Shown here: piece after piece, positions 1 through 64,000 of the stretch | How positions within the stretch are numbered: position 1 is the stretch's first letter | How the letters are laid out: each line of letters starts with the position of its first letter | Sequence record: NC_070981.1 | Reading direction: 5' to 3' (one strand) | Origin: Escherichia phage EK010 | DNA: 64,000 bases | Position numbers and translations under genes: made by a program | The notes under the pieces: generated by a model | The model's database searches: none | What the model saw: only the letters and a program-made list of their open reading frames with translations | Told to the model about the DNA's origin: nothing

Positions 1-30
1 TAAGGATTGATATTAGACATGCATTATTTA

Positions 31-523
31 CCCATGTATATCTAACCAGTATTCTCCCACCCGTATTTCTCTTACTCATGTTAAGGAAGGATGAAAGGCT
101 AGCACTGTACAGGCATACTAATAGAAGACTATAACTAACCGGTATTAATAGTAAGAACATTAATGATAACCTATGTAAACTATACTGTTGCTAACACTTC
201 CCCACGTTTGAATGTAATAACTTATGTGATTATTTATGAGTGGATTATTGATGTATGTATGTTTAGACTGGTTATTGTTTACTTTAGTGATTATGTTAAT
301 TCTTTCTTTTAATCTTTTTCTTTTTCAGAGATTCTTTTTTCTTTTGATGAGTAGATTTTTGACTGGTAATTTATTACCGCATGGTCTGACCTGTTACCTG
401 TAACTAACTTACATTATATCCCACCCGTTTCCCCTTCCTCGTTAGGCTTCTTACCCATTGGCTAACCTATGCGGCACGTCTTACCCATCTATCTATCCCG
501 TTGGTCTGCTACCCGTTCTATTA
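31..523. repeat. Direct-repeat motifs in ORF-free left end (TTACCCAT x3, CCCACCCGT x2) flanking a T/C-rich tract
   Basis: Motif copies read at ~31-63 and ~419-500; pyrimidine run ~301-350; no ORF >=60 aa in 1-700. Confidence 0.5.
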
Positions 524-633
524 GTGTTATAAAGTAACATTCTGTCAGTAAGCTGTACCTCTGAGTAAGAAAGTTTAGTAAATTAAACTCCTTTTAGATT
601 CAATGAGTTATGAAATAGTTTGAAAATAAGTGG

Positions 634-661
634 TTGACATGTTTTTCCTTTAATATATAGT
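634..661 (+). promoter_or_regulatory. sigma70-type promoter (TTGACA -35, TATAGT-like -10) with upstream A-rich tract
   Basis: TTGACA at ~634-639, -10 ~656-661, 40 nt before ATG 702. Confidence 0.55.
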
Positions 662-701
662 TGCGACTGTAGTTTGTAGTTCACATCAACCGAAAGGATT
701 A

Positions 702-1571
702 ATGAAAATGTCAAAGTTAGCAATTAAATACTTGAATCAAGCAAATGATGTACTTTCTCCGTTAGGTCTTTCCGTTGGTGTGCCTTCTCAATGGATGGAT
801 AACCAGCAAGCTCGTACCAGCTTTAAAAACTCTGTCATTCTGGCTTGTCTTATCATAGATTCCGCTGCGAACGCCTTACAGTGTGAAGATGAGCAGTCAA
901 TGAAAGAGAATGGTTTTACAGATATGCAAGATGCTATCAACTGTTACATTCAGGCTAATTTAGATAGTTGGACTCAGAATGATTGGCCTGAATCTTGCCG
1001 CGATGTTAACGCAGTATTATCCCGCTTGTCTGCTATGGTTGAAGCTATTCAGAACAAGAAGAAGAAAGATAGTAAGCCTTCTATTGCAAGTAAGATTATG
1101 AAGTCTGTCAACCTTGCAAGTTATGCACTGGTTGCAGCTATCGGTGTTAGTGCTATCGCTACCAATGTGCAGGCAAAAGACTCTCTTTCTACAGGTCTGC
1201 AATCCTTTGTTAGCACGTTTAAGAATGCTCCTGATATGGCTTGCCGTGACGTTGGCAGTGATGGTAATGATTCATTTTGGAAGGTGCATTTTAACTCTGT
1301 AACCGTAAAAGATGTGCGTGTCACTCTTACCCCGTTAGGTGAGAAATCAGGCGTTCAGTCGGTCATTAATTTGAAACGTGCTGACAGTGATCACGACATG
1401 GTGACTTATTCTCTATATCAGAAGATTGAGAAAGAGAAATTACAGTTTGTAACTAATCTCGTTAGCTATGGTGATGTTAGTGAAACTGTACTCGCTACCA
1501 CTGCTTATAATGACGGTGTAGCAGTTTATACAACCTTTATTAACTTTGCTAATTGTGAGGCTATTCAGTGA
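702..1571 (+). CDS. hypothetical protein (289 aa)
   Basis: Track ORF; ATG start after promoter; no recognisable motif. Confidence 0.7.
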   Translation: MKMSKLAIKYLNQANDVLSPLGLSVGVPSQWMDNQQARTSFKNSVILACLIIDSAANALQCEDEQSMKENGFTDMQDAINCYIQANLDSWTQNDWPESCRDVNAVLSRLSAMVEAIQNKKKKDSKPSIASKIMKSVNLASYALVAAIGVSAIATNVQAKDSLSTGLQSFVSTFKNAPDMACRDVGSDGNDSFWKVHFNSVTVKDVRVTLTPLGEKSGVQSVINLKRADSDHDMVTYSLYQKIEKEKLQFVTNLVSYGDVSETVLATTAYNDGVAVYTTFINFANCEAIQ

Positions 1572-1816
1572 ACGAATCATTTGCAACCGTGATAAACGCC
1601 TATATGTGCATCCAGCACGGTGATTTGGTTATCAGTGGTAAATATGGCCTTGTACTGATTCCTATCCGTGCTTTGGCTTCCTTGTCTTCAGCACATGCAC
1701 GCATGACTATTGCCCGATTGTCCGGCCTTGATCCCATGACCGCTAACGAGTATCGTGATTTGCTGGTTAAGTCTGGTTTATCGCTGGAAGAACTGTTAAC
1801 CGTCGAGGATAATTAA
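1568..1816 (+). CDS. hypothetical protein (82 aa)
   Basis: Track ORF; start overlaps upstream stop (ATGA coupling). Confidence 0.55.
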   Translation: MNESFATVINAYMCIQHGDLVISGKYGLVLIPIRALASLSSAHARMTIARLSGLDPMTANEYRDLLVKSGLSLEELLTVEDN

Positions 1817-1818
1817 CG

Positions 1819-2091
1819 ATGGAAACTATTGCCATTATTGAAACACATAATTACGGCGTAGGCATTACACTGAATTATGATGCTATGGCTGACGTTGGTA
1901 ATTTGTTATTGATCACCCCTAGCGATATGAAAATTATTGCCTTCACTGGTATTATGCTTATTGGTGCGGATTATCTTGAGCTAGCCCAATTCTTTGCCCG
2001 TAATGGCCTACTATTGGACGTTGACGAGGTGCAAGCCATTTGTGAAACCTTTGATAACTATCTAGATAAGGTAGTAAGTGGTGAGCAATGA
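1819..2091 (+). CDS. hypothetical protein (90 aa)
   Basis: Track ORF tightly following previous gene. Confidence 0.55.
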   Translation: METIAIIETHNYGVGITLNYDAMADVGNLLLITPSDMKIIAFTGIMLIGADYLELAQFFARNGLLLDVDEVQAICETFDNYLDKVVSGEQ

Positions 2092-2105
2092 TTCATAAAT
2101 ATTTC

Positions 2106-2134
2106 TTGCATTGCCTGATTGCTTTCTGTATCAT
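2106..2134 (+). promoter_or_regulatory. possible sigma70-type promoter (TTGCAT-17-TATCAT)
   Basis: Hexamers read in intergenic region before 2191 gene. Confidence 0.35.
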
Positions 2135-2190
2135 GTTATTTACCTATGACATGATTTCTTATGTTGCACGTTCCTTGTAAGGGTTGGATT

Positions 2191-2517
2191 ATGAAAATTA
2201 AATTAGCTGTATGTGCTGCCTTGTTCGCTGTTTCTTCCGTGTCACATGCTGCCGTATTCAATGAGGCTAGCCTTGATGGTCTGCAATGCACCTATCTAAT
2301 GGAAAATTACGACACTGGCAAAAAGTCTAGCAAGGTAGTATTGATTGACCTGAATGATTATGATCATCGTGTCGTTGATGGCAAGCATGCAATGCTAGTC
2401 AATGAAACTACAGGCAAGCAAATTACTATTGATCACATGATGCGATCTAGCATGACGTTGTTCGATGAGTCGATGAACGAAATATCATCCGGTAACGGCA
2501 CTTGCACCAATCCGTAA
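2191..2517 (+). CDS. small exported protein with N-terminal signal peptide
   Basis: Internal ATG of track ORF 2161-2517 gives MKIKLAVCAALFAVSSVSHA signal-like N-terminus. Confidence 0.55.
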   Translation: MKIKLAVCAALFAVSSVSHAAVFNEASLDGLQCTYLMENYDTGKKSSKVVLIDLNDYDHRVVDGKHAMLVNETTGKQITIDHMMRSSMTLFDESMNEISSGNGTCTNP

Positions 2518-2536
2518 CCAATCCGTAAGACTCTCT

Positions 2537-2562
2537 AAGCGCCCTTTTGAGGCGCTTTTTTC
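2537..2562 (+). terminator. intrinsic terminator
   Basis: AAGCGCC/GGCGCTT stem, 7-nt loop, T-tract, directly after stop at 2517. Confidence 0.7.
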
Positions 2563-2766
2563 ATTTCTAAGGTGATTGTATGCCTTACTCCCTTTTAGCT
2601 CGTTGTGATGCGTTACAGGACGCTTATTATTGCTTTACAAGCCATTTCCTGTGATGTATCACGCGTGCACGTTCCTTTACCTCCTGATTTCTTTGTAGTT
2701 CCTATCCTCCCTAAAATAAATTCCTTTATAAAACAGTGAGATATAAAATAATTTGAAAAAAGGGTA

Positions 2767-2795
2767 TTGACAGGGTTTTCCTGTATAGTAATATG
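2767..2795 (+). promoter_or_regulatory. sigma70-type promoter P1 (TTGACA-16-TAATAT)
   Basis: Consensus -35 hexamer plus A-tract UP-like element upstream. Confidence 0.6.
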
Positions 2796-2922
2796 AATCC
2801 CGTAGTAAGCAGTAAGTAACAACAAGTAGTAAAAACTCCTCGATAGGTGATTAGCATCACGGTAAAAGGCTTCAACGGGGAGCGGTAGGAATACCGACAG
2901 TAAGACGCACAATGAAGTGCTA

Positions 2923-2936
2923 CGCTCTTTAAAAAT
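2923..2936 (+). promoter_or_regulatory. boxA-like antitermination motif CGCTCTTTAAAAAT
   Basis: Matches lambda nutL boxA (CGCTCTTAAAAA) and rrn boxA (GCTCTTTAACAA) consensus. Confidence 0.5.
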
Positions 2937-2970
2937 CAGGCTAGAAAGTGAAAATACTTTAAAAATAGTA

Positions 2971-2999
2971 TTGACACCGAAAACAGCCTGATTCATAAT
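2971..2999 (+). promoter_or_regulatory. sigma70-type promoter P2 (TTGACA-17-CATAAT)
   Basis: Near-consensus hexamers, A-rich upstream. Confidence 0.65.
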
Positions 3000-3032
3000 A
3001 AGCACTCAGTCAGCGATGACTTAAAATATCCC

Positions 3033-3046
3033 CGCTCTTTAAAAAT
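3033..3046 (+). promoter_or_regulatory. boxA-like motif CGCTCTTTAAAAAT
   Basis: ~30 nt downstream of P2 -10. Confidence 0.55.
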
Positions 3047-3095
3047 ATGATTTGTCTTACAGGTGGCGGCGACGTCATTACTATAAGGCGCTTAG

Positions 3096-3124
3096 TTGAC
3101 CACTAGAATTGATTCCTGATTCAT
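3096..3124 (+). promoter_or_regulatory. degenerate copy of the P2/P4 promoter module (TTGACC ... CATACG)
   Basis: Aligns with P2/P4 but -10 hexamer is degraded. Confidence 0.25.
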
Positions 3125-3302
3125 ACGTGAAACAGGCGGACGATGAGCAACAAAATAAGCCTCATTTGTTCGATACTTTCAAATGGTCGATGCTTGAAAG
3201 CGCACTAGATTCCTAAAAGACAAATCAGACTTATCATCTTGCCCTTTCGCATAGATTCACGCGAGATAAGGGAACGGAATAAAAGAAGACGATAAAAAAG
3301 AG

Positions 3303-3330
3303 TTGACAAGGTGAAACGTTCTGATAGAAT
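3303..3330 (+). promoter_or_regulatory. sigma70-type promoter P3 (TTGACA-16-TAGAAT, TG extended -10)
   Basis: Hexamers read directly; A-rich UP-like tract upstream. Confidence 0.65.
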
Positions 3331-3353
3331 GTTCACTAAGCAGTAAGAAACAC

Positions 3354-3367
3354 CGCTCTTTAAAAAT
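3354..3367 (+). promoter_or_regulatory. boxA-like motif CGCTCTTTAAAAAT
   Basis: ~20 nt downstream of P3 -10; followed by TAAGCG-CAAC-CGCTTA hairpin. Confidence 0.55.
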
Positions 3368-3469
3368 ATGAATCAGAAAGTTAAGCGCAACCGCTTACAA
3401 TCTTGTTAATCCAATGCGTGATTAACTGGTCATTCGAAAGAATAGACGAGAAAAAGATTTAAAAAGTGG

Positions 3470-3498
3470 TTGACACGCTAAACAGGATGATTCATAAT
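3470..3498 (+). promoter_or_regulatory. sigma70-type promoter P4 (TTGACA-17-CATAAT)
   Basis: Near-identical module to P2. Confidence 0.65.
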
Positions 3499-3587
3499 GA
3501 GCACTCACTAAGCAAATCACCGCGAAGTGAACAGCGTAACAACGGCTAACAGTTGCATAGTGTGAGAAAACACACTGATAGATTTAC

Positions 3588-3600
3588 CGCTCTTTAACAA
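3588..3600 (+). promoter_or_regulatory. boxA-like motif CGCTCTTTAACAA (rrn-type)
   Basis: 12/13 match to E. coli rrn boxA as I recall it; followed by TTTAAACA. Confidence 0.55.
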
Positions 3601-4414
3601 TTTAAACATTCTCCTATATCGGTTGAATATGCTAGATGATAATAACCATCGGATAGCATACCAGATAAAACGGTGTAAGATTCTCTAAACTATCAGAGTA
3701 AACAACCTTACAATCCCTTAACTGGAAACGTCACCACTGATAAACAGATTCATCGAGTGCACGCAAAGACTTAAGCTAATCGCCCACGGTTAAGGGTAGC
3801 GGCGGTCATCGCTAACAAGGCGCTACGGTGAAAGAAGTTAATCGGGGTAGGCAATTCCGACGAATACAAGCTCAATTGAGAGCGGCGGTGAGTGGTTAAA
3901 GAGTAGCAAATTGCTATTTAACAATAAGGTTTAGTGTGAACGTTTACGAAGTGAATGATTTGAGGCCACTATTGATGGCGTACATAATCAGTTTATGTAG
4001 TAAACCTGCTGAAAGATATAAAACGTCAATGTATCAGGCGGCTAATGACTCTTTCGCAATAACCTCCCGTAGTGGGCGATGGTTAGCGATTGAGAGTTAG
4101 TATAAAAGGATAGGCGGGAGCGAAAGCAAAGTAAACGATATTACCGACGGTTACAATAAAGTAACTAATTAGAGTCGGGCACACTGCCTTATTGTGATGA
4201 TTGATCATCGCTGGCAAATCGGCTTTGTTTATAGCGATTAGTTGAATCCACCAGATGAAACATCACGGCAAGTTAGGCGGCAAGGTTAACTCCTGATAAG
4301 ACCGCCTGATTTACCACTGGTTACTAATAGTTAGTGATTAGTGTTAAGTCATTGTGACTTGAATAGCTCATAGAGAGCGGCGCATAGTGCGTTTACAATT
4401 GAAAGGTGAATATC

Positions 4415-5317
4415 ATGGCTAAAGTTTTTAATCTGGTTAACGAATCCGGCTTTAATGCACTGGCTAACAACATTCGTAGCAACAACGCGGCAATCAAACA
4501 AGATGTTTCTAATTTCCTGTTAGGTCATTTGCAGCACTTCCGCACTAACGGTAAGAAACTTCATGTATTGCAGGCGGCGGTTGATTTTCTGTTAACTGAA
4601 CGTTATCGTGATTTAGATGTGATTGCAGTTGCAATCTCTTTCCTCACTCCTATCAAGTTTAACACCGATGCGGCAAATGGTCGTAAAAAGTGGATTAATC
4701 TGGAAGGTGAGGCGAAAGCGAAAGAAGATGCGAAAGAAGCGCAAATTAAGGCCAAAATGGAACAAAACCGCGCTCGCTGGTCAAACTCCTTTGAACGCTT
4801 TGCTAAAGGTGAAGACGTGCAGGTTGATAACCCAGCATTCTACAAAGGTTGCAACGACAACGTTCCGGTAGCAAACCAGATCAACCAGAAGGTTAACGAA
4901 AACTTTAATCAGGATATTTATGCACTGGTTGACCGTCTGGCTGCAATCCGTATTGAATCGGCATTACTAGCAGATGAACGCAATGGCGCATCTTCTGATA
5001 ACACTATCGCATTGAGTGAAGAAGTAGGCAAAGTTAAGAAAACTTTCGATTCACTCCTTAAGAAAGTAACCGCTTCAACTGTATCTATCAGCGATGACTA
5101 CCTGATTAATGCCTCGACTAAAGAGCTTGAATCTTTGGACTCATACGCCGATGAAATGGAAAAGGCGATCAACGAAATGACTGAAAAATTGTCTAACCTT
5201 CGCGGTCGTATCTCAAATGCTTCAACTATCAAAGCTAATGAGAAAGCTGCGCAGGAAGAAGAAGAAGTGTTGCGCAAAGCTGCCGAAATCATGGCGGCAC
5301 GCCAACAAGCTGCATAA
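4415..5317 (+). CDS. hypothetical early protein (~300 aa, charged, coiled-coil-like C-terminus)
   Basis: Track ORF 4406-5317; ATG 4415 preceded by AAAGG SD; first gene after promoter/boxA leader. Confidence 0.7.
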   Translation: MAKVFNLVNESGFNALANNIRSNNAAIKQDVSNFLLGHLQHFRTNGKKLHVLQAAVDFLLTERYRDLDVIAVAISFLTPIKFNTDAANGRKKWINLEGEAKAKEDAKEAQIKAKMEQNRARWSNSFERFAKGEDVQVDNPAFYKGCNDNVPVANQINQKVNENFNQDIYALVDRLAAIRIESALLADERNGASSDNTIALSEEVGKVKKTFDSLLKKVTASTVSISDDYLINASTKELESLDSYADEMEKAINEMTEKLSNLRGRISNASTIKANEKAAQEEEEVLRKAAEIMAARQQAA

Positions 5318-5338
5318 CCCATAATAAAGAACAAGTAA

Positions 5339-5371
5339 GGCGCTATTCGAAAAGGTAGCGCCTTTTCTTTT
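5339..5371 (+). terminator. intrinsic terminator
   Basis: GGCGCTA/TAGCGCC stem with T-tract after stop 5317. Confidence 0.7.
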
Positions 5372-5416
5372 ACTAGTGCATTGATTCAGTGTGCTAATCA
5401 AAGAAACTAAAAAGAG

Positions 5417-5650
5417 ATGATCACCATGCCAAAATTGAAAACAGAAGTTAAGATGTATCGTAATATCTTAAACAATATGACCTATCGTAAAACCGATAGA
5501 TATGGAATCGAATGCAAATGCACCCTTACCGGTGAATGGTATCCGTCACCGATTCAAGAACAAGCCTTGATTGATAACTCTGTCACTTATACTATCACGC
5601 AGGAAACTAAGTTAGGTCGTCTACTTCGTAAGCTAGGGCTTCGCAAATGA
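5417..5650 (+). CDS. hypothetical small protein (77 aa)
   Basis: Track ORF with AAAGAG SD-like sequence. Confidence 0.5.
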   Translation: MITMPKLKTEVKMYRNILNNMTYRKTDRYGIECKCTLTGEWYPSPIQEQALIDNSVTYTITQETKLGRLLRKLGLRK

Positions 5651-5868
5651 TTTTAACTCAATCCCACCTTTGCCCCATCTGTAAGAAAGCACGTGCTAAC
5701 AACAACCATCGCAAATGTAGCAGAATCTTACAACGTCGTCGTAATGATGCCGAGATGGATAAGATTCGAAAGAATCAGCATGAGCACGAAAGAAAACAAG
5801 CGGCGATTAGTGCATCTTCTGTAATGTATCGTCGTGTAAGAGCACTCCAATATAAAGAGGTTGTTTAA
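5647..5868 (+). CDS. hypothetical small basic protein with CxxC motif (73 aa)
   Basis: Track ORF; start overlaps upstream stop. Confidence 0.5.
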   Translation: MILTQSHLCPICKKARANNNHRKCSRILQRRRNDAEMDKIRKNQHEHERKQAAISASSVMYRRVRALQYKEVV

Positions 5869-6078
5869 ATGACTAGTTTAAGCACGTTAGAGAAGAAAGC
5901 GACTCGACTGTTAGGGCGTCGTGTCCGCTACCACTACCTGAATAAAGGTAAGGCATTAACCGGACGTATTACCACGGTATCCAGTTGTCGCGGTAAACTG
6001 ATCTCTGTAAGTGTTCTCTTTGATGGTGAAAAGGTAGCAATTACACGTAGTTGGAAGTCATTTAGTTTAATTGATTAA
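5869..6078 (+). CDS. hypothetical small protein (69 aa)
   Basis: Track ORF adjacent to previous gene. Confidence 0.5.
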   Translation: MTSLSTLEKKATRLLGRRVRYHYLNKGKALTGRITTVSSCRGKLISVSVLFDGEKVAITRSWKSFSLID

Positions 6079-6148
6079 GTTATTTGGTTAAGCCTTGCTG
6101 TGTGGTAAGGCTTGCACGATATAATTTATCAGCGAAAGGAATAAAGCA

Positions 6149-6592
6149 ATGGCTAAATCTAAAATCAGCATGAAAGGCGGACGAGTGTTCTCTATGAGTG
6201 AGCTGGAAAAAGAAAAGCCAGCCGCTGTTAACCATATTAGCAAACGTAGCCTTAAACGCAGGGCTATGAAACAGGCCGCTCAAGAACATAAAGAATCTCC
6301 TGTACCAAAGGTACTAGGTCGCCGTGTTCATCGTGCTGATGCGCTTCTTCTTGCTGATCACAAGCGTTCCTTGTTAACCAACGGGGCGGCGAAAACGGAA
6401 CAAGAAAAGCGTTTAGAAATCTTCTGCAACGGTCGCACTAAAGGTAAGCAGAAGAATAAAGGTAGCACTAAGCCGCCGAAAGCATTCCCTACTACTAGCC
6501 AATGTGCACCTGATGTTTTCTACGCTGATAGCAAACACAAGTGGGGAGTTGAAAAATATATTGACCCAATCAAAACAGCAAGAGTTAAGTAA
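6149..6592 (+). CDS. hypothetical basic protein (147 aa)
   Basis: Track ORF; Lys/Arg-rich. Confidence 0.6.
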   Translation: MAKSKISMKGGRVFSMSELEKEKPAAVNHISKRSLKRRAMKQAAQEHKESPVPKVLGRRVHRADALLLADHKRSLLTNGAAKTEQEKRLEIFCNGRTKGKQKNKGSTKPPKAFPTTSQCAPDVFYADSKHKWGVEKYIDPIKTARVK

Positions 6593-6622
6593 GCCCCTTC
6601 TGTACCAGTGGTCAACTACTAT

Positions 6623-6646
6623 GACGCTCTTCTTGAGCGTCTTTTT
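6623..6646 (+). terminator. intrinsic terminator T1
   Basis: GACGCTC/GAGCGTC stem, TTTTT. Confidence 0.75.
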
Positions 6647-6650
6647 GTCT

Positions 6651-6671
6651 GCCGCCTTTGTGCGGCTTTTT
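6651..6671 (+). terminator. intrinsic terminator T2
   Basis: GCCGC/GCGGC stem, TTTTT. Confidence 0.7.
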
Positions 6672-6752
6672 GCGTAGCTAGTGATGCCTAAAGGGAACTC
6701 CCTTTGTGAATCATTGGCATGGTTCAATTCCTATTGGATGGTCATTTGACCG

Positions 6753-6776
6753 GGCCTTTAACGAGGCCTCTTTTTT
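6753..6776 (+). terminator. intrinsic terminator T3
   Basis: GGCCT/AGGCC stem, TCTTTTTT. Confidence 0.55.
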
Positions 6777-6800
6777 AAGAGTCTTTACGAGGATTCTTAA

Positions 6801-6932
6801 ATGAGTGAGGTCATGTTCACTCTTTCAGGTCGCCCCGTCTTCGGATGGGGCTTTTTTATGCCCGTAAAACAGGGGGTAGTAAGTTCTGATAACGACAGCC
6901 CAGCTACTTTTGACATTGACTATTTATTATGA
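6801..6932 (+). CDS. possible short leader ORF (43 aa) spanning terminator T4
   Basis: ATG with GAGGA SD; overlaps start of 6910 gene in another frame; below track size cut-off. Confidence 0.2.
   Translation: MSEVMFTLSGRPVFGWGFFMPVKQGVVSSDNDSPATFDIDYLL
6832..6857 (+). terminator. intrinsic terminator T4
   Basis: GCCCC/GGGGC stem, TTTTTT. Confidence 0.7.
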
Positions 6933-7296
6933 GGCAGGGAATCAGCCAACCGCTTGCAAAGCATTAGTAGCGGATACCGTAATAAACAGAATGTCACAAC
7001 GAAAACTGACTGCCGAGCAGGTTATAAACCAACGAAACCAGTTCGAGTGGATACCCGTCCTATTAAAGAAGGAGAAACCTTTTAAGCGTTATGTAAAGCT
7101 GATTCGTGATGATAATCCTCTGATAAAGAAAGCAATCAGAGAGAGCGAGGAGCTTGCAAGACGTGCACTGAAGAAGGGTTATGTGCCTTTATATAGCGGT
7201 ACATACTTTCAGAGTAAGAGCGAAGGGGTGCCAAAGTGGTATACCAATCCAATGTATTGTGGTGATTTAGTGTTCAATAATAGTGCCCGTGACTGA
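6910..7296 (+). CDS. SleB/CwlJ-like cell-wall hydrolase domain protein
   Basis: IYYEAGNQ...CKALVADTVINR...QVINQRNQFEW motifs typical of Hydrolase_2 family; apparent TTG start. Confidence 0.55.
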   Translation: MTLTIYYEAGNQPTACKALVADTVINRMSQRKLTAEQVINQRNQFEWIPVLLKKEKPFKRYVKLIRDDNPLIKKAIRESEELARRALKKGYVPLYSGTYFQSKSEGVPKWYTNPMYCGDLVFNNSARD

Positions 7297-7497
7297 TTCA
7301 TAGGTGCCAAGATCGACAAACTAAATTCCCTTATAAATCACCTACTTATGATTTTCTCTGTAAAAAGTGGTAGTGATTCGGAACCAGAGGTAATGACTGT
7401 ATATAGACCTCTGAAAATTATTGATAGAAATTAAGTTTAGAAATAATAAATTCTAAATAATATTTCTTATAATATCTTACTTTAAGAGGATAAAGAT

Positions 7498-7803
7498 ATG
7501 ACTTTAGAGGTTTATAAGTTCCTTCTCGTACTCACTGTAACGATCTCTACTCTAGGATTTATTGCTTTAAGTAATAAATCAGCAAGCTGGAAGCGTCGTT
7601 ACGAGTTCCTTCTTAAGCAAGAGGAAGTCTTTAATGCTGATGTTCGTTCCAAACTGCTCAAGATGCAGGAGCAAATTGAAGCACGTAATGATCGTTTGGC
7701 TTCTTTGGGTTGGGAGATTAAACGTATTCAAGATCTCAACAAGCAACTCACTGAAGAAATTAAACGCCAGAATGAGGAAACAGAGGATGCGCTCAAAGGT
7801 TAA
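7498..7803 (+). CDS. membrane protein with N-terminal TM helix and coiled coil
   Basis: Track ORF; hydrophobic FLLVLTVTISTLGFIAL. Confidence 0.55.
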   Translation: MTLEVYKFLLVLTVTISTLGFIALSNKSASWKRRYEFLLKQEEVFNADVRSKLLKMQEQIEARNDRLASLGWEIKRIQDLNKQLTEEIKRQNEETEDALKG

Positions 7804-7963
7804 GTTTACCACTGGTAACACTGTTCGCCTTGTTGGCGGTACTCAAACAGGTGTTATTCGTCGGAGAACAACGATTGATGGTGTTCTCTGTTATCTTGTT
7901 CAGTGGAATGGTGAATCTTCTCCTTCCTTCGAACGTCGTACTGATTTGGTGTTAATCAAATGA
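7787..7963 (+). CDS. hypothetical small protein
   Basis: Internal ATG of track ORF 7634-7963 with GAGGAAACAGAGG SD. Confidence 0.4.
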   Translation: MRSKVKFTTGNTVRLVGGTQTGVIRRRTTIDGVLCYLVQWNGESSPSFERRTDLVLIK

Positions 7964-8190
7964 AAATTAATCTCTTCTCTGTAGTTGTTACCAAAAAGCT
8001 CAGTGAGTTACGTCCTGGCGATGTGTTCCGTTTACCAACTAACTCTGAAAATGTCTACCTAAAGACAGACACTAGACTTAACGATATGCATCGTGTGGTT
8101 GGTCTTAGTCAGGGGACACTGTTCCAATTACAGGAAGACCATGAAGTTATCCCTGTACCTGATGTTCAAGTAACTCATATCGGTGGTTAA
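7960..8190 (+). CDS. small protein, paralog family A (LRPGDxF ... EDxEVxPVP)
   Basis: Track ORF; shares motifs with 13142-13390, 9245-9496, 11500-11754. Confidence 0.55.
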   Translation: MKINLFSVVVTKKLSELRPGDVFRLPTNSENVYLKTDTRLNDMHRVVGLSQGTLFQLQEDHEVIPVPDVQVTHIGG

Positions 8191-8499
8191 ATGATAAATC
8201 TTAATATCCGTAGAGGTTTTTACCCTAAAGTCTCTTTCCGTGCTCAACTGGAGCAGCTTCCTGGTGTAACTTTCTTAGAGTTTACCTACAGCTGCGGTCG
8301 AGACAATCCCGGTTTCACTGTCACAATTGAATCTGGTTGGTTTAATATGACCATCATGCCAGAAGATGTTAACAATGCACTCCGTGGTATTAAGTCCGGC
8401 GGCCTAAACCTTTTAGCTCCCAAGGTGGGTGATGAACTTCTCACTGTGATTCGTAATGGTGTGGATAAAACAGCTAAGATGGTTGAAGCTCTTAAGTAA
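8191..8499 (+). CDS. hypothetical protein (102 aa)
   Basis: Track ORF. Confidence 0.55.
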   Translation: MINLNIRRGFYPKVSFRAQLEQLPGVTFLEFTYSCGRDNPGFTVTIESGWFNMTIMPEDVNNALRGIKSGGLNLLAPKVGDELLTVIRNGVDKTAKMVEALK

Positions 8500-8507
8500 C
8501 ATCGACT

Positions 8508-8580
8508 TATAGCCCTTGTGTTTATCAGAGGGCTATGTGAGGGTGTTCCTCAATTAACTATAATCTCAACGCCATATGGC
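8508..8580 (+). repeat. conserved intergenic hairpin element, copy 1 (TATAGCCCTTGTG..TATCAGAGGGCTATGTGAG ... CTCAA.TAAC)
   Basis: About 32/34 identical to copy at 13395; 8-bp inverted repeat ATAGCCCT/AGGGCTAT. Confidence 0.6.
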
Positions 8581-8728
8581 TCACCGCTAGGGCGAGACTT
8601 GTCTCAAACATCCGGTGATAGACTAAAACCTGTTAATTTTCGAACAGCTTTCCGATATGTAGGGGTATGTATCGGTTTGGGATAGAGAACAATCTAGGGG
8701 TAGAGAGTTCTCGACAGTTAGTACAAGC

Positions 8729-8762
8729 GGAAGCCTTAACGTGTAGGGCTTCCCTTTATATT
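8729..8762 (+). terminator. intrinsic terminator
   Basis: GGAAGCC/GGCTTCC stem followed by CTTTATATT. Confidence 0.45.
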
Positions 8763-8801
8763 AACTGGCAATCCTGCCTTCACCAACAAAGAGAGAACGA
8801 T

Positions 8802-8942
8802 ATGAAGAAGACAACCAAACGTATGAACCGTCCTGAGCGTATGGAAGCAGTGGCAAATGGTGCTCTGAAGATTGAGTCTGCCATGCTTCGTCTGACAACT
8901 AACATCCGTAAGCGTCAAGGTGATTGGTTCTACGGTGGATAA
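8802..8942 (+). CDS. hypothetical small protein (46 aa)
   Basis: ATG with AAGAGAGAA SD after terminator; track ORF 8667-8942 would span the terminator. Confidence 0.4.
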   Translation: MKKTTKRMNRPERMEAVANGALKIESAMLRLTTNIRKRQGDWFYGG

Positions 8943-9025
8943 TTAATAATGGGCTGCCCTTAGGGGTGGCCTTTGTTGTTTTAATTAAGGGACAACTCTT
9001 ACTTAAACTAACAAGAGAGGTTGTT

Positions 9026-9235
9026 ATGAACATTCGTTTAGTTCGTGAGCAAGATGGCAGACAGGTTGTGCTAGGTGAGATTATCCGTGCTGCACACAAC
9101 CTACTCCCTGAAAAAGATGAAACTGTCTGGGTTGATGGAGAGTATCGCCGAGTGTTGTCGGTTGTTAAGTCCTTTGAACCAAAGCGTAACAATGAAAAAG
9201 CTCTTACCTGCTGGTTTGAGGTTAATATTACATAA
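9026..9235 (+). CDS. hypothetical small protein
   Basis: Internal ATG of track ORF 8924-9235 with AGAGAGG SD. Confidence 0.45.
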   Translation: MNIRLVREQDGRQVVLGEIIRAAHNLLPEKDETVWVDGEYRRVLSVVKSFEPKRNNEKALTCWFEVNIT

Positions 9236-9244
9236 GGGGTTGAT

Positions 9245-9496
9245 ATGTTCAATCGTTTATTTGACCGTAAAGGTCGCACTGACATACTGATACCTTCTAT
9301 CGGTGTGCCAGCTAAGTTCGGTGAGATACGTGCTGGTGATTTCTTCATGGAATCAGGTCGTCTTCATCTGAAGATCAACCTTGAACACGCTGTTGAAATC
9401 CTTAGTGATGATAAGCCAATCATCGGCACTTCGGTGTACAGTGCAAACCATACTGTATTTGTTGTCAATGTTCAGATTGAGATTAAATCACCATGA
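9245..9496 (+). CDS. small protein, paralog family A
   Basis: Track ORF; FGEIRAGDFF ... LHLKI motifs. Confidence 0.5.
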   Translation: MFNRLFDRKGRTDILIPSIGVPAKFGEIRAGDFFMESGRLHLKINLEHAVEILSDDKPIIGTSVYSANHTVFVVNVQIEIKSP

Positions 9497-9750
9497 AGAC
9501 AAACTTCCGAGCAGCAGTTATTACTAAAGTAATAGCAGTTGGTGATGTAATGATGCAAGTTCCTCTGAACACTCGTTACATTGCCATTGACCGAATGGGT
9601 TATGTGTGGGCTTGGAAGTGGAAGCCTACTTACAATGAACTGTTCGACGAATACCAGTGCGCTGGGCCTTACATGCCAACGTTGGTTGGTGTGTATGAAG
9701 ACGGTCCTTGTCGTACTCCTCAGTTAATTGAACTACCGGCGTGTGCTTAG
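9493..9750 (+). CDS. hypothetical protein (85 aa)
   Basis: Track ORF. Confidence 0.5.
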   Translation: MKTNFRAAVITKVIAVGDVMMQVPLNTRYIAIDRMGYVWAWKWKPTYNELFDEYQCAGPYMPTLVGVYEDGPCRTPQLIELPACA

Positions 9751-9751
9751 T

Positions 9752-9916
9752 ATGATTAAATGGTTCAAGCGTCTTGTGCACCTGCATGATTGGGTAATCC
9801 TTGAAAAATATACGCTGAAGATTACTGACGATCACGGTGGGACAAAGCACAAAGGTCTTCGCTATATTATGCAGTGTAAAGTGTGTGGTCATGTTACCAA
9901 GCGTGACATGATCTAA
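9752..9916 (+). CDS. small CxxC protein, tandem paralog 1 (MIKWFKRL...)
   Basis: Internal ATG of track ORF 9728-9916; near-identical N-terminus to next gene. Confidence 0.5.
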   Translation: MIKWFKRLVHLHDWVILEKYTLKITDDHGGTKHKGLRYIMQCKVCGHVTKRDMI

Positions 9917-9925
9917 GGGATCATT

Positions 9926-10090
9926 ATGATTAAATGGTTCAAGCGTCTCTTTCATTTCCATGAGTGGGAAGATCTTTCTACTTATGAATTGACGATCACA
10001 AATAAACTTACTGACAGAGAGCGACAAGGGTTGCGTATCTACTCTCGCTGTAAAGTGTGTGGTCTGCACAAGAAAACAGATCTGATCTAA
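9926..10090 (+). CDS. small CxxC protein, tandem paralog 2 (MIKWFKRLFHFHEW...CKVCG)
   Basis: Hand-translated 54-aa ORF below track cut-off; paralogous to flanking genes. Confidence 0.5.
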   Translation: MIKWFKRLFHFHEWEDLSTYELTITNKLTDRERQGLRIYSRCKVCGLHKKTDLI

Positions 10091-10098
10091 GGGGTGTT

Positions 10099-10308
10099 AT
10101 GTTCTTTCGTAAGAAAAAGCCCGAAGATTCTGAGTGTAAGCATGAGTGGGTGATCACTGAAAACCTACATATCACTCACGCTAAAGACACTCCAGTCGAG
10201 AGAAAAGAGTCTCGTGTATCTCGTATCTGTAAGCGCTGTTTGAAAATAGAACAGCATAAAGTTCCCGGTCATATTGGTCATGATGTGGCCTTGCGTATTT
10301 TCAGTTAA
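10099..10308 (+). CDS. small CxxC protein, tandem paralog 3
   Basis: Internal ATG of track ORF 10057-10308; shares HEW ... CKRC pattern. Confidence 0.5.
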   Translation: MFFRKKKPEDSECKHEWVITENLHITHAKDTPVERKESRVSRICKRCLKIEQHKVPGHIGHDVALRIFS

Positions 10309-10317
10309 ATAAATATA

Positions 10318-10395
10318 GCACCCTTAGCTCAATTGGATTAGAGTAGCGACCTTCTAAGTCGTCGGTTACAGGTTCGAATCCTGTAGGGTGCACCA
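10318..10395 (+). tRNA. tRNA-Arg (anticodon UCU)
   Basis: Hand-folded cloverleaf: 7-bp acceptor stem GCACCCT/AGGGTGC, anticodon loop CUUCUAA, T-arm ACAGG-TTCGAAT-CCTGT, encoded CCA. Confidence 0.85.
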
Positions 10396-10413
10396 ATTAA
10401 CGTAGGAGGGCAT

Positions 10414-10740
10414 ATGAGCTGGGGTGGTGTAATTACCTTAACCTGTATCTTTATCGCCTGTGTAGCTCTTACAGGCTGCGTACAGCATCGTCCTGATGGA
10501 TGGTGTGCATTATCGGTAGAAGGTGTCTGTGTTTCCCGTTGGCATAGCGGGGAGAAGATTCCTAGTGGTGAAATTGATATGCGTTATGCTGGTGCTTCTT
10601 GTTCTAATGGCGGTGCTGTTGACGAGAAGGCTTATGCAGAGCGTAACATGGAAACCCAAGGTGATTGGTCACGTTATGACTTCATCTCCCGTGGTGTACA
10701 GTGTAGTGGCTCTGTGACAACAACAGGTAAGGAGTGGTGA
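10414..10740 (+). CDS. Cys-rich lipoprotein (lipobox LTGC)
   Basis: Signal peptide VITLTCIFIACVALTGC; track ORF. Confidence 0.6.
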   Translation: MSWGGVITLTCIFIACVALTGCVQHRPDGWCALSVEGVCVSRWHSGEKIPSGEIDMRYAGASCSNGGAVDEKAYAERNMETQGDWSRYDFISRGVQCSGSVTTTGKEW

Positions 10741-10741
10741 T

Positions 10742-10996
10742 ATGTCTGGTCATTATTCTGATACGAAAGCTTTACTGGAAACAGCGGCTCAGACTTCATG
10801 CCAACAGCAAGTAAAAATGTTGTTGGTTGATATTCGTAATCTGCGTTGGCTTATCAAAGAAGGTCATATCGGAAACGCTGCCTATTACAACGTTAAAGAT
10901 ATCCTTCGCCGCCAGCACTTTCTTATCCACGGAAACGTGGTCACTCGCAACTATCAATGGAACGGTCAATGGTTACAGCAGCGTATGTCCTCCTGA
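10742..10996 (+). CDS. hypothetical protein (84 aa)
   Basis: Track ORF. Confidence 0.5.
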   Translation: MSGHYSDTKALLETAAQTSCQQQVKMLLVDIRNLRWLIKEGHIGNAAYYNVKDILRRQHFLIHGNVVTRNYQWNGQWLQQRMSS

Positions 10997-11223
10997 TTTA
11001 TGTTATTGGTTGGTGGTTGGCAGCCATTGTAGTTAAATGGTGCTTCAAAACCAATACACTCTACAACTTCTTCCATTCCTCATGGAGTGGTAAGCCTGAT
11101 GAATACTCTATTTGGACGGTGATATTCTTCTGGCCTTTTATGCTGATCTTTATCCTCTTCTTACCTTTACTTATGTTGATAGGTTGGGTAATGGATAAGG
11201 TGACAATCTTTGTTACTAAGTAA
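10957..11223 (+). CDS. membrane protein (2 predicted TM helices)
   Basis: Track ORF; hydrophobic segments; start uncertain. Confidence 0.45.
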   Translation: MERSMVTAAYVLLIYVIGWWLAAIVVKWCFKTNTLYNFFHSSWSGKPDEYSIWTVIFFWPFMLIFILFLPLLMLIGWVMDKVTIFVTK

Positions 11224-11414
11224 TATCGTGAAGGATTCTTACGAGAGTCCTTTGAGATAGGACTTCAGATCTCCTATCAACTAACCGCTCAATGTTGAGC
11301 ATTTTATTCACATAAGCCCCTCATGGGCTGGGTTTAATGCCGGTAAGCGTTTTACGCTATCCACTACAGCATCGGATTGTTAGGTCTTACATGCAACATT
11401 AATTAATAGGATAT

Positions 11415-11444
11415 GGGAGGATTCGTCCCCTCCCCCTATTTATG
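11415..11444 (+). terminator. possible terminator hairpin
   Basis: GGGAGG/CCTCCC stem, weak T-tract. Confidence 0.3.
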
Positions 11445-11499
11445 AAAGCATTCTTCCGAGAGTTCTCTCATAAATTGGTCCATAACTAAAGGTGGTAAA

Positions 11500-11754
11500 A
11501 TGAAAGTTAACAAACCAGCCAGTAAGAACGCAATACCCCTCAGTGCTTTGCGACTTGGGGATTGCTTCATGTACCCTAACAGTGAAGATGGTGATTTGTA
11601 CATCTTACTGTCTACCGAGTTCTCAACTCGACTCTGCATCAAGGGCGCGGACGAGCATAGACTTGTAGCCTGTCTTAACACAGGCCGAGCGACAGCTCCT
11701 CGTAAAGATGTTGCTGTTATTCCTATTAAAGCTGAAGCAACTATTAAGGAGTAA
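11500..11754 (+). CDS. small protein, paralog family A
   Basis: Track ORF; AAAGGTGG SD; LSALRLGDCF motif. Confidence 0.55.
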   Translation: MKVNKPASKNAIPLSALRLGDCFMYPNSEDGDLYILLSTEFSTRLCIKGADEHRLVACLNTGRATAPRKDVAVIPIKAEATIKE

Positions 11755-11757
11755 GCA

Positions 11758-12021
11758 ATGGCTCTGACCATTAACAAAACTCGTATTGCGGATATTCCTC
11801 TAATGGTGGCAGGTGTTTCTATCGGTTCTTTCTTTACTTTGAAAGAAGATAAAGAACAAACCATTTACATGAAAGTGAACAAAAGCTCTAATGGTTGTGA
11901 ATACCACCGAGCTGTGTCTATGCAGAGTGGATACGTTCGTAATATGGCATCCAATATGCCAGTTGGTATTGTGTTTGAATCAGCAACTCTGGATTTAGTG
12001 GAGAAGATCAGTGAAACATAA
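11758..12021 (+). CDS. small protein, weak paralog family A member
   Basis: Track ORF. Confidence 0.5.
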   Translation: MALTINKTRIADIPLMVAGVSIGSFFTLKEDKEQTIYMKVNKSSNGCEYHRAVSMQSGYVRNMASNMPVGIVFESATLDLVEKISET

Positions 12022-12268
12022 AGACCATCCAAAGTATGTATCGCTATTGGATGCAGCCCTTCTCTGCACGTACTGGCTCCTTATTATTATTGGGGTTGTG
12101 CTAATGATATGTGGTGTCGTACAGTTCTTTATGTATCTACAAAGCGTGTTAGATATCACATTAGCTAACACTATAATCCTTGCAATTCTCGGTGTTATTG
12201 CTTTCTGTGTGATTGTCTTCTTCGTTTGGTTATCTATGAACGACGACTCTACACACACCTTCTATTGA
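12011..12268 (+). CDS. membrane protein (2 TM helices)
   Basis: Track ORF; strongly hydrophobic. Confidence 0.5.
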   Translation: MKHKDHPKYVSLLDAALLCTYWLLIIIGVVLMICGVVQFFMYLQSVLDITLANTIILAILGVIAFCVIVFFVWLSMNDDSTHTFY

Positions 12269-12281
12269 CAGGAGAAAATCA

Positions 12282-12398
12282 ATGAGAAAACGTGCCTACT
12301 CTGAAGAAGAAATGGTTAACTTGAAAGGCTTCGGTCAACGACAGCCTGACGGCTCAGTTATCTGGTACATTAACGGACAGAAAAAGGCAAGTAAATAA
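12282..12398 (+). CDS. possible small protein (38 aa)
   Basis: ATG with GGAGAAAA SD; below track cut-off. Confidence 0.3.
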   Translation: MRKRAYSEEEMVNLKGFGQRQPDGSVIWYINGQKKASK

Positions 12399-12467
12399 GC
12401 CCTCTTCTCTCCTCCTTTTAACTACTATGACGCCTCTCTTTTCGGCGCTGTTTTGGAGCTTCAAAAA

Positions 12468-12881
12468 ATGGCTGGGAAATTCCCCAACGTAAGCAAGAAA
12501 TTGGCTTACCTCACGTATAAAGAAAACATTGATCTTCTGGTCAAGCTATATCCGGCTTCATTCAACAAGCAATTCCCTCTTCCTTTGGAGCTTAATGTCC
12601 ACAAGGAAATCGCCCGCAAGACTGGTTGGTCAGCGGAGAAAACAAGCATGGTGCTCAACATCTGGACTACTCGTATGGAGTATGTGATGATGGCCTGTAG
12701 CACTGGTAAACGCTTCAAGCTGCACTCTGTAGCTATGAAGATTCATAGCCCTATTGACCCTGAGCCGATGGCTGGCTTTATTAGCCGTCTGAAATCTTTC
12801 CGTGATCGTGGTCGTGTAGTGAAATTCAAGCATGACTTCTCTTACAAGTTTGGATACGAAGCGTTCCAATTTGTTGTTTAA
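12468..12881 (+). CDS. hypothetical protein
   Basis: ATG inside track ORF 12453-12881. Confidence 0.55.
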   Translation: MAGKFPNVSKKLAYLTYKENIDLLVKLYPASFNKQFPLPLELNVHKEIARKTGWSAEKTSMVLNIWTTRMEYVMMACSTGKRFKLHSVAMKIHSPIDPEPMAGFISRLKSFRDRGRVVKFKHDFSYKFGYEAFQFVV

Positions 12882-12908
12882 TCTCTCTTTAATGTAAGGT
12901 AATAAAAC

Positions 12909-13142
12909 ATGTCTAAAGTTAGCGCAATTGATGCCATCCGTCAGCCGTTCCAGTTCCAGTCTAAATCAACTCAGACCCACAGCGAACCGCGTCAGATTCG
13001 TCTGGGCGGTACAGAGAAGTCTGTGTTTGATATTGCGAAAAACAAAAGCGTAACCATCGTCGAAGGCGGCGAGCTGGTTAATGTTTCCCATCGTATCCGC
13101 ACTGGCAAAACTGCCAAAGATCGTGCTAAGAAAGGTCTGTAA
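12909..13142 (+). CDS. hypothetical protein (77 aa)
   Basis: Track ORF. Confidence 0.5.
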   Translation: MSKVSAIDAIRQPFQFQSKSTQTHSEPRQIRLGGTEKSVFDIAKNKSVTIVEGGELVNVSHRIRTGKTAKDRAKKGL

Positions 13143-13390
13143 TGCAAATTGCTGATAAAATTCCTAAACAAACTTCCAAAATAAAGGATCTTTATTCAGG
13201 GAGTGTGTTCCGCTCTGTTAAATATCCAGAAGAGTTCTTTATCAGAGTTCCTTCCATACAGGCTGGAGGCCACTCTAAACCAGTAACAGCTGCAAATTTA
13301 AGTACAGGACATCTATACCGACTGGATGAAGATCTGGAAGTATACCCTGTCCCAGCAGCAATCCTCCGCTTCGATGGAGCCACAGAGTAA
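13142..13390 (+). CDS. small protein, paralog family A
   Basis: Track ORF; LDEDLEVYPVP motif shared with 7960-8190. Confidence 0.55.
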   Translation: MQIADKIPKQTSKIKDLYSGSVFRSVKYPEEFFIRVPSIQAGGHSKPVTAANLSTGHLYRLDEDLEVYPVPAAILRFDGATE

Positions 13391-13394
13391 CATC

Positions 13395-13465
13395 TATAGC
13401 CCTTGTGAGTATCAGAGGGCTATGTGAGCTATTCTGGCTCAACTAACCTAAACTTAATTTAATCT
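13395..13465 (+). repeat. conserved intergenic hairpin element, copy 2
   Basis: Same sequence module as 8508-8580, again directly after a stop codon. Confidence 0.6.
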
Positions 13466-13586
13466 TACCCGTATGGGGCCGATGCTAGGGAGAGGGATAA
13501 TCCTCGAACATCCGTCGGATAGAATATTTTAAGAGCAGGTTATCCACAGATATTGGGTGATATCTATTTAATTGGCCTTAAAGCTT

Positions 13587-13611
13587 GGCTCTCTTAGGAG
13601 AGTCCTTTTTT
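13587..13611 (+). terminator. intrinsic terminator
   Basis: GGCTCTC/GAGAGTCC stem with one bulge, TTTTTT. Confidence 0.55.
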
Positions 13612-13631
13612 AAGTTCAAAGAAGAGGTTGT

Positions 13632-13799
13632 ATGGATAATAAGTTGAAAGCTAAATTCTTATTGGCAGCAATCTTTATTTGCTTAGCCACTGTGGGGTTT
13701 GCCCGTGTGACTTCCTTTGTATCTTGTGAGTTAAGCAAGAATAACAGAGGGTCTTATGACTGGCTAACCAATCAATGTGACAAACAGGAGAAGTTATGA
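13632..13799 (+). CDS. small exported protein (55 aa, signal peptide)
   Basis: ATG with GAAGAGG SD; stop overlaps next ATG; below track cut-off. Confidence 0.4.
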   Translation: MDNKLKAKFLLAAIFICLATVGFARVTSFVSCELSKNNRGSYDWLTNQCDKQEKL

Positions 13800-14158
13800 A
13801 CCTACGCCCCATTAAAGGCCATGTAAACCTGTCTACGCTTCATAAAGTAGCAAATGATTTAGGTGGTATGGATGAAGAAGATCTGAAGCAGAATTTGCTC
13901 TGGATTGCTAATGGCATCAAGGCGGCAAAGGCCAAAATGGCTCGTGCACAAGGTAAACTAAAAGCGAATAAATATCTTATTCGCCGTCGTAATACCTTAC
14001 CTCAGGATGTGGTAAGTTTAGCTTTATCAGGATATAAAGCAGCAGAGGTAGAGCTTCAGGAAGCAGAGTTTGAAAAGATGCGCTTCCAAGAGAACTATCG
14101 AAACTTCCGTAGTATTGACTACATTCGCAAGTCTCTGAGCCTTTTGGTAGCAGAGTAA
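13796..14158 (+). CDS. hypothetical protein (120 aa)
   Basis: Track ORF. Confidence 0.55.
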   Translation: MNLRPIKGHVNLSTLHKVANDLGGMDEEDLKQNLLWIANGIKAAKAKMARAQGKLKANKYLIRRRNTLPQDVVSLALSGYKAAEVELQEAEFEKMRFQENYRNFRSIDYIRKSLSLLVAE

Positions 14159-14169
14159 AGAGGTAAAAG

Positions 14170-15387
14170 ATGTTCCCTGTAACACTTCAAAGCTGGAAAG
14201 AATCAGAAGACGTTGTAACTGTTTGGCCTCCTTGTTATGGTTTCCTGAAAGCAGGTTACTATCAGGGTGGTGATTATGATGAAGATGAAGATGGCTATCC
14301 TGACTACTACAACGCATATGACAGCAACTACGGCTGGAATATCCGCATTAAGGTGTGGAGTGAGGGTATGATGGTTCGTCAAGGCACTGCTGAAGAGAAC
14401 GTTCTTGAAAACATGATGCCCATGTCTGAAATCAAGTACATCTGGAACTCTGGTACACACCTTCCCGCTTATGGTGTAAAACGTTATGGTGATAAAGAGC
14501 CTATTACCACCCAGTATTTCCGCGAAGGGTTGGAGAATGGAGACCCTCGTCCTCCTTCTCACGTAGAAACATGGGCAGAAGAAAACAATCGCCCGGATGT
14601 TACTGATCGTGCTGTAATGGAAGCCTTTGAAGCATTCATGGATAAAGATCTTGACTCGTGTCTGGTATGGCATGAAGTAGGGTTCATGGGTGTTTGTACT
14701 GATGGTTGCCCTGCTGATCGCGCTCTGTTCTATCTAATGCTGAATCGTACATTCTATACAGATGATGAAAAATCTGCTGTGTATGAAATGTTGAACAAGA
14801 TGTATAAGAAAGGTTGGTCTCCTTTAGCCTCTCTTGCATTCAGCCGACTGATCAACCCTTCAGTGGATGTGTTCGGTAACGAACGTGTTGCTTTAACAGG
14901 GAATGATTACGATTCGTGTATCTTCCAAGCATCTCTGTATACAGTAGGTGTTGGTAGTACGATGATTGAGCCTCGCCAGACCAAATGGCGACAGTGTGAA
15001 TACACTGAAGGTGAGGGACACCTACGTGATGAAGACTTCTCCAGTCTGATCTACCGTAGTGAAGGTGTGCGTGATTGTCGAGTGAATAACTCGATGTTCT
15101 TACCAATCCTTCTTCCTCAGTATTGTAATCTACCAGAGGGTGAGCGTCCGGTCATCACAGAGAAGTCACTCTTGGTTGAATTTATCCGAGAAGTGGCTGA
15201 ATCTGAAACATCTTTTGCTAAAATTGTATTCGGTTATAACTGGAACAATGAAACAGCTTCAGCTCGAAGCTATAATATGTATAACATTATTAGTAACATG
15301 TCCAATGGACTAACCGATAGTGTTTATGCAGTACGTCCCTCAGAAGAGTGGGAAAACATTTTGGAAAAATTATTCTTCAATAAATAG
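14170..15387 (+). CDS. hypothetical protein (405 aa), first gene of ligase cluster
   Basis: Track ORF. Confidence 0.65.
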   Translation: MFPVTLQSWKESEDVVTVWPPCYGFLKAGYYQGGDYDEDEDGYPDYYNAYDSNYGWNIRIKVWSEGMMVRQGTAEENVLENMMPMSEIKYIWNSGTHLPAYGVKRYGDKEPITTQYFREGLENGDPRPPSHVETWAEENNRPDVTDRAVMEAFEAFMDKDLDSCLVWHEVGFMGVCTDGCPADRALFYLMLNRTFYTDDEKSAVYEMLNKMYKKGWSPLASLAFSRLINPSVDVFGNERVALTGNDYDSCIFQASLYTVGVGSTMIEPRQTKWRQCEYTEGEGHLRDEDFSSLIYRSEGVRDCRVNNSMFLPILLPQYCNLPEGERPVITEKSLLVEFIREVAESETSFAKIVFGYNWNNETASARSYNMYNIISNMSNGLTDSVYAVRPSEEWENILEKLFFNK

Positions 15388-15395
15388 AGGCGAAT

Positions 15396-16346
15396 ATGTC
15401 AATCTCCGCATCGATTGCTCCGGTAACACCAGCAGAGAACTTCGGTGAGTCAGTGTTCAAAGGAAGAGCTTGCTTTGGTACTTTTAACTGTATGCACATG
15501 TACTCTGTTACAGACATTAATGGTGAAAGTCTTAACCAAACAAGCCTTCGTGACAGAACTTCAGAAATTGAAGTTATTAACTTCTGGCCTCACAATTTTT
15601 ATGGCGTACCAGCTAAAGATATCGAAAATGCTTTAGTTGAAGCAACAGACATTTTTAATTCAATGTCTTGCTATAAAGATATGTTCTCTGTCACTTCGGT
15701 GAATTCAATTGCCGTGAACCTTCGAAACCATCCAGCAGACAAGGTGTTTACTGGACTAATGACCATCCGTAGCTATTTGGATGGTGATTTTAATGGAATG
15801 GAGTTCCTTCAGGAAGGCGTACAAGACAAGGAAGAGTTGCTTAAGCGACAACGAATCGGTTTAGCTCTACGCCTAGCTGGTTTAAGTCGTAACTTCTTTG
15901 GTCGCTGGTGTTATAGTAATGACGTAGACTCAACTGATGAGTCAGCAGCGACTTATTTTGATGGTGACATGAGTGCAATTGCATTTCTGCCACTAATTTG
16001 CACCACTGATGAATTTTCTGAAAACGTATGGGTTCAGAATGTGTTCGGTGTTGATGATAACCTAGATGGTTATGTACGAAACCATAATGATGGAGTTCTC
16101 CGTCGTATGGCACGTCGTCGTGACCAAGACCCTGACCATTACGAGAGTATGAGTGAATGGTTACGTCTCTGGTCAACTTGTGCAGGTCACAAGAGAGAAG
16201 TATTAGATCAGCGTATGGATAGAATTACTGTTCGTAGTTTTATTGAACGTCTGATGCAAGCAGTACCTTCCTCAATGACACCAGAAGAAGCTGGTGCCCG
16301 TGTTGTTTCCCTTTTTGATGAACTCGTGGAGTATTACAATGACTAA
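15396..16346 (+). CDS. hypothetical protein (316 aa)
   Basis: Track ORF. Confidence 0.65.
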   Translation: MSISASIAPVTPAENFGESVFKGRACFGTFNCMHMYSVTDINGESLNQTSLRDRTSEIEVINFWPHNFYGVPAKDIENALVEATDIFNSMSCYKDMFSVTSVNSIAVNLRNHPADKVFTGLMTIRSYLDGDFNGMEFLQEGVQDKEELLKRQRIGLALRLAGLSRNFFGRWCYSNDVDSTDESAATYFDGDMSAIAFLPLICTTDEFSENVWVQNVFGVDDNLDGYVRNHNDGVLRRMARRRDQDPDHYESMSEWLRLWSTCAGHKREVLDQRMDRITVRSFIERLMQAVPSSMTPEEAGARVVSLFDELVEYYND

Positions 16347-17145
16347 GCGCGCTTTCCTTATTGGCTCTGACCCTGAAATGTTTGTTCGTACTGCTTCCGG
16401 TATTATCACCTCTGTGGCTGGTAAGCTGGGCTGTTCTAAAGATAATAAAATTGATCTGGCTCCTGATGTTCGTCTTCAAGAAGACAACGTTCTGGCTGAG
16501 TTTGATATTAACCCACAGAAAGGGTTTGAAGCGTTTGATGATAATATTCAGCGTGGTATTGATCTGACTAACAAAGTTCTCAATGAACGTGGCATGGAGG
16601 CAGCACTTGGGATTAGCTCTCATGTGTTCACTTCAGAAGAACTTGAATCATTCCACCCGTCAGCTTTTGTATTTGGCTGTACTCCTGATTTCAATGCCTT
16701 CACTGGACAAAAGAACCCTTCACCAGTCGCAACCGATAAGGGTTTGCGTACTGCTGGGGGTCATGTGCACCTTGGTGTCTCCGGGACTTTAGAGATTACT
16801 CGACAAACTCAAATGATGTTGGGTGTGTTGTGTGATTACTTCCTGTCCTTGCCAGCTGTGATCATGGATAAAGACACTCGTCGTAAAGAGTTGTACGGAA
16901 AGGCTTCTGCCATTCGCTACAAAGATTACGGTATTGAATATCGTTCTCTTTCTAACTTCTGGATTGGTGATAAGTCCACTCGCAAGTTTGTTTATGAGCA
17001 AGTGGATAAGGTTGTTCAGGGTTGTGATATGGAAGTGTTGATGTCACTTCACTCTCGCCTTCCAATTGAAAAGCTTCATAACATCATCAACAGCAACGAT
17101 GTTAAAGAAGCGGATAAATTCTCCTCTAAACTCCAGATTGTATAA
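16339..17145 (+). CDS. amidoligase-like protein (GSDPE ... GGHVHLG motifs)
   Basis: Internal ATG of track ORF 16294-17145; HxH motif and pattern similar to 17778 gene. Confidence 0.45.
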   Translation: MTKRAFLIGSDPEMFVRTASGIITSVAGKLGCSKDNKIDLAPDVRLQEDNVLAEFDINPQKGFEAFDDNIQRGIDLTNKVLNERGMEAALGISSHVFTSEELESFHPSAFVFGCTPDFNAFTGQKNPSPVATDKGLRTAGGHVHLGVSGTLEITRQTQMMLGVLCDYFLSLPAVIMDKDTRRKELYGKASAIRYKDYGIEYRSLSNFWIGDKSTRKFVYEQVDKVVQGCDMEVLMSLHSRLPIEKLHNIINSNDVKEADKFSSKLQIV

Positions 17146-17154
17146 GGTGATATT

Positions 17155-17781
17155 ATGAGCTTGTTAAGAGATTTTCAACACTATTATTGTGGAACATGGA
17201 TTGCTCAGCGATCACCTGATGGTAAAAACCTCCCTCTATATGTGCTTGATGTTCGTCAGCAAGGTAACTTTGATATCGACGACTACTCACACGACGCTGA
17301 AATGTCTTTAGTGTTTGAGGCGGAACGCTGGACTAAAAACTCTGAAGGTCAGTTTGAACGTCAGATTGTTAGTAATATCCCAGTGTTTGATCACAGCCTC
17401 ATTCTAGAGTCTCCAGATGTAGGATACCTTCAGCATGGTAATAACATGGTGAGCTGGACCCATATCAACCCTGTTCGTCAGCGAGCTAAAGGCTTGATGG
17501 GGAATAAACTTCGTGGTGCTGCACCTTCTCTCGGACGTTCGATTCCGGGTGATTTGGTGTACAACTTGTTTAATCCAGAGTTTGAAGGGTTGGTTACTCG
17601 TTTCATCTATATCAACCCTGTCGATGGAAAAGTGTATTACAAAGGGGCTTACGTTGGAAACGTGCTTCTTGAAGCTGGCTATGGCGACAACGGTCGCCAA
17701 TCTTTAAACCTTCTGGAGAAGTTCAAGCATATTTCTTCAGACCTGTCATCATATAATGTAGAGTTGGTGGAATCATTATGA
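17155..17781 (+). CDS. hypothetical protein (208 aa)
   Basis: Track ORF. Confidence 0.6.
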   Translation: MSLLRDFQHYYCGTWIAQRSPDGKNLPLYVLDVRQQGNFDIDDYSHDAEMSLVFEAERWTKNSEGQFERQIVSNIPVFDHSLILESPDVGYLQHGNNMVSWTHINPVRQRAKGLMGNKLRGAAPSLGRSIPGDLVYNLFNPEFEGLVTRFIYINPVDGKVYYKGAYVGNVLLEAGYGDNGRQSLNLLEKFKHISSDLSSYNVELVESL

Positions 17782-18878
17782 CAACCGTAGCACAAGTTTT
17801 TGGATACCGTAACCCTCGCTTATCTGAACCACATCCAAGTATTGCTTTTCAGTGTGGTGTAGGTATTGAGTTAGAAGTCGAAGGTACAATTGACATTGAC
17901 GCTGATATGTGGGTTTGTACTGAAGATGGCTCTCTTCGTGATGGTTGTGAATTAGTGTGTGCACGACCTTACAACGGTGAAGAATTACTTCGTGCTATTA
18001 ACAATCTGAGTGAAGCAGTACAGGACTCTGGAGCCGAGGGAACTTGGCGCTGCTCCACTCACGTTCATATGGATATGCGGGACGCTGATAGTAATATCCT
18101 TAAGAAAGTTATTCTTGGGTGGACGTTCTATGAAAAGATGATGTTCAAATGTTCTGGATATCATCGTTACCGTAGTAACTTCTGCCCAGCTTTTGCTGTT
18201 GTTCAAGCTCAAGTTATGAATGCTTCATCAGCGTTCAACCGAGATGGGGAAGATTTCTTCCGTACTCTTGTTAATAGCTGGGACAAGTATACCTCCCTTA
18301 ACCTGTTGCCTCTATCTCAGTTTGGTTCTGTTGAGTTTCGTATTTCAGAGCCGAAGTGGAAAAAGAGTCAGCTGCTAAATCTGGTCAATCGCTTCTTGGT
18401 TCTCAAGAAACTGGCTGTTGAATATGCAGATTTAGATAATGAAGCTTATGTTGAGAAGTTGAATGAGCTGCGCTTCGCTCCTATGATTCAACATCTACCT
18501 CTAGACTATACTCCAAGAGATAGCGATCTCACTGAAGGGTATCGTCTTGCCCGTGATATTCTGTTCTGTCGTGAGCAATCTGTAACTTTGGTTGGTCGTG
18601 TTCGTGTGCAACAGACTGGCCCTGATGGTGAAGTCCTTATCAACTTACGTGATATGAATGACTTCTATGGTTTCTTGGGATATGTGCGCGGTAATGCCAA
18701 CACTGTCTATGAAGAGATCATGACCTACTACACTCCTCAGATTGAAAGCACTCGAATCGCAACGGTTCGTGAAATTCGTCACATGTTTGCATTGATGCGT
18801 GAATCAGGTAGCAGTGATAATAACATCACTGATTACATTCCAGACCATCTGGAAATGCAATTAGAACGACTGCTGTAA
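17778..18878 (+). CDS. putative amidoligase (GS/GCS-like, Amidoligase_2-type)
   Basis: GVGIELEVEG and STHVHMD motifs; sits next to a GATase and an AIG2-like gene. Confidence 0.55.
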   Translation: MTTVAQVFGYRNPRLSEPHPSIAFQCGVGIELEVEGTIDIDADMWVCTEDGSLRDGCELVCARPYNGEELLRAINNLSEAVQDSGAEGTWRCSTHVHMDMRDADSNILKKVILGWTFYEKMMFKCSGYHRYRSNFCPAFAVVQAQVMNASSAFNRDGEDFFRTLVNSWDKYTSLNLLPLSQFGSVEFRISEPKWKKSQLLNLVNRFLVLKKLAVEYADLDNEAYVEKLNELRFAPMIQHLPLDYTPRDSDLTEGYRLARDILFCREQSVTLVGRVRVQQTGPDGEVLINLRDMNDFYGFLGYVRGNANTVYEEIMTYYTPQIESTRIATVREIRHMFALMRESGSSDNNITDYIPDHLEMQLERLL

Positions 18879-18955
18879 CACAATGGGCGCTCTGATAAAG
18901 GGCGCATTTAAAGGTTAATTAGATGAAAGGGTTTACCCTTCAGGTGGATTAGAAA

Positions 18956-20989
18956 ATTTGTGGTATCGTATTAGCTGGCGGCAACATGACCTCAACAGAT
19001 TTGGATATTTTCAACCAACTTCTGTATGCTGGTGTTTTCCGGGGACAGCACTCAACTGGTGTGTTTGGTCAGCGTAAAGGTGAAAAGCAAGTCTTCTCTT
19101 ATAAAGAAGCTCTTCCTTCTTATGCTTTTATGCTCCAGACAGAATATACAAATATTACCAAAGGGCTTACGAACTACGTGGTTCCTCCTTCGTGGATTGT
19201 TGGTCACAGCCGACATGCCACTCGTGGGGCTGTCAATGCTCGAAATGCTCACCCATTTACTCACGGGGATATTACTCTGGTTCATAATGGAACCCTGTTA
19301 GATCAAGATCTCCTTCCTGACAGTAAGCGTTTCGAAGTTGATAGTGAAAACATCTGCCACTCAATTAATACCATTGGAGCAGCAGAGACTATCCAAAAAC
19401 TGGATGGTGCATTCACTTTAATCTGGCATGACGCCAAAGATAACACGCTTCACATTATCCGTAATGATGAGCGTCCTTTCCACCTAGCCCGTTGTGGTTT
19501 AGATTGGTTTGGGGCTTCTGAAGAAGCTATGCTTATGTGGATTTTAGAGCGTTCTAAATCCCACAAGAACCGTATCAATGACCACTTCGAGTGTAAAGTG
19601 GGAACTGAGTATATCTTTGATGTGTCTAACAGTCGTATGACTCTGGTTCAAGAGGTGGAGCACAAGCTTCCGGTTTTTACGGTAACGAGTCGCTGGGGCG
19701 GCTATTACTCGAACTCCTCTCTATATCAGAACCAACAGACAAACAAATCAAGCAGCAGCACAAGCGACATTTACGGAAACAAAGACGACAAGCCCGGCGT
19801 GACAAGCGGAGACATTCGTCGTCGTAAAGCGATTGAAGACCAGAACAAACTGGCTGCCGATCGTGGTCTTCCTTATCGTCGTGATGGTCGTGTGGATATT
19901 ATTCCTCACGAGTTCCATGCTTATAACAACACAGATCGTGGTAAGATGGTTGGTTACATCTACGACGATAAAGCCCAAGAGTATGTCGAAGGGGATGTTC
20001 ACAACGTAGCCAAAGATGAATATCTTAAGGCTCTTGAAAACCCAAAGGTAGTATATCGCGGGACGATTGCTTGTATCTCCGAAGTGGACAGTATGATTCG
20101 CCTCGTACTAACTTCAGGGCTGTTTGTTGATGCTACAGATAAGGAGCCTCAAAGCACTACTGCTGATTTTGATGATGATATCCCTTTTGATGCAGAGGAC
20201 TCCTTCATCACTAAAAATGGTGTAGAAGTCACTCGTAAGTTCTGGGAATCTCACTCTCATGGTGATTGTGGTGGTTGTGATAAGCACATTGACTGGAAAG
20301 ATGCTCGTAAGGCTGTGTTTGCTTATCAAGCATACTGGCATCCAGAATGCTTCGAAGCGTTATCTAAAACCTCTGAAGATGAAGAAGATGTGCCTTTGGG
20401 TGTATGTGCTATCTGTGGTGAAGTCAAGACTGATTTCGAGTTTGACAACGAAATGAGTAAACTTCGTGGTGAAGACGTTTGTTATATCTGCTCCAAAGAA
20501 ATCAAAGATAAAGTAAAGAATGTTACTCTATCTGAAGGTTATATTTGGACTAAAGCAGTAGACACAACCAACCCACGTCGTCCTGAAGTAGCTGTTCGTG
20601 TTGATGAACGTATGCTTAGCCGTATGATCGTAATGGTTAGCTCAGCAAAACGTTCAGGGGATATCACACTTGCAGATGTTCCTAATTCGTATTTGGAAAA
20701 ACGTGGTGGTGATACTTATGCCATCTCTGTTTATGGTCCAAAGAATGCCCCAAAGGAGGTACCCGCTGAGAAAGCGGAGACATTTCCAGAAAAGTCAACC
20801 TCTCTCCGAAAAACAGTTGTCAGTTACGATGGACAACGAACAGCTGAGTTTACAAAAGCCCTCTGGACTTCAATTGGGTTTTGTGCAGTCTGTTATAAAC
20901 AAATTCCGTGGCGTGATGCAGAAACTTGCTCACTAAACAAAGAAAATAGAGTGATCTGTAATTCAGATTACTGTAAAGGTAAACACTAA
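18956..20989 (+). CDS. class-II (Ntn) glutamine amidotransferase with Cys-rich C-terminal extension
   Basis: CGIVLAGG...LQ-like RGQHSTGV...HSRHATRG...NAHPF motifs; Cys nucleophile lies 9 codons upstream of the first ATG (18986), implying ATT start at ~18956 after AGGTGG SD. Confidence 0.8.
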   Translation: MCGIVLAGGNMTSTDLDIFNQLLYAGVFRGQHSTGVFGQRKGEKQVFSYKEALPSYAFMLQTEYTNITKGLTNYVVPPSWIVGHSRHATRGAVNARNAHPFTHGDITLVHNGTLLDQDLLPDSKRFEVDSENICHSINTIGAAETIQKLDGAFTLIWHDAKDNTLHIIRNDERPFHLARCGLDWFGASEEAMLMWILERSKSHKNRINDHFECKVGTEYIFDVSNSRMTLVQEVEHKLPVFTVTSRWGGYYSNSSLYQNQQTNKSSSSTSDIYGNKDDKPGVTSGDIRRRKAIEDQNKLAADRGLPYRRDGRVDIIPHEFHAYNNTDRGKMVGYIYDDKAQEYVEGDVHNVAKDEYLKALENPKVVYRGTIACISEVDSMIRLVLTSGLFVDATDKEPQSTTADFDDDIPFDAEDSFITKNGVEVTRKFWESHSHGDCGGCDKHIDWKDARKAVFAYQAYWHPECFEALSKTSEDEEDVPLGVCAICGEVKTDFEFDNEMSKLRGEDVCYICSKEIKDKVKNVTLSEGYIWTKAVDTTNPRRPEVAVRVDERMLSRMIVMVSSAKRSGDITLADVPNSYLEKRGGDTYAISVYGPKNAPKEVPAEKAETFPEKSTSLRKTVVSYDGQRTAEFTKALWTSIGFCAVCYKQIPWRDAETCSLNKENRVICNSDYCKGKH

Positions 20990-21000
20990 GAGGTATAGTT

Positions 21001-21234
21001 ATGGAAGTTCGTAAACTGATGTTGGATAACGTGGTAACTACCCGTCGTATTCCGATGACAAGCACAGGATGTGATAACCTCCGAGCAATTCAGAAGTGGA
21101 TGCAAGAAGGTATTGGGAAGCTGGTTGACTCTCCAGTAGAAATCCCTTTTCCAACCGTCATTAATAACGTGTTGGCTGACTATGTTAAAATGAAGGGGAT
21201 TAAAGTTGAGCCTCATGTCAAGCAAGGGAGCTAA
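21001..21234 (+). CDS. hypothetical protein (77 aa)
   Basis: Track ORF. Confidence 0.5.
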   Translation: MEVRKLMLDNVVTTRRIPMTSTGCDNLRAIQKWMQEGIGKLVDSPVEIPFPTVINNVLADYVKMKGIKVEPHVKQGS

Positions 21235-21436
21235 GCCTCACCTGACAATGCTGGAGTATCAACAACTCCGACTTCAACAACTGGTAACGGAGCAGCGAAA
21301 GCTGTATCCGTTTGCTTTTAACCTAATTGATTCACCAAGCGATGACCAAGAAGACGAGATGTTCGCCAAGTATTGGGAAATCGAAGTTAAAATTCAATCC
21401 TGTCGTAACGAAATTCTTAAACTAAAAGGTATCTAA
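21206..21436 (+). CDS. hypothetical protein (76 aa)
   Basis: Track ORF; start uncertain. Confidence 0.45.
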   Translation: MSLMSSKGAKPHLTMLEYQQLRLQQLVTEQRKLYPFAFNLIDSPSDDQEDEMFAKYWEIEVKIQSCRNEILKLKGI

Positions 21437-21438
21437 AA

Positions 21439-22674
21439 ATGACTACTCGTATCCGTGTTCTTCCGTATGGCCCTTCTGATTCTGTTAACGCTCTGGTAAC
21501 TGCCATTAACGATACTATCCGTGATGAACGTATCAACGCTAACATAATGGGTCTTCTTTCAGAGAACAGTCGCTGGCGTTCTCGTGAGGGTGATGTGGTT
21601 GTGAACTACGGGAACCGTCGCTATCCTGAATCCTTCTTTGGTTCTGCAACTGTCCTTAACCGTACCGCAGCCTTACATATGGCAGCGAACAAACGTCGTG
21701 CTTTCAGCGTGATGGACCAAGCAGGTGTTAAAACTGTTGAGTATACAGATGTTCAAGAGATTGCTCAGGAGTGGTCAAACTCTGGCAACATTGTGTATGA
21801 ACGTCATGAACTGACTGGTCACTCTGGTTCGGGTATCGTTGTTGTTGAGCCTCGTGATTCAATTGGTCAAGCTGAACTGTACACCAAAGGTATTCAAGGT
21901 CCACGTCGTGAATGGCGTGTCCATGTGTTCAAAGGTGTTATCACCTATGTTCAGAAGAAGATTCGTCGTAACGGCTATCGTGAAGACCCTAACTATCGTG
22001 AAGATGTTCGTAACCATCACACTGGTTGGGTTTACTCAAGTTCCTTCACAGACGCTCCAAATGATGCATCTCTGATCAACGCAGTGAAAGCTGTTGAATC
22101 AATGGGTCTGGATTTCGGTGCAGTTGATATCATCACCAAAGGTCAAGAAGCGTGGGTACTGGAAGTTAATACAGCACCGGGCCTGACTGGTACAACTCTG
22201 GATACCTACCGTCATAACATTCTTGAGTTTGTTAAAGCTCAAAACCCTCTCTATACCCCTCAGTATAAAGTGGTTTACCAGACTCCGATTGAAGATGGAG
22301 ACGGTGAGTTGGTGGATGATATTGAAAGTGCTGATGATGAAAACTTTGCACTGGAAGGACAAGTAGCACAGCCGATTGATTCAGTTGATGTGGTTCCTGA
22401 AGAAATGCAACTGGAAGGTCAGATGAATACTCAAACTATTCGTAATGCACCTACTGGCTACACTTTGTCTCGTGGCTACTGGATTGCAAATATCCGTCAT
22501 GTCCACAACAACCTGCAACCGAATGCAATGTCTGCCAATGTCATCCTGTTCTGTGATGGTCGTAACTTCTACCGCAGTGGTTGGAACGTTCCGGTCAATC
22601 CAGTCCAGATTCATAACCCTCGCAAGTTAGAGTCTGTCAATGTTGAAGGTAGCGAAGTAGCAGTAACTCTGTAA
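21439..22674 (+). CDS. ATP-grasp family ligase
   Basis: GHSGSGIVVV, EWRVHVF, WVLEVNTAPGLTG motifs. Confidence 0.7.
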   Translation: MTTRIRVLPYGPSDSVNALVTAINDTIRDERINANIMGLLSENSRWRSREGDVVVNYGNRRYPESFFGSATVLNRTAALHMAANKRRAFSVMDQAGVKTVEYTDVQEIAQEWSNSGNIVYERHELTGHSGSGIVVVEPRDSIGQAELYTKGIQGPRREWRVHVFKGVITYVQKKIRRNGYREDPNYREDVRNHHTGWVYSSSFTDAPNDASLINAVKAVESMGLDFGAVDIITKGQEAWVLEVNTAPGLTGTTLDTYRHNILEFVKAQNPLYTPQYKVVYQTPIEDGDGELVDDIESADDENFALEGQVAQPIDSVDVVPEEMQLEGQMNTQTIRNAPTGYTLSRGYWIANIRHVHNNLQPNAMSANVILFCDGRNFYRSGWNVPVNPVQIHNPRKLESVNVEGSEVAVTL

Positions 22675-22705
22675 TTAAATTAAATTAAACAAAAAGGAAT
22701 TTGTA

Positions 22706-22948
22706 ATGTTGTCTATCGAAGATTTGATCAGCCGTGGAATGACCGAAGAAAAAGAGCCTCTGATTGTAGGCTCTCGTAAAGCTATCAACCAACTCTGTGA
22801 AGAGTTCGGAATCACAAATAAGAGAATGATTGGTAATCAGTTCTCTGCAATCATCACCTTCCTCAAACGAGGTGATAAATATTCAATGGAATGTGCTGAG
22901 CGTATCATCGCAATTGCACAAGCAGATAAGGGAGTAACAAATCTATGA
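22706..22948 (+). CDS. hypothetical protein (80 aa)
   Basis: Track ORF. Confidence 0.5.
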   Translation: MLSIEDLISRGMTEEKEPLIVGSRKAINQLCEEFGITNKRMIGNQFSAIITFLKRGDKYSMECAERIIAIAQADKGVTNL

Positions 22949-23130
22949 ATAAATACACAATCATGTTTCGTACAATGTCAGCAGAAGGAAATATTCAATC
23001 TCTGGACATTCAAGCAGATCGCTTTGAATCACTTGGAACAAGTGTTAACTTCTTCCGAGGTACAGAGCTAGTGGGTACATTCCAATCTGATGTGTTGACT
23101 GGTGTGATCAAACACTTCGAAGTAGAATAA
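22945..23130 (+). CDS. hypothetical protein (61 aa)
   Basis: Track ORF. Confidence 0.45.
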   Translation: MNKYTIMFRTMSAEGNIQSLDIQADRFESLGTSVNFFRGTELVGTFQSDVLTGVIKHFEVE

Positions 23131-23189
23131 TTTGCTTTAGCCTCTTCGAAAGAGGGGGCTAGTTCGAATTTAGCTTACAAAGGAGTTTT

Positions 23190-23726
23190 ATGGAATGGAG
23201 AGAACTTCCCGGATATGAGGGACAGTATTCAATCTCTGATAAAGGGGATATCCGTAGTAATTACCGATGGTATCTTAACCCTAAGACACTAACACGCCAT
23301 AAGAAAGATCGTGAATTGATTATGACACCCAATGTTGGTTCAGCGGGTTATGCTCGAATCAAATTAAGTGATCAGATTTTTCATCCGTATCACAGATTGG
23401 TAGCTATTGTTTGGGTAAGCAATCCAGAAAACAAACCTTTCATCAACCATAAAGATGGAAACAAACTGAACAACAACCCTTCTAATCTAGAATGGGTTAC
23501 TTGTCAGGAAAACAATATACATGCATATCAGACAGGTTTAAACTCTGGTATGCTAAGAGCAGAAACCCTTTCACATGTGTGGAATTTTATATCTCCCGAA
23601 GGGGTTCAAACCGAAATCACTAACCTTTGTAAATATTGTAGAGAGAATGATTTATCTAAGTCCTCTATGATAGCAGTACACAAAGGAACTCAATATCAAC
23701 ATAAGGGTTGGAAAAGAAATGAGTAA
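23190..23726 (+). CDS. HNH homing endonuclease (NUMOD4-like N-terminus)
   Basis: WRELPGYEGQYSISDKGDIRS and NHKDGNKLNNNPSNLEWVTCQENNIHA motifs. Confidence 0.8.
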   Translation: MEWRELPGYEGQYSISDKGDIRSNYRWYLNPKTLTRHKKDRELIMTPNVGSAGYARIKLSDQIFHPYHRLVAIVWVSNPENKPFINHKDGNKLNNNPSNLEWVTCQENNIHAYQTGLNSGMLRAETLSHVWNFISPEGVQTEITNLCKYCRENDLSKSSMIAVHKGTQYQHKGWKRNE

Positions 23727-24153
23727 TGAGAAAGTTTTAGTAGCAACTTACGGCAGCTTGAGAAAAGGTCAACACAACCACGCTATCAATGCTCGTGCAG
23801 GTGGTGTGTCTATCGGTGAAGGGTGGACAGTAAACAACTGTAACCTGTATCAGTATTGCACAGCATACTTCCCAAGTGTATCTCTGGTGCATAACAGCAA
23901 TGGTAAGCCTGTTCGTGTAGAGGTCTTTGAGACAACCCAAGCTGGTCTGGAAGGCCCATATGACGGTCTGGAAGGTCACCGTGGCAATGATAACCCATAC
24001 ACCTTTTACAAACGTACATTGATCCCAGTATTATTGGACAGTGGTGAAACTGTGGAAGCGTGGATTTACCATATTGACGAAGAACAAGATGTTCTTGTTG
24101 AATCTGGTGACTGGACAGCATATCTGGCAGGTGAGAAGGATGACAGTAACTGA
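23719..24153 (+). CDS. gamma-glutamyl cyclotransferase (AIG2/GGCT)-like protein
   Basis: N-terminal VATYGSLRKG motif. Confidence 0.65.
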   Translation: MSNEKVLVATYGSLRKGQHNHAINARAGGVSIGEGWTVNNCNLYQYCTAYFPSVSLVHNSNGKPVRVEVFETTQAGLEGPYDGLEGHRGNDNPYTFYKRTLIPVLLDSGETVEAWIYHIDEEQDVLVESGDWTAYLAGEKDDSN

Positions 24154-24346
24154 CAGGCAGAAGTTAAGAAAGCTGGAATCTGACTACTTGAAGATGCGGT
24201 GGAAAATTAATCGCTATGAAAAGTTTGTCAGTATGCTCACACCTGATAAGCACTCTGAAGAATTTATTCACAGAACAAAGCAAACCTTGCAGGGTTTTAG
24301 AAACTTGCAAGATGATGTGTGGGAAGAAATACGATCGTTTTACTAA
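24140..24346 (+). CDS. hypothetical small protein
   Basis: Internal ATG of track ORF 24041-24346 with GAGAAGG SD. Confidence 0.4.
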   Translation: MTVTDRQKLRKLESDYLKMRWKINRYEKFVSMLTPDKHSEEFIHRTKQTLQGFRNLQDDVWEEIRSFY

Positions 24347-24381
24347 GAAGATTGCTCAAGGAATTCCAAGGAGGATAGAGC

Positions 24382-26172
24382 ATGTCAAAGATCATTTTGG
24401 GAGACACAGGCTGTAAAGAGTGTATCTCTCATGGTCGTGATAAGACCCGCAATCACATGATTCTCTTCCGAAATGAAGAGTCCGGTGAGGAGTGGGGTTC
24501 ATGTAACAGATGTGGTGCGTATGAAATCTTCGAGAAAGGAACGACGCCCACTCCTAATGAAAAGAAAGAGCTGTCCCCTGAAGAACTCCGAGAAGTCTTA
24601 GACGATTGCTTAGAGCTTCCTCAGGGAGAGTTGACTCGTCGCTTAATTCCTAAAGCTGTATCTGAACGTTATGGATGCCGTATCGGTTTAAGCCAAACAG
24701 ATGGTCAAACTCCTGACAGCTACTTCTTCCCTCGTGAACGTGATGGGAACATTGTTGGATATGAAGTAAAACTTCTAGACAGCAAGAAGTTCTATTATGT
24801 AGGTAATGTGAAAGAAGCCGACTTGTTTGGTATGGCTCAAGCACAACGTGGTGACGTATACAACAAGAAACTCTTCATCTTTGAAGATCCTCTCTCTTGT
24901 ATGTCTGGGTTCCACGTACTTACCGCGTTTACAAACGCAACTAACATCAAACCTGCTTGCGTCTCTCTTCCGTTCGGTGCAGGTTCAATCTCTTCTGTAT
25001 TATCAAGAAACCGTGATTTTATTAATGGTTTCGAGGAGATTGTACTCTGCATGGACAATGATGATGCAGGTGAGATTGCTTTAACTAAGGGTCGTTCTCT
25101 GTACCCGCATGTTAAGTTTGCAAGGATTCCAAAAGGTACGTTCACTTATAACGGACAAGAAAAGGAAATCAAAGATGCAAACGACATGTTACTTGCAGGG
25201 AGAGGTCAAGAGCTTTTCAACAATCTGAAATATTCAGCTAAGCGGGAATCTCCTGCTGGAGCTGTTACAGTTTTTGATTGCCTCGAAGATGCTCTGAAGA
25301 AAGCGGAATGGGGTATCCCTTATCCGTGGAAAACTCTCAATGACATGACCTTTGGTATTCGTTGGGGAGAGATGGTTGCAATCGGTGGTGGTGTTGGTTC
25401 AGGTAAAACCTTAATCGCACATGAACTGGTAGCATGGCTTTGCCTTGAGCACGGTTTTAATGGTGGTGGCTTCTTCTTGGAAGAGAAGGTAGGCATGTCT
25501 GTTAAGAACATTGCAGGTAAATCCGCATCCATCCCATTCCACCGACCAGATGTTGAGTATGAAGAAAGTCAGCTACGAGATGAAGCACTTCGATACGCTG
25601 ATAAGTTTTTCTTGTACGACAACTTTGGGCAGAATGAGTGGGAAGACATTAAGCAGTGTATTCGCTTTTGGGTAGTTGAGAATCAGTGTAAATTTATCAT
25701 TCTTGATAACATCACTGCATTGGTATCTCACTTAACTCCGTCTGAGGTAAATACAGAAATCAGCAAGATTGCTTCAGAGCTTGCTGGTATGTGTAAGGAA
25801 CTGGACTTCACTGCTTTTGTGTTATCTCACTTGAATGCTCCGGCGGGCGGTGCCCCTCACGAAGAAGGTGGTCAGGTTAAAGAAGTACAGTTTACTGGCT
25901 CACGTTCATTAATGCGCTGGTGTCAATGTATTATCGGTTTCGAACGTAATAAACAAGCGGATGGGTTAGGTAAAAACTTGTCAATCATACGTCTGCTCAA
26001 AGAACGTAACTACGGACAGACAGGGGTTTGCTATACCAAATACATTAACGAAACAGGTCGTCTTGTGGAACGAGAAGATCATGAAGTTGATGAAGATAAT
26101 CCGTTTACAGTCACCAATGGAGAAGATGCAGCTTCCTTACTTTCACAAGAAGGGGAGGCACGTCCATGGTAA
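24382..26172 (+). CDS. DNA primase/helicase (T7 gp4-like)
   Basis: N-terminal Cys4 zinc ribbon, Walker [10 protein letters not shown], Walker B FIILDNIT. Confidence 0.85.
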
Positions 26173-26714
26173 AGAAACTGTATGCGTTTGATATTGAAGG
26201 TGATAACCTCTATGACGGTATTCAGAATGTCTGGTGTATATGGATATTTGATGTACTGTCTGGAGAACGGTGGGGGTATCGCCCTCACCAAATTGAAGAA
26301 GCACTACACAAACTGAAAGAAGCTGATGTAGTAATAGGTCACAATATTATTGATTTTGACCTTCCTGCTTTGTTTAAATTCTACTCTCATGTGATACCTT
26401 TTCGTTTTAATGTCTTTGATACCCTGTGCCTGAGTCGATACCTCAAGCCTGATCGTATTGGTGACAGTCCAGAATACCCCAAAGGCGACCCTAGACATGG
26501 ACCTCGCGGTCATGGCCTCAAGCAATGGGGCGAATTTCTGGGAGAGCTGAAGGGTGATTATGGCGAACAGGAAGAAGCATGGGATGCATTCACTGAAGAC
26601 ATGTTCACATATTGTGAGCAAGACGTTAACTTGACAGTTAAGGTTTACATGTGTCTTTGTCAAATGGCAGGATTTGATTATAAGAATCCCCCATCTCTCA
26701 ACTGGAAAATGTAG
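26166..26714 (+). CDS. DnaQ-like 3'-5' exonuclease (separately encoded proofreading domain)
   Basis: Exo I FDIEGD, Exo [13 protein letters not shown], Exo [11 protein letters not shown]. Confidence 0.8.
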
Positions 26715-26716
26715 AA

Positions 26717-28177
26717 ATGATTAAGATTCCATTATCTGAATTGAACCTTCAAGAAGGAGAAGCCCTCAGTGTAGGGCTTGACCTGATTCGTAATTTGATC
26801 AGAGATAACGTAGTCCCTGATGGTATCTATCCTGTTATTGCAGGTGGTGCTATCCGTGATACGTTCTTCCAAAATCGAACTCCGAATGATGTTGATATCT
26901 TCCTAGTTCAAGGAGGGCTTCGTTGGAACACTCGCCAGGAAAATAGCCCTGCTAACGTAGGTAATGCTGCACTGTTCCTTGACAACTTCTTATCTTGGAC
27001 AGAAAGTAAGGGGCTTCAGGTTACATCTCGCCTAGTTCAGCCTGTTAACGGGACAACCTATGCTGAAGCGCTTTTCACTTTCCAAGAGATTCTGGAAATT
27101 GAGATTGATCAAGTGAAGATTCAGATGATGATTAATCTCCCTCTGGATATGGATACTTTGAGTCGTCGCTTTCCTATGATCTGTCAAGGGTTTATGACTC
27201 TTGGTGATTTGTATGTGTCAAACGAAGGTTTGTTTGCAATGTCATACACTCGTGACATTCCTGTGGTATCTAGTCGTGAAATGAAGTATGTTCACAAGAA
27301 GTGGCCTGAAGCAACTGTTGCAGTTTATAGCAGTTCTACCGAATATATGCACCTTGCAATGGGAGCTTTCGGTGAGCCAGAAGTTCACCTGATTAGTGAT
27401 TTAGTTGGACCTATGGCTGGTGTAAATTTATATCAGAATCAGCGTCGTCATTATACCCTGAAGATGATGGAAACTATATTAAACATTCCTCAGGAAAGGG
27501 GTCGTAGCTATCTGGACGAGGAAGTTAACCTACAGACAGAATGGTCTAGTGGATTAACCACTATAGGTGCTGAAGCAATTACGCAGCCTTGGACTCCGGG
27601 AACTAACAGACGAGATCTTCAAGCTTTTAATGAAGAAACTTCTCGAACTGTTCGAGGAGGTGTTGTAGGGTATAACGTACAACCTCATGAAAGACCTCGT
27701 GACACTTTTACTGGCAGTTTTGGTAGTGCACACTCTTCTGGAATGGATACTCGTACATGGCATGTCCAAGGAGGAACTGCTCGTCCTATTCCTTCTCCGT
27801 CAATGGATGATTTGCAGCGTTCTCGTCGTTCATGGGAAACAGTAAGCTCTGTTGTTCAGGGTCTACGTGCTAGTGATGTAGAACGTGTAGAAGTTGGCGA
27901 TGTGCTGGAAGATGGATTGCTGGCGATAGCGGCTCGTGAAGCTGCTCGTACTGGCTTTGCATCTTTAGCTAATGATGCTAACGAAGCTCCTCGCCCTCGC
28001 CGTCGTAGCGGTTTAGCTCACTCTAACACTGAACTAGGTTCAGAACTCCGATCTGCTGCTCGTGAGCTATCTGGTGAGCTTCACAACAACCTAGCAGGTG
28101 TTACACTATCTCGTGAAACAGCTCGTAATATGATTAATAATTTGGCATCATCTGTACAAGGAAACAGAAACTCATGA
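26717..28177 (+). CDS. Pol-beta superfamily nucleotidyltransferase (tRNA-NT/poly(A) polymerase head-like) with R/S-rich C-terminal tail
   Basis: IAGGAIRDTFF...DVDIF matches GGxVRD...DxD head motif. Confidence 0.5.
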   Translation: MIKIPLSELNLQEGEALSVGLDLIRNLIRDNVVPDGIYPVIAGGAIRDTFFQNRTPNDVDIFLVQGGLRWNTRQENSPANVGNAALFLDNFLSWTESKGLQVTSRLVQPVNGTTYAEALFTFQEILEIEIDQVKIQMMINLPLDMDTLSRRFPMICQGFMTLGDLYVSNEGLFAMSYTRDIPVVSSREMKYVHKKWPEATVAVYSSSTEYMHLAMGAFGEPEVHLISDLVGPMAGVNLYQNQRRHYTLKMMETILNIPQERGRSYLDEEVNLQTEWSSGLTTIGAEAITQPWTPGTNRRDLQAFNEETSRTVRGGVVGYNVQPHERPRDTFTGSFGSAHSSGMDTRTWHVQGGTARPIPSPSMDDLQRSRRSWETVSSVVQGLRASDVERVEVGDVLEDGLLAIAAREAARTGFASLANDANEAPRPRRRSGLAHSNTELGSELRSAARELSGELHNNLAGVTLSRETARNMINNLASSVQGNRNS

Positions 28178-28707
28178 GTCTTTTAGGTTCTCAAGAATTA
28201 CACAGCGTTATTGATAGTGGCTTTTTAGATGCGGAGCATAAATATGTTAACGCTGCTAGTGTGGATATCCGTATTGGTGATACTATCCTTGTTGAAGAAC
28301 AGGCTGATGGTATTGTTGACATTGATGCTAAAGAAAACCTCAAGTGGAAAGAAGTGAAAATCCCTGAAGATGGCATTGTCATTACTCCGGGACAGTTCTT
28401 CTTAGCTCACTCTATGGAAGAATTTAACCTTCCAGATAACATCTCAAGCCTGTTTGTACTCCGCTCCTCGATGGCTCGTTGTGGTTTGAACCACCTACAT
28501 GCTGGTTGGGCTGATGCAGGGTTTAACAGCAGTAAGCTAACCTTTGAGTTCCATAACGTTACCCACAATCACAGCTTACGAGTTCGTGCTGGGATGCGTG
28601 TTGGTCAAATGGTTATGTTTGAACACTCTCACGCTGGTGATGATTCCTATGCAGTGAAGGGTCGTTACAATGGCAGCAATGGTGTAGTTGCTTCTAAAGG
28701 TGTATAA
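28174..28707 (+). CDS. dcd: dCTP deaminase family protein
   Basis: SSMARCGL...GWADAGF...LTFEFHN motifs of dCTP deaminase/dUTPase fold. Confidence 0.8.
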   Translation: MSLLGSQELHSVIDSGFLDAEHKYVNAASVDIRIGDTILVEEQADGIVDIDAKENLKWKEVKIPEDGIVITPGQFFLAHSMEEFNLPDNISSLFVLRSSMARCGLNHLHAGWADAGFNSSKLTFEFHNVTHNHSLRVRAGMRVGQMVMFEHSHAGDDSYAVKGRYNGSNGVVASKGV

Positions 28708-28923
28708 TTGATGGAGTTTGGAACAATGAAAAGACGTTGGGTAGTTCGTGTTCACTGGAGCAGTGGTGCAGAGTCAATGGGTATTAGAAACACCCGTCAA
28801 GAAGCTCGCGCTCATAAGAAGTTCTTGTTAAGTTGTGAAAGCACAATTAATAAGATCACTATCCACAAAGCTCAAGACTTTAAATCAGGTCGTTTCTATA
28901 TCAGCGGAAAGGTACATTACTAA
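28708..28923 (+). CDS. small protein, paralog family B (WxVxVxW ... TRQEAR ... KVHY)
   Basis: Track ORF; 4 paralogs in window. Confidence 0.5.
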   Translation: MMEFGTMKRRWVVRVHWSSGAESMGIRNTRQEARAHKKFLLSCESTINKITIHKAQDFKSGRFYISGKVHY

Positions 28924-29129
28924 TGGCTAGATTATGGGCAGTTCGCGTTAAATGGGCTAACAAAGACCTTGGTGGTGATTGTATTAAATTATTCGACACT
29001 CGACAAGAAGCTCGTCTTGCTAAGAAAGCTACAAAAGCTTTAGGTCTCGCTGAAAAAGTAGAGATTCATCGTTGGTTTCAAAATGACAATAACAGTGCAG
29101 GATCCTTGACTAGCAAGGTTCATTACTAG
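28923..29129 (+). CDS. small protein, paralog family B
   Basis: Track ORF. Confidence 0.5.
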   Translation: MARLWAVRVKWANKDLGGDCIKLFDTRQEARLAKKATKALGLAEKVEIHRWFQNDNNSAGSLTSKVHY

Positions 29130-29153
29130 TTGGTAGTAGATATGATAACTCTC

Positions 29154-29162
29154 AAATGTATA
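29154..29162 (+). promoter_or_regulatory. AAATGTATA motif (8/9 match to recurring TAATGTATA element)
   Basis: ~38 nt upstream of ATG 29200. Confidence 0.3.
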
Positions 29163-29199
29163 TACAGTATAAGAATATTGTATGAAACAGGAGAGAGTT

Positions 29200-29529
29200 A
29201 TGTTAGATTTGAGTAAAGTGGCCCCGCCATCTGAAGAGATTAGCAAAGCTAAAGTTATGCAGCAGTTCTATCATCGGGATATGCTTGGTCGTTATATCAA
29301 GAATCGTGATGTTGTTGCATGGTCTATTGGAAATCAAGGTTATCTTCTCAAAGTGTTGCAAGTTACTGGCTCAACAGCCAAGCGAGTCAAAGTCTATGAC
29401 CCTGAAATGGGGCGTTCTAAATCAGTAGACCCTCAGAATTGCATTGTTATCACACAACAGGTCATGGATAACATTGCTCGTAATGTAGCTAATTCAACTA
29501 ACTTAGAAGGGGATGCACCTAATGCATAA
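29200..29529 (+). CDS. hypothetical protein
   Basis: ATG with CAGGAGAGAG SD inside track ORF 29182-29529. Confidence 0.5.
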   Translation: MLDLSKVAPPSEEISKAKVMQQFYHRDMLGRYIKNRDVVAWSIGNQGYLLKVLQVTGSTAKRVKVYDPEMGRSKSVDPQNCIVITQQVMDNIARNVANSTNLEGDAPNA

Positions 29530-30088
29530 TAATGTCTTCGACTTACCTGAACTAACACGAGTGGGTTCTAGCAACCCATTCTCTACTACTGACTCTTCTA
29601 TTTCTCGTCTTGAGGGAATGAATAAACTGATTAGTGGTAACAGCTTAGAACACATCTTATGTGATGTGCAAGCTAACCTTGAACTTCTACACATCAAAGC
29701 AAAGAACTACCACTGGAACGTCTCTGGAGCTGGTTTCCAAGGTGTTCATGGTATGTTCGATGAACTAGAAGATTATGCTCGTGAGGCAGGCGACCGAATA
29801 GCAGAGCGTATGCGCTTCCATTGTGTTAAGGTGGATGCCACTGCCAGTAACTATTTAGGTCACGCTTGGTTCCGAGAAGGTAACGCTGATCTCGACATGG
29901 ACGGTATGCTTTCCGACATGTGCATGACTCTTATGTGTATCATTGAGAAGATGGATGAGTTTGATTCAGACTTGTGCACCTATCCAGTGGACCAGAGTAT
30001 GCTTCAAGAAATTAATGAAGGTCTTGGCAAGTTCTGTTACTTCGTCAAGAGCAACATGTCCCACTCCAGTGGTGATGTGTCTTACTAA
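29513..30088 (+). CDS. Dps-like ferritin-fold protein
   Basis: KNYHWNVSGAGFQGVHGMFDELEDYAREAGDRIAERM matches Dps ferroxidase-site region. Confidence 0.7.
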   Translation: MHLMHNNVFDLPELTRVGSSNPFSTTDSSISRLEGMNKLISGNSLEHILCDVQANLELLHIKAKNYHWNVSGAGFQGVHGMFDELEDYAREAGDRIAERMRFHCVKVDATASNYLGHAWFREGNADLDMDGMLSDMCMTLMCIIEKMDEFDSDLCTYPVDQSMLQEINEGLGKFCYFVKSNMSHSSGDVSY

Positions 30089-30152
30089 TCAAACCTCCGC
30101 CCTGTCTCGTTTGTTCAAGAGGTGGGGCGAACTTTTTTATAAGGATGTGAAT

Positions 30153-30332
30153 ATGTTTTCAGCAATCGTATGGTCTGTGTGGGCAATTCTTGTTGGCGGT
30201 ATCGTTTATCTGGCTCAGAAGCAGATGCTTAAAGAGAATCCGAATGATGCTAAAGCCATTAAACATGGCAGCATTGCTCTGGTAGTCTTCTCTGTTGTTA
30301 TTCCTTTCCTTCTTCACCTATGGACTGCATAA
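30153..30332 (+). CDS. small membrane protein (2 TM)
   Basis: ATG with AAGGA SD inside track ORF 29943-30332. Confidence 0.45.
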   Translation: MFSAIVWSVWAILVGGIVYLAQKQMLKENPNDAKAIKHGSIALVVFSVVIPFLLHLWTA

Positions 30333-30508
30333 TGAAATTAAACCTCCCTGAAGAGCTACAAGCACATGCTATTATTGTTAGTGGCTGTGTAATGGGTCTT
30401 GGTCAGACGAAGAAGATTGCCCATGATTTAGCAAAAGGGCAGTATAAATCTTTTATTGTTGTTCCTGCTACCCAACGTCATATCAATCTGTTTATTAACA
30501 AGGAATAG
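30332..30508 (+). CDS. hypothetical small protein
   Basis: TAATG overlap with upstream stop; track ORF 30320-30508. Confidence 0.4.
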   Translation: MKLNLPEELQAHAIIVSGCVMGLGQTKKIAHDLAKGQYKSFIVVPATQRHINLFINKE

Positions 30509-30509
30509 A

Positions 30510-30785
30510 ATGAGTAAAGTGATTAAGTTTTATAGTAACTCCTGTGCTCCGTGTGCAGCTATGGCTCCTGTGTTTAAGAAGGTTGTGGCTGACTATAACG
30601 TTGAAGTTGAAGAGGTAAACATCTCTGAAGGTGATGGTCGAGAGCGGGCCATTGAGTATGGTGTTCGCAGTATCCCAGCCTTCATAGTCCCTGATAATAA
30701 CAGTGGTGCTCACTATAGTTTGTCAGGTATGCAAACTGAATCTAATCTCCGTGCATTTTTAGACACGGCTCTGAAAGGTAAGTAA
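30510..30785 (+). CDS. thioredoxin-like protein (CxxC active site)
   Basis: FYSNSCAPCAAMAPVF; ATG with AAGGAA SD inside track ORF 30456-30785. Confidence 0.7.
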   Translation: MSKVIKFYSNSCAPCAAMAPVFKKVVADYNVEVEEVNISEGDGRERAIEYGVRSIPAFIVPDNNSGAHYSLSGMQTESNLRAFLDTALKGK

Positions 30786-30786
30786 T

Positions 30787-30999
30787 ATGTCCGAATGTAA
30801 ATGGGCTTTACAAGTAAATTGGGGTGGTAATAGAAGTGACATTGCCGCCACTATCTCGTTACAACGAACCCGTGAAGCTGCTCGTACACTTCGTCGTATG
30901 TTTATCAGTGGTGGTCAGAAACCATGTGATGTTAAAATCTACAAAGTTAAACATACCAACGGTGTTATGCAAATTGACACCAACGTAAATTATCGCTGA
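30787..30999 (+). CDS. small protein, paralog family B
   Basis: Track ORF. Confidence 0.5.
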   Translation: MSECKWALQVNWGGNRSDIAATISLQRTREAARTLRRMFISGGQKPCDVKIYKVKHTNGVMQIDTNVNYR

Positions 31000-31006
31000 G
31001 GCAGAT

Positions 31007-31222
31007 ATGGAAAAGAAACCTTGGGTTACTTTTTGGGTAGTTAAGTGGTTTAATTTTGATAGTACAATCCCTAGCTTCTCAACATACTCCACACGGAAAG
31101 AGGCTCGTCGGTTTAAGCGAGCTTTAAAAATTGCTAATACCGGTGCTTCTAAGATTACAATCCAGAAAGGGATTGAAACAGAAAGCGGAAGCAACATGGT
31201 TTATAAAAAGATTCACTATTAA
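31007..31222 (+). CDS. small protein, paralog family B
   Basis: Track ORF. Confidence 0.5.
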   Translation: MEKKPWVTFWVVKWFNFDSTIPSFSTYSTRKEARRFKRALKIANTGASKITIQKGIETESGSNMVYKKIHY

Positions 31223-31229
31223 GGAAGAA

Positions 31230-31697
31230 ATGATACAAGACGACTTGGAATACAACCCTAAGACTGGAGACTTCTTCTGGAAGAACACAAAAGGTCGAAG
31301 GGTTAAAGGAAATCAAGCTGGGTATGTATCTTCTCTAGGTTATCGTTACATTGAGCATGAAGGGAAAAGCTACAGAGCTTGTCGCCTTGCTTGGTTCTTT
31401 GTTCATGGAAAGTTTCCTGAGTTTGAAATTGACCACATCGACCAGAACAAACTTAATGACTCAATTGATAACCTAAGAGATGTGAATCCATCTACTAACT
31501 GCCATAACAGAAGGCAGTACGATGTTGATAACAAGATAGGAAATCTTCCTAGAGGTGTGTATCTTCGTAAGACAGCTTCTGGTGATAAATATCGAGCCAT
31601 TATCGGCGTCAAAGGTAAGAATATATACTTAGGGACTTTTGCTTCTTGTGAAGAGGCAGAAGAAGTTTACAACAAGGAGAAGTTGAAGTATGTCTGA
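31230..31697 (+). CDS. HNH homing endonuclease with AP2-like DNA-binding domain
   Basis: EIDHIDQNKLNDSIDNLRDVNPSTNCHNRR; paralog of 42035 gene. Confidence 0.8.
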   Translation: MIQDDLEYNPKTGDFFWKNTKGRRVKGNQAGYVSSLGYRYIEHEGKSYRACRLAWFFVHGKFPEFEIDHIDQNKLNDSIDNLRDVNPSTNCHNRRQYDVDNKIGNLPRGVYLRKTASGDKYRAIIGVKGKNIYLGTFASCEEAEEVYNKEKLKYV

Positions 31698-32340
31698 TTT
31701 TTTAAAAGCAACACTGGTAGAGCACATGGGTTCCGACAAATCTGTGGTCAATGCAGCAAGGGTTTCCTTTGGTGTGACACGAGATGGTGATCTGAACGAA
31801 CGTGACGAGCGGTTGATTAAATTCTTAGCTCGGGAACGTCATGTGACTCCTTTTCGACACCCTCAAATCACCTTTCGGTGTAAGGCTCCCATTGCAATTG
31901 CTAGACAACTCAATAAACACCAAGTTGGATTCTCATGGAACGAAATGTCCCGGCGGTATAAAGATGGAGCAGTTGAACTCTTCATCCCTAAAGAGATTTT
32001 TGAAAGACCTTCGGACCTCCATGCAGGTGCGGGGAATCTCCTTACCACAGGAGCACAAAACTCTGCACTAGTTCTGATTAATCGGGCATACGAAACAGCT
32101 CTTGAGTCGTATGATGAATTGATTAAGTTTATCGCTCCAGAGCAAGCTCGATTTGTTCTACCTCAAGGTATGATCACGGAGTGGGTGTGGACAGGTTCTT
32201 TATATGGCTGGTCAGAGTTATGTCGTCAGCGACTGTCCGACCATGCTCAGTATGAAGTACGAGTGTTCGCATCAACGGTCGATGAAGAGCTTCGTAAACT
32301 TTTCCCAATCTCATGGGATGCACTACGTGAAGCCCACTAA
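31690..32340 (+). CDS. thyX: ThyX-family (flavin-dependent thymidylate synthase) homolog with divergent active-site motif
   Basis: Aligns along its length with ThyX (AARVSF...TPF.H...KAPI..ARQ...S.NE.S.RY) but canonical RHR is K-H-Q here. Confidence 0.75.
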   Translation: MSDFLKATLVEHMGSDKSVVNAARVSFGVTRDGDLNERDERLIKFLARERHVTPFRHPQITFRCKAPIAIARQLNKHQVGFSWNEMSRRYKDGAVELFIPKEIFERPSDLHAGAGNLLTTGAQNSALVLINRAYETALESYDELIKFIAPEQARFVLPQGMITEWVWTGSLYGWSELCRQRLSDHAQYEVRVFASTVDEELRKLFPISWDALREAH

Positions 32341-32347
32341 AGTATGT

Positions 32348-32378
32348 AGCTTCTGTCAAAAGCAGAAGCTTCTTATCA
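32348..32378 (+). terminator. intrinsic terminator
   Basis: AGCTTCTG/CAGAAGCT perfect 8-bp stem, T-rich tail. Confidence 0.6.
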
Positions 32379-32511
32379 ATTTCAAGCTGAACGAGGAAAC
32401 AGGTTTGGGTCATGCTTTTTGTCATGATTGCAGGCACTACCTTGAACAGAAGCAACACATAAACTGGTTGCATTACTACCATCCAACAACATTCAAATTT
32501 AAGGTTGTTAA

Positions 32512-32715
32512 ATGAGAACATTGTGGACTCTTGACTGTCAAGATGATGAAGGAGAGCGTTGGACTTGGAAATATTTCCTAGATAAACCAACACCTGATAA
32601 CCCTGCTTTAGATTTTACTTCATATGAAGATGCTAAGAAGTTAGTAAACGGAGAAAAGGTTTGGTCTCCGGATGATGAAGTTCAATACTTTTTAACAGAA
32701 CGGAAATTTTCATAA
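32512..32715 (+). CDS. hypothetical protein (67 aa)
   Basis: Track ORF. Confidence 0.5.
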   Translation: MRTLWTLDCQDDEGERWTWKYFLDKPTPDNPALDFTSYEDAKKLVNGEKVWSPDDEVQYFLTERKFS

Positions 32716-33035
32716 TGATTGACAGTAATACATTTAGGACTGGTAACGGAAACGAGATTAGTCCTGCTGAAGTGATTAAACGACACAGAACGCAGATGCT
32801 TATCCATTCCTATCTGTATTATTGGTTGGATGACCCAATCTGGTCTGATGACAAATGGCAACAAGTGGCTGATGACTTAACCACTTTGCAAGAGATGTAT
32901 CCTGAGCCTATCGGATTCTTTGATTCAGAGTTCAATGGATGGAATGGCTCCACTGGTATGCATCTTCCTCATGACGAGCGTATAGCTTGTATGGCTACTG
33001 AAGTATACCGTTTACATAAGGACAAATCAATCTGA
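32715..33035 (+). CDS. hypothetical protein (106 aa)
   Basis: Track ORF. Confidence 0.5.
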   Translation: MIDSNTFRTGNGNEISPAEVIKRHRTQMLIHSYLYYWLDDPIWSDDKWQQVADDLTTLQEMYPEPIGFFDSEFNGWNGSTGMHLPHDERIACMATEVYRLHKDKSI

Positions 33036-33213
33036 AATGTTTTAAATGTGAATCAACTCTTCTCCATTTGGACTCGAAAGTAATACGGGAGCTTGCCAAA
33101 GGCTCCCCGACTAAAGGGAAGAATAAGAAGTTTGTCGAAATTAAGGTTATAGGTATCCATTGCTCAGAGTGTAAATCCTGTAGCTTCTTATATGAAGAAC
33201 ACGGAGGTAGGAA

Positions 33214-33951
33214 ATGAGTCGTAGAGAATCTCGGAAAGCATCACGGAGAGAATTACGTCGTGAAGCTCTCGTCACCAAGAAAGGAAAGCGGGAATTTGAA
33301 GAAGTAGTTCTTGCTAAGCCGGTAGTACCTCAGAACCAATTCCAGAGTGAGCTGCTTAATGCAATTAAAACCAAACAGGTTGTATTCACAGATGCTCCTG
33401 CTGGTTGTGGTAAGACCTTCGTAATCACTTCTACAGTGATTGATGCTCTGAAGAGTGGGAAGATTGAGAAGATTATCCTAAGCCGACCTGCTGTTGGTAT
33501 GGGTAATAGTCTTGGATTACTTCCCGGTGGACTTCGTGAGAAGTTTGAACCATACCTAATGCCAATCGTTGATGTTATTACTCAGCGCTACGGTAAAGGT
33601 TTCTACGAATGTCAAGTAGGTAATGGTAATATTGAGTTCGTACCTCTGGAATATCTACGTGGTCGCTCGTTCAACGATGCTATCGTGATTGTTGATGAGT
33701 TCCAGAACACTACTCCTGATGAAGCATATTCAATCATGACACGTCTTGGTGAAACCTCTCAGATGTTCTGCATGGGGGACACTAACCAGCACGACATGCG
33801 TGGTGAGAGCGGTCTTGATTGGGCTACTGATTTCATCTACCGTCACCAGTTATTTGAATTTGCCGCTCTAGTAGATGGCGAATCAGATGATATTGTTCGT
33901 TCAGGTTTCTGTAAAGCTATTGTTAAAGCAATGGAATCTGAAAAATCATAA
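33214..33951 (+). CDS. phoH: PhoH-like ATPase
   Basis: Walker A APAGCGKTF, Walker B-like IVIVDEFQN. Confidence 0.8.
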   Translation: MSRRESRKASRRELRREALVTKKGKREFEEVVLAKPVVPQNQFQSELLNAIKTKQVVFTDAPAGCGKTFVITSTVIDALKSGKIEKIILSRPAVGMGNSLGLLPGGLREKFEPYLMPIVDVITQRYGKGFYECQVGNGNIEFVPLEYLRGRSFNDAIVIVDEFQNTTPDEAYSIMTRLGETSQMFCMGDTNQHDMRGESGLDWATDFIYRHQLFEFAALVDGESDDIVRSGFCKAIVKAMESEKS

Positions 33952-33954
33952 ACA

Positions 33955-33963
33955 TAATGTATA
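33955..33963 (+). promoter_or_regulatory. TAATGTATA motif, candidate phage-sigma promoter element
   Basis: Exact 9-mer 33 nt upstream of ATG 33996. Confidence 0.4.
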
Positions 33964-33995
33964 CTCCTTAGTGTACACTGATATATTAAGGAGTT

Positions 33996-34319
33996 ATGAT
34001 GACCGATAAGGCGAAACGTGATTATGCACAAGAACGAAGAACTGCAATCGCAAGGGGTGAAACCGGCGTTGGTAGCAAGAGCGGAGATGCTCAGCGCCAC
34101 CGTGCACGTCGCATCGTTGAAAAGCGCGATGGAAAAGCTGCTGTCCGAGGTAAAGATGTTGGACATAAACGATCAATCAAGTCGGGAGGTTCTAATGCGT
34201 CAAGTAACTTACGTGTTGAATCAGTCTCTCGAAATCGCTCGAACGGCGGCAAAAGTGGAGATCGTGCTGGAAAATCAGCAGGAGGAGTCAAATCGAGAAA
34301 AGGCGCTCTAAGTCAATGA
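33996..34319 (+). CDS. highly basic Gly/Arg/Lys-rich protein
   Basis: Track ORF with AAGGAG SD; chosen over overlapping frame 34018-34311. Confidence 0.5.
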   Translation: MMTDKAKRDYAQERRTAIARGETGVGSKSGDAQRHRARRIVEKRDGKAAVRGKDVGHKRSIKSGGSNASSNLRVESVSRNRSNGGKSGDRAGKSAGGVKSRKGALSQ

Positions 34320-34810
34320 TTCCGATTTCCGACTACTTGTCATACGACCCGGATACTGGTTTATTGATTTTTACCGAATCTAGCTCTAAAGGTAAGAAAT
34401 GGAATAAATCACATCCGGGAAAAGTGGCAGGGGCTGTTGATGAAAAAGGATATATCAGAGTTTACTTTGAAGGGAGGAGATGGAAAGCTCACAGACTTAT
34501 AGCTTCTGTGCTCATACCTAACCCTGAAAATAAACCACAAATTAACCACATCAATGGTAACAAAAGTGATAATAGGTTAGAGAACCTAGAGTGGGTCACT
34601 GGTCATGAAAATATACAACATGCTTTTTCAACAGGTCTTAATGTTGGTAAAGAGAGGGATGCTAATGGAATGACTAAAATCAACACATTGGATGTGGAGA
34701 AGATCAAGAGTTTATATGTTAAAGGCTCTACCACTCACGGAACAAGAGCACTAGGTAAGATGTTTGGCGTAAGTCACACAGCTATCCGACATGCTTTAAG
34801 CTCAAGTTAA
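34316..34810 (+). CDS. HNH homing endonuclease
   Basis: INHINGNKSDNRLENLEWVTGHENIQHA. Confidence 0.8.
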   Translation: MIPISDYLSYDPDTGLLIFTESSSKGKKWNKSHPGKVAGAVDEKGYIRVYFEGRRWKAHRLIASVLIPNPENKPQINHINGNKSDNRLENLEWVTGHENIQHAFSTGLNVGKERDANGMTKINTLDVEKIKSLYVKGSTTHGTRALGKMFGVSHTAIRHALSSS

Positions 34811-34814
34811 TATA

Positions 34815-34845
34815 AGGCTACCCATTTCGGGTGGCCTTTTCTTTT
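34815..34845 (+). terminator. intrinsic terminator
   Basis: 9-bp stem AGGCTACCC/GGGTGGCCT (one G-U), TTTTCTTTT. Confidence 0.65.
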
Positions 34846-34866
34846 ATGTAACCTAAGGTAATAAAT

Positions 34867-35118
34867 ATGTCTAAAGTAACTTACATCACTGTAACTGATT
34901 TCCTCCCTTCTCTGAACACAACTGAGAGCTATACTTTTCCTGTAGAAAATGTTACAAGCTCTGTTGAGATGATTCAGTTTAACAAAACAACAGCTCGTAC
35001 TAATGTAGCCCTTCGTGGTCCTGATGGCAAGTTCATCTCCTTCCGTGATAAGGCTGTTCCTAAGTGTATTGCTAAGTCTATTGAAAATCTGAAACCTTTC
35101 CCTAACTTTGGTGCATAA
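34867..35118 (+). CDS. small protein, tandem paralog pair C (KTTARTNV ... DGKF ... NLKPFP)
   Basis: Track ORF. Confidence 0.55.
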   Translation: MSKVTYITVTDFLPSLNTTESYTFPVENVTSSVEMIQFNKTTARTNVALRGPDGKFISFRDKAVPKCIAKSIENLKPFPNFGA

Positions 35119-35377
35119 TATGAAGATTAGCTTAATCCAAATTCGTGATCATCTCTTTAATGGTGACGCTCAGACTCATGACTACAAGGTTAATCAAGGA
35201 CAACACCCTACCAACCATCTTATTGGAGGGATTTCTTTATTGCCTAATAAAACAGCACGGACTAATGTAATGATTCGTGGTAAGGATGGTAAATTCCTCT
35301 CTTATCGTGATCCTGAAATCTGTGCTGATGTTCGTACAGCCATGAACAACCTAAAACCATTCCCGACAGTGGAGTAA
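35108..35377 (+). CDS. small protein, tandem paralog pair C
   Basis: Track ORF. Confidence 0.55.
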   Translation: MVHNMKISLIQIRDHLFNGDAQTHDYKVNQGQHPTNHLIGGISLLPNKTARTNVMIRGKDGKFLSYRDPEICADVRTAMNNLKPFPTVE

Positions 35378-35380
35378 GTT

Positions 35381-35734
35381 ATGCCAGTACCTCAACGCCT
35401 AGAACGTCACTGCGTTCTCAAATGGGATAATATTCATGATAACCTCTCTATTCAAGAGTTTCGTCAGTTTATCGAATTGACAGCGAAGATTAACCGAAAC
35501 CAACCAGCTCGAAACTTTGTGGTGGTTAGTGATAAGTATCCAGAGCTGTATGAGCAGGTGTGGGGGATGAAACTAGCACAGGTTCAGAGGAATAGTAATG
35601 AACGGAGAGAAGCTCGTAGACAGCGAGCAGAAGATGTTCCAGCAGTCTTTTATGTGGATGAATTGGCTGATTCATATGAAGCTTTAGATATTGTTGAAGA
35701 CAACCAAGCATTCACAGATTTAATATACCAATAA
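35381..35734 (+). CDS. hypothetical protein (117 aa)
   Basis: Track ORF. Confidence 0.55.
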   Translation: MPVPQRLERHCVLKWDNIHDNLSIQEFRQFIELTAKINRNQPARNFVVVSDKYPELYEQVWGMKLAQVQRNSNERREARRQRAEDVPAVFYVDELADSYEALDIVEDNQAFTDLIYQ

Positions 35735-35747
35735 CTATAAGGAGTGG

Positions 35748-37595
35748 GTGATGGATAACCCTGATAAGTTACCTTTCATAACGGAGATGACAGTCGCTGA
35801 TATAATCTCAAAACAAGCGAAGCATGGAGTCAACTTCAACAGAAGAAACGCTCGGTGGTTTGTTCACCTTCTCAAAGAGATTATTGTCAATATTGATAAA
35901 GAACTGATTCCTCTCCTCCCCAAAATGCGGGTGGATGGTTCAACTTATGCTAAGCCTTTTAAGAAATCAGGTGCTTTACAGAAGTGGCCTCAACTCTATT
36001 GTGATAGGGTTGGTCTTAAAAGAGAAGATATCGGTGGGGCGTTTACTTGCGTTGAGTATGTAGACTTTGACCCATCAAAAGATGCACGTATCAAAGAAGC
36101 CTTGATGGATGAAGGTTTTATACCTCCAGAGTGGAATTATTCTAAGAAACCTTGGAATACTTTTGAAATTCGTAAAGCTATGAAGAAGTATGGTACATAC
36201 TCTGCATGGTATTCTGCTTGGATTCGAGGTAACGCTAAAGAGAAACAGACAGCAGAGATGATAGATGCTGATATCCGAAGGTTTTTGGATAAGCACTTCC
36301 GTTATCACACTGTCAACTATATGAAAGCCTATGTCAGCGGTTTAGGTCTTAACCCTAACAGGAAGAAGCCTGTAACCTTTGATGAAATCAAAAAAGCTTT
36401 GGCTACATCAAACAAGTGGCCTACAGCCCCTACAAACCTTGAGGAGACTCTTGAAGAGGGGCTTGGGGGTGAGCTAGGGGGTGTAGGAAGTTTGCTTAAG
36501 AGACGCGTTGTAGCGGCTCACAGGCTAGGTTTGATTAGCGGGCTTATCGACAAGGAACGTAAAGATGGTAAGTTGTCCGCCGAAGCTAATAGCTGCGCTA
36601 CTCCGACATTTCGTTTTAAACATCGCATTGTTGTTAATATTCCTTCTCGCGGTTTGTTTGGTCACGAGTGCCGCAGTCTTTTTCAATCTGACTATTCCTC
36701 AGACGATAGTCATAACCATCCTTTCATCATTACCAACCATATCCCTGATGGGTGTTACGTACGAAAGGGTACTAACATTATCTACGAAATGGGAAAACCG
36801 GGCAAGAAAGACAAACCAATAGGTGCTTATAAATTTTATGTACCTGCTGGTCGTGAAATCTTCTTAGGTTACGATGGCTCTGGTCTTGAGCTGAGGATGC
36901 TTGCTCATTACCTTATCAAAGAATGTCGTGAGATGCTCGCTGAAGCAGAGCAGGAAAACAACCCAGCTAAGAAACGAGAAGCTGAACGCGGTCTAGCTTC
37001 TGCTGTTATGTACAGAGATATTCTTTTAGAAGGAGATATTCACTCACACAACCAAAAACTTGCTGGCCTTCCTACTCGTGATAATGCTAAAACGTTTATC
37101 TACGCATTCAACTACGGAGCTGGTGACGCTAAGTTAGGAAGCATCGTAGGTGGTGGCTCTGATGAAGGGGCTGTCATGAGGGCAAGATTCTTAGCAGAGA
37201 ATCCTTGTATTGCAATTCTTATTGAACGTATGACAGAGAAAGCACAAAGTGGATACATCTACGGTGTGGATGGACGTCGTATTACAATGAGAAGGGATGC
37301 AACTGGAAAGGTTATGGTTCATAAAGCCTTAAACACCCTCTTACAGAGCGCTGGGGCGATTGTTATGAAGTATGCAATGCTATTCCTTAATAAATGGATT
37401 GAGCGTGATGGTGTTCGTTGTGCGAAGGTTATTGACATGCATGATGAAGGCCAGTTCACTGTACATCGTGACGATGTTAACAAACTTCGTACCCTCACTG
37501 AAGAGTGTGTTCGTAAAGCAGGTGAATACCTCAAAATGGAATGTCCTCTTGCATCTGATTGTAAGATTGGGTTAAACTGGAATCACACTCACTAA
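35748..37595 (+). CDS. family-A DNA polymerase, polymerase domain
   Basis: Motif A DGSGLELRMLAHY, motif B KTFIYAFNYGAG, motif C VIDMHDEGQF. Confidence 0.9.
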   Translation: MMDNPDKLPFITEMTVADIISKQAKHGVNFNRRNARWFVHLLKEIIVNIDKELIPLLPKMRVDGSTYAKPFKKSGALQKWPQLYCDRVGLKREDIGGAFTCVEYVDFDPSKDARIKEALMDEGFIPPEWNYSKKPWNTFEIRKAMKKYGTYSAWYSAWIRGNAKEKQTAEMIDADIRRFLDKHFRYHTVNYMKAYVSGLGLNPNRKKPVTFDEIKKALATSNKWPTAPTNLEETLEEGLGGELGGVGSLLKRRVVAAHRLGLISGLIDKERKDGKLSAEANSCATPTFRFKHRIVVNIPSRGLFGHECRSLFQSDYSSDDSHNHPFIITNHIPDGCYVRKGTNIIYEMGKPGKKDKPIGAYKFYVPAGREIFLGYDGSGLELRMLAHYLIKECREMLAEAEQENNPAKKREAERGLASAVMYRDILLEGDIHSHNQKLAGLPTRDNAKTFIYAFNYGAGDAKLGSIVGGGSDEGAVMRARFLAENPCIAILIERMTEKAQSGYIYGVDGRRITMRRDATGKVMVHKALNTLLQSAGAIVMKYAMLFLNKWIERDGVRCAKVIDMHDEGQFTVHRDDVNKLRTLTEECVRKAGEYLKMECPLASDCKIGLNWNHTH

Positions 37596-37612
37596 TTTGT
37601 AGTGGAGGAATA

Positions 37613-37804
37613 ATGACTAGACACGTACATGAAACATGGGCCATTACGGGAGCAAAAGATGCAATTGTTTGCTGTAATGGACATTTCTGCATCTATAACA
37701 CAGAAAGAAAAGCTATTCAAGAAGCGGCTGAGTTAATGGAAGAGTTTCCTGATAAAGATTTCTCTATTAAGAATCTAACCATCAACCTTCCGTGGAAGAG
37801 CTGA
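37613..37804 (+). CDS. hypothetical protein (63 aa)
   Basis: Track ORF. Confidence 0.5.
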   Translation: MTRHVHETWAITGAKDAIVCCNGHFCIYNTERKAIQEAAELMEEFPDKDFSIKNLTINLPWKS

Positions 37805-37819
37805 ATCATATTACGAAAT

Positions 37820-37847
37820 GAACTAGTCTTATTGATTAGTTCTTTTT
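37820..37847 (+). terminator. intrinsic terminator
   Basis: GAACTA/TAGTTC stem, TTTTT. Confidence 0.5.
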
Positions 37848-37861
37848 AAGGAGACAAGGAA

Positions 37862-37996
37862 ATGGAAGAAGTAAAAAGTTCTGAATGGTGCTTGAAGCAA
37901 CAAAAACTCGCACAGGAAGAAGGACGTTTTGATGATGCCAAAGTGTATGGGGAGCTTTTTCATACATGGGTTGAACGAGAGGAGAAAGATCAATGA
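37862..37996 (+). CDS. possible small protein (44 aa)
   Basis: ATG with AAGGAGACAAGG SD; below track cut-off. Confidence 0.35.
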   Translation: MEEVKSSEWCLKQQKLAQEEGRFDDAKVYGELFHTWVEREEKDQ

Positions 37997-38160
37997 TGGA
38001 TTTGATTCGTAAACCTGCTCCAAAATGGAATGTATATTTCCAAGATGCTACAGGAAAATTTCACAACCAACTGGTTTATTCTGATGAAGAACGCGATGAA
38101 GTCGCTGCTCAGATTAAAGCGGATGGTGGTACAGTTCTCAAAATTTATGAAAGGGAGTAA
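37993..38160 (+). CDS. possible small protein (55 aa)
   Basis: ATGA-coupled to previous ORF; below track cut-off. Confidence 0.35.
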   Translation: MMDLIRKPAPKWNVYFQDATGKFHNQLVYSDEERDEVAAQIKADGGTVLKIYERE

Positions 38161-38162
38161 TA

Positions 38163-38405
38163 ATGACTTTAACATCTAAAGAATTGAAAGAGACTCTAGA
38201 AACAACTGAAGGTAAGCAATTCTTTGTTGCACAGATTCATTCTATGGGCAAAGATTCACTACGTCAGGCTTTGTATGAACTAACTACTGCGGTTCTTCAA
38301 ACAGAAGCTGACGCTGAAGAAGCTCTAATTAAGCTAGAAGCCGCTCAGGCTGAAATTAATGGTTTGAAAGTTCGTATCAGTGAACTGGAAACACAGAATA
38401 AATAA
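38163..38405 (+). CDS. hypothetical coiled-coil protein (80 aa)
   Basis: Track ORF. Confidence 0.5.
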   Translation: MTLTSKELKETLETTEGKQFFVAQIHSMGKDSLRQALYELTTAVLQTEADAEEALIKLEAAQAEINGLKVRISELETQNK

Positions 38406-38428
38406 GCTACCTTCGGGTGGCTTTTCTT
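38404..38428 (+). terminator. intrinsic terminator
   Basis: AAGCTACC-TTCG-GGTGGCTT hairpin, T-tract. Confidence 0.6.
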
Positions 38429-38443
38429 GTCTAAGAGGCTAGT

Positions 38444-38836
38444 ATGAATATTGGTTTAGATTATGATGACACTTTTACAGTGGACAAGGAGATGTGGACC
38501 CACATTGTAGGTCTTATGAAATCTCGTGGACACGATGTTCGTATTGTCACTTATCGTTTTGCTCAGCCCAATGGGTATTCAAATGAAGAGCTTCTAGCAG
38601 ATGCAGCAAGTCTAGATATTCCTGTTATTTTTTGCAACGGTGTTCAGAAGGATTCTGTCACTCAGAGCTTGGGTTTCTTTGTGGATGTTTGGATTGATGA
38701 CTTCCCTGTCGGTATCCCTAAAATGGACCACCTAGATGGTATGCTGAAGGGCGTAAGGCTTAATGACCTTAGAGCAGCACCTCCGGTAGAAATAGCCTCT
38801 CCTGTGTACTCTGAAGAGCCTCTGGTGATACGATGA
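38444..38836 (+). CDS. possible HAD-like phosphatase/nucleotidase
   Basis: N-terminal LDYDDTF resembles HAD motif I (DxDxT); weak. Confidence 0.4.
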   Translation: MNIGLDYDDTFTVDKEMWTHIVGLMKSRGHDVRIVTYRFAQPNGYSNEELLADAASLDIPVIFCNGVQKDSVTQSLGFFVDVWIDDFPVGIPKMDHLDGMLKGVRLNDLRAAPPVEIASPVYSEEPLVIR

Positions 38837-39012
38837 AGAAGTTTCTAATCTGGTCTATTGTAATTGCTCTGTTTCTTTGGGTGATGGATGCTCTTGGAGA
38901 TTATAGCAAAGAAGACTGTGAGACTCGAATCTCTCAAGAGTTTAAATCAGAGACCAAGTGGGTTGATGGTCGCTGTTACATCAAGGATTGGGGAAGGGTC
39001 TTATCAAGATGA
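38833..39012 (+). CDS. possible small membrane protein (59 aa)
   Basis: ATGA-coupled; hydrophobic N-terminus; below track cut-off. Confidence 0.35.
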   Translation: MKKFLIWSIVIALFLWVMDALGDYSKEDCETRISQEFKSETKWVDGRCYIKDWGRVLSR

Positions 39013-39188
39013 AGAGATACAGCATGTGGTTCAATGAGGTAGAAGAGGGTTTTGATGAAGTTGGTGGTTGGGTTAATATCCTAAACACAGACGATATAGA
39101 AGAGGCCGAGAAATGCGCCCTAAACTACAACTCTGGATATTATGAAAGAAATTGGGAGCACGATGAAATACTACAAAGTAGTTTATAA
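39009..39188 (+). CDS. small protein, paralog pair D (KRY..W ... GW ... TDDxEEAE ... NY..YYE)
   Basis: Internal ATG of track ORF 38988-39188. Confidence 0.45.
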   Translation: MKRYSMWFNEVEEGFDEVGGWVNILNTDDIEEAEKCALNYNSGYYERNWEHDEILQSSL

Positions 39189-39348
39189 GTTAAATTTATA
39201 CCTTCGTGGAACAGGCAGTCTTGAAGTGTCAGGGTGTAAAGTTGTAGAAGAAGAAAACCCTATTAAAGCTGTTGAGAAGGTTAAAGAGATTATTAAGCTT
39301 GAAGAAATAGGAAGTTTTGAATTAGTTGATATTGAGGAAGTTAAATGA
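39163..39348 (+). CDS. hypothetical small protein
   Basis: Internal ATG of track ORF 39142-39348. Confidence 0.4.
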   Translation: MKYYKVVYKLNLYLRGTGSLEVSGCKVVEEENPIKAVEKVKEIIKLEEIGSFELVDIEEVK

Positions 39349-39569
39349 TTTGGGTTCATACTTATAAGATTGGAAAGAAAACAGTTGACCGAATTCACTA
39401 TGATGAAGCGGAAGCTCAGGCTTCTCTAGCGGTTCTTGGTGGCAAAGTTAAGAATTACATAGAGGCTGATAAAACAACTAAGGGTGTCCCTGTTCTAGAA
39501 TATCTTGGAACAAATAATCCAGTCACAGCGATGACAGTCATTAACAGCAAACAAAGGGAGATCTTATAA
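39345..39569 (+). CDS. hypothetical protein (74 aa)
   Basis: Track ORF. Confidence 0.5.
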   Translation: MIWVHTYKIGKKTVDRIHYDEAEAQASLAVLGGKVKNYIEADKTTKGVPVLEYLGTNNPVTAMTVINSKQREIL

Positions 39570-39772
39570 TGTCTAAAGAGTATATTGTTAAAGCTGAAGG
39601 TAAAGGTTTGTTTCAATTCGTCACTGATGCGACGGATTATGGTCAATTGATAAACTTCGTAGAACTTGCAAAGCTCAAGGAAGAAATTGATGCTCTGTAT
39701 GCCGATGAGCAATCTCGACTCCTACAAGAGTCTCTCAGTGGAGATTACATCTGCGATGGTTGCACAATCTAA
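39569..39772 (+). CDS. hypothetical protein (67 aa)
   Basis: Track ORF. Confidence 0.5.
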   Translation: MSKEYIVKAEGKGLFQFVTDATDYGQLINFVELAKLKEEIDALYADEQSRLLQESLSGDYICDGCTI

Positions 39773-39923
39773 ACGATACAAAGTCTGGCTAGACGAAGGA
39801 GCTGAATATCCTGATGGTTCTGGCTGGAAAGTTGTTCTAGAAACAGACGACAGGGAGGAGGCTGAAACGAAAGCTGAATCCTTCAACTACTCATATTACG
39901 AGGACACATACGAGAATGGCTGA
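39756..39923 (+). CDS. small protein, paralog pair D
   Basis: Internal ATG of track ORF 39666-39923; paralog of 39009 gene. Confidence 0.45.
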   Translation: MVAQSKRYKVWLDEGAEYPDGSGWKVVLETDDREEAETKAESFNYSYYEDTYENG

Positions 39924-40536
39924 AGTTTATTTTGCAGGTGATGGTCACCTAGGCCATCGTAACATCTGTAACTTTAGGAAGAAGTTTAGTAGTATTGAAG
40001 AACATGATAAAGCTATCTTAGCAGCGTTTGATCATGTTACTAAACGCGATAAAACTTTCTTTACAGGTGACTGGGTGTTTGAGAAATATGCACTTGATAT
40101 TATCGCTGAAGTAAAGGGAGAGAAACATCTTGTCTTAGGGAACCATGACAGATTAGAACTTCTCCCTGATATGATGAAAGTCTTTAGACATATCAGCGGT
40201 GATTATAAGTACAAAGAATTTTGGGTAACTCATATTCCTATCCACTCTGATGAAATGAGAGGAAAGTATAATATCTATGCTCATACTCATAATTCTACTA
40301 TCAGAGATTGGAGATACTTCTGTACTTCTATGGAACAAATTGATTACAGAGCTGTGTCTCTGCAAGAGATTAGAAAAGAACTGGAAAGTAGGAAAGAGTG
40401 GGTAGCTTCTTTATTACAAAAAGATCATCCAATTACCAGCGAAGTACAAGAGATGTTAAGTAAACAAGCTGAATCTAACTTACCTTTTCAGAGAACAGTA
40501 GAACAAACTAGCTTTAAAGGTCTTTTAGAATGGTAG
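39916..40536 (+). CDS. calcineurin-like metallophosphoesterase
   Basis: GDGHLGH, FTGDWVF, LGNHD motifs. Confidence 0.7.
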   Translation: MAEVYFAGDGHLGHRNICNFRKKFSSIEEHDKAILAAFDHVTKRDKTFFTGDWVFEKYALDIIAEVKGEKHLVLGNHDRLELLPDMMKVFRHISGDYKYKEFWVTHIPIHSDEMRGKYNIYAHTHNSTIRDWRYFCTSMEQIDYRAVSLQEIRKELESRKEWVASLLQKDHPITSEVQEMLSKQAESNLPFQRTVEQTSFKGLLEW

Positions 40537-40730
40537 AAGTTATTGTTTTAAGTTAAGTTTTCTTTTGATTTTAATAGAGAATCAAAGTCCTAGGAGTCCT
40601 CAACCTAAATCAAGGATTTCCTTAATTCTCTATTTTTATCTCGCAGGTGTCTCCTGCCCTTCGGTACTTGCAAGGGTTACGATGATTGCCCAATATACAA
40701 GCCTGCAATAGCTTTACTAGCTATACCATA

Positions 40731-40739
40731 TATACATTA
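40731..40739 (-). promoter_or_regulatory. TAATGTATA motif on minus strand
   Basis: Plus-strand TATACATTA; orientation opposite to neighbouring genes. Confidence 0.25.
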
Positions 40740-40801
40740 CTACTTACTGTTATCTACTACCAAAAAGGTTATAGTATAATAGAACCTTATCTGTATAAGT
40801 G

Positions 40802-40810
40802 TAATGTATA
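40802..40810 (+). promoter_or_regulatory. TAATGTATA motif, candidate phage-sigma promoter element
   Basis: Exact 9-mer ~60 nt upstream of ATG 40870. Confidence 0.4.
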
Positions 40811-40869
40811 TAGTATACAAACCGCTCAAAGAGAGCAACAATCTTAAATCTATATAAGGAAATATTAAT

Positions 40870-41610
40870 ATGTCTATGATCCCTGAACTGTCTGTATCCC
40901 GTAAATCCAACTACGATGTAATCCCTGATGGTGAGTACGAAGCACGTATTGTTCGTGTTGTAGGTTTGGGTGTTCACAATCGTGACCCTTGGATTGACCC
41001 TAAAACCAAAGCAGTTACTCCTAAGAACCCAGCTTTCCGTATGGACTTAGCTTTTGAGCTGATTGGCGTAGATGCAACAGGGACTGATAATGAAGGCAAA
41101 CCTCTGGACCCTCGCCCTGCTTGCCAGTTTAAATCTTTCGATGTAAATCCACGAGCTAAGAACTCTGGTATTCTGAATCTGATTAAAATGATCGACCCAA
41201 GTGTTCAAGCACTGAAAGGTGATTTGGGTTGGTTTAAAGATATGCTGTTAGGTCAGCCTGTTAACATTCTGGTTAATTCCTATGTAAACAAAGCTGGTGA
41301 GAAGAAAAACTCTATTAAGAGTATCACTCCAATTCCGACCAAATATCGTGATGCTGTAGGTGCTCCTCGTAGTGAGTTGATCTTCTTCGAACCGTATGCT
41401 GAGACTGATGCTAACTTAGCTGCTTATCAAGCAATCTTCCCATTCCAACGTAACCTCTTGACTCAAGCTAACGATGCTAAGAACATTCCTCTGGCTGGTC
41501 GTGAAGTTACCAAAGCTTCTGACACTGAACAGAAGGACGCAACTCCGAGTATCCCTACTATTAATGAAGAGCCGCAGTCTACCTTTGAAGAGGACGACTC
41601 TCCTTTCTGA
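40870..41610 (+). CDS. possible single-stranded DNA-binding protein
   Basis: Acidic C-terminal tail ending EEDDSPF, reminiscent of SSB C-termini (DDDIPF); no fold evidence. Confidence 0.4.
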   Translation: MSMIPELSVSRKSNYDVIPDGEYEARIVRVVGLGVHNRDPWIDPKTKAVTPKNPAFRMDLAFELIGVDATGTDNEGKPLDPRPACQFKSFDVNPRAKNSGILNLIKMIDPSVQALKGDLGWFKDMLLGQPVNILVNSYVNKAGEKKNSIKSITPIPTKYRDAVGAPRSELIFFEPYAETDANLAAYQAIFPFQRNLLTQANDAKNIPLAGREVTKASDTEQKDATPSIPTINEEPQSTFEEDDSPF

Positions 41611-41633
41611 TGAATCTCTCCTTGTAATAGCTT

Positions 41634-41657
41634 AGCCACCTTCGGGTGGCTTTTTTC
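41634..41657 (+). terminator. intrinsic terminator
   Basis: AGCCACC-TTCG-GGTGGCT hairpin, TTTTT. Confidence 0.75.
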
Positions 41658-41669
41658 GTTGGAGTTAAA

Positions 41670-42011
41670 ATGGAAAAGCTTCAAAACAATATAGGCTTTC
41701 TTATTTTCACAGCTCTTATTTTCTTTGGTGGAATGAAGTTTGAGCAATATCGAAACGATAGCAGTGCTCTTGACCAAGAGAAGAAACAACAAGAGATAGA
41801 GATTGAGAGAGCCAAGGCTGCTGATGAAGTAGCTCAGAAAGTTCTTACCGGTTTAACTAACTGGAAGAAGAACACGGAAACTATTTACAAAGAGATGCAT
41901 TATGAAAAGACTAAGCCAGTTTTTTACAATGTGTGTGCTAGCGATGAGTATGTCTCTTTATTTAACCAAAGACAGGAAGAAGCTAAGAGGGTTTTAAAAT
42001 CGAAGGAATAG
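41670..42011 (+). CDS. membrane protein with N-terminal TM helix
   Basis: ATG inside track ORF 41646-42011. Confidence 0.5.
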   Translation: MEKLQNNIGFLIFTALIFFGGMKFEQYRNDSSALDQEKKQQEIEIERAKAADEVAQKVLTGLTNWKKNTETIYKEMHYEKTKPVFYNVCASDEYVSLFNQRQEEAKRVLKSKE

Positions 42012-42034
42012 AAGAGTTTTTATCCTATGATGAA

Positions 42035-42493
42035 ATGTCAGGAAAACTAACGTGGAGAAGCTCTGAAAAGAAGAGCAATCAATGGAACTCTAGGTTTGCT
42101 GGAAAAGAGGCTGGCTGTTTGATAGATGCTGGATACATTGTTGTGAGGTTTAATGGGAAAGCACATAAAGCTCACAGAGTGGCTTGGTATTTAAAAACAG
42201 GAGAAATCCCTGATACTGATATCGACCACAAAGATCAGATTAAATCTAACAATTCTTGGACCAACCTGAGAAAAGCAACCAATGCGCAGAATCAGATGAA
42301 TACATCTGCTCAGAAGAATTCTATAACAGGTATAAAAGGTGTCGGATATAGAAAGGATGTTAACAAGTGGACTGCTCGAATAGGGTTTGAGGATAAAGTT
42401 ATTTGGCTTGGTTTTCATGATACACTGGAAGGAGCTAAGTGTGCATATAAAGAAAAAGCTATTGAGTTGTACGGGGATTTTGCTAGCTTTTAG
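42035..42493 (+). CDS. HNH homing endonuclease with AP2-like domain
   Basis: IDHKDQIKSNNSWTNLRKATNAQNQMN; paralog of 31230 gene. Confidence 0.75.
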   Translation: MSGKLTWRSSEKKSNQWNSRFAGKEAGCLIDAGYIVVRFNGKAHKAHRVAWYLKTGEIPDTDIDHKDQIKSNNSWTNLRKATNAQNQMNTSAQKNSITGIKGVGYRKDVNKWTARIGFEDKVIWLGFHDTLEGAKCAYKEKAIELYGDFASF

Positions 42494-42707
42494 TTTATCA
42501 GCTTGTTCAACGAGCGACAACAGCAGGCAATCAATGCCCTTACCAACAAACCTAAAAGCTGAATGTAGAGTTGACCTACCTCTTTTAGAGAGTGCTCAAG
42601 GGAAGGCACTAGCCACTACGTTGGAGTGGTATCAGGACCAGTACACAGAATGTGCTGCTAATCACAATGGATTGTTAGAAGCTCTGAAAGAGCGTGGAAT
42701 AGAATAA
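42417..42707 (+). CDS. putative lipoprotein (lipobox LSAC)
   Basis: ATG inside track ORF 42387-42707; overlaps 3' end of HNH gene. Confidence 0.4.
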   Translation: MIHWKELSVHIKKKLLSCTGILLAFSLSACSTSDNSRQSMPLPTNLKAECRVDLPLLESAQGKALATTLEWYQDQYTECAANHNGLLEALKERGIE

Positions 42708-43045
42708 TGGAAGTCCTTAATTTCTACAAAGAGGGGTTGAAGATTCCAGAAGGCGCTATTTACATAGGAAGATATAGTGCCAAGCATGGTCTACCACAAT
42801 CTAAGTATCACAACCCAATAAAGCTCCAAGAGGGTGAGCCAAGAGGTTCTACTCTGGATAAGTATAGGAAATATTTATGGGGTGAGATAAAAGCTGGCAG
42901 AATAACTGTGGAAGAGCTTGCAAATCTGTATGGAACAAACCTTGTGTGTTATTGTAAGCCCAAACCTTGTCATGGGGATATCCTTATGGCTGCTATAAAA
43001 TGGGCAAAAGAAGAAATGGATAATGCTATAACTAAGGAAAGATGA
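42707..43045 (+). CDS. DUF4326-like protein (CYCxPxPCHGD motif)
   Basis: Track ORF; motif [15 protein letters not shown]; assignment from memory. Confidence 0.45.
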
Positions 43046-43695
43046 TGGCGAAGAAGACAACACCTACAAGATATCGAATTCATGGAATCCCTATTAAGTA
43101 TATCTCAAACTATGAAGAGTTTTACAGAGTGAACTGGAAAGTGGTTCACAAGTTCTTCATGTATGATATCAGGGATTATCATGAAGCAGAAGATGTGGCA
43201 CAAGAAGTGCTCTTGAATGCTTGGAGATTTGTCTTCGCTAAGCAGGATGAGAGAGTCCTAGAGGATGAGAAAGACCAAGAGCATATGACTTATCGAGTCA
43301 AGAACATTATCTGGTCGATTCGTTCTAATCGTCAGACAGTTGGAGACCGACGTATCTACTCTATTCCAGAGGCTGATATGTTTAGACCTCCTGAGATGAA
43401 CTCATGGGAAAGTCCTTTAGAAATTGCGATGGATAAGCATGATTCTACTGGAGACCCATTCTTGGAATCTAGAATCTTTTTCTTCTTCCAAGACCTGAGT
43501 GACATTATGGAAAACCGTAAGATGGCAAGCATGTTCTCAATGCTCTTTCTCGGCATCCCACATGATCACATCCAGCAGGAGCTGGGAATTTCACACGGAA
43601 CCTTCTATCGCCGTTATGCAGAGAATCGTGATCTGTATGAAGCGGTAGTAGAGAAGCACTTTGATAAAGAAGATCTTCAAGGGATGATTCAATAA
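43042..43695 (+). CDS. phage-encoded sigma factor (sigma70/ECF-like)
   Basis: Region-2-like [15 protein letters not shown] and C-terminal HTH-like region. Confidence 0.65.
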
Positions 43696-44291
43696 TGAGT
43701 AAACCATTAGTAGTAATTCTGAATGGACCACCGGGTTGTGGTAAAGATACAATCGCTAATGCTTGGCTAGAATTCACTAAAGAGAACATTGAATTTAAGC
43801 CACATATAAAGGCTTTTAAGGAGCCTATGTACCGAGTTGCTGCTGCTGCATTAGGTATTCCTATTGACGAGTTCATGGAGCTGTATAGCGACCGTGAGTG
43901 GAAAGAACGAAGCCGTCCTGAATGGGGCGGTAAGTCAGTTCGAGATTTGATGATTGCAACTAGTGAGAGCTACTTGAAGCCAATGTTTGGTGATACCTGT
44001 ATGGGTAAGTTGGCTGTTAGTAGTATCAAACGACAACTGTTAGGACAGAAAGATGTTATCGTCTTCTCTGATGGTGGATTCAAAGCAGAAGTTTCAGAAC
44101 TGGAAGAACAATTCCATGTTCAAGTAGTTCAGATTCTTCGTGATGGTTGCACTTTTGAAGGAGACTCTCGGTCTTACATCGAAGGCAGTCAGAGAAACAC
44201 ATATTACCTAGTAAACGATTCTACTGTAGAAGATGCAATAGACTATTTAAATTGGATTGTTGTACGGACACGGAGAGATCTCTATGTCTGA
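43695..44291 (+). CDS. P-loop kinase (possible dNMP kinase)
   Basis: Walker A GPPGCGKDT. Confidence 0.55.
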   Translation: MSKPLVVILNGPPGCGKDTIANAWLEFTKENIEFKPHIKAFKEPMYRVAAAALGIPIDEFMELYSDREWKERSRPEWGGKSVRDLMIATSESYLKPMFGDTCMGKLAVSSIKRQLLGQKDVIVFSDGGFKAEVSELEEQFHVQVVQILRDGCTFEGDSRSYIEGSQRNTYYLVNDSTVEDAIDYLNWIVVRTRRDLYV

Positions 44292-45105
44292 TGTAATTTA
44301 TCCTGAAGTAGCAATTGTGGATGCAGATGTTCTGCGATATGAAGTCGGTGCTCTTACACAAGAGCATCCTTTTCTAGACACAGGTCGTGTTCCAGTTGAT
44401 TATGGATTCTTGATTGAACGACTTCAACATAAAATAGATGTAATCATTGCAAGGTCTGGTTGCGAGAAAACAATCTTTTACTTCAGCGAAGGTGGTAATT
44501 TTCGGTTTGATATTGCTAAGCAGCAAGGTTATAAAGCTAATCGACCACTGGGAGAAAGACCTCATCATTGGCAGAACGTTAGTGATTATATTAAAGAAAA
44601 TTACGAGTATGTAGAAGTTTTTGGGAGAGAGGCAGATGATGCCTTAGCTGAAAGACAGAGACGTGATAAGAACACTATCATTTGCACCCGTGATAAAGAT
44701 TTGTTAATCACCCCCGGATGGCATTACCGTTGGGCTTGCGGGGAGAGACAGAAAGAAGTACCTCCTCATTATGTATCAGAGGAAGTAGCATGGCAGAACT
44801 TCTTCTACCAGATGTTGATTGGGGATAGGACAGATAATATTCCCGGATGTGGTGAGAAGGTTGAAATGATGTGGGGTGGCAACCTAGTGATGCGTCGTCA
44901 AGGTGTTGGCAGCAAGGCTGCAATCGAACTTATTGAGAAGGTATTCGATAAGTGGACTCTTTATCATATTATACGAATGGAATACTATAAGAGGTTCGAG
45001 GAAGAAGCAGAAGCTAAGATGTTAGAAAACGCTCGATTGCTCTTCGTTGGACAAGCTGAAGGCGACCTCTTTGATTGGTCGTGGTTAGATAAAACTTGGG
45101 AATAA
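44284..45105 (+). CDS. 5'-3' exonuclease / flap endonuclease (FEN family)
   Basis: GREADD, TRDKDLL, GDRTDNIPG motifs. Confidence 0.8.
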   Translation: MSDVIYPEVAIVDADVLRYEVGALTQEHPFLDTGRVPVDYGFLIERLQHKIDVIIARSGCEKTIFYFSEGGNFRFDIAKQQGYKANRPLGERPHHWQNVSDYIKENYEYVEVFGREADDALAERQRRDKNTIICTRDKDLLITPGWHYRWACGERQKEVPPHYVSEEVAWQNFFYQMLIGDRTDNIPGCGEKVEMMWGGNLVMRRQGVGSKAAIELIEKVFDKWTLYHIIRMEYYKRFEEEAEAKMLENARLLFVGQAEGDLFDWSWLDKTWE

Positions 45106-45115
45106 GGATATTATA

Positions 45116-45307
45116 ATGGGTAAATTTGACTATCGTTCGTATGATGAAAACTCCTCTACTCGTGAATCTCGTAAAGATCAAAAGATTAAGCACCAAGCAT
45201 TTGATCGTCGCACAGGCCGTATCCCTCGTGCTGATAAAGAATCACACCGAGTCAATAAACGCATTTGGGAAGACGCTGATATGGATGTAGGTTATGGCGA
45301 AAGCTGA
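45116..45307 (+). CDS. hypothetical protein (63 aa)
   Basis: Track ORF. Confidence 0.5.
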   Translation: MGKFDYRSYDENSSTRESRKDQKIKHQAFDRRTGRIPRADKESHRVNKRIWEDADMDVGYGES

Positions 45308-45698
45308 GAAGACAAGATGCTCTGGTCAGTGGACTGAAGCACGTTATAACTCCTTCATTAAGTCAGGGATTCGTTCTCTGACTAGGAAATGGAAACCTAT
45401 GTTTGATTCTCTCAAAGAGGCTCAGACAGAACGTAAAATCAACCCTAAAACTGGCAAAATGGCAATGCATTACAAGTGCGCCATGTGTGGTAATGATTCT
45501 CCTCTTAAAGACGTAGCAGTAGACCATATAGAGCCTATTGTTCCAGTGGACCATGAAGCTACTTGGGATGAAATCATCGAGAGGGCTTTAGTTGAGAAAG
45601 ATGGTTTTCAAGTCTTATGCAAAGAGCCTTGCCATAAGATAAAAACTAAGGAAGAGAATGATGCAAGACGCGAATTTAAAAAATCTAGAGACTTCTGA
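45294..45698 (+). CDS. HNH endonuclease
   Basis: CAMCGN ... DHIEPIVP ... CKEPCHKIK motif. Confidence 0.65.
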   Translation: MAKAEKTRCSGQWTEARYNSFIKSGIRSLTRKWKPMFDSLKEAQTERKINPKTGKMAMHYKCAMCGNDSPLKDVAVDHIEPIVPVDHEATWDEIIERALVEKDGFQVLCKEPCHKIKTKEENDARREFKKSRDF

Positions 45699-45960
45699 AG
45701 AAAGAGAAGTCTTTGAATCTATGAACAAGGAAAACACATATGATCAAGTATCTACGAAACAAGTTCTTCGCTTTAGCTATCGTAATTGGAGAGGCGAAGT
45801 TGCAGACCGCTCCGTTATTCCTTTACGAACCTCAGTTGCTTCTTCCCGCTATCATAATGGGGGCAAACCTTGTTGGATAATGACCGCTTGGGACAATGAT
45901 AAGAATGACATTCGAGAGTTCAAACTCTCTGATATTATTAAGTATTATGACTTAATCTAG
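45658..45960 (+). CDS. hypothetical protein (100 aa)
   Basis: Track ORF. Confidence 0.45.
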   Translation: MMQDANLKNLETSEEREVFESMNKENTYDQVSTKQVLRFSYRNWRGEVADRSVIPLRTSVASSRYHNGGKPCWIMTAWDNDKNDIREFKLSDIIKYYDLI

Positions 45961-45968
45961 GAGAACAA

Positions 45969-46235
45969 ATGGATTTTAGTTCAGCACTTATTAAAGTAAA
46001 AGAAGGTAAGAAGATTGCTCGTTCTGGTTGGAATGGTGCAAATCAGTTCGTCATCAAAGCAGGTGGATATGAAGTAGAAGAAGCTCGACCGGGTTCTGAT
46101 TATGAAAAAGCTGGCATCACAGGTCGATTCACTATCGCCCCTCATTTAGACTTAAAGAATGCTCAGGGTATTATGCAACCCGGATGGGTTCCATCTCAGG
46201 GTGATTTATTTGCAGATGATTGGGAGGTCTTATGA
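45969..46235 (+). CDS. DUF2829-family protein (Tad2-like candidate anti-Thoeris factor)
   Basis: N-terminal ALIKVKEGKKIARSGWNG and C-terminal DLFADDWEV match DUF2829 signature as recalled. Confidence 0.5.
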   Translation: MDFSSALIKVKEGKKIARSGWNGANQFVIKAGGYEVEEARPGSDYEKAGITGRFTIAPHLDLKNAQGIMQPGWVPSQGDLFADDWEVL

Positions 46236-46417
46236 TTGACTTCGAAGAAGAAAATTGGGATGTGTGATGAATTCGATGGATTCTAGTAGCCTTGGGTTTT
46301 CTCTTTGTTCTAATAGTTCCTATTAAGAGTAAGGACACACCCCCTACTGTACAGTAGATATGGCAAGAGAAGTGATAAAGGTTTGATATAAAACGTCGAA
46401 CCTGTATCTAGAAATAA

Positions 46418-46450
46418 AGAAGCCCCCTTCCTTTCGGTTGGGGGCTTTTC
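46418..46450. terminator. bidirectional terminator between convergent plus- and minus-strand gene blocks
   Basis: AGCCCCC/GGGGGCT stem with T-rich tracts on both strands. Confidence 0.65.
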
Positions 46451-46454
46451 TTGT

Positions 46455-49400
46455 TTACTCCTTAGCTCGAACTCTAACACGAAGTTTAGCTTGACGCTTA
46501 CTTCTCTCCAACTTGTCAGACAGAGAACCACGTTTGACTTTCAACTCTCCCTCGTCATTATACTTCTCCAAGAACTGTAAATACTCTTGTCGAGTAGTTG
46601 TCTTGTAAGAAGGAATCTTAGCATTAGGATTCGCTTCAATCACACGTCTAATCTTAGCTACATCATCCCTCCCTAAAAGTTTCCCTTTAGCTTGTTCTGC
46701 TGTAGAACCAAAGATTTTCTCAAGTGCTCGAGATTTGTTACCACCTGCCGAAGCAGCACCAAGTTTCGCAATAGCAGAATAATCATCAGCACTAAACCAA
46801 GCCACTGGATTATCTCCATAACGTTTCTTGTTCTCAGCAGCAGTCTGTAGAGCACGTACAAATCGACGGTTGTTACCAGCCTTATCTGCACCATGAACCC
46901 TATCTAGAACCTCTGCAACACTCGCCAACTCCTGCAAGTCTTTCCCTTCAATAAAAGCTTTCTCTGCTTTGTTAGCAAAGTCGTCTTCCTGCTTTTTAAT
47001 ACTTTCAAGAATATCAGAGTTAGCCTGAGATCTTTCATCCTCAGGTAGAGCGGAACGAATCTTCTCCATTTCTTTCTCTTCATCTAAAAGTTTCTTAAAG
47101 TCAGAATCAACTTTACGAGCATCTTCGATAGCTTTTGCTGTTTCTGCATCAAGGTCAGAAGCTTTCCCGTCTGCATCACCAGTTGCCTTAGCAATCTCTC
47201 TTTCGATTGGAGTAGCTGTTTCATACTTCTTAACAAACTTCTCTACGTCAGATTCGATACGAGCACGAGCATTCTGATGTTCCACTGGAGTCATAGGTTT
47301 CTCTAACAAAGCATACCGATTATCCATATAAGAACCAGCATACGCTTCAGCATCCTCCCTAGAAACCCCCTTCTCTTCCAGAGTGTTGACTAAACGCTTA
47401 TGAATGTCATCACGTTGACGTTGAACTGCCATTAGGTCATTCTCCCGTTCCTGAGCTTCTTTCAGAGCCTTATCTCTCTTCACTCTAGAATCAATATCAA
47501 ACCTACGGTTCATTTCCTCAGCCTGTTCATACATTCTATTCCACTTAGCCTCACGAGCATCTTCCTCTGCTTCGGTCAAACGTCGTTTGCGATCGAGGTA
47601 ATCACTCTCAGCGTTGTGAATACGTTCAATAATACTACGGAAACGCTCTGGTGGTACTGGAGAGTTTTTATCATGGTGAGCAGCAAGCTGTTTCAAAGTA
47701 CGACCTTCCTGAGCTTCTCTGACACTTTCAGGCAACTCTTTGAACATCTTCTCCATCTCGGATTTCTGAGCCGCTATAGCTTCCAAGGACTGCTTTTCAG
47801 CTTCCATAGCTGCCTTGGCATCATTACGAGCCTTAGCTCTGTTACGGAGCGTCTCAAGACGTTCTTGACGTGCTTGCAAGTGTTTAGCCGCTGCTTCGTA
47901 TTGAGAGTTCTTGTTAGCCTTGTTGAACATGTTAACTTCTCGGTTATAGGTATTGATAAACCCATCCCACACATCCTTCATTTGACCAACTTCCAAAGCC
48001 TCAACCCTTCCAGCTTTTTCTGAAGATTTAAACTTACTCTCCACAAAGTCTTCCATAATCCTACGCATAGCATCTTTCTGAGCAGGACGTAAAGGTTCTG
48101 CATCAAGCAGTGTACCAATTTCATCCTGAAGCTCTTTCTTCTGATCTACCAGTTTAGGAGCATCTTTCTTGTCAAAAGCTTTATTCTCTTCCAGAGCCTC
48201 TCGATAGAGACGGTCAAATTCATCATCTCTCTGTTTCTGATATAAACGCTCAGCTCTTCGTTTCAGTGAATCTAGGCTTGTGACGTTTCCACCCAAACCC
48301 TTCTCTTCAGCACGTAAAGCCTTAGTAGCAATATCAGAAGGCAATCCACGCTCTTTTACCCAATCAGCAAAAGAAGAACGAACATGTTGAGACTTAGCAG
48401 AAGCAATACCTTGCTGTGAAGCTAGCTGGTTTCTAGCCATCTCTTCATGACGCTGTGTGTTGTTTGCTTGGTCTTCCTGACGGATACGACGCATAAGCTC
48501 TTTAGGGTCTCCTTTATAAGAAAGGAAGTTTTCCGCAGTAGCTTTAGCTTTAGCAGCAGCCGAATACAAAGAACGAGCAAATCGGTCAGCACGATCTTTT
48601 GTTGCCTGACGGGCAGCAGTTGACATAGAAGCCAGACGCTCTACACCGAGTGATGGTTTAACAGGCTCAAGAGCCTTCTCAGGAGCTTTAGGCGCACGAG
48701 CAGGTAATGGCTCAGGTTTCTCTTGAGGTTCCTCTACGGTCTTCTCAGGAGCTTCTTTAGCACGTTCCGCTTCCTCTGCTTCTTGACGTTTCTTCGCTTC
48801 TGCTACAGCTCTGCGCTGAGCTACTAGCTCTCTTGCTGTAAGAGCTTCTTGCTGTGGTTCAGGTTCTGGTGTAGCACTTTCTTGAGCCTGAGCAGCTTCA
48901 GCTTCTTGACGTCTAAGCTCTGCTTGTTGGAGAGCACGTCTTTGAGCAACTAGATCCCTCGCAGTAAGAGGTGTTTCAGTTGGAGCTGGAGAGGAAGGAA
49001 TTTCTTCCGTCACAGTAGTAGCAGAAGGCTCCTCACGAACCGGTTCGGAAGGTGCATCATTTTGAGTACGGAATTTGATGTCTTCTGTGGTTGGTTCTTC
49101 TTCCATTTTTGCTCTTGCTTCTTCAGCCTGAGTCCTAGCTCGTTGTACTTCTAAATCAGCCCTAGCCAAAGAGCGGATAGCTTCGCTATTAGCTGACTGT
49201 TGCTTCTCACGTTGAGCACGAGCACGATCGGAAGTAAAGCGGTTAAGTACATACTTGGCTGCACCGAGAGGATTCTTAACTAACACAGGAGCCGGAGCTT
49301 CACGAAAACCGTCATCAGTCAGAGAGGTCCAACCACGGTCTTGGTTACTCATGAACTTAGCTGTATTATTCAGAGTGAAAGCATCTTGGATAGGGTTAAA

Positions 49401-50900
49401 ACCTTCAGGCATACCTTTTAGTTTCTTTAATCCACCAATGGCCTTCTTCATTTCTGGAGAAACATTTTCAGAGAGCTTCTGCAACTGAGTAGCTTTATCA
49501 ATGAAGTTGTTTAGGTCTTCACCATCACGAGCTTTGAAACGATTAGCTTCACTGTAAAAAGTTTTATAAGCATCAATAAAATCACGATCAGCTTGAGTAC
49601 GGTTTTTAATGTCAATAGCACTACCAGTAAAATCACCACTTGCTCTCAGAGCTACTAACTCTCGGTCTAGATTGTCTAGAACATCAGTAAGAGCTTTGGT
49701 GTTATCTTTAGTGTAGTCAGCCATTGCATCTTTCATTGCCACAGCTTGTTTCTGGTTGTACTCATTGTCAGCAAAAGCTTTACCTTGAGTCTTCTTAGGA
49801 GAAGCTAAAGGATTAAGACCGGGAACGTTAGAACTATCTTTCTGAACCGTAGCAGCCTTCTCTGCACGACTTTGATCTGTATTTAATATACGTTGAACAG
49901 CAGGAGAGTCCATAGCAACTGCATCTGTGATTCGGAAACCATTTTCATCCAGAAGGTTTAAAGCAGAGGCAGCATTAGCATTCTCAGCTTTAGCATAGGC
50001 TTCACGAAGTTCATCAGCGTTAGCAGCTTTACGAATAGCCTCATCTTCAGCAGCAATGTCAGTCTTAACATGCTCAGGAGTACGATCAAACACTTGAGGA
50101 CTAGGACGACTTATTAACCCATGAACCCCACCAATCGCCCCACCATAAGCGGCACCGAGTGCACCTTCTTCAATAGCCCCTTCTAAGACATTAGCTAGAG
50201 TAGTGTCATCCCCATATTTGTTCTGAGCTTCAGCAGCACCAACAATAGCACCACCCTTAGCACCAGCAACTGCGTTAGAGGCTACGCTTTGTCCTACACG
50301 ACCAAGAGTAGTAGAAGCTGTACCAGTCATGCCCGGAAGTATCTTCTGAGCAGCGTAGTTAGCACCACCAACAAGAGCAGCATCTAAGACTGACTTATCT
50401 TCATCTTCTTTAGGAGTTTGATCAGCATAAGCACGACCTGTTTCACGAGCTGCAATCACAGCAGCAGCAACAGCAGGGTTTGCAACTGTCAAACCAATAT
50501 CAGCAGCAACACCAGCATACTGACCAGCTGTTTTACCAAAACCATCTTCTATCTTGGATAAGCGTTCTTCCAGCAATTGCTTAGAGTTCTCTTGAATGCG
50601 CTTACCGTAGCTTGTTTCCGAACCAGTTAGATTTTCACCAATCTCTACCAGCCCACCTAAACCTTTAGCAGCACTAGCTGCAATGTTAGCACCACCTGAT
50701 TGAAGAGCGTTAGACACACCTTGAGCAAACTCCCCAATAGCACCTCGTTCTTCTTGTTGTGGTTGCTCTTGTGGTTGAGTCTCAGGAATAGTGCCCCCTG
50801 CTGCCTTGTATTGTTCTCTCATTTGAGCCTGTTGCTCTGGAGAGGCATTCAGATACGCAGGAGCTTTGGAAGCTTCTTCCCACGATTTTAAATTAGCCAT
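46455..50900 (-). CDS. large internal virion / ejection-type protein (1481 aa)
   Basis: Track ORF; Gly/Ala-rich hydrophobic N-terminal region, long coiled-coil-like region, internal repeat LTAR(D/E)LVAQRRA. Confidence 0.6.
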   Translation of the reverse strand: MANLKSWEEASKAPAYLNASPEQQAQMREQYKAAGGTIPETQPQEQPQQEERGAIGEFAQGVSNALQSGGANIAASAAKGLGGLVEIGENLTGSETSYGKRIQENSKQLLEERLSKIEDGFGKTAGQYAGVAADIGLTVANPAVAAAVIAARETGRAYADQTPKEDEDKSVLDAALVGGANYAAQKILPGMTGTASTTLGRVGQSVASNAVAGAKGGAIVGAAEAQNKYGDDTTLANVLEGAIEEGALGAAYGGAIGGVHGLISRPSPQVFDRTPEHVKTDIAAEDEAIRKAANADELREAYAKAENANAASALNLLDENGFRITDAVAMDSPAVQRILNTDQSRAEKAATVQKDSSNVPGLNPLASPKKTQGKAFADNEYNQKQAVAMKDAMADYTKDNTKALTDVLDNLDRELVALRASGDFTGSAIDIKNRTQADRDFIDAYKTFYSEANRFKARDGEDLNNFIDKATQLQKLSENVSPEMKKAIGGLKKLKGMPEGFNPIQDAFTLNNTAKFMSNQDRGWTSLTDDGFREAPAPVLVKNPLGAAKYVLNRFTSDRARAQREKQQSANSEAIRSLARADLEVQRARTQAEEARAKMEEEPTTEDIKFRTQNDAPSEPVREEPSATTVTEEIPSSPAPTETPLTARDLVAQRRALQQAELRRQEAEAAQAQESATPEPEPQQEALTARELVAQRRAVAEAKKRQEAEEAERAKEAPEKTVEEPQEKPEPLPARAPKAPEKALEPVKPSLGVERLASMSTAARQATKDRADRFARSLYSAAAKAKATAENFLSYKGDPKELMRRIRQEDQANNTQRHEEMARNQLASQQGIASAKSQHVRSSFADWVKERGLPSDIATKALRAEEKGLGGNVTSLDSLKRRAERLYQKQRDDEFDRLYREALEENKAFDKKDAPKLVDQKKELQDEIGTLLDAEPLRPAQKDAMRRIMEDFVESKFKSSEKAGRVEALEVGQMKDVWDGFINTYNREVNMFNKANKNSQYEAAAKHLQARQERLETLRNRAKARNDAKAAMEAEKQSLEAIAAQKSEMEKMFKELPESVREAQEGRTLKQLAAHHDKNSPVPPERFRSIIERIHNAESDYLDRKRRLTEAEEDAREAKWNRMYEQAEEMNRRFDIDSRVKRDKALKEAQERENDLMAVQRQRDDIHKRLVNTLEEKGVSREDAEAYAGSYMDNRYALLEKPMTPVEHQNARARIESDVEKFVKKYETATPIEREIAKATGDADGKASDLDAETAKAIEDARKVDSDFKKLLDEEKEMEKIRSALPEDERSQANSDILESIKKQEDDFANKAEKAFIEGKDLQELASVAEVLDRVHGADKAGNNRRFVRALQTAAENKKRYGDNPVAWFSADDYSAIAKLGAASAGGNKSRALEKIFGSTAEQAKGKLLGRDDVAKIRRVIEANPNAKIPSYKTTTRQEYLQFLEKYNDEGELKVKRGSLSDKLERSKRQAKLRVRVRAKE

Positions 50901-50936
50901 AACGTCTCCTTATAAATAAAAATGTCCTACCTCCTA

Positions 50937-50945
50937 TATACATTA
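50937..50945 (-). promoter_or_regulatory. TAATGTATA motif, candidate phage-sigma promoter element
   Basis: Exact 9-mer on minus strand 37 nt upstream of start codon at 50900. Confidence 0.4.
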
Positions 50946-50970
50946 TAAGAGATAGGACTTAGGTCTTAGA

Positions 50971-52638
50971 TTACTGTAACATCCAACTCGTGTCCGCTGG
51001 AGCAGAAGAAAGAGCGCCTGTTAATCGAGGATTTGTAGCATCTCCACCAACAGCTGCTTCAGCTTCACTCTCAAACGTACCGAATGGGTCATAGAAACCA
51101 GCAGAAGGAATAGCACGGTTGACAAGAGCTGTCGCTCGTTTCTTATCCATACCAGAACCGATATATGCCTCAATTGTTGCTTTCTTAGCATCCTTCACAC
51201 CTTTCTCAGCAGAAGTAGCACCAACAGTTGCCTGCTTACGAGCATATGACAGAGCAGCATCAGAAGGACGATAACCTGCTTTAAGGGACCATGTATTACC
51301 CAACTTAACAAAGATGGACGGGTCTTCTGCAAAGTGGGCTAAGTCATCAGCTTGGAGAGAACGGTTAGCACCGATTTCTGCCCTTGCGGAGTTCATGATA
51401 GCCTGCATGTAAGCAGAACGAGCAGTTTGGTAATCCTTATCCTTAACAGCTTTGTCTGCTAAATCCAAGTCCTTATGAGACTGGTTGAACAGACCTGCTT
51501 TCTCTGCCCACTGCTTAGCAACTGTACCTTCTGCTGTGTTCTGAGCAAGACGAACTTCTTTCGGATTGAAAGTAAAGCTCTGAGCAGCTTTCTCTGCACG
51601 ATCTGCTTTAACTTGATCACGATATCCAATAAGTTCTTTCTGTTTCTCGAACTGAGCATTAGCACGTTCTTCAGCAGCACGACGAGTTTCAGCAGCACGT
51701 TCCCGCATCGAATTCTCTTGAATCTGTTGACGTCTATCCCACTCACGATTGGCACGTTCTTCATCCTGAGCAGCAAGAGCCATTTTCTCCTGAGGACTCA
51801 TCTGACGCATCTTGAGAAGAGAAGGATCTCCCGAAGCAATTGCAGCAGCAACTGAATCTTGAGAGTAGCCTTGTTCTAACAGAGCATCACGGTTGGCTTC
51901 TAGTTGTTGTTTAGTTTCATCCTGAGCAGCTAAGCCAGAACCAATCTGGAAAGCTTCAATAGGGGATTTACCTGACATGATAGAAAGACCAACACCCATT
52001 AAGCCAGTATAGAAACTAGACTTCTGGTAGAATGGTTGCTTCTGAAGCTCATTCCAAGCTTGTGCTGGATCTTTAGCTTTAGCTACTTCCATAATATCAT
52101 TATTAATACGTTCTTGGTCTTTAGCACGAGTTGCACCAGCCATACCTTCAGGAGCTGGATTACTATTAGCTAGAGTGTTAATAACATTCTGAGCCTGTTC
52201 CACTTGAACTGGAGAGAACTCTTTATCTGTTTCTTCCAAAGGTTTACGAGGAGGAGTAACAGGAAGTGGGTCACTAGGCATCAATCCAGCAGCTTGTAGA
52301 CCTTCATCAGAGGATAGATCTGGGTTATTTATAGCAGGAGCTGGTTCGCCAATATCAATACCCTGAAGGCTTGTAGGAGTCCCTTGATTCTCTGCTTCCA
52401 TAAGGCGCTGTCTAAATCCCGGATTTAACATAGCTTCTTGGTCCTCTTGAGCAGTAGCAACAAGAGAGGATAAACCTACAGGAGAAGCAGGAGGTCTCCG
52501 GTTATACATAGAAACATCAGCAGCTGGGTAAGTAGGTCTTGCCATGTATGGAGAGGCCGAAGCGGCCCCTTGTTTAACACCATAGATCTGATTTCTTGGG
52601 TCTTGACTGCGAAGATACGCATAAGAAGTTTGTTGCAT
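50971..52638 (-). CDS. virion-associated protein (555 aa)
   Basis: Track ORF in structural block; AATTAGGAG SD upstream. Confidence 0.6.
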   Translation of the reverse strand: MQQTSYAYLRSQDPRNQIYGVKQGAASASPYMARPTYPAADVSMYNRRPPASPVGLSSLVATAQEDQEAMLNPGFRQRLMEAENQGTPTSLQGIDIGEPAPAINNPDLSSDEGLQAAGLMPSDPLPVTPPRKPLEETDKEFSPVQVEQAQNVINTLANSNPAPEGMAGATRAKDQERINNDIMEVAKAKDPAQAWNELQKQPFYQKSSFYTGLMGVGLSIMSGKSPIEAFQIGSGLAAQDETKQQLEANRDALLEQGYSQDSVAAAIASGDPSLLKMRQMSPQEKMALAAQDEERANREWDRRQQIQENSMRERAAETRRAAEERANAQFEKQKELIGYRDQVKADRAEKAAQSFTFNPKEVRLAQNTAEGTVAKQWAEKAGLFNQSHKDLDLADKAVKDKDYQTARSAYMQAIMNSARAEIGANRSLQADDLAHFAEDPSIFVKLGNTWSLKAGYRPSDAALSYARKQATVGATSAEKGVKDAKKATIEAYIGSGMDKKRATALVNRAIPSAGFYDPFGTFESEAEAAVGGDATNPRLTGALSSAPADTSWMLQ

Positions 52639-52652
52639 AATTATTCTCCTAA

Positions 52653-53621
52653 TTAAGAGCTAGCTAAGCCACCGATAACACCGCCAGCTAAAGCGCCCCA
52701 AGGGCCAAAAGCTGAACCAGCAGCAGCACCACTCGCAGCACCACCTAGGAAGCCTCCACTACCACCAGATGTTTTAGTAGTTGTGGTTGTCCCTAAAGCT
52801 CCATTAAGAACCCCGGCAGCACCTAGTTGATTGTTAATATCCTGCCAACCCCAATTAGCAGCATTCTGAGCATTCTCATAAGCATTGTTCAAATCAGACT
52901 GCTGTTGTTGCTGCTGTTGCAGTCCTGCATTCCACTGATTCATCATTTGCTGTTGTGATAGCTGACCAGCTTGGTTTCCTAGATTAGCAAGGTTGGAGCC
53001 AATGTTAGATAAACCACCCAAAGCAGATGCTTGTGTTTGTCTATTACCAGAAAGAATGTTCTGTGCTTGAGTTAGAGCGGAGTCATAAGCACTATTAGTA
53101 ATATTAGTTGCTGTGTTCTGCATCTGGTTCAGAGCATCACCCTGAGCAAAAGATTTAGCCATACGTGCACCAGAACCTTGCTGACCAGCAAACTGCTGAG
53201 AGATTTGAGGAAGTGCATTCCTAGCCAAACTCTGTTGGGTTTGTTCATTATTCGCTGCAATAGCTGCTTGCACAGCCTCGTCGTCATAGAGCTGGCCTGC
53301 AAGAGCACCAATCTGTTCTCCAGTGATTTGACCAGAGTTTGAAAGGTTATTGTATCCAGAGTATGCATTATCTAGATAACCTAAGCCAGATTGAGCAGCA
53401 TCCATATACTGAGAAGAAAGTGCACCTAATGCACCAGATTGTGATAGATTGTTCAGAGCCTCTTGCTGGTTTTGATTAAGTCCAACATTTTCTCGATACA
53501 CATAATCGCCTGAACTAGTGTTATTAACCTGATTGACCAACTGATCAATATAGGATTGAATGTAGTCAGGTCTTGTCATTTTAGAAGTAGTCTTGCTACT
53601 CCCACCACCAAATAAAGCCAT
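52653..53621 (-). CDS. Q/N/G-rich virion protein
   Basis: Track ORF; N-terminus MALFGGGS paralogous to next gene. Confidence 0.6.
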   Translation of the reverse strand: MALFGGGSSKTTSKMTRPDYIQSYIDQLVNQVNNTSSGDYVYRENVGLNQNQQEALNNLSQSGALGALSSQYMDAAQSGLGYLDNAYSGYNNLSNSGQITGEQIGALAGQLYDDEAVQAAIAANNEQTQQSLARNALPQISQQFAGQQGSGARMAKSFAQGDALNQMQNTATNITNSAYDSALTQAQNILSGNRQTQASALGGLSNIGSNLANLGNQAGQLSQQQMMNQWNAGLQQQQQQQSDLNNAYENAQNAANWGWQDINNQLGAAGVLNGALGTTTTTKTSGGSGGFLGGAASGAAAGSAFGPWGALAGGVIGGLASS

Positions 53622-53630
53622 AGCTCCTCC

Positions 53631-54683
53631 TTAATTTGCTCCAAAGGCTCCTAGAACACCACCTAAGATATTACTCCCTGCGGTAGATAACCAGTTGCTC
53701 TGACTATTCTGTTGAGACAGGTTTGAGCCACCAATCATAGGACCAGCCATCCCAGCTTGACCTCCAGAAGCATTGTACGAATTCCAAGCATTAGTAGTTT
53801 GCTGGTTAGGGGTAAAAGCACCTAGACGACCAGCAATACCAAGACCAGTAATCCCAGCACCAAGGATTTGTTGTGAAGTATTAGGGGCAGCACCTTTATT
53901 AGTAATAGTGTACCCAGCCATTGGACTTACTGAGTTTAATACATTAAGCTGATTGTTAAGCCGATTCCAACCATACTGCTGACTGCCAATAGTATTCTCC
54001 CAATTGTTGTTAGCTTGGAGTTGATCTTGCTGCTGTTGAAGGTTTCCAGCAGTGAGCTGATTCTGTATTGCTTGTTGACCAGCTTGTACTCCAGCAGCAC
54101 CTAGATTCAAGTTCTGACCTGCTAGACCAGATTGAGCATTTAGCAAACCTTGCTGATAAGAGCTGTTATTCAGAAGATTACTAACACCCATATTTTTACC
54201 CTGAATAGAGCGAGAGAGGTTAGTATTCGCTGAAGAAAGAGCAGCACCTTGGGCAGCAGCACGTCTCAGAGAACCTGAGTCAGATCCATTGCCAAGGGAT
54301 ACATTAGCAGCAGCTTTACCTGTAGACTTAGCTAGTGCAGAATTATTCAATCCAGAACTAAAGTTATTAACATCCTGAGCAGAGATACCACCTTTATTAA
54401 CTAGGTTTTGGTATTTCTGAGCCAACTCATTCATCTGGTCTAGCCCTTGTTGAGTTCGAGGAGTATACATCTGACTAAATTGGTTAAGTGTATTAGAGTT
54501 TGCTAAATTAGAAAGAGCTGCCGTTTGGCCTTCATTGAAGCCCGCTATATTACGACTGATGAACCCTTGGTCATTTTGATTCATAGCTTGGGCATTGGCT
54601 ACAATCTGTTTCAGAAGAGCATCAACCTGAGAAGACGGAGCTACCGTAGTCTTAGATTTAGGAGCAGAACCGAAAAGAGACAT
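53631..54683 (-). CDS. Q/N/G-rich virion protein (paralog)
   Basis: Track ORF; N-terminus MSLFGSAP. Confidence 0.6.
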   Translation of the reverse strand: MSLFGSAPKSKTTVAPSSQVDALLKQIVANAQAMNQNDQGFISRNIAGFNEGQTAALSNLANSNTLNQFSQMYTPRTQQGLDQMNELAQKYQNLVNKGGISAQDVNNFSSGLNNSALAKSTGKAAANVSLGNGSDSGSLRRAAAQGAALSSANTNLSRSIQGKNMGVSNLLNNSSYQQGLLNAQSGLAGQNLNLGAAGVQAGQQAIQNQLTAGNLQQQQDQLQANNNWENTIGSQQYGWNRLNNQLNVLNSVSPMAGYTITNKGAAPNTSQQILGAGITGLGIAGRLGAFTPNQQTTNAWNSYNASGGQAGMAGPMIGGSNLSQQNSQSNWLSTAGSNILGGVLGAFGAN

Positions 54684-54692
54684 ATGTCCTCC

Positions 54693-55490
54693 TTATCTGT
54701 AAATGTCAGTGCCTATGCTAGACAGACGTCTAAGCACGGCTTGTGTTTGTGGACTATATCGAGAACCTGCCTGAGTGGGAGCATGTGCTCTTTGCACAGT
54801 TTGAGAGTTAGGTTGCTTTCCTGCAAGCATAGAGGCAGCTGCCAATACAGCATTACCAAAATTCTGTTGAGGTTTTTGATCCTCTCCGGAAGATTGTTCG
54901 TCAGAGTAAAACTCTACAGGACTACCACCTAAAGCTCCAGCCTTACTTGCAGCTATCTCTGCCTGAGTTGGAGCATTAGCAGCTCCTTCTTTAGTAAGTG
55001 TGTTAGAGCCGAATTGGTCTACAGGTTGTGCTGCTTTCAAAGCACCGACAGGGTTAGCCACTTGAGATGCTGCTGTATTCTTATCAAAGAATGGTAAGAA
55101 TAACTTGTTGTTCATAGAATCTAAAGCTTGAGGAGTAAACCCACGCTTACCAGAGAACATCTGTTTTGCACCACCAGTCCCTTCTGAATATCCCACCAAA
55201 GCTTTCCTCACATCACCATCAAAAGCTTTTAGGTTGTCTCTCAAATACCTAGCACCCATATCAATATTCTTTGCAGGGTCTAATCTATCTTCTAGTTTGT
55301 AACCATAATCTTTAGCCAACCCTTTACTGATTTGCATTAAACCTACTGGCCCTGTACCTGATGCAACAGAGGGTCTACCACTAGACTCCCTCTGGATAAC
55401 TGCATGGATAAGAGCAGCAGGAATGCCGTACTTCTTAGAAGCTTGCTGGACCATAGGATCTAGCTCAGACACTCCCATTCTTATTGTCAT
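54693..55490 (-). CDS. lytic transglycosylase (SLT domain)
   Basis: HAVIQRESSGRPSVASGTGPVGLMQI motif. Confidence 0.8.
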   Translation of the reverse strand: MTIRMGVSELDPMVQQASKKYGIPAALIHAVIQRESSGRPSVASGTGPVGLMQISKGLAKDYGYKLEDRLDPAKNIDMGARYLRDNLKAFDGDVRKALVGYSEGTGGAKQMFSGKRGFTPQALDSMNNKLFLPFFDKNTAASQVANPVGALKAAQPVDQFGSNTLTKEGAANAPTQAEIAASKAGALGGSPVEFYSDEQSSGEDQKPQQNFGNAVLAAASMLAGKQPNSQTVQRAHAPTQAGSRYSPQTQAVLRRLSSIGTDIYR

Positions 55491-55502
55491 ACGTCCTCCT
55501 TG

Positions 55503-56537
55503 TTATATACTTGCAAAAATTTTAGTTGCATCTAATACAGGAACGGAGATCCCTATAGTTGAGTTAGAGCCTAGGTCGTAGGAGTTATCCCACTGGAACA
55601 TATACCTCCCATACCCTGTACCAAAAGAAGAACCATTCATAGTGTGTGACCTAGCATGTTGGAAATACCAACCACTACCATTACCTCGGATAGCACCTAC
55701 ACCAGAAGATAAAGGTATCATTGGGTATGAGATTCCTGTATTCCCACCACTATAAGGCATAAAATTGTGAATCATCATTGGTGTTCTGTAAGTAGAGAAT
55801 ACACACTGAGAACCGTTAGGAGAATAAATGTTCAGTCCACCGTTGTGAGTAGGAACACTGCCACCATCACAGAACACTGCAACCCTAACTGTTCCGATGT
55901 TACCACCTGCGTTGTTGTTTCCGTTGTTGTAAGATCTGTTTTGATATACCCGAATAGTTCTATCACCAGCTGTGTATAGAAGACCTGCACCACTGTTTGA
56001 CCAATTGGCAAATACCATGTATCTGTTAGAATCAAACCCACTAATCGCAGGTATCTGCATAGAACCGTTGATTGTGCCCTCCCAAGCATAAATACACTGA
56101 CCAACCGTACCACTATCAGAGATAGAGAAGTAGTCAGCTGTGTTTGAAAAAGTAATACCGTAGTTTCTGTTAGCTCTAGGCCAAATCTGGTATACGTTAA
56201 ATCCACAGTCAAACAGAGGGTTACTTCCGGGGTTCTGGTTGATGCTGACCCTGAAGGTAGAGTTATTGATTACAGAAATTCCAGTGACACAATAAACATC
56301 AGGAATTAAGTTAGGAGGAACTTCCCATTGCCAGCACAAACTGCCAATCGGAGCAATAACAATTTGACCTGAACCGTCCCATCCCGATATAGGGAAATCT
56401 CTGCTTCCTCCATTGAAGTTGTAGTTACCACTCACTCTATTCTTGAATTGAGGGAAAGTTGAACCACTATCAATAAAAAGTTCAGAAGGAGTTGCTGGTC
56501 CCGGCCCTACTGGTTTAGTCCAAATTCCATATGCCAT
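55503..56537 (-). CDS. tail-associated protein (344 aa)
   Basis: Track ORF in structural block; Gly/Asn/Ser-rich. Confidence 0.55.
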   Translation of the reverse strand: MAYGIWTKPVGPGPATPSELFIDSGSTFPQFKNRVSGNYNFNGGSRDFPISGWDGSGQIVIAPIGSLCWQWEVPPNLIPDVYCVTGISVINNSTFRVSINQNPGSNPLFDCGFNVYQIWPRANRNYGITFSNTADYFSISDSGTVGQCIYAWEGTINGSMQIPAISGFDSNRYMVFANWSNSGAGLLYTAGDRTIRVYQNRSYNNGNNNAGGNIGTVRVAVFCDGGSVPTHNGGLNIYSPNGSQCVFSTYRTPMMIHNFMPYSGGNTGISYPMIPLSSGVGAIRGNGSGWYFQHARSHTMNGSSFGTGYGRYMFQWDNSYDLGSNSTIGISVPVLDATKIFASI

Positions 56538-56538
56538 A

Positions 56539-57552
56539 TTACCATGTCCCTATTCTAATTCTTAACGTACCACTGCCGTCATAGAAATCTATACGGCTTC
56601 CATTCATCCACAACCTGTTACCACCAGAGGTTGGACCTAATTGAAAATCTCCACCAACTGTAAGTCTCCAGTTAGACCCACTCATTGCACCAGCAGTAAT
56701 CTTGTTAGCTGACAAGTTTTGAATCTGAGCATTACTAACAGACACATTATCAATCTGTGCCCATTGGATTCGAGCATTTGATATCATTGCTGTCGTTATG
56801 TTGACGTTCTTGATATCAGCAAACTCCATCCTAGCTCGACCATTCTCAAAGACGAAAGGTGCATTACCTGATGTACCATTACCGACAATAAACTTATTCG
56901 CTGTAACTTGAAACTGACTATTCGTACCATTGTTGGTAAGCTTAACTCCAGCATACTGACCGTTAACAGAAGAGTTAACACCCCACGTAGCTTCATAGGA
57001 GGAAAGTTTCATATATTGAGACAGAGAGTTCTGAACTGTAGTAACTTTACCATCTACCGTTGCTATCTGTTGACCTTGAGCGGTAAGCTCTGTTTGAACT
57101 AAAGCAATCTCTTGACCTTGGTCATTTACAATACCTTCTACCGTTTGAATCTTAAGATTAGTCCCTTCAATAGAGGTCTTGAAGCCTGCTACCGTCCCAT
57201 CTAGTTTGGTAGGAGGAACAGTTGAGTTATCCCAAATATCTTCAGTGGACAGATTACCCATTTGTGTCTGGATATCAGCAATAGCTGTTTCAATCTCTGT
57301 AGTAATTCTATTCTCAAGTTCGTCAAATTGAAGATTCATTGCATTAAGAGCTTTGATTCGAACATCAATCTCATCATGTATCTCATCAATTGCTTGGAAC
57401 ATTTGGTTTGTAGCGGTGCTGACTTTCTGGAGTTCATCATAAACCGCAACGTTGTATTTATCCGTATCCTCTACATTGTTGAGAAAGCCAACGTTGTAGG
57501 GAAGCGTGGTGTTGTTTCTTCCAGTATTCTTACGAAAACCTCCAGCACCCAT
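56539..57552 (-). CDS. tail fibre-like protein
   Basis: Track ORF; coiled-coil N-terminal region then beta-rich Gly/Asn region. Confidence 0.55.
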   Translation of the reverse strand: MGAGGFRKNTGRNNTTLPYNVGFLNNVEDTDKYNVAVYDELQKVSTATNQMFQAIDEIHDEIDVRIKALNAMNLQFDELENRITTEIETAIADIQTQMGNLSTEDIWDNSTVPPTKLDGTVAGFKTSIEGTNLKIQTVEGIVNDQGQEIALVQTELTAQGQQIATVDGKVTTVQNSLSQYMKLSSYEATWGVNSSVNGQYAGVKLTNNGTNSQFQVTANKFIVGNGTSGNAPFVFENGRARMEFADIKNVNITTAMISNARIQWAQIDNVSVSNAQIQNLSANKITAGAMSGSNWRLTVGGDFQLGPTSGGNRLWMNGSRIDFYDGSGTLRIRIGTW

Positions 57553-57570
57553 AAGTACCTCCCATTATAA

Positions 57571-57596
57571 ACAATAAAAGGGGCCGAAGCCCCTTG
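57571..57596 (-). terminator. intrinsic terminator (minus strand)
   Basis: GGGGC-CGAA-GCCCC hairpin with T-tract on minus strand. Confidence 0.6.
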
Positions 57597-57599
57597 TCG

Positions 57600-60599
57600 T
57601 TACCTTCGACCGCCAACAGCAAACTCTATAGTGAGTCCATTCATAGATGCATTACTGTTAACATCATTATCTATAACATTATAGAATAGGTATGGATGGT
57701 TCAATCTTACTGACACATGACGGTCTACCCCAACCCTAAACTCTTTAGTTGAGTGATTATGTCCATACTCATTAGAGAATTGACTTCCACCTGCTTCGAA
57801 CATATAAGTGCCTGTTCCTGTCACTTGTGGTCTAAACCTGTTGATGTGTTTTTGATTCCATTCATTAGTGACATTATCAAAGTCAATACCAGTCCTCTCT
57901 AGCCTCATTTCTAAAGGCCTTTCTATGACTGTATCGTTTGATCTGTCATAAAAATAATCTAAAGCACCAACATCTACTTGATAGAACCCTCTCAAGAAAG
58001 AACCTACTATTGTAACCCTCTGACGGAAGTTTGTTGCATCCTTTCTCCAGACAAGTTTATCAATAGATGGATCATCCCAAGTGACTTCTTGAAAATCTGC
58101 CCAAATAGGACCACGCTCAAGAACAGGAGGATCAACCAAACCAATACAATAAGAGTGTGGAATAGTACGGAAAGACCAAGTATCAAATTCGTAGTTCCAA
58201 ACAGCAGCTTTGGTACAAGCGAAACTCTCTTTTGGCTCTCCCGGTCCTACGTATAGAATCCAAACTTCTTTCTTATCTTGGTGTAGGTGAACTTTAGTAG
58301 CTATGGGATTAACTAAACAAATCTCATTGATTAGCATATTCTTAACACGATTGGAAGCAATTGACTTCTTAGATGCCCCATTATGAAGAATAACATCGTT
58401 CTGAGTAACTACAAAATGACCACCCTCTACTTCCACAACACATTCGGGAGCAAGAATTCCTGAATCGTTAAACAACTTCTTAAACATCAGAGGTTGATAT
58501 GTGTTATTAGTGGGTGACCCAATGTATGTCTCAAATTCAGTGTAAACAAACAAATAGTCCTTCAGAGGTAACACTTCTATAAGACTACCGTTCGAATCTG
58601 CAAGATCAATATACCCTGCATACCCATTCTCAAGAGCTTCAGTCTGTCCGACAATATTAGCAGCAAGATCAGAGCTGACAGCCCTATCATATGCATAATC
58701 ATCCCACAGCTCTGGAGCCTTGTTCTCTTCTGCAAAATTAGACCAACGAAGACGCAACGGGTAATGTGTTGTAACGCCAGAAGCATTAGATTCTCTCATA
58801 TTCAGAGCAAACAATCTGTTGTTAAATGCACGAATGCGCTCACACTTCCAGTTATACTTCTTAACAGAAGGGTTCCCTGATGCATCTACTACTGTCTGTT
58901 CGCCCCATCCCGGCAAGTCAACAAAGTATTCAGAATCAAACTCTTTAACTTGAGGAGTTTCATAATGGGTGGTTGCAACTGCACAGTTAGAGATGATAGT
59001 ATGATACCACGGGTAATCTTCAAAAGCATCGTAGTCTTTTTGAACCATCTGACTTACAGTGCAGGTAACTTTCACTTCACCCTTACGGAGAGCTGTGAGC
59101 TTGAGAGTAGGGCTACTAGTGTTGGTAGTAGACACATAACCACTCTTATCTACAGTCCATTTATAGGAATAGTTACCAGTCGGAGAAGCTGTTGCTGTCA
59201 ATACAATCTCTTCACCAACATCCAGAGAGGCATCTATAATATCCAAAGTCACGCCACTTAAAGGAGGGTCATTAGCTAGAAGAGCAGCTCTGCCAAAACC
59301 TTCAAGGTCCATTACGTTAGAGTAGTCATAGAAATTGTTACCTTCTGCCATACCTGTTGTATCAATTCCAGTGTTCTCTGATGCAAAATATACCACATCT
59401 TCTTTCTCAATCACAGGCTCTTCTACCGGAGCTTCAGGAGTAATAGAGTAAGACAAAGAACGAGCCATTCTAGAAGCCAAACCAACTTGAACTTCACAAG
59501 TAGCGGTACGTTTACCTTCTACAGTTGTTGCCGTGATTTGAGTATACCCCGCTACTAGGCCAGTAATGGTTGCTTCTGTACTAGAACCACTAACAGTAGC
59601 AATGTTGGGGTTAGAACTTGTCCAAGTGATTGCTTTGTTAGGGGCATTGGCTGGATTAACCGTAGCTGTTAGTATGTACTGAGTCCCCCTATTCATTGTT
59701 ACATTCTCTTGACTTAAAGAGATGCTATCAATCTGAGGAATTGCAGAAACTACACAAGATGCAGTTTTTGTCCCATTATCAGCTGTAATGGTTACGTTAC
59801 CTTCTCCTGAAGCCCTCAACACTGCGGTTAAAGAGTTTGAGTTAGGAGTGACTGACACAATACTTGGATTAGAGCTTGTCCAAGTGACGCTTGGTTTTCC
59901 TGTAATAGCAGTAAGTGTTGAAGTTCCTCCTTTTCTCACTGTCAATGTATCCTGACTTAAGAAGATTCCAGAATCTCCATCAATAATGTTAACTGCAATC
60001 TGAGTAGAAATGGATTCATCTGCCGTTCGAACTGTAACTACTAAATTACCCTCAACAGCTTTAGAAGTAAGAGTTGCTCTCTTAGAATCTGTAGGATCAA
60101 CAACAATACTGCCATAGGCTGAGTTACTTACTGACCAAACTAGGTTAGTATTTTGTGCATCTTCTGGAGTTACACTAACTTCCAAAACCTTTGTTTTATT
60201 GAAAGTCATAGAAACAGAGGATTCTTTAGGGGTAATAGAAGATACTACCGGATAAATCTTAAGTGTCGCTGTTGCTTTCTTAGTTGCTGTAGCAACCTTG
60301 CGACTGATGTCAGTAAGCCCTTCATCAGTTAATTTGTACAACTTCTTATCTGTACCAACTACAAGGAAACTGTTGCCAGCGCTATAATAGTCAAAAGGCA
60401 TAGAGATGAAAGAGAGGGGGGTAAGCTCCTTATCTTCATCAACGTAAGAAAGAGGGGCATTGCCCCCCGTCTTAAAAACCCTTTGCTCAACAAAACGAGC
60501 ATTAATAGCGTTAGTGAAAGCATTTGGTGCTAAGTCAGTAGGTGCTTGGTCAGCGATAACCCCAACTGCCCCTAATGATTTTATTGGATATAAAGCCAT
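57600..60599 (-). CDS. large tail protein with tandem bacterial Ig-like (Big_2) domains
   Basis: Repeated Big_2-like segments (e.g. QENVTMNRGTQYILTATVNPANAPNKAITWTSSNPNIATVS). Confidence 0.7.
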   Translation of the reverse strand: MALYPIKSLGAVGVIADQAPTDLAPNAFTNAINARFVEQRVFKTGGNAPLSYVDEDKELTPLSFISMPFDYYSAGNSFLVVGTDKKLYKLTDEGLTDISRKVATATKKATATLKIYPVVSSITPKESSVSMTFNKTKVLEVSVTPEDAQNTNLVWSVSNSAYGSIVVDPTDSKRATLTSKAVEGNLVVTVRTADESISTQIAVNIIDGDSGIFLSQDTLTVRKGGTSTLTAITGKPSVTWTSSNPSIVSVTPNSNSLTAVLRASGEGNVTITADNGTKTASCVVSAIPQIDSISLSQENVTMNRGTQYILTATVNPANAPNKAITWTSSNPNIATVSGSSTEATITGLVAGYTQITATTVEGKRTATCEVQVGLASRMARSLSYSITPEAPVEEPVIEKEDVVYFASENTGIDTTGMAEGNNFYDYSNVMDLEGFGRAALLANDPPLSGVTLDIIDASLDVGEEIVLTATASPTGNYSYKWTVDKSGYVSTTNTSSPTLKLTALRKGEVKVTCTVSQMVQKDYDAFEDYPWYHTIISNCAVATTHYETPQVKEFDSEYFVDLPGWGEQTVVDASGNPSVKKYNWKCERIRAFNNRLFALNMRESNASGVTTHYPLRLRWSNFAEENKAPELWDDYAYDRAVSSDLAANIVGQTEALENGYAGYIDLADSNGSLIEVLPLKDYLFVYTEFETYIGSPTNNTYQPLMFKKLFNDSGILAPECVVEVEGGHFVVTQNDVILHNGASKKSIASNRVKNMLINEICLVNPIATKVHLHQDKKEVWILYVGPGEPKESFACTKAAVWNYEFDTWSFRTIPHSYCIGLVDPPVLERGPIWADFQEVTWDDPSIDKLVWRKDATNFRQRVTIVGSFLRGFYQVDVGALDYFYDRSNDTVIERPLEMRLERTGIDFDNVTNEWNQKHINRFRPQVTGTGTYMFEAGGSQFSNEYGHNHSTKEFRVGVDRHVSVRLNHPYLFYNVIDNDVNSNASMNGLTIEFAVGGRR

Positions 60600-60610
60600 T
60601 ATAGCCCTCC

Positions 60611-61414
60611 TTAGCTAATACGTCTCCAAATGTGTGCTGCTCGGAACGGAGGCAATGTGTTAATAGGTTGGCGAGATGTATCATCACGACCAAAACTAAC
60701 AGAACCTGTGATTGTGTGTGAGTGAGTATTAGTGTCAGTCACCTGAGTGTAACCACTACCCGGACTATACCAGTTAGGGCTGCTGTTATGACCACTTGCA
60801 TCACCTCGTCCCATTCTGATATTGTGTGAGTGGGAATAAGAACTAACTTGGAAACTAGAACCGTTGATTGTGGTTAGAGGGATATTATCAGCACGAATCG
60901 TATTGAATACGCGACCACCTGTACCACCTGCTTGAAATTCTACACGTTGGGCGTTAGGAACAGACCCATCAGGGTTAACAACACCAGTACCCATAATAAC
61001 ACCTGTTACTTTGGCCCAAGAGCCAAAACCAAGAGATGCGGAATCACCCGGATTGATATCTTCTTCAGTGATGTAATAAGAACCAATACGGTACAACTTA
61101 TTCTGCATCCAATTCAACATGAAAGCTTCCATCTGACCTTTGGTTACAGCATCTTTGTCTCCAGTTCCCGGAGTAAGATTTTTAATCATAAGATTACCAA
61201 CATCCATAGCATCACCAGTAAAAGTAATCTTCTCTGATAGAGCTTTAAAAGACTCAGAAGAGAGGTCTACCGGCTCTGTAATATTAGGGAATGTGTTAAT
61301 CAAAACCTGCTTAATGAGGCGGAGTTGAGCCGCCCCTTCGTAAATGTAATCCCTGTCCCGAGGGTACAGAGGGTTTAAATCGGTAGTCACTACCGCAGTT
61401 GTTTCGATAGCCAT
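60611..61414 (-). CDS. tail fibre protein
   Basis: Track ORF; DAVTKGQM motif typical of fibre N-terminal regions. Confidence 0.55.
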   Translation of the reverse strand: MAIETTAVVTTDLNPLYPRDRDYIYEGAAQLRLIKQVLINTFPNITEPVDLSSESFKALSEKITFTGDAMDVGNLMIKNLTPGTGDKDAVTKGQMEAFMLNWMQNKLYRIGSYYITEEDINPGDSASLGFGSWAKVTGVIMGTGVVNPDGSVPNAQRVEFQAGGTGGRVFNTIRADNIPLTTINGSSFQVSSYSHSHNIRMGRGDASGHNSSPNWYSPGSGYTQVTDTNTHSHTITGSVSFGRDDTSRQPINTLPPFRAAHIWRRIS

Positions 61415-61426
61415 AAGGCACCTCCA

Positions 61427-61951
61427 TTAATATTTTCCTGTGGTGTATAGGTCTGCTTCTGCAACCCTACGATTGTGAAGTCCCGGACTCTGTTGTTTTA
61501 CACCCTTAACAGTTATCTTATCCCAACGCAAGAATTCTGAATAAACATCACCCTTTACGTCCCCGTTAATCACTTTCCTAAGTTTTGAGGTTGATAGAGC
61601 ACCACCACCAACATTAAAGTTGAACGAGGTGACAGCATCAAACTCATGGGCTAACATAGGAACTCTTATGTTTTTCTGAGTAGCACGAACAGAGTCTTGT
61701 GTGTCTCTATCTAGCAGAGCTAGACAATCCTCTATAGAATACGTTAATCCTTGTCTTACTGGATACCCATTCATATCGCGCGTAGCCCCTACACATATTG
61801 TCCAGATTCCAGCGGAGTCTTTATAGGCTTTAGTTCTCATGCCTTCATGTTTCATGATAAACTCCATACCGTCTGGACTCAGGCTCATTTGTACAGGTGG
61901 CAATGCGATAGCGTCCATCTTGACCTCCTTTTTGTTATTATGATAGGTCAA
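61427..61951 (-). CDS. GH24 (T4-type) lysozyme
   Basis: EGMRTKAYKDSAGIWTICVG catalytic E/D/T motif; true start may be an internal Met. Confidence 0.85.
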   Translation of the reverse strand: MTYHNNKKEVKMDAIALPPVQMSLSPDGMEFIMKHEGMRTKAYKDSAGIWTICVGATRDMNGYPVRQGLTYSIEDCLALLDRDTQDSVRATQKNIRVPMLAHEFDAVTSFNFNVGGGALSTSKLRKVINGDVKGDVYSEFLRWDKITVKGVKQQSPGLHNRRVAEADLYTTGKY

Positions 61952-62170
61952 TTAAGGAAGAATTTTTCTCAGAGCTGAAGATTGAGCATCTGGGCAAATA
62001 ACAACCAAATTATTTTGAATGGTCCTTTGTTTACATTGAGAACTGAGCTTCTCTACGGGAGCTTCTATAACAGAATGAGAGCTTACCGCATTTACAGGCA
62101 CTGCCGTAGAAATCACAAAACCAGTCCCTAAGCAAGCAAGACCATAAGTTACTTGTTTCATCATTTTCAT
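61952..62170 (-). CDS. small exported/TM protein (possible holin or lysis accessory)
   Basis: N-terminal signal/TM segment with VNA cleavage-like site, immediately upstream of lysozyme. Confidence 0.4.
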   Translation of the reverse strand: MKMMKQVTYGLACLGTGFVISTAVPVNAVSSHSVIEAPVEKLSSQCKQRTIQNNLVVICPDAQSSALRKILP

Positions 62171-62240
62171 TTTCTTCTCCTTTTCGTTTTCCTTTTGGAT
62201 ATAGTAGTTTCATTACTTATTCACCAGTTTCACTCCTAAA

Positions 62241-62256
62241 AGCCCCCGAAGGGGCT
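62241..62256 (-). terminator. GC-rich tetraloop hairpin after tail-fibre stop (possible attenuator)
   Basis: AGCCCC-CGAA-GGGGCT; only 3 T on minus strand. Confidence 0.3.
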
Positions 62257-62260
62257 TATC

Positions 62261-64000
62261 TCACTTCTCTGCTAACTTCGCTTCTAGAACTTCAATACGC
62301 TTCAGCAGATCTTGAACAACCTGCATGGTATCTAAAAGCATTGGAGTTGCATCCAACTCTTTCTGTTCCTGCTCTACCCCATCGTTGTCATGGAATTTAC
62401 GAGTTTTAACATAAAGAGGTTCAACTTTCTCTGCCTGCTGTGCAATGATACCACGACGAGTTCTTCCTTGATTATCATTGTTGTACACAAACGATTTGAA
62501 ATCCAAACCTTTTATCGCACGAATTGCTTCATCAGGAGAGATATCTTGGATGTTATGTTTCAACCTTTCATCAGATACAGGATTCATAGCAAGAGTATAA
62601 GTTCCAGCGGAGCCGGGCTGCCATGTGTAATAGAAAATCTCATTTCTGTTTGGTCGAAGGGTTAAACGACACCCGAATTGGTTATTTTCATCACCAGAGA
62701 CATGCCAACAGGAATCAGCAAAAGATCCAGCATCATTGTGAATCATCCCTACATGGGTAGTAGTTTTGTATCCACCTTGAGATGCTTGGGAAGCACTCAG
62801 TATAGAGTTAAAAGAGTAGTTAGCACCAATCCCTTGGTTATCTATAGAAAACGTCCCTCTGCGAATTCCTGTTTCGTTCCAAGACATCAATGTTCTAGAC
62901 CGAGCAGCATACCTATCAGAGTTCAGGGTTCCAGAATCGTCAAAAGCTAATTGCTTGGTAACACCTTTGGTTTTATTATAAACACCAATAATCCCATAAT
63001 AAACTCCGTCGATATAAGCATCAGTTTGGAGCGTAGTAGAAGCCTCTACTTCTGAACCAATTTTATATTCAGCAACAACAGAACCACTAGTTACTCGAGT
63101 TCCACCAGCAGGACGGTTTGCATCACTATTAATAACTGACCAAGAAGTGTTAGCTGCTACAAAAGCACCTTTAGCTCTGATAACCCAAACGCCGATGAAT
63201 GAATTTGTTCTAACCTCAGAAACGTCGTCCTTACCGTAGACCGGACTTGAGCGCGATGCGTCGAGCCTGAATGAGATATACCTAGTCCCAGCTTCGGGGG
63301 TTGTTAGATTTAGCACCCCTTGAGCAACTGGTGTAGGGAAGTAAACGGCCCCTCCTTGTTGCGCATTGTTGTAGGCATAAGATTGCCACTGACCAGTTAT
63401 ATTTGGCGCGGCGGCCTCGTGGATCTTTCTGGTGAAATCTCCTGACCCACGACCATATAGACCCTTTATACTTCCCGGTTGAACACCATTCTTATCAGGA
63501 ACTCGGAATGTGGTAGAGCCATCGCCTAGTGAATATTGAGACCTTTTCAGAGGATCTGCCAGCCAATCAGCATCAGAGATAGGTGTTATCATTTGCGCGT
63601 ATGCCCAAAGCTCTGGATAATCTGTACGAGAAAGAAGTTGACCATCTGACGGGATATCATTAGATGGGATATAAGCTCTACTGTCAATTAAACGGAAATC
63701 ACCAATGTTGAAATTGGAGATACCATTCATTGTAGGGCCACCAGAACCTCCACCACTGTTACGAAGCTGCCTTAGTGTAACTGCATCATAGTCACCTACA
63801 GCATCTGCTACAGTAACCGGTTGCTGAAAGGTAACTTTCTCGGTAAATTGTTTGATATCAGAGTTGATACCAGTTCGAGTTACACCAATGGTGCGTCCTT
63901 TGGAATCTTTTACATAGGAACCGATTGAAGCGAAAGGTAAATCCTCGATCTCAGGACGATAACGTTTAGAGTAAATAGGATACTTGGTTTCTATACCACC
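62261..64000 (-). CDS. tail fibre with collar domain and C-terminal S74 intramolecular chaperone; 5' end beyond window
   Basis: SDERLKHNIQDI chaperone motif, DGQLLSRTDYPELWAYA collar motif; hand translation upstream of the track Met (63730) stays open to 64000 and contains VTVADAVGDYDAVTLRQL. Confidence 0.7.
   Translation of the reverse strand, partial: GGIETKYPIYSKRYRPEIEDLPFASIGSYVKDSKGRTIGVTRTGINSDIKQFTEKVTFQQPVTVADAVGDYDAVTLRQLRNSGGGSGGPTMNGISNFNIGDFRLIDSRAYIPSNDIPSDGQLLSRTDYPELWAYAQMITPISDADWLADPLKRSQYSLGDGSTTFRVPDKNGVQPGSIKGLYGRGSGDFTRKIHEAAAPNITGQWQSYAYNNAQQGGAVYFPTPVAQGVLNLTTPEAGTRYISFRLDASRSSPVYGKDDVSEVRTNSFIGVWVIRAKGAFVAANTSWSVINSDANRPAGGTRVTSGSVVAEYKIGSEVEASTTLQTDAYIDGVYYGIIGVYNKTKGVTKQLAFDDSGTLNSDRYAARSRTLMSWNETGIRRGTFSIDNQGIGANYSFNSILSASQASQGGYKTTTHVGMIHNDAGSFADSCWHVSGDENNQFGCRLTLRPNRNEIFYYTWQPGSAGTYTLAMNPVSDERLKHNIQDISPDEAIRAIKGLDFKSFVYNNDNQGRTRRGIIAQQAEKVEPLYVKTRKFHDNDGVEQEQKELDATPMLLDTMQVVQDLLKRIEVLEAKLAEK

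Follow-up and report, generated by a model that had tools for sequence, protein, structure and literature searches.

Directly upstream of a tRNA-Arg(UCU) gene, the window (the whole 64,000-nt stretch of phage DNA analysed here) carries three very small genes, which we read as a variable array of diverged mini-genes sharing a putative metal-binding tetrad. The array was probably assembled by recombination, and its products may act early in infection as zinc-stabilized binders of host macromolecules; we put the probability of this reading, taken as a whole, at roughly 55%. Between one and three such early mini-genes, in varying arrays, occupy this locus across the Kuravirus-like coliphages, and each encodes a strongly basic product of 5-8 kDa.

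The three ORFs lie on the + strand at 9752-9916 (copy 1), 9926-10090 (copy 2) and 10099-10308 (copy 3), the coordinates given in the original prediction. An ORF scan together with ARAGORN and Rfam bears out the claim that three adjacent, co-oriented, tiny CxxC genes directly precede tRNA-Arg(UCU), which occupies 10318-10395 on the same strand (RF00005, 67.5 bits at 10318-10392; the CCA end is encoded at 10393-10395). Copy 1, of the type that we call alpha and that resembles phiEco32 gp107, encodes a basic protein of 54 aa (pI 9.7) with H10-x-H12-x-W14 followed by C42-x-x-C45-G. Copy 2, of the beta type, encodes a basic protein of the same length (pI 9.4) with the same HxHxW...CxxCG tetrad. The product of copy 3, a member of what we call the B family, is also basic (69 aa, pI 9.4) and has C13-x-H15-x-W17 and C44-x-x-C47, followed by a C-terminal extension in which H53, G57-H58 and a terminal helix are conserved. 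The pattern MIKWFKRL / H(E/D)W / CK(V/R)CG had been ascribed to all three ORFs; it is present in copies 1 and 2, but in copy 3 MIKWFKRL is missing and the CxxC segment reads CKRCL. Scanning all 64 kb by motif for further [H/C]xH[ED]W...CxxC ORFs detected none beyond copies 1-3.

The ATG of copy 1 lies 1 nt past the stop codon of an early ORF of 85 aa (9493-9750, + strand; TAG-T-ATG), and the start of copy 1 appears to be coupled to that stop. The ORFs had been described as separated by stop-start junctions only. The junctions are indeed short, but the gaps of 9 and 8 nt each hold a Shine-Dalgarno-like AAGGG(G): AAGGG stands 6 nt 5' of the copy 2 ATG, and AAGGGG precedes copy 3 at normal spacing. 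Start to start, the units of the array measure 174 and 173 nt. The early operon encloses the tRNA gene, which is separated by 9 nt from the copy 3 stop codon on one side and by 18 nt from the next ATG on the other.

Window bases 9400-10800 are 100% identical to the reverse strand of OP293233.1, the genome of Escherichia phage E20-1 (Gordonclarkvirinae, Kuravirus), and 90-97% identical to many other phiEco32-like coliphages. GenBank OP293233 leaves copy 1 unannotated, although the record of phage PAS59 does annotate an identical ORF. The region corresponds to the early-gene block of phiEco32-like phages, which consists almost entirely of hypothetical genes and is transcribed by the host sigma70 RNA polymerase (PMC4281155, PMC9965538). 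Sigma70-like promoter sites were not enriched around the array (11 found, 16 expected), and we therefore do not claim an internal promoter.

Copies 1 and 2 are clearly related to each other. BLASTP aligned them over their full length at 50% identity (E=1e-17), so that the similarity predicted for this pair passes a significance test, and both matched the phrog_8294 profile of PHROG (56 positions) over residues 1-54, with E values of 9.4e-22 for copy 1 and 1.2e-17 for copy 2. The protein encoded by copy 1 is 87% identical to phiEco32 gp107. Between the two copies dN is 0.43 and dS is ~2.5; they are anciently diverged paralogues in which synonymous sites are saturated. Genes of the copy 1/2 type were found by tblastn in 89 phage records, all of them Kuravirus-like, and 32 of the 89 have two. 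To define the superfamily at large, an 18-sequence copy 1/2 profile was run in an exhaustive HMMER search of 1.84 billion cluster representatives (E<=1e-3). It matched 398 proteins, representing clusters at 50% identity and nearly all 47-70 aa long, and ten diverse members that were tested all mapped to phrog_8294. One of the 398, the 182-aa protein P0101, contains three fused copies of the domain, with CxHxW and HGHxW first knuckles mixed in one chain.

Outside the Kuravirus-like group, members from cultured phages were found only in a few Pseudomonas podophages; among these, Pseudomonas phage TL has an unannotated superfamily ORF in its early region. No member turned up when 185,579 bacterial genomes were scanned with a sequence pattern, and the phrog_8294 superfamily thus appears to be phage-only. 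Searches of metagenome contigs produced six Kuravirus-like loci only and added no diversity, IMG/VR mostly returned cultured phages that were already known, and single-sequence queries in a word-indexed protein search brought up close relatives and nothing further. Nothing in Pfam, NCBIfam or PADLOC scored above the curated or gathering threshold with copies 1-3 or with ten diverse homologues, and no PDB match was obtained for the superfamily. The literature searched, the phiEco32 genome and transcription papers (PMC2587145, PMC3275717) excepted, yielded no work on what phiEco32 gp107 or its relatives do; a paper on the sRNA svsR of Kuraviruses proved to be unrelated to the array.

The tetrad is nearly invariant in these proteins. 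Among 162 homologues of copies 1 and 2, position 10 is His in 144 and Cys in 13, and the remaining core positions are nearly fixed (His12 in 161, Trp or Tyr at position 14 in 158, Cys42 in 161, Cys45 in 162 and Gly46 in 156), with residues 18-34 hypervariable and marked by indels. In the copy 3 family, H15, C44 and C47 are invariant and the first position is Cys; one CxxH variant was observed. Interchange of His and Cys is typical of a metal ligand, and the interchange at position 10 of the copy 1/2 superfamily is the same change that sets the copy 3 family, with its CxH, apart. The four Cys/His ligands are arranged in two knuckles, as in a zinc ribbon. The AF2 model of copy 1 (pLDDT 74) has a helix at residues 3-8 and strands at 14-25, 31-42 and 48-53, and that of copy 3 (pLDDT 70, from a shallow alignment) has strands at 15-28, 31-44 and 50-56 and a helix at 60-68. 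The topologies agree: in both models the first knuckle is just before strand 1 and the CxxC occupies the turn that links strand 2 to strand 3. When the copy 1 model was submitted to Foldseek, its matches included a viral protein of 69 aa whose identity is unverified (TMq 0.78) and further viral proteins with TFIIS-type or zinc-ribbon labels. These results suggest a three-stranded zinc-ribbon topology for copies 1-3, all of them basic proteins, each of which would fold around one Zn2+.

How such proteins might serve the phage can be outlined with low confidence. They would be made from an early operon transcribed by the host RNAP, with translation either driven by the Shine-Dalgarno sequences or coupled. 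The genomic context and the pattern of variability suggest that the hypervariable beta-hairpin (residues ~18-34) and the basic surface might bind a host macromolecule early in infection, for the purpose of host takeover or counter-defence, and that different cassettes might confer different specificities. This assignment is tentative, and we would not give it even odds. The Gordonclarkvirinae are described as strongly resistant to the defence systems against which they were tested, and as little studied at the molecular level (PMC11990801), which we take as context and not as evidence of a role.

The main functional alternative, if on the whole unlikely, is that the proteins are nucleic-acid binders rather than inhibitors of host proteins, serving as regulators of transcription or translation or as RNA chaperones for the early operon or for tRNA maturation. 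Their pI of 9.4-9.7 and net charge of +4 to +6 would suit such a function. Zinc ribbons often bind nucleic acids, and NrdR is among the weak fold neighbours detected, together with viral proteins that carry TFIIS-type or LEF5-like labels. None of these structural matches was significant, however, and a hypervariable hairpin is better suited to diversifying protein-protein recognition. Charge and fold class by themselves fit a nucleic-acid-binding regulator and a takeover or counter-defence protein equally well.

A link to the tRNA would also favour nucleic-acid binding, given that the arrays of Kuravirus-like phages either adjoin the tRNA gene directly or are set off from it by a variable insert of ~450 nt. 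The tRNA-Arg(UCU) gene, which is ~86% identical to an E. coli tRNA-Arg, was found downstream of the array in every Kuravirus-like relative examined. The gene that abuts it varies, however, being of the copy 1/2 type, of the copy 3 type or an unrelated 89-aa ORF. Moreover, no tRNA was detected near family members in the flanks fetched from 87-88 kb metagenomic phages and Vequintavirinae, and a neighbouring tRNA is thus not a feature of the family at large. Because the abutting gene varies and members elsewhere have no tRNA nearby, the adjacency is a group-specific synteny in which the tRNA is a fixed landmark and not a partner of the protein family. The same variation and the same tRNA-free members count against a role in nucleic-acid binding, and we continue to favour, at the low confidence stated, the binding of a host macromolecule for takeover or counter-defence.

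The observation that tRNA-Arg(UCU) reads AGA, a codon rare in E. coli, is correct but has already been published: for phage YF01, in which AGA makes up 20.2% of Arg codons, the rarity of AGA in the host and the codon-compensation argument have both been set out (PMC9965538). The proposed check of codon usage gave a figure in line with this: across 82 crude ORF calls made on the window, 17.8% of the Arg codons were AGA. The gene is thus a genuine tRNA of the codon-compensating kind, with the rarity of AGA in the host taken from the same source (PMC9965538).

The position of copy 3 is less straightforward than that of the other two. It matched phrog_13426 over residues 2-69 (E=8e-38) and gave no match to phrog_8294 at E<=10, and neither copy 1 nor copy 2 matched phrog_13426. 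A homologue search found copy 3-type genes in 75 records, from Kuravirus-like phages and from Vequintavirinae. The latter include Certrevirus and other myophages of Cronobacter, Enterobacter, Pectobacterium, Serratia and E. coli, and in them the gene is solitary, with neither a copy 1/2-type gene nor a tRNA nearby. The pairwise significance of the similarity to copy 3 is marginal (E=0.13 for copy 1 and 6e-4 for copy 2); the predicted three-way similarity therefore holds firmly for one pair only, and for copy 3 it is profile tests that support a remote relationship. When the 980 six-frame ORFs of the window were scored with a profile of 162 sequences of the copy 1/2 superfamily, copy 3 ranked third (15.7-16.1 bits, E=4.9e-4). 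The next-best ORF had an E value of 0.14; this fourth match, at 60144-60329, is an antisense ORF inside a gene of 999 aa and was discarded.

We considered whether copy 3 could instead be an unrelated small zinc-binding protein that arrived at CxH...CxxC by convergence and is a neighbour by chance. Its separate PHROG and the E value of 0.13 with copy 1 are compatible with this, as are a C-terminal extension of its own and the absence of an N-terminal helix of the MxKWFKRL kind. Alignment of the two families with hhalign gave a P value of ~1e-3 but a probability of only 16-23%, and the reciprocal structural match was weak, the copy 1/2 family appearing at rank 35 (E=0.41) in a Foldseek search with the copy 3 model. 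In shuffling experiments, however, a score of 16.1 bits was attained by none of 5000 fully shuffled copy 3 sequences and by only 3 of 5000 in which the four ligands were held fixed, arguing that the match goes beyond the Cys and His residues. The third place among the 980 ORFs points the same way. Members of the copy 3 family from Vequintavirus, which have no copy 1/2-type neighbour, matched the profile too (17.3 and 12.0 bits), and the N-termini of the family read MGWF..K, an echo of MxKWFK. Furthermore, the exchange of His for Cys at the first ligand is found inside the copy 1/2 superfamily (13 of the 162 homologues) and within the single protein P0101. With the copy 1 model as query, Foldseek retrieved I1TR93 of Cronobacter phage CR3 as well; as the copy 3 model recovers this protein at rank 3, we place I1TR93 in the copy 3 family. 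Convergence therefore seems to us fairly unlikely, and copy 3 probably belongs to the copy 1/2 superfamily as a far-diverged branch rather than as a sibling copy.

Comparison at the DNA level revealed how copies 1 and 2 resemble each other. A direct repeat joins their 5' ends, with one arm at 9751-9825 and the other, 174 nt downstream, at 9925-9999 (both on the + strand). Within these arms the first 23 nt of the two coding sequences are identical, and ~44 nt are shared with the beta genes of other phages. Besides these 23 nt, and although synonymous sites are saturated overall, the copies are identical in two further stretches, the 16 nt coding for the CKVCG knuckle (TGTAAAGTGTGTGGTC, at 9875-9890 on the + strand with its partner at 10049-10064, also +) and the junction made up of stop codon and Shine-Dalgarno sequence (ATCTAAGGG). 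No third repeat was found at the DNA level, and Tandem Repeats Finder detected no tandem array.

Six architectures of the array were identified upstream of the tRNA in relatives. The alpha gene stands alone in phiEco32 and VTCCBPA_211, and the delta gene does so in IMEP8, KBNP1711 and SU10. Two-gene arrays are [gamma,B] in 172-1 and NJ01 and [beta,B] in SU7. The three-gene arrays are [gamma,beta,B], in Bas86, ECBP2, CHD5UKE1, EcoN5, MLP3, TH42 and TH43, and [alpha,beta,B], in E20-1 and PAS59 only. The first slot is thus interchangeable, being filled by alpha, gamma or delta depending on the phage, and beta and B are optional; in the sampled arrays the beta gene is directly upstream of B wherever both occur. 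Only two of the 14 alpha-carrying records (E20-1 and PAS59; 89 records in all) have a second gene of the copy 1/2 type.

Phage SU7 is 95-97% identical to E20-1 on both sides of copy 1. In SU7 the homologue of the 85-aa ORF directly adjoins the beta gene, which defines copy 1 as an indel. This indel is 174 nt long and is bounded by a 44-nt repeat, since the first 44 nt of the SU7 beta gene equal window bases 9751-9794 and also 9925-9968. The body of copy 1 is nearest to alpha genes of the phiEco32 type (~80% identity in nucleotides and 87-93% in amino acids). We regard the repeat arm at the 5' end as a probable recombination handle. The simplest reading of these comparisons is that phages with different cassettes recombined, by homologous or unequal exchange, where the 5' ends are conserved, and not that a gene was triplicated in place. 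A cassette of the phiEco32 type would thereby have come to stand ahead of a [beta,B] pair of the SU7 type. Alternatively, selection on translation initiation, and not recombination, could account for the identical DNA patches.

According to the original prediction, the three genes are a tandem triplication. On such a view, one ancestral gene would have been copied twice in place and the copies would then have diverged, the third one the most. It is true that the genes are adjacent and co-oriented and form units of almost equal length (174 and 173 nt), that the junction ATCTAAGGG is shared and that the xHxW...CxxC core is present in all three. Three repeat units at the DNA level, or copies of comparable divergence, were not observed, however, and the array is not inherited as a unit among relatives. 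With synonymous sites saturated between copies 1 and 2 (dS ~2.5), no third DNA repeat, and a copy 3 that belongs to another PHROG and whose family is distributed independently in the Vequintavirinae, what had been taken for three sibling copies is better described as two old paralogues and a distant relative. The exchange of types in the first slot among the six architectures, the restriction of alpha plus beta to two of 14 alpha-type records and the repeat-flanked boundaries of the SU7/E20-1 indel likewise argue against copying in place, which we consider highly doubtful. Assembly of the array by recombination between phages remains the reading that we prefer.

With orthologues from 17 related phages, dN/dS values computed by the Nei-Gojobori method within each gene type were 0.22 for alpha, 0.27 for beta, 0.08 for gamma, 0.10 for delta and 0.10 for B, which amounts to purifying selection on the protein sequence in all five and marks the frames as real coding genes. 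We give next to no chance to the view that the ORFs are untranslated and the region is a transcribed leader of the tRNA with chance or relic frames: the ORFs are very short and copy 1 is absent from the E20-1 GenBank annotation, but dN/dS of 0.08-0.27 in five independent orthologue sets makes a mere tRNA leader very unlikely, and the Cys/His tetrad is kept across 162 diverged homologues, the Shine-Dalgarno motifs are correctly spaced and 398 protein clusters have the same length.

The locus is largely ordinary and its direct value modest. The analysis corrects the triplication reading, identifies deposited genomes whose annotation omits family genes (E20-1, ECBP2, SU7 and Pseudomonas phage TL) and defines a compact superfamily of predicted zinc ribbons, apparently confined to phages, which numbers 398 clusters at 50% identity and has neither a Pfam entry nor a structure or assigned function. 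Phages of the Kuravirus-like group are abundant, serve in therapy studies and reportedly resist defence systems very well; they can be studied on E. coli K-12 by way of the BASEL collection (Bas86-91). Their abundance and their accessibility on K-12 make the variable early array an easy experimental target. Should the cassettes turn out to inhibit host factors or defences, their conserved handles would offer an example of a simple route by which early genes are exchanged as modules. More broadly, phrog_8294 and phrog_13426 might form one large phage-only His/Cys zinc-ribbon superfamily of exchangeable specificity cassettes. The 5' handle (coding for MxKWFKRL) and the 3' handle (stop codon plus Shine-Dalgarno sequence) would then let lytic phages swap and stack hairpin variants, each neutralizing a different host factor or defence, which might contribute to the resistance of the Gordonclarkvirinae; taken as a whole, this scenario strikes us as improbable.

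Set against known systems, the tRNA-Arg(UCU) offers nothing new, its gene, anticodon and place in the early region all being the same as in YF01 and phiEco32, and the tRNA part of the locus adds nothing to the published codon explanation. The proteins add new, so far uncharacterised members to the putative zinc ribbons. Copies 1 and 2 conform to phrog_8294, a family with no Pfam entry, structure or described function that includes phiEco32 gp107 (phi32_107): they share its size (50-56 aa), its HxHxW...CKxCG and, as in phiEco32 itself, a place upstream of tRNA-Arg. They differ from the norm of that family in that E20-1 has two members side by side, and the alpha and beta pair is confined to E20-1 and PAS59. 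Copy 3 resembles the members of phrog_13426, such as ECBP2_0103 and CR9_052 of a Cronobacter phage, in its CxHxW...CxxC core and its C-terminal H.V.GH...IF extension. In Kuravirus-like phages the phrog_13426 gene is the last protein gene of the array and in Vequintavirinae it stands alone, and its relationship to phrog_8294 is visible at the profile level only. The predicted fold of all three proteins recalls the zinc ribbons of the TFIIS C-terminal domain and the NrdR N-terminal region and the knuckles of the rubredoxin-like type, with two knuckles that supply four ligands, an xHx before strand 1 and a CxxC between strands 2 and 3 of what AF2 models as a three-stranded antiparallel sheet.

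The copy 1/2 superfamily profile also matches some longer proteins. P0101, a metagenomic protein of 182 aa, carries three fused xHxW…CxxC domains with mixed first knuckles (CxH and HGH), and the domain therefore multiplies within a single polypeptide as well. P0033, P0129 (546 aa) and P0077 (1301 aa) are long proteins with 5-8 repeats of '…KILVRCKVCGHEW…GCPxC', and their match is restricted to the CKVCG segment of the profile. These three appear to represent a separate repeated zinc-ribbon family, and were left out of the superfamily alignment.

Several deposited annotations omit members of the mini-protein family. One of these is copy 1 (window 9752-9916), which is unannotated in the record of E20-1 itself; the 48-aa gamma-type gene of ECBP2 (locus L006, 1345-1491) is likewise absent from its own record, and so is the beta gene from the RefSeq record of SU7 (L027, 1201-1365). 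The family member in Pseudomonas phage TL (L034, 3429-3668) lies out of frame beneath the 3' end of the annotated gp08. In some relatives, an additional insert of ~450 nt, which codes for an 89-aa ORF (MTTIGIISVNSAEIG…), separates the B gene (the copy 3 type) from the tRNA. The insert or its ORF was located in ECBP2 (L006, 1941-2210), 172-1 (L005, 1511-1780) and CHD5UKE1 (L022, 1584-2030), and also in loci L028 and L029. The CHD5UKE1 annotation fills this space with three tiny minus-strand ORFs, which are probably mis-annotations.

Upstream of the array, the plus strand of window 5300-9000 contains 14 terminator-like hairpins, about twice the 6.9 expected from shuffled sequence, including a cluster at 6623-6851 and others at 8729-8753 and 8951-8972; these hairpins may mark the boundaries of early transcription units. 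The tRNA-Arg gene (10318-10395) lies within the operon, with a stop codon 9 nt before it and the next start codon 18 nt after it, and neither a promoter nor a terminator of its own was detectable. Excision of the tRNA by RNase P, together with maturation of its 3' end, would necessarily sever the early polycistronic mRNA, with the zinc-ribbon genes on one side of the break and the lipoprotein gene on the other. The latter is a 108-aa ORF on the plus strand (10414-10740), immediately 3' of the tRNA, that is preceded by a strong Shine-Dalgarno sequence (AGGAGGG) and encodes a lipoprotein-type signal (…FIACVALTGC) with the lipobox LTGC. The E20-1 record does not annotate this ORF. In phiEco32, the equivalent position is occupied by gp106, a 'putative phage lipoprotein'.

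Follow-up and report, generated by a model that had tools for sequence, protein, structure and literature searches.

A phiEco32-type cassette of amide-bond-forming enzymes in the replication module of Escherichia phage EK010

The ligase cassette at positions 14170-24346 of the window (the whole 64,000-nucleotide stretch of phage EK010 DNA analysed here) is the already-described phiEco32-type set of amide-bond-forming enzymes. The first-pass annotation had read five enzymes from the + strand, and we confirm that this observation is real: Pfam, PHROG and NCBIfam profiles, together with structure alignments, recover all five at the starts it proposed. Because the literature search gave no experimental study, its interpretation stands as correct and the finding counts as already known, not new. 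The statement that product and target in phages are biochemically undefined likewise holds, since full-text literature searches found no biochemical or genetic test of the cassette and later papers only repeat hypotheses. The window belongs to a Gordonclarkvirinae (phiEco32-like) coliphage that is 99.9% identical to phage E20-1; these phages are described in BASEL-2 as 'only poorly studied' (PMC11990801). The features, all on the + strand, are as follows.

13587-13604, +: terminator-like hairpin (consensus scan, pattern match only)
14170-15387, +: g01, 405 aa, paralogue A of a cassette-specific family, phiEco32 gp88 orthologue
15396-16346, +: g02, 316 aa, paralogue B of the g01/g02 family, phiEco32 gp87 orthologue
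16339-17145, +: COOH-NH2 ligase type 2, 268 aa (Pfam PF14395, PHROG 3815), glutamine-synthetase/GCS fold
17155-17781, +: g04, 208 aa, universal fifth core component, non-enzyme-looking, SH3/Tudor-like beta-barrels
17778-18878, +: Amidoligase_2, 366 aa (Pfam PF12224, PHROG 7469), second glutamine-synthetase-fold carboxylate-amine ligase
18905-18955, +: leader of the glutamine amidotransferase (GAT) gene, with a 9-codon upstream ORF, small hairpin and Shine-Dalgarno
18956-20989, +: class-II (Ntn) GAT, 677 aa, AUU start (Pfam GATase_6, GATase_7)
21001-21234, +: g07, 77 aa, small basic DUF7195 protein (Pfam PF23825, 3.3e-19)
21206-21436, +: g08, ~73-76 aa, phiEco32 gp81 (PHROG 13464)
21439-22674, +: RimK-family-like ATP-grasp ligase, 411 aa (PHROG 2599, NCBIfam MptN/RimK, RimK structures)
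22706-22948, +: phiEco32 gp79 orthologue (76% identity to phi32_79)
22945-23130, +: g11, 61 aa, phiEco32 gp78, lineage-specific
23176-23726, +: mobile insertion with an HNH homing endonuclease gene at 23190-23726 (Pfam NUMOD4 and HNH_3)
23719-24153, +: AIG2-like gamma-glutamyl(amine) cyclotransferase (GGCT), 144 aa (Pfam GGACT 1.1e-15, PHROG 2520)
24140-24346, +: small ORF, phiEco32 gp76 orthologue, immediately preceding the primase-helicase gene (24382-26172)

The amidoligase pair had been recognized by HVH motifs, and both members score above the Pfam cut-offs. The COOH-NH2 ligase (2.2e-8, 34.1 bits against a cut-off of 25) carries GGHVHLG, and its E, H, R and D residues are invariant over seven lineages. 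Amidoligase_2 (3e-8, 34.3 bits against 22) carries STHVHMD, with G-E-x-E-x-E, SLR, R-x-S-T-H-x-H and E-x-R as invariant motifs. Neither family has a PDB relative detectable by sequence, and the substrate classes of the two ligases therefore cannot be read off.

The 677-aa Ntn amidotransferase was also borne out (GATase_6 at 2.6e-14, plus GATase_7), a length that requires an ATT start. ATT is the codon before the Cys and an in-frame TAG lies two codons upstream; on this reading of the sequence, catalytic Cys1 would be kept only with a translation start at AUU 18956. In 45 of 45 loci the codon after the start encodes Cys (the start being ATG in 35 and ATT in 10), and Cys1, R, N-G and D residues align with those of GlmS. 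Beyond the GATase region (approximately residues 1-225) lie a conserved beta-rich domain and a zinc finger, and after these two more CxxC modules. These are the zinc-ribbon-like Cys pairs expected from the earlier reading; the first pair, C437/C440, is invariant in eight lineages, and no synthase domain was detected in the C-terminus.

An ATP-grasp enzyme was correctly called at 21439, as PHROG 2599 (1e-169) and RimK-type matches (NCBIfam MptN 2.4e-9, RimK 5.6e-7) attest, though its Pfam RimK score of 19.7 bits falls under the cut-off of 21. Alignment to RimK structures matched the D...E-x-N Mg/ATP motif AVDIITKGQEAWVLEVNTAPGL. The C-terminal extension of the enzyme (residues 336-402) also exists as a stand-alone PHROG. 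Labelling the enzyme a 'ribosomal protein S6 glutaminyl transferase', as the database does, is unjustified: scores lie far under the curated NCBIfam cut-offs (36.7 against 350 bits for MptN, 29.2 against 143 for the RimK family) and no S6-like acceptor is evident. The AIG2/GGCT-like protein, as had been proposed, is a clear GGACT member, with the YGSLRKG motif and the conserved glutamate of LEG. Family placement, on which the first reading depended, thus came from Pfam for four enzymes, and from PHROG, NCBIfam and structures for the ATP-grasp. The catalytic signatures of the cassette enzymes are intact.

The clustering of the enzyme genes is far from chance. Among 37 viral contigs or loci in IMG/VR, retrieved with Amidoligase_2 motifs alone, the GAT is present in all 37 and the COOH-NH2 ligase and the ATP-grasp in 36 each, all co-oriented; the two absences are at contig ends. 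The invariant enzymes are the two glutamine-synthetase-fold carboxylate-amine ligases, the class-II Ntn-Cys GAT and the RimK-like ATP-grasp, and their invariant non-enzyme partner is g04, found in 43 of 45 loci (7,993 ORFs searched), in every case immediately upstream of Amidoligase_2. Gordonclarkvirinae, Grimontviridae, LUZ24-like phages and one Privateer-like contig share the same gene order, and the cassette always lies in the replication module, usually beside the primase-helicase gene. Early products of SU10 identified by mass spectrometry include the ATP-grasp, the GAT, a YtfP-like GGCT and a hypothetical protein of 23 kDa, showing that cassette proteins are made during infection (PMC4281155).

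It could be argued that these genes are unconnected 'morons' that happen to be neighbours. The unrelated gp79 orthologue and HNH endonuclease gene are interspersed among them, and the frequent accessories (GGCT, DUF7195 and the g01/g02 family) are not universal. Synteny contradicts this reading, to which we give almost no credence: the four enzymes and g04 co-occur in essentially every locus, on the same strand and mostly in the same order, at 25-40% protein identity between phage families. We consider it likely that the cassette forms a single ligation, amidation and trimming pathway.

Steps for such a pathway can be proposed from the established chemistry of the enzyme families. One co-inherited, co-oriented cassette would be expressed with the replication genes and act in the cytoplasm of the infected cell. 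Each of the three ligases would use ATP to turn a carboxylate into an acyl-phosphate and couple this to an amine, and jointly they could build a short, glutamate/glutamine-rich, amide-linked chain that includes a gamma-glutamyl link. The GAT would use glutamine-derived ammonia to convert one carboxylate to a carboxamide, or else would hydrolyse a gamma-glutamyl amide. GGCT would take off a gamma-glutamyl unit as 5-oxoproline, trimming or releasing the product; because it was detected in 30 of 45 loci and went undetected in the other 15, mainly marine, trimming or release by GGCT is not obligatory.

Ligation to a protein-borne acceptor is, tentatively and at somewhat short of an even call, our best explanation overall. 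That the chain is built on a protein-borne group and not on a free small metabolite, with g04 as prime candidate for carrier, adaptor or substrate, is plausible, and we hold it with some doubt. It is suggested because the sole universal non-catalytic parts are binding-type modules (the g04 barrels, and the beta-domain and zinc finger of the GAT), because a flexible loop of g04 (residues 104-128) has an invariant R-x3-K-G motif, and because the ATP-grasp is nearest to ligases that extend terminal glutamates on protein or cofactor tails.

Alternatively, the cassette could make or remodel a free gamma-glutamyl compound (a thiol peptide akin to glutathione, a gamma-glutamyl-polyamine or some other peptide-like metabolite), or serve nitrogen or glutamate metabolism as an auxiliary module; in both forms GGCT and the GAT-like hydrolase would recycle the glutamyl group. 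Each cassette enzyme family has members in gamma-glutamyl small-molecule metabolism: GCS-type ligases and the ATP-grasp GshB make glutathione and GGCT/ChaC break it down, EgtC and Dug3 are class-II GAT-like gamma-glutamyl amidases, and PuuA-type ligases act on polyamines. There is a weak NCBIfam EgtC match, three ligases with an amidotransferase look like a short biosynthetic pathway, and in RIO-1 a glutaredoxin lies directly downstream of the cassette. Nevertheless, the ATP-grasp is nearer RimK and MptN than GshB, which is absent from the match lists, the universal partners are binding-type modules and not transporters or tailoring enzymes, and the hosts produce glutathione and gamma-glutamyl-polyamines of their own. 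An auxiliary role in nitrogen or amino-acid metabolism has been proposed for the cassette; in the same study a LUZ24-like phage was reported to promote growth on nitrate/ammonium, an effect that the authors credit to cassette genes but that is tied to no particular gene (PMC10945688). We consider a free metabolite unlikely, though still worth serious weight.

The reading most often met in the literature is alteration of the peptidoglycan stem peptide (by a gamma-glutamyl link, amidation or a terminal dipeptide), so that the changed wall excludes superinfecting phages (PMC5498523; PMC10580990). The name 'peptidoglycan modification cassette', applied to phiEco32, 7-11, LUZ24, PaP3, tf, CW02 and RIO-1 (PMC5498523), asserts a hypothetical function. 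Known hosts of cassette-bearing phages are all Gram-negative, stem-peptide amidation by amidotransferases is established biology, and the ATP-grasp has weaker D-Ala-D-Ala ligase matches (6e-5, 4e-4); it scores higher, however, against alpha-L-glutamate ligases than against Ddl. Mur-type ligases, racemases and flippases are missing from the cassette, as are membrane and periplasmic proteins, and no hydrophobic segment was found in any of its proteins. Moreover, GGCT needs an L-gamma-glutamyl group with a free alpha-amine, which the stem peptide is missing, and the short latent period of a lytic phage leaves little time for wall turnover. We regard this reading as improbable.

Placement in the replication module, mostly adjoining the primase-helicase gene, raises the further alternative that an amino-acid-derived group is put on phage DNA (or on tRNA/RNA). 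This would account for the restriction-modification resistance of Gordonclarkvirinae, which have no known modification pathway; because the window has 12 EcoRI, 26 EcoRV and 5 EcoKI sites, site absence does not explain that resistance. The zinc fingers and the small g07 protein, whose sequence pattern is possibly ribbon-helix-helix-like, would also fit. Nonetheless, DNA of the cassette-bearing phage tf is cut by RsaI, HpaI, EcoRV, SmaI and HaeIII, and the window markedly avoids several 6-bp palindromes and CCWGG, as expected of restriction-exposed DNA. The annotation of 43 kb of SU7 lists no hydroxymethylase, TET/JBP, DpdA, base kinase or glycosyltransferase, and known thymidine hypermodification pathways employ other enzyme families. 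Nucleic-acid modification is thus very improbable.

Several characterized systems resemble the cassette in part. The best-scoring characterized relatives of the ATP-grasp, with which it has the Mg/ATP-binding motif in common, are RimK/RimABK (poly-alpha-L-glutamylation of ribosomal protein S6), MptN and CofF. RimK, MptN and CofF add L-glutamate to a terminal carboxylate; the phage enzyme differs in its extra C-terminal domain. In pupylation, as in the cassette, there are two paralogous glutamine-synthetase-fold enzymes (PafA ligase/Dop deamidase, acting with Pup), and in both a gamma-glutamyl-to-lysine isopeptide is possible, together with an activity that erases it; enzymes of the cyclotransferase family cleave epsilon-(gamma-glutamyl)-lysine. 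In contrast to pupylation, the cassette has no proteasome/AAA partner and no Pup-like small protein with a conserved C-terminal Gln/Glu; no small protein ending in a conserved Glu, Gln or Gly tag was found, which also counts against a protein-borne acceptor. Membership of the cassette ligases in PafA/Dop is ruled out by their Pfam assignment.

In butirosin synthesis, BtrJ (ATP-grasp) gamma-glutamylates a carrier-bound amine and BtrG (AIG2/GGCT fold) removes the glutamyl group, while LysX, a RimK-family ATP-grasp, loads its substrate onto the small zinc-finger carrier LysW. Similarly, the cassette brings together a RimK-like ATP-grasp and GGCT with zinc-finger modules and a small non-enzyme protein that is invariant. 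It differs in that neither an ACP nor a LysW-like protein ending in an acidic EDWGE-type tail was found, its zinc fingers are fused to the GAT, and the g04 fold of SH3/Tudor-like barrels is unlike that of LysW. Small-molecule pathways that use carrier proteins also have binding modules, which is a counter to a protein-borne acceptor.

The enzyme combination had been said to be predicted computationally, and this is supported: the Pfam name for PF14395 is 'Phage phiEco32-like COOH.NH2 ligase-type 2', and the window is a phiEco32 relative. Iyer, Abhiman, Burroughs and Aravind reportedly set out the phage COOH-NH2 ligase/amidoligase/Gn-AT/ATP-grasp/AIG2 system in 2009 (Mol Biosyst), by the account of citing papers, and Hardies et al. 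are said to have named the RIO-1-like/LUZ24-like podovirus 'peptidoglycan modification cassette' in 2013. EK010 has the same genes in the same order as the phiEco32 gp77-gp88 system (Pfam PF14395, PF12224), with 42-84% protein identity to phi32_76 through phi32_89, gp79 and gp81 among them; nothing essential differs, and EK010 adds the HNH homing endonuclease before the GGCT gene. In RIO-1-like/LUZ24-like podoviruses the same five enzyme families adjoin the primase-helicase gene (Duhaime et al. 2017, PMC5498523), and g04 homologues occur there too (RIO-1_12, PaP3 ORF47). Those cassettes are shorter (~6 kb), without the g01/g02 pair and with a shorter, one-zinc-finger GAT; in RIO-1 the genes are ordered differently and the COOH-NH2 ligase is extended at its N-terminus. 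The phiEco32-type cassette is carried by many short-tailed phages, adjoining DNA replication genes.

The count of 'five' interleaved unknown proteins needs correction: there are nine other ORFs, including the HNH endonuclease and the gp79 orthologue. Iterating a profile seeded with g02 brings in g01, the two upstream proteins of Grimontviridae and one copy each from Vp_R1, L022, L036 and L044, all directly upstream of the COOH-NH2 ligase; the family has a confident structure model, for which no solved structural relative was found. DUF7195 directly follows the GAT in 26 of 45 loci. The g08 protein (11 of 45) is specific to Gordonclarkvirinae and close relatives, and g11 has no convincing relatives beyond Gordonclarkvirinae. 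The gp79 orthologue is embedded in the cluster and stands outside the ligase chemistry: phiEco32 gp79 inhibits sigma-70 RNA polymerase and activates the phage sigma factor, and 7-11-type phages have the cassette without it (PMC8948821). The HNH homing endonuclease is unrelated to the cassette enzymes; its insertion is absent at the equivalent site in Bas86 and phiEco32, and in Bas86 and SU7 a different HNH gene sits where the COOH-NH2 ligase gene begins.

The hairpin at 13587-13604 probably closes the preceding transcription unit, the cassette operon beginning downstream; SU7 has an annotated terminator at the equivalent place. The GAT leader, with its upstream ORF (ATG 18923 to TAG 18952, MKGFTLQVD) and Shine-Dalgarno AGGTGG at 18942, has no Rfam match and an unexceptional fold energy (z = -0.24). 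Bas86, SU7, phiEco32 and Aeromonas phage BUCT695 have nearly the same leader sequence, even though the proteins are only ~39% identical.

The 10-kb stretch at 14170-24346 is 99.9% identical to Escherichia phage E20-1, 95–97% identical to Suseptimavirus-type phages (SU7, IME267, BASEL Bas86 and Bas87), 89% identical to ECBP2 and Bas88, and ~74% identical to EP335 and KBNP1711; this pattern places the window in a Gordonclarkvirinae coliphage (phiEco32-like, C3 morphotype). It is occupied by 14 ORFs, all on the same strand, and most of the core cassette proteins share 70–84% identity with those of phiEco32. The phiEco32 orthologues, phi32_88 to phi32_76, form a block directly upstream of genes for primase-helicase, a polymerase exonuclease subunit, a CCA-type nucleotidyltransferase and dCTP deaminase. 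The cassette includes the following ORFs:

16339-17145, + strand: predicted COOH-NH2 ligase (PF14395)
17155-17781, + strand: g04, 208 aa, with SH3/Tudor-like barrels
17778-18878, + strand: predicted Amidoligase_2 protein (PF12224)
18956-20989, + strand: predicted class-II (Ntn) glutamine amidotransferase (GAT)
21001-21234, + strand: g07 (DUF7195)
21206-21436, + strand: g08
21439-22674, + strand: predicted ATP-grasp ligase, RimK-like
22706-22948, + strand: orthologue of phiEco32 gp79
22945-23130, + strand: g11
23176-23726, + strand: HNH homing-endonuclease insertion
23719-24153, + strand: predicted gamma-glutamyl cyclotransferase (GGCT; GGACT/AIG2-like)

Scans of the cluster for sigma-70 promoters and terminators gave matches at or below shuffle expectation. 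The promoter consensus of the phiEco32 sigma factor gp36, TAATGTATA, was likewise discarded as a cluster signal, being no more frequent there than chance, with 0 exact matches in 13.5–24.4 kb. The sole tRNA gene, tRNA-Arg(TCT), is at 10318-10395.

The cluster has the composition of the phiEco32-type cassette: two GS-fold ligases, a class-II glutamine amidotransferase and an ATP-grasp enzyme, usually with an AIG2 protein, co-oriented in the replication/early region. It is the system for which PF14395 is named, and is thus already known as a predicted system; the phiEco32-type cassette was reportedly predicted by Iyer in 2009, 17 years ago. It has previously been pointed out in phiEco32, 7-11, LUZ24, PaP3, tf, PA11/TC6, CW02, RIO-1, HMO-2011-type and OM43 phages. 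A tblastn search with the amidoligase returned 290 phage records, and the same block is annotated in Pseudomonas LUZ24/PaP3-like phages, Pseudoalteromonas RIO-1, Salmonella SeKF_80, Aeromonas BUCT695 and Vibrio Vp_R1, where it usually adjoins the primase-helicase gene. Scanning IMG/VR with two Amidoligase_2 peptide motifs yielded 37 loci from very different phages, whose six-frame ORFs were searched with profiles built in this analysis. GAT was present in all 37, and the COOH-NH2 ligase and the ATP-grasp protein in 36 each, both misses lying at contig ends; the genes were all on one strand and mostly in the same order. GGCT was found in 22 of these loci, and in 30 of 45 after iteration and inclusion of GenBank loci. 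The invariant core is four enzymes plus g04; GGCT, DUF7195 and the family formed by the first two ORFs of the cassette, g01 and g02, are accessories.

Two further genes are bystanders of the cassette. The product of 22706-22948, between the ATP-grasp and GGCT genes, is 76% identical to phiEco32 gp79, a middle protein that acts as an inhibitor of sigma-70 holoenzyme and an activator of the phage sigma factor, and that is missing from 7-11-type phages, which still carry the cassette (PMC8948821). In close relatives this orthologue is labelled only ‘hypothetical protein’. The HNH insertion at 23176-23726, before the GGCT gene, is absent from Bas86 and phiEco32; in Bas86 and SU7 a different HNH gene lies at the COOH-NH2 ligase gene's 5' end (8200-8686 in comparison locus L001), and GenBank presents that ligase gene as a two-piece join. 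Free-standing HNH homing endonuclease genes sit at different cassette sites in different isolates.

The first-pass annotation had named five enzymes, and profile searches placed four of these above curated cut-offs, with the ATP-grasp assignment falling just below that of Pfam RimK. The COOH-NH2 ligase scored 34.1 bits against a cut-off of 25 and the Amidoligase_2 protein 34.3 against 22; both retain the conserved metal/phosphate-binding Glu, His and Arg residues, and the HVH motifs noticed earlier proved to be GGHVHLG and STHVHMD, respectively, each inside an invariant family block. By their profile scores the two proteins qualify as members of glutamine-synthetase/GCS-fold families. Searches by sequence against PDB chains with both ligase profiles, g04 and g01 gave no meaningful matches. 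RIO-1 carries a ~170-aa N-terminal extension on its COOH-NH2 ligase (5041-5640 of that locus), and Grimontviridae Amidoligase_2 proteins have 100–180 additional low-complexity residues at their N-termini; neither is related to g04. A fusion of g04 to the RIO-1 extension was considered and dropped, since hhalign found nothing and RIO-1_12 is the g04 homologue.

The ATP-grasp protein matches PHROG 2599 and the NCBIfam MptN, RimK and Ddl profiles, and the Mg/ATP-binding D ... E-x-N motif of its C-terminal subdomain, AVDIITKGQEAWVLEVNTAPGL, aligns with the RimK structures 5zct and 4iwx. Its scores lie below the curated cut-offs for Pfam RimK (19.7 bits against 21), NCBIfam rimK_fam (29.2 against 143) and MptN (36.7 against 350). 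On this evidence it is predicted to be an ATP-grasp, RimK-like enzyme, yet is outside the RimK family by curated criteria, and the label ‘ribosomal protein S6 glutaminyl transferase’ in relatives is, judged by scores far below equivalog cut-offs, an over-annotation. The GGCT protein scored 58.7 bits against the Pfam GGACT cut-off of 22.8; its translation has YGSLRKG at residues 11–17 and LEG at residues 84–86, the Glu of which would, by analogy, be the catalytic residue.

GAT matches GATase_6 (53.8 bits; Pfam cut-off 27) as well as GATase_7, and its HSRHATRG, HNG and DSE motifs align with the GlmS glutaminase domain at its glutaminase-site Arg, Asn-Gly and Asp. It is not GlmS itself: no SIS domain is present, and its score of 40 bits compares with an NCBIfam cut-off of 381. 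On such scores, far below equivalog cut-offs, the labels ‘L-glutamine-D-fructose-6-phosphate aminotransferase’, ‘aminotransferase’ and ‘GlmS’ across relatives are over-annotations. No known synthase domain was found in GAT, whose C-terminal 450 residues comprise a beta-rich domain and CxxC zinc fingers; the acceptor of its ammonia could be a separate ligase, or GAT could act, like EgtC (a weak match), as a gamma-glutamyl amidase.

The catalytic Cys of GAT directly follows the start codon in all 45 related loci, and this start is ATG in 35 of them. In the window the Cys codon (TGT, 18959) is preceded by ATT at 18956, with an in-frame TAG two codons upstream at 18950, so that the 677-aa reading, also found in the phiEco32 and Bas86 annotations, requires an AUU start. 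A Shine-Dalgarno sequence, AGGTGG, lies 8 nt upstream of the ATT. We infer AUU to be the GAT initiation codon in the E. coli lineage. The SU7 RefSeq model (NC_070980; 18807-20810) begins at an internal downstream ATG, which leaves out the catalytic Cys. A marine locus (L039) has acquired an ATT start of GAT independently.

The leader of ~50 nt 5' of the ATT (18905-18961 region) holds a 9-codon ORF, MKGFTLQVD, whose TAG stop is 3 nt before the ATT, and it is nearly unchanged in Aeromonas phage BUCT695 despite only 39% identity of the GAT protein. The proximity of the leader-ORF stop to the ATT suggests either termination-reinitiation or IF3-sensitive, low-level translation of GAT. The leader was rejected as a known RNA element (no Rfam match; fold z-score −0.24). 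Between the Amidoligase_2 gene and the leader, at 18879-18905, a short GC hairpin is followed by ATTT; its stem reads GGGCGC...GGCGC in the window and GGTGCC...GGGCAC in phiEco32, a change that looks compensatory, and the hairpin may act within the operon as a weak terminator or as a processing site.

Among the remaining ORFs, g07 belongs to Pfam DUF7195 and directly follows GAT in 26 of 45 loci, and g01/g02 appear to represent a new fold restricted to the amidoligase cassette. The apparent paralogy of g01 and g02 rests on positional specificity and Foldseek rather than on direct pairwise score; a direct profile comparison of the two was negative, and the relationship emerged only through iterated profiles that included Grimontviridae proteins. 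Pup-like conjugation and LysW-like carrier systems depend on a small protein, tag or carrier, that ends in a conserved Gln, Glu or Gly-Gly; in the nine cassette loci compared, no conserved acidic or Gly tail was found at the C-terminus of any small ORF. g07, g08, g11, PaP3 ORF44 and RIO-1_17 were each considered as such a protein ending in Glu or Gln, and dropped because their C-termini are unconserved. Proteins resembling g11 could not be aligned across families.

The cassette combines intact catalytic signatures of three ATP-dependent carboxylate-amine ligases, a Cys1 GAT and usually a gamma-glutamyl cyclotransferase, and the catalytic genes and g04 are passed on together as one unit. In phage SU10, the ‘early gene products’ detected by mass spectrometry include the ATP-grasp protein, GAT and a YtfP-like GGCT, together with a hypothetical protein of 23 kDa (PMC4281155). 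Hydrophobic segments are absent from every cassette protein, so the chemistry should be cytoplasmic. From known family chemistry, the ligases would form up to three amide bonds via acyl-phosphates; GAT would use ammonia from glutamine to amidate a carboxylate, or else act like EgtC-type enzymes and hydrolyse a gamma-glutamyl amide; and GGCT would take off a gamma-glutamyl group as 5-oxoproline. We tentatively favour a protein-borne acceptor or carrier, while giving it somewhat less than an even chance, because the universal non-catalytic parts are only of binding type (the g04 barrels and the GAT beta-domain with its invariant CxxC zinc finger) and because the ATP-grasp protein resembles enzymes that extend a terminal glutamate. 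The strongest rival, a pathway to a free gamma-glutamyl metabolite, we consider unlikely. Next comes the published idea that peptidoglycan precursors are modified, which seems improbable: family resemblance is the one feature supporting it, but nothing in the cassette is envelope-directed, a Pfam search of the cassette gave no Mur ligase or racemase match, and the Ddl matches of the ATP-grasp protein are weaker than those to RimK and MptN.

A more specific form of the protein-borne reading, which we regard as a long shot, makes g04 the dedicated carrier or acceptor and the cassette a template-free peptide assembly line on it. One GS-fold ligase would gamma-glutamylate the invariant loop lysine of g04 (R-x3-K-G), the RimK-like ATP-grasp enzyme would extend the free alpha-carboxylate, and the second GS-fold ligase would cap a carboxylate as an amide with GAT-derived ammonia. 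GGCT, where present, would then release a pyroglutamyl-peptide amide and regenerate the lysine, or erase the mark. If true, this would be new phage chemistry: a carrier-templated small peptide, or a reversible protein modification in host takeover.

The cassette takes up 6–10 kb of genomes of 45–90 kb, and at least four phage families retain it, with hosts including Escherichia, Salmonella, Proteus, Aeromonas, Vibrio, Pseudomonas, Pseudoalteromonas, Sinorhizobium and marine bacteria; at this size and retention it must pay its way. In accord with the first-pass annotation, literature searches on its product and target in phages returned hypotheses only and no experiment. No characterised or solved member of PF14395 or PF12224 was detectable by sequence, so that one defined substrate would annotate whole families. 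What this analysis adds is modest, namely the division into core and accessory genes, the apparent new fold of g01/g02, and the putative AUU start of GAT with its conserved leader. The refined parts list can guide the choice of genes: four enzymes and g04 as the core, gp79 and HNH genes as bystanders, and a putative AUU start for GAT. The Gordonclarkvirinae isolates Bas86-93, which plate on E. coli K-12, are available (PMC11990801) and are 95–96% identical to the window across the cluster; they make an old, well-posed question directly testable in a newly genetically accessible phage group.

The same BASEL-2 study found Gordonclarkvirinae to be unexpectedly resistant to restriction–modification, with the mechanism unexplained (PMC11990801), and EcoRI (12), EcoRV (26) and EcoKI sites are present in the 64-kb window; both observations lend appeal to the idea that the cassette modifies DNA and so underlies this resistance. 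We judge that highly improbable. Five type II enzymes cut the DNA of tf, which also carries the cassette; the window avoids several palindromes and CCWGG; and hydroxymethylase, TET/JBP, DpdA transglycosylase and Mom are all unannotated in 43 kb of SU7, which has only ThyX and dCTP deaminase. With tf DNA digestible, palindromes avoided in the window and base-precursor enzymes unannotated in SU7, DNA hypermodification was set aside as an unlikely main reading. Restriction-digest data are absent from the paper on Kuravirus phage myPSH1131. Across the 64-kb window GAGCTC, CTGCAG, AGTACT, TGGCCA, CCCGGG and GTCGAC have 0 occurrences each, CCWGG has only 3, and GATC is observed 129 times against 282 expected. 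The BASEL-2 authors speculate that the pairing of a nucleotidyltransferase-type protein with dCTP deaminase is a sign of DNA modification, for example dU (PMC11990801). In the window, a 486-aa protein at 26717-28177, between the polymerase exonuclease subunit and dCTP deaminase, has no Pfam match at E < 0.05 and carries a GGAIRD...DVD head motif of the class-II CCA-adding/poly(A)-polymerase type.

Follow-up and report, generated by a model that had tools for sequence, protein, structure and literature searches.

The stretch of DNA analysed here (64,000 nucleotides, below called the window) belongs to a phiEco32-like coliphage and shows 100% identity with phage E20-1. It contains a cluster of genes in the order COOH-NH2 ligase, amidoligase, glutamine amidotransferase (GATase), two small ORFs and ATP-grasp protein. 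The amidoligase and the amidotransferase are parts of one early gene cluster. The neighbourhood matches the known phage amidoligase/GATase/ATP-grasp cluster, whose description does not include the start-codon oddity considered below. To our knowledge, the function of that cluster is known by prediction only. The features relevant to the analysis are as follows:

16294-17145: COOH-NH2 ligase (Pfam 'Phage phiEco32-like COOH.NH2 ligase')
17778-18878, + strand: amidoligase (Pfam Amidoligase_2), the upstream gene, with the TAA stop at 18876-18878
18887-18905, + strand: intercistronic hairpin, stem GCGCTCT / AGGGCGC, loop GATAA, lacking a U-tract
18909-18963, + strand: invariant leader of 55 nt, comprising the uORF with its Shine-Dalgarno (SD) element, the second hairpin, SD, spacer, ATT, TGT and GG
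18910-18915, + strand: AAAGGT, SD-like, 7 nt upstream of the uORF ATG
18923-18952, + strand: nine-codon uORF (MKGFTLQVD and TAG), in frame with the amidotransferase
18927-18940, + strand: hairpin AAGGG-TTTA-CCCTT abutting the SD, ending 1 nt before it
18942-18947, + strand: SD AGGTGG, 8 nt upstream of ATT
18948-18955, + strand: 8-nt spacer ATTAGAAA, containing the in-frame TAG (18950-18952) that ends the uORF
18956-18958, + strand: ATT, putative initiation codon read by fMet-tRNA, assigned from conservation and the records of relatives
18956-20989, + strand: class-II glutamine amidotransferase, corrected CDS, 677 codons followed by TAA; N-terminal Ntn domain at about residues 1-245 (numbered from Cys), with a Cys-rich region C-terminal to it
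18958-18962, + strand: out-of-frame canonical starts overlapping the start site, TTG 18958 (39-codon ORF) and GTG 18960 (4 codons)
18959-18961, + strand: TGT, Cys1, the predicted N-terminal nucleophile once Met is removed, assigned from profile, structure and homologue alignment
18986-18988, + strand: ATG, internal Met (residue 10 from Cys1), taken as the start in the E20-1, SU7 and ECBP2 records
21439-22674: ATP-grasp protein (RimK-like)

The hairpin at 18887-18905 is retained in other genera via compensatory changes (GTGCCTC / GGGGCAC), and it was not called as a terminator in a terminator scan.

The amidotransferase product scores over the cut-off with both Pfam GATase_6 and GATase_7. In the family profile, the Cys encoded at 18959 is in register with Cys1 of E. 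coli GlmS (E = 1e-17) and of PurF, and in PHROG 4736 it falls on profile position 2. The N-terminus is M-C-G in 100 of the 120 database homologues, the nearest canonical homologue beginning with MCGIVLAGGNLGSSDLEIFNQLLY, and the tblastn matches, found at 26 and later at 80 viral loci, nearly all start exactly on the Cys. The glutamine-binding and oxyanion residues R26, R73, T76, N98-G99 and D123 of GlmS were used as the class-II criterion; together with Cys1 they are in register with C1, R28, R85, T88, N110-G111 and D128 of the phage protein, which are invariant or nearly so (T88 at least 90%) in 48 family members. The AF2 model of the amidotransferase (pLDDT 90.3) has a strand at residues 2-7 and predicts a four-layer Ntn fold with the nucleophile opening the first beta-strand. 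A Foldseek search of this model against the PDB matched GlmS (1xff, E = 3e-14, TM 0.64/0.70), other top structural matches being PurF, GFAT1, ASNS (AsnS) and EgtC. The segment CGIV is therefore homologous to the Ntn nucleophile region, both by the family profile against GlmS and PurF and by the structural matches, and the suggestion of the sequence-only reading that it represents a PurF-type N-terminus is borne out.

Since the sequence profile, the catalytic residues and the predicted fold all agree, the product of 18956-20989 is shown by comparison of sequences to be a class-II (Ntn, PurF/GlmS-type) glutamine amidotransferase with an intact active site, predicted to be catalytic. It shares with GlmS, PurF and AsnB the fold, the catalytic residues and the requirement for Cys as the first mature residue, but differs from them in the acceptor domain, in the Cys-rich C-terminal region and in having amidoligase and ATP-grasp genes as neighbours. 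Enzymes of the GlmS/PurF/AsnB type are translated as Met-Cys from ATG or, as in the case of B. subtilis PurF, carry a propeptide that is cleaved. In the phage protein, Cys comes first in the mature chain only with translation from ATT 18956. The predicted tryptic N-terminal peptide of the ATT-start product after Met removal is CGIVLAGGNMTSTDLDIFNQLLYAGVFR. The orthologous protein of phage SU10 (gp85) is made, because it was seen by mass spectrometry with 9 peptides, none of which is informative on the N-terminus (PMC4281155).

The sequence around the start reads ATG(18923) AAA GGG TTT ACC CTT CAG GTG GAT TAG(18950) AAA ATT(18956) TGT(18959) GGT ATC GTA TTA GCT GGC GGC AAC ATG(18986). This agrees with the sequence-only reading, which had noted TAG-AAA-ATT-TGT-GGT-ATC-GTA in frame upstream of ATG 18986 and AGGTGG 8 nt before ATT. 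No in-frame ATG, GTG or TTG is present between TAG 18950 and TGT 18959, where only AAA and ATT are found, and ATT 18956 is, as had been proposed, the sole start that places Cys at position 2. The conserved N-terminus thus has no canonical in-frame start, and the SD is correctly spaced for AUU. Given that Cys has to come first in this enzyme family, sequence alone suffices to recognise the true start. Inspection ruled out a -1 frameshift on A-AAU-UUG (18954-18960), as the frame of the amidotransferase is neither the incoming nor the outgoing one. AUU is a poor start codon, and this counts against its use. The out-of-frame TTG 18958 and GTG 18960 are stronger starts and may be competitors of AUU.

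The ATT start itself is no novelty, since the CDS already opens at ATT in the records of phiEco32 (phi32_83), SU10 (gp85) and Bas87 (Bas87_0079), and these genes are orthologues of the gene in the window with an identical leader. The start codon is not discussed in the literature covered on these orthologues. Most database records other than these three start downstream, without the catalytic Cys; records that lose it in this way include E20-1, SU7, ECBP2, EP335, KBNP1711, 172-1, BUCT695 and the Pseudomonas phages O4 and FBPa8. For the window, the correct CDS is 18956-20989. As existing records drop the Cys, automated pipelines will spread truncated, apparently inactive models.

ATT is kept in all 95 Escherichia and Shigella relatives and in Aeromonas phage BUCT695, and is thus no strain-specific mutation. 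Ten phages from three genera have exactly the same 55-nt leader, whereas among them the next-longest invariant run is 14 nt and only 20-26% of the flanking third-codon positions are invariant; across the 95 records its identity is at least 98.6%. In BUCT695 the leader retains 89% identity as against 56% for the protein. Scans of viral and metagenome contigs for further leaders of the uORF type returned only identical ones, leaving BUCT695 as the sole variant for uORF comparison. No sigma-70 promoter or intrinsic terminator was found in the leader by scanning, and no Rfam family either, the best match (E = 0.26) being well under the gathering threshold. The leader as a whole has no significant stable fold (z = -0.59). 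Its motifs occur once in the window, with no second copy, and strings resembling TTAAATGTAA showed no enrichment.

Across the family, ATT or ATC (ATY; AUY in the mRNA) precedes the Cys at 12 of the 80 viral loci, which fall at five or more positions on the tree, and an in-frame canonical alternative is absent at 11 of the 14 distinct ATY loci. A replacement of ATG before Cys by ATT or ATC in at least five lineages of a phage enzyme family appears to be new. Close relatives exchange ATT for ATC and vice versa but do not adopt ATG, although a single mutation would suffice; this argues that the weak start is under selection. The arrangement GGAGGATTAGAAA-ATT-TGTGG is common to eight further genes with a median protein identity of 32%, and the SD region of the window (CAGGTGGATTAGAAAATTTGTGG) matches that of distant relatives (CAGGAGGATTAGAAAATTTGTGG) at 22 of 23 positions. 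The same 8-nt spacer is found in relatives lacking the uORF. The SD reads AGGUGG in the window and AGGCGG in BUCT695 instead of the AGGAGG of other members with this arrangement, a point against the AUU start. Among Pseudomonas phages, O4 (ATC) and FBPa8 (ATT) possess it, while their relative PA11 has TTG and no hairpin. A short N-terminal query from locus L156 gave no match among cultured phages.

A hairpin abutting the SD is found in nearly all relatives with an AUY start, with a different stem sequence in each. The region from -37 to -13 has a mean folding energy of -5.5 kcal/mol at AUY loci against -2.5 +/- 0.4 for start-anchored dinucleotide shuffles (z = -8.0, 0/500), while the same test at canonical-start loci (n = 58) gave z = +0.4. 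The hairpins of AUY loci are no more stable than those in other windows of the same loci, so the case for the hairpin rests on its position and on the shuffle test. The SD is slightly stronger at ATY than at ATG loci (median -7.0 vs -6.1 kcal/mol), a weak difference with p = 0.02 in a comparison that, like the other comparisons of these two groups, is uncorrected for phylogeny. A common cassette can thus be described at AUY loci: a small hairpin right next to the SD, then the SD itself, an 8-nt A/U-rich spacer, AUU or AUC, and UGU-GG. It is old and strongly conserved, being common to family members with no more than about 30% identity between their enzymes. The cassette (hairpin, strong SD, 8 nt, AUY), with a hairpin specific to AUY loci, appears to be new as well.

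The comparison with relatives strongly supports the initiation at AUU 18956 that the sequence-only reading had proposed, and translation of the amidotransferase from this codon seems to be the best explanation of the whole, with a probability of roughly 0.8. A protein started at ATG 18986 would lack the nucleophile, being a non-catalytic pseudo-enzyme with the CGIVLAGGN codons as a relic. This ATG is the first canonical start and is used in three records (E20-1, SU7, ECBP2), but it has no SD, being preceded by GCTGGCGGCAAC, and it is not conserved, since Kuravirus and Nieuwekanaalvirus, two of the three genera, have CTC or CTG in its place. Moreover, the nine codons upstream of it are conserved at the protein level via synonymous changes (GGT/GGC, GCT/GCA, GGC/GGT) and the catalytic residues are all intact, which makes a pseudo-enzyme hardly credible. 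Just as implausible is a start at the uORF ATG 18923 with readthrough of UAG and autocatalytic cleavage of a 12-residue propeptide (MKGFTLQVD-x-KI) down to Cys1. Such a route is suggested by the common frame of uORF and enzyme, by the cleavable propeptides known for some Ntn amidotransferases and by several database homologues annotated with short N-terminal extensions ending in Ile-Cys. However, the frame is not continuous from start to Cys, an in-frame TAG standing two codons before Cys. TAG is an ordinary stop in this phage, ending 6 of the 57 long + strand ORFs, and the sole tRNA in the window is Arg-TCT, no suppressor; reassignment of TAG and a suppressor tRNA are thereby excluded. In most ATY relatives, the frame is interrupted by a stop 2-5 codons upstream and an upstream start is lacking, and the uORF does not show the synonymous-only variation expected of a conserved propeptide.

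Two further explanations retain AUU and concern the role of the leader. The sequence-only reading had described the uORF at 18923 as ending immediately before ATT and possibly driving reinitiation. The MKGFTLQVD ORF is real, but AAA separates its stop from ATT by 3 nt. The uORF shares the frame of the amidotransferase, which that reading had missed. If AUU 18956 were reached mainly by termination and reinitiation, ribosomes would load at the uORF AUG on the SD AAAGGU, translate nine codons, stop at UAG 18950 and restart 3 nt further on, SD-directed de novo initiation being minor. The uORF is located on a long early transcript and has an SD-like element 7 nt before it; gene 83 of phiEco32 has no mapped promoter (PMC8948821); the 95 coliphage records and BUCT695 all retain the uORF in its frame, together with TAG and the 3-nt gap; and invariance extends to the leader sequence preceding the hairpin (18909-18926). 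The arrangement UAG (18950-18952), AAA, AUU also matches the geometry of thrS-infC (UAA GGU AUU), where about half of initiation in a reporter came from reinitiation and the rest was de novo (PMC3592434). The idea is plausible in this respect, but the uORF is not generally needed: its occurrence is limited to phiEco32-like phages and BUCT695, while the cassette of SD, spacer and AUU occurs without such a uORF in at least eight divergent genes. Loci with the cassette but no such uORF include L156, L168, L175, L165, L174 and L148, as well as those of phages O4 and FBPa8. At ATY loci, stop codons 3-4 nt upstream are over-represented (10/14 vs 17/59, p = 0.004, uncorrected for phylogeny), but half of these stops close no ORF, and most other ATY loci lack an ORF ending near the start. 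The idea that ATY starts are coupled as a rule to the stop of the upstream gene was rejected, since 24 of 53 ATG loci but only 1 of 14 ATY loci show such coupling. In BUCT695 the position of AAAGGT reads AAATGT, so that the uORF has no SD there, and its peptide MKGLTLQAD differs by two non-synonymous and zero synonymous changes. Finally, TAGATGAAAGG is older than the uORF, serving in GAP52 as the SD of a normal ATG start, with its ATG out of frame. Reinitiation as the main route is therefore doubtful, and the uORF is, from this comparison, a lineage-specific optional addition and not a requirement. Even less likely is that the leader is invariant as an element of DNA (a promoter or operator) or as a stabilising hairpin at the 5' terminus, with an accidental uORF and AUU still in use. 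BUCT695 and the relatives L040-L044 have TTTAAATGTAA where the window has TTTAAAGGTTAA; the former resembles the phiEco32 sigma consensus tAATGTAtA and would place the start of transcription close to the uORF ATG (PMC12276001, PMC8948821), and a short open frame after any ATG is likely by chance. However, the phiEco32 gp36 promoters map only upstream of genes 6, 13, 26, 40, 58 and 68, and not of gene 83 (PMC8948821), the sigma consensus of phages 7-11 and GAP52 is different, the sigma-70 scan of the leader gave nothing and the window contains the leader motif just once.

With AUU 18956 as the start, the SD AGGUGG 8 nt upstream would position the initiator tRNA on AUU, a near-cognate codon with which it would pair, and the N-terminal Met would then be cut off, exposing Cys1. 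We infer both the actual use of AUU and the removal of Met. The hairpin and the strong SD may ensure sufficiently efficient initiation in the right register. In phiEco32-like phages, the uORF lies over the hairpin and SD and stops 3 nt before AUU; because this is the thrS-infC geometry, ribosomes terminating on the uORF may, by analogy, add to initiation at AUU.

In a reporter, AUU gives about one sixth to one eighth of the expression of AUG (PMC3592434). E. coli infC, which encodes IF3, and the phage gene both start at the rare AUU, which is separated by 3 nt from the stop of the frame upstream, and sensitivity to IF3 would be expected for both. In infC, AUU serves autoregulation by the gene's own product, whereas the product of the phage gene is an amidotransferase; furthermore, the upstream frame in the phage is a 9-codon uORF and not a gene, and a hairpin abuts the SD. 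In E. coli pcnB, encoding poly(A) polymerase, the weak AUU start limits the enzyme level (Binns and Masters 2002, as cited in PMC3592434). By analogy, a weak AUU that holds the enzyme level down may be the most likely rationale for the phage gene too. A weak start codon would keep the enzyme scarce and its synthesis IF3-sensitive, as at infC and pcnB; dosage or IF3 sensing as the reason for the weak start is pure conjecture. For pcnB, neither a hairpin-SD cassette nor a recurrence across its family is known to us.

Tentatively, and rather less likely than not, the cassette would be an ancient element dedicated to controlling the translation of Ntn-amidotransferase genes in phages, retained and exchanged as a module between genes whose products share only about 30% identity. 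It would set a low level of the enzyme or tie its synthesis to the initiation state of the host, for example to the availability of IF3 in infection. The hairpin would then be required for the weak codon or for the choice of AUU over UUG or GUG, and the uORF would be a second input in phiEco32-like phages.

It seems that this family is a rare natural test set for non-AUG initiation, in which AUU and AUC starts appear to be evolutionarily stable, recurrent and tied to a specific hairpin-SD architecture. Cultured phages make these questions testable, with phiEco32 and SU10 in E. coli, and with O4 (ATC, with the hairpin) versus PA11 (TTG, without it) in P. aeruginosa.

The window is 100% identical to Escherichia phage E20-1 and belongs to a phiEco32-like coliphage. 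The amidotransferase gene is part of a cluster, which includes the following features:

16294-17145, COOH-NH2 ligase, the first gene of the cluster
between the COOH-NH2 ligase and the amidoligase, protein of unknown function
17778-18878, +, amidoligase, directly before the amidotransferase
18956-20989, +, amidotransferase, corrected CDS
between the amidotransferase and the RimK-like enzyme, two small ORFs
21439-22674, RimK-like ATP-grasp enzyme

With the GTG start as listed, the ORF of the COOH-NH2 ligase (16294-17145) shares 53 nt with the preceding ORF. Since the PHROG 3815 alignment to this ORF begins only at residue 16, the true start is probably ATG 16339, with an 8-nt overlap at the upstream stop codon.

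The start region of the amidotransferase reads ATG(18923) AAA GGG TTT ACC CTT CAG GTG GAT TAG(18950) AAA ATT(18956) TGT(18959), and continues from TGT(18959) with GGT ATC GTA TTA GCT GGC GGC AAC ATG(18986). The sequence-only reading had proposed that the catalytic Cys is encoded upstream of this last ATG, with initiation at AUU behind a Shine-Dalgarno (SD) sequence; the same bases were found in the window, as was the SD, AGGTGG at 18942-18947, 8 nt before ATT. The enzyme identity on which the proposal depended is borne out by formal alignment, by which the upstream CGIV segment might have proved unrelated to the N-terminal nucleophile (Ntn) region. Among N-domain homologues in the database, 100 of 120 start with M-C-G, the nearest canonical one with MCGIVLAGGNLGSSDLEIFNQLLY against (I)CGIVLAGGNMTSTDLDIFNQLLY in the window, and tblastn matches start at Cys in nearly all viral loci (26, then 80 loci). 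In a 48-member alignment C1, G2, R28, G29, R85, N110, G111 and D128 are invariant and T88 nearly so. The profile built from it matches E. coli GlmS (E = 1e-17); its MCG[IL]VG lands on Cys1 of GlmS and of the E. coli and B. subtilis PurF, and the family's invariant residues coincide with GlmS R26, R73, T76, N98-G99 and D123. The AlphaFold model made from the alignment (pLDDT 90.3, pTM 0.87) has a strand at residues 2-7 immediately past Cys, and in structure it comes closest to the glutaminase domains of GlmS, GFAT1, PurF, AsnS and EgtC. Judging by alignment and model, the amidotransferase looks catalytically intact, with Cys1 required. The C-terminal third (~20200-20989) contains three zinc-ribbon-like CxxC...CxxC motifs (HGDCGGCDKH...HPEC; CAICGEV...CYICSKE; CAVCYKQ...CNSDYC), for which Pfam gave only a weak LIM match (E = 0.008); the family consensus likewise ends GCxxC...CxxC.

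Only two codons, AAA and ATT, separate the in-frame TAG from the Cys codon. The ATT-TGT belongs to a stretch of 55 nt (18909-18963) without a single difference among ten phages from three genera; in the same comparison only 20-26% of third-codon positions of the flanking genes are invariant, and the second-longest invariant stretch measures 14 nt. Across all 95 records of Escherichia and Shigella phages the leader is at least 98.6% identical over 70 nt. Initiation at ATG 18986 was rejected, as this codon has no SD, would throw away an intact active site and is not conserved: it is confined to the Suseptimavirus subgroup (E20-1, SU7, Bas87, ECBP2), its place being taken by CTG or CTC in Kuravirus (phiEco32, SU10, 172-1) and Nieuwekanaalvirus (EP335, KBNP1711). 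The protein sequence of the nine codons from Cys to ATG 18986 is kept through synonymous changes. A frameshift on A-AAU-UUG would, by inspection, lead into a frame that is not that of the enzyme. Read-through of the UAG, yielding a propeptide, was likewise discarded, since TAG serves as an ordinary stop in this phage, closing 6 of 57 long ORFs, and Arg-TCT, encoded at 10318-10395, is the sole tRNA of the window. The absence of any other codon in the gap, the conserved ATT-TGT and the non-conservation of ATG 18986 thus support AUU 18956 as the start, and from this sequence evidence the correct CDS in the window is 18956-20989. Two out-of-frame starts, TTG 18958 (39 codons) and GTG 18960 (4 codons), overlap the site and may compete with the AUU.

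The family as a whole shares this peculiarity in part. In 80 viral-contig loci the codon preceding Cys is ATG in 64, with three further mis-registered ATG cases, ATT in nine (five phiEco32-like), ATC in three and TTG in one. In a rough neighbour-joining tree the ATT/ATC (ATY) state is found in at least five places and occupies 6 of the 7 members of one deep clade; ATT and ATC are swapped between relatives of 77-82% identity. Of 14 distinct ATY loci, 11 have no canonical in-frame start from the nearest upstream stop to Cys. When metagenomes were scanned with the 18-mer GGATTAGAAAATTTGTGG, 45 matches came up, including ten phiEco32-like sequences and ten further genuine family members, the latter representing eight distinct genes (HMM E 1e-19 to 1e-97). 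All eight carry GGAGG-ATTAGAAA-ATT-TGT-GG, their CAGGAGGATTAGAAAATTTGTGG differing by one base from CAGGTGGATTAGAAAATTTGTGG of the window, and the N-domains behind the identical cassette have a median identity of 32% (range 24-59%). As ATG is one mutation away and yet has not been taken, the pattern argues that selection would maintain the weak start.

The cultured Pseudomonas phages O4 and FBPa8 share GGAGG-ATAAAATT and differ in the start codon, with ATC-TGT in O4 and ATT-TGT in FBPa8; in both leaders a hairpin precedes GGAGG, which is followed by 8 nt and the start. Their congener PA11 possesses a near-identical N-terminus (CGLVGVAGAVTFNLEKTFR...), but uses TTG behind an unrelated leader without the hairpin. 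It seems from this comparison that the initiation region was exchanged as a module, not altered by point mutation.

A compact hairpin immediately 5' of the SD, ending 10-16 nt before the start, was found in 13 of 14 ATY loci (AAGGG-TTTA-CCCTT at 18927-18940 in the window). The stems vary by lineage, and the eight metagenome genes, O4 and FBPa8 each have yet another. In first controls the hairpin energies were no better than those of other windows of the same loci. In a start-anchored test with dinucleotide-preserving shuffles, 20 distinct ATY leaders (-37 to -13) had a mean energy of -5.50 against -2.54 +/- 0.37 kcal/mol (z = -8.0, 0 of 500 shuffles as stable); 58 canonical-start loci gave -1.10 against -1.15 (z = +0.4). 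This settles the association of hairpin and weak start, with statistics that ignore phylogeny; against that stand the different stem sequences of about fifteen leaders and the independent contrast of O4 and PA11. According to Osterman et al., expression is stimulated when hairpins flank the initiation region; in their reporter the yield from AUU was about one sixth to one eighth of that from AUG (PMC3592434).

The 9-codon uORF (ATG 18923) had been described as terminating immediately before the AUU. The uORF does exist, preceded at 7 nt by an SD-like AAAGGT, but AAA intervenes between TAG and ATT, the stop lying 3 nt before the AUU; it also shares the reading frame of the amidotransferase, a point absent from that description. 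The uORF lies within the mRNA, because phiEco32 sigma(gp36) promoters were mapped only upstream of genes 6, 13, 26, 40, 58 and 68, with long sigma-70 transcripts covering the early genes (PMC8948821). The spacing of stop and AUU matches that of E. coli thrS-infC (UAA GGU AUU); in a reporter with that junction, reinitiation accounted for about half of the initiation (PMC3592434). Aeromonas phage BUCT695, of a different family (Grimontviridae), has a 56% identical amidotransferase and an 89% identical leader. Length, frame and TAG of the uORF are unchanged there, as are the AAA gap and ATT; the uORF SD is missing (AAATGT in place of AAAGGT), the main SD is weaker (AGGCGG) and both changes in the uORF are non-synonymous. 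In GAP52 a conventional ATG-TGT start has as its SD the AAAGGA contained in TAGATGAAAGG, by which TAGATGAAAGG is, on sequence comparison, older than the uORF. A small ORF ending at TAG is absent in most other cassette genes, and no general coupling of ATY loci to upstream genes was found. For these reasons the uORF is treated as a probable lineage-specific addition, which may feed ribosomes to the AUU, and not as what makes AUU initiation possible.

No promoter, terminator or known RNA family was found in the leader. A 7-bp hairpin, GCGCTCT / AGGGCGC (18887-18905), follows right behind the amidoligase stop. In other genera compensatory changes preserve it (GTGCCTC / GGGGCAC). It has no U-tract and may serve in RNA processing or stability, not in termination. 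GAP52 (L134), the related loci L040-L044 and BUCT695 have TTTAAATGTAA(A/T) shortly before the amidotransferase start, in place of the window's TTTAAAGGTTAA. The relatives' string resembles the phiEco32 sigma(gp36) consensus tAATGTAtA; 7-11 and GAP52 reportedly use a different consensus. In BUCT695 (L119 2305-2500) an insertion of about 200 nt that carries no gene annotation separates the amidoligase from the conserved leader. The insert encodes fragments similar to the N-terminus of an HNH endonuclease (GDCWLWTGCINSDGYPK) and to a helix-turn-helix, and may be a homing endonuclease remnant.

Annotated starts were compared for window 18956-20989 and nine family loci (L003, L001, L004, L005, L116, L117, L119, L186 and L187, the last three being BUCT695, FBPa8 and O4). 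The CDS begins at ATT in the records of the type phage phiEco32 (phi32_83), SU10 (gp85, GenBank and RefSeq) and Bas87_0079. The annotated start is a downstream ATG in E20-1, SU7, ECBP2 and BUCT695, an internal ATG in EP335 and O4, an internal GTG in KBNP1711, a downstream TTG in FBPa8 and an out-of-frame ATG in 172-1; O4 and FBPa8 are thus both annotated from downstream codons. Every gene model except the ATT one is devoid of the catalytic Cys. Nine peptides covering 23.7% of SU10 gp85 were seen by mass spectrometry (PMC4281155), which indicates that the protein is made and bears on its existence, not on its N-terminus. In Table 2 of that work the expected mass of gp85, the amidotransferase, is 63.8 kDa (PMC4281155); the deposited 2,031-nt CDS would encode roughly 75 kDa, and the search database may have had a shorter gene model. 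The ATT codon draws no comment in the literature searched, a search outside which the two original phiEco32 papers fall. The ATT start is not new as such, being already reflected in some database records. What appears new is its recurrence across the family, the cassette of hairpin, SD, 8 nt and AUY, and the extent of mis-annotation; a phage-borne amidotransferase gene would thereby join AUU-initiated genes such as infC and pcnB.
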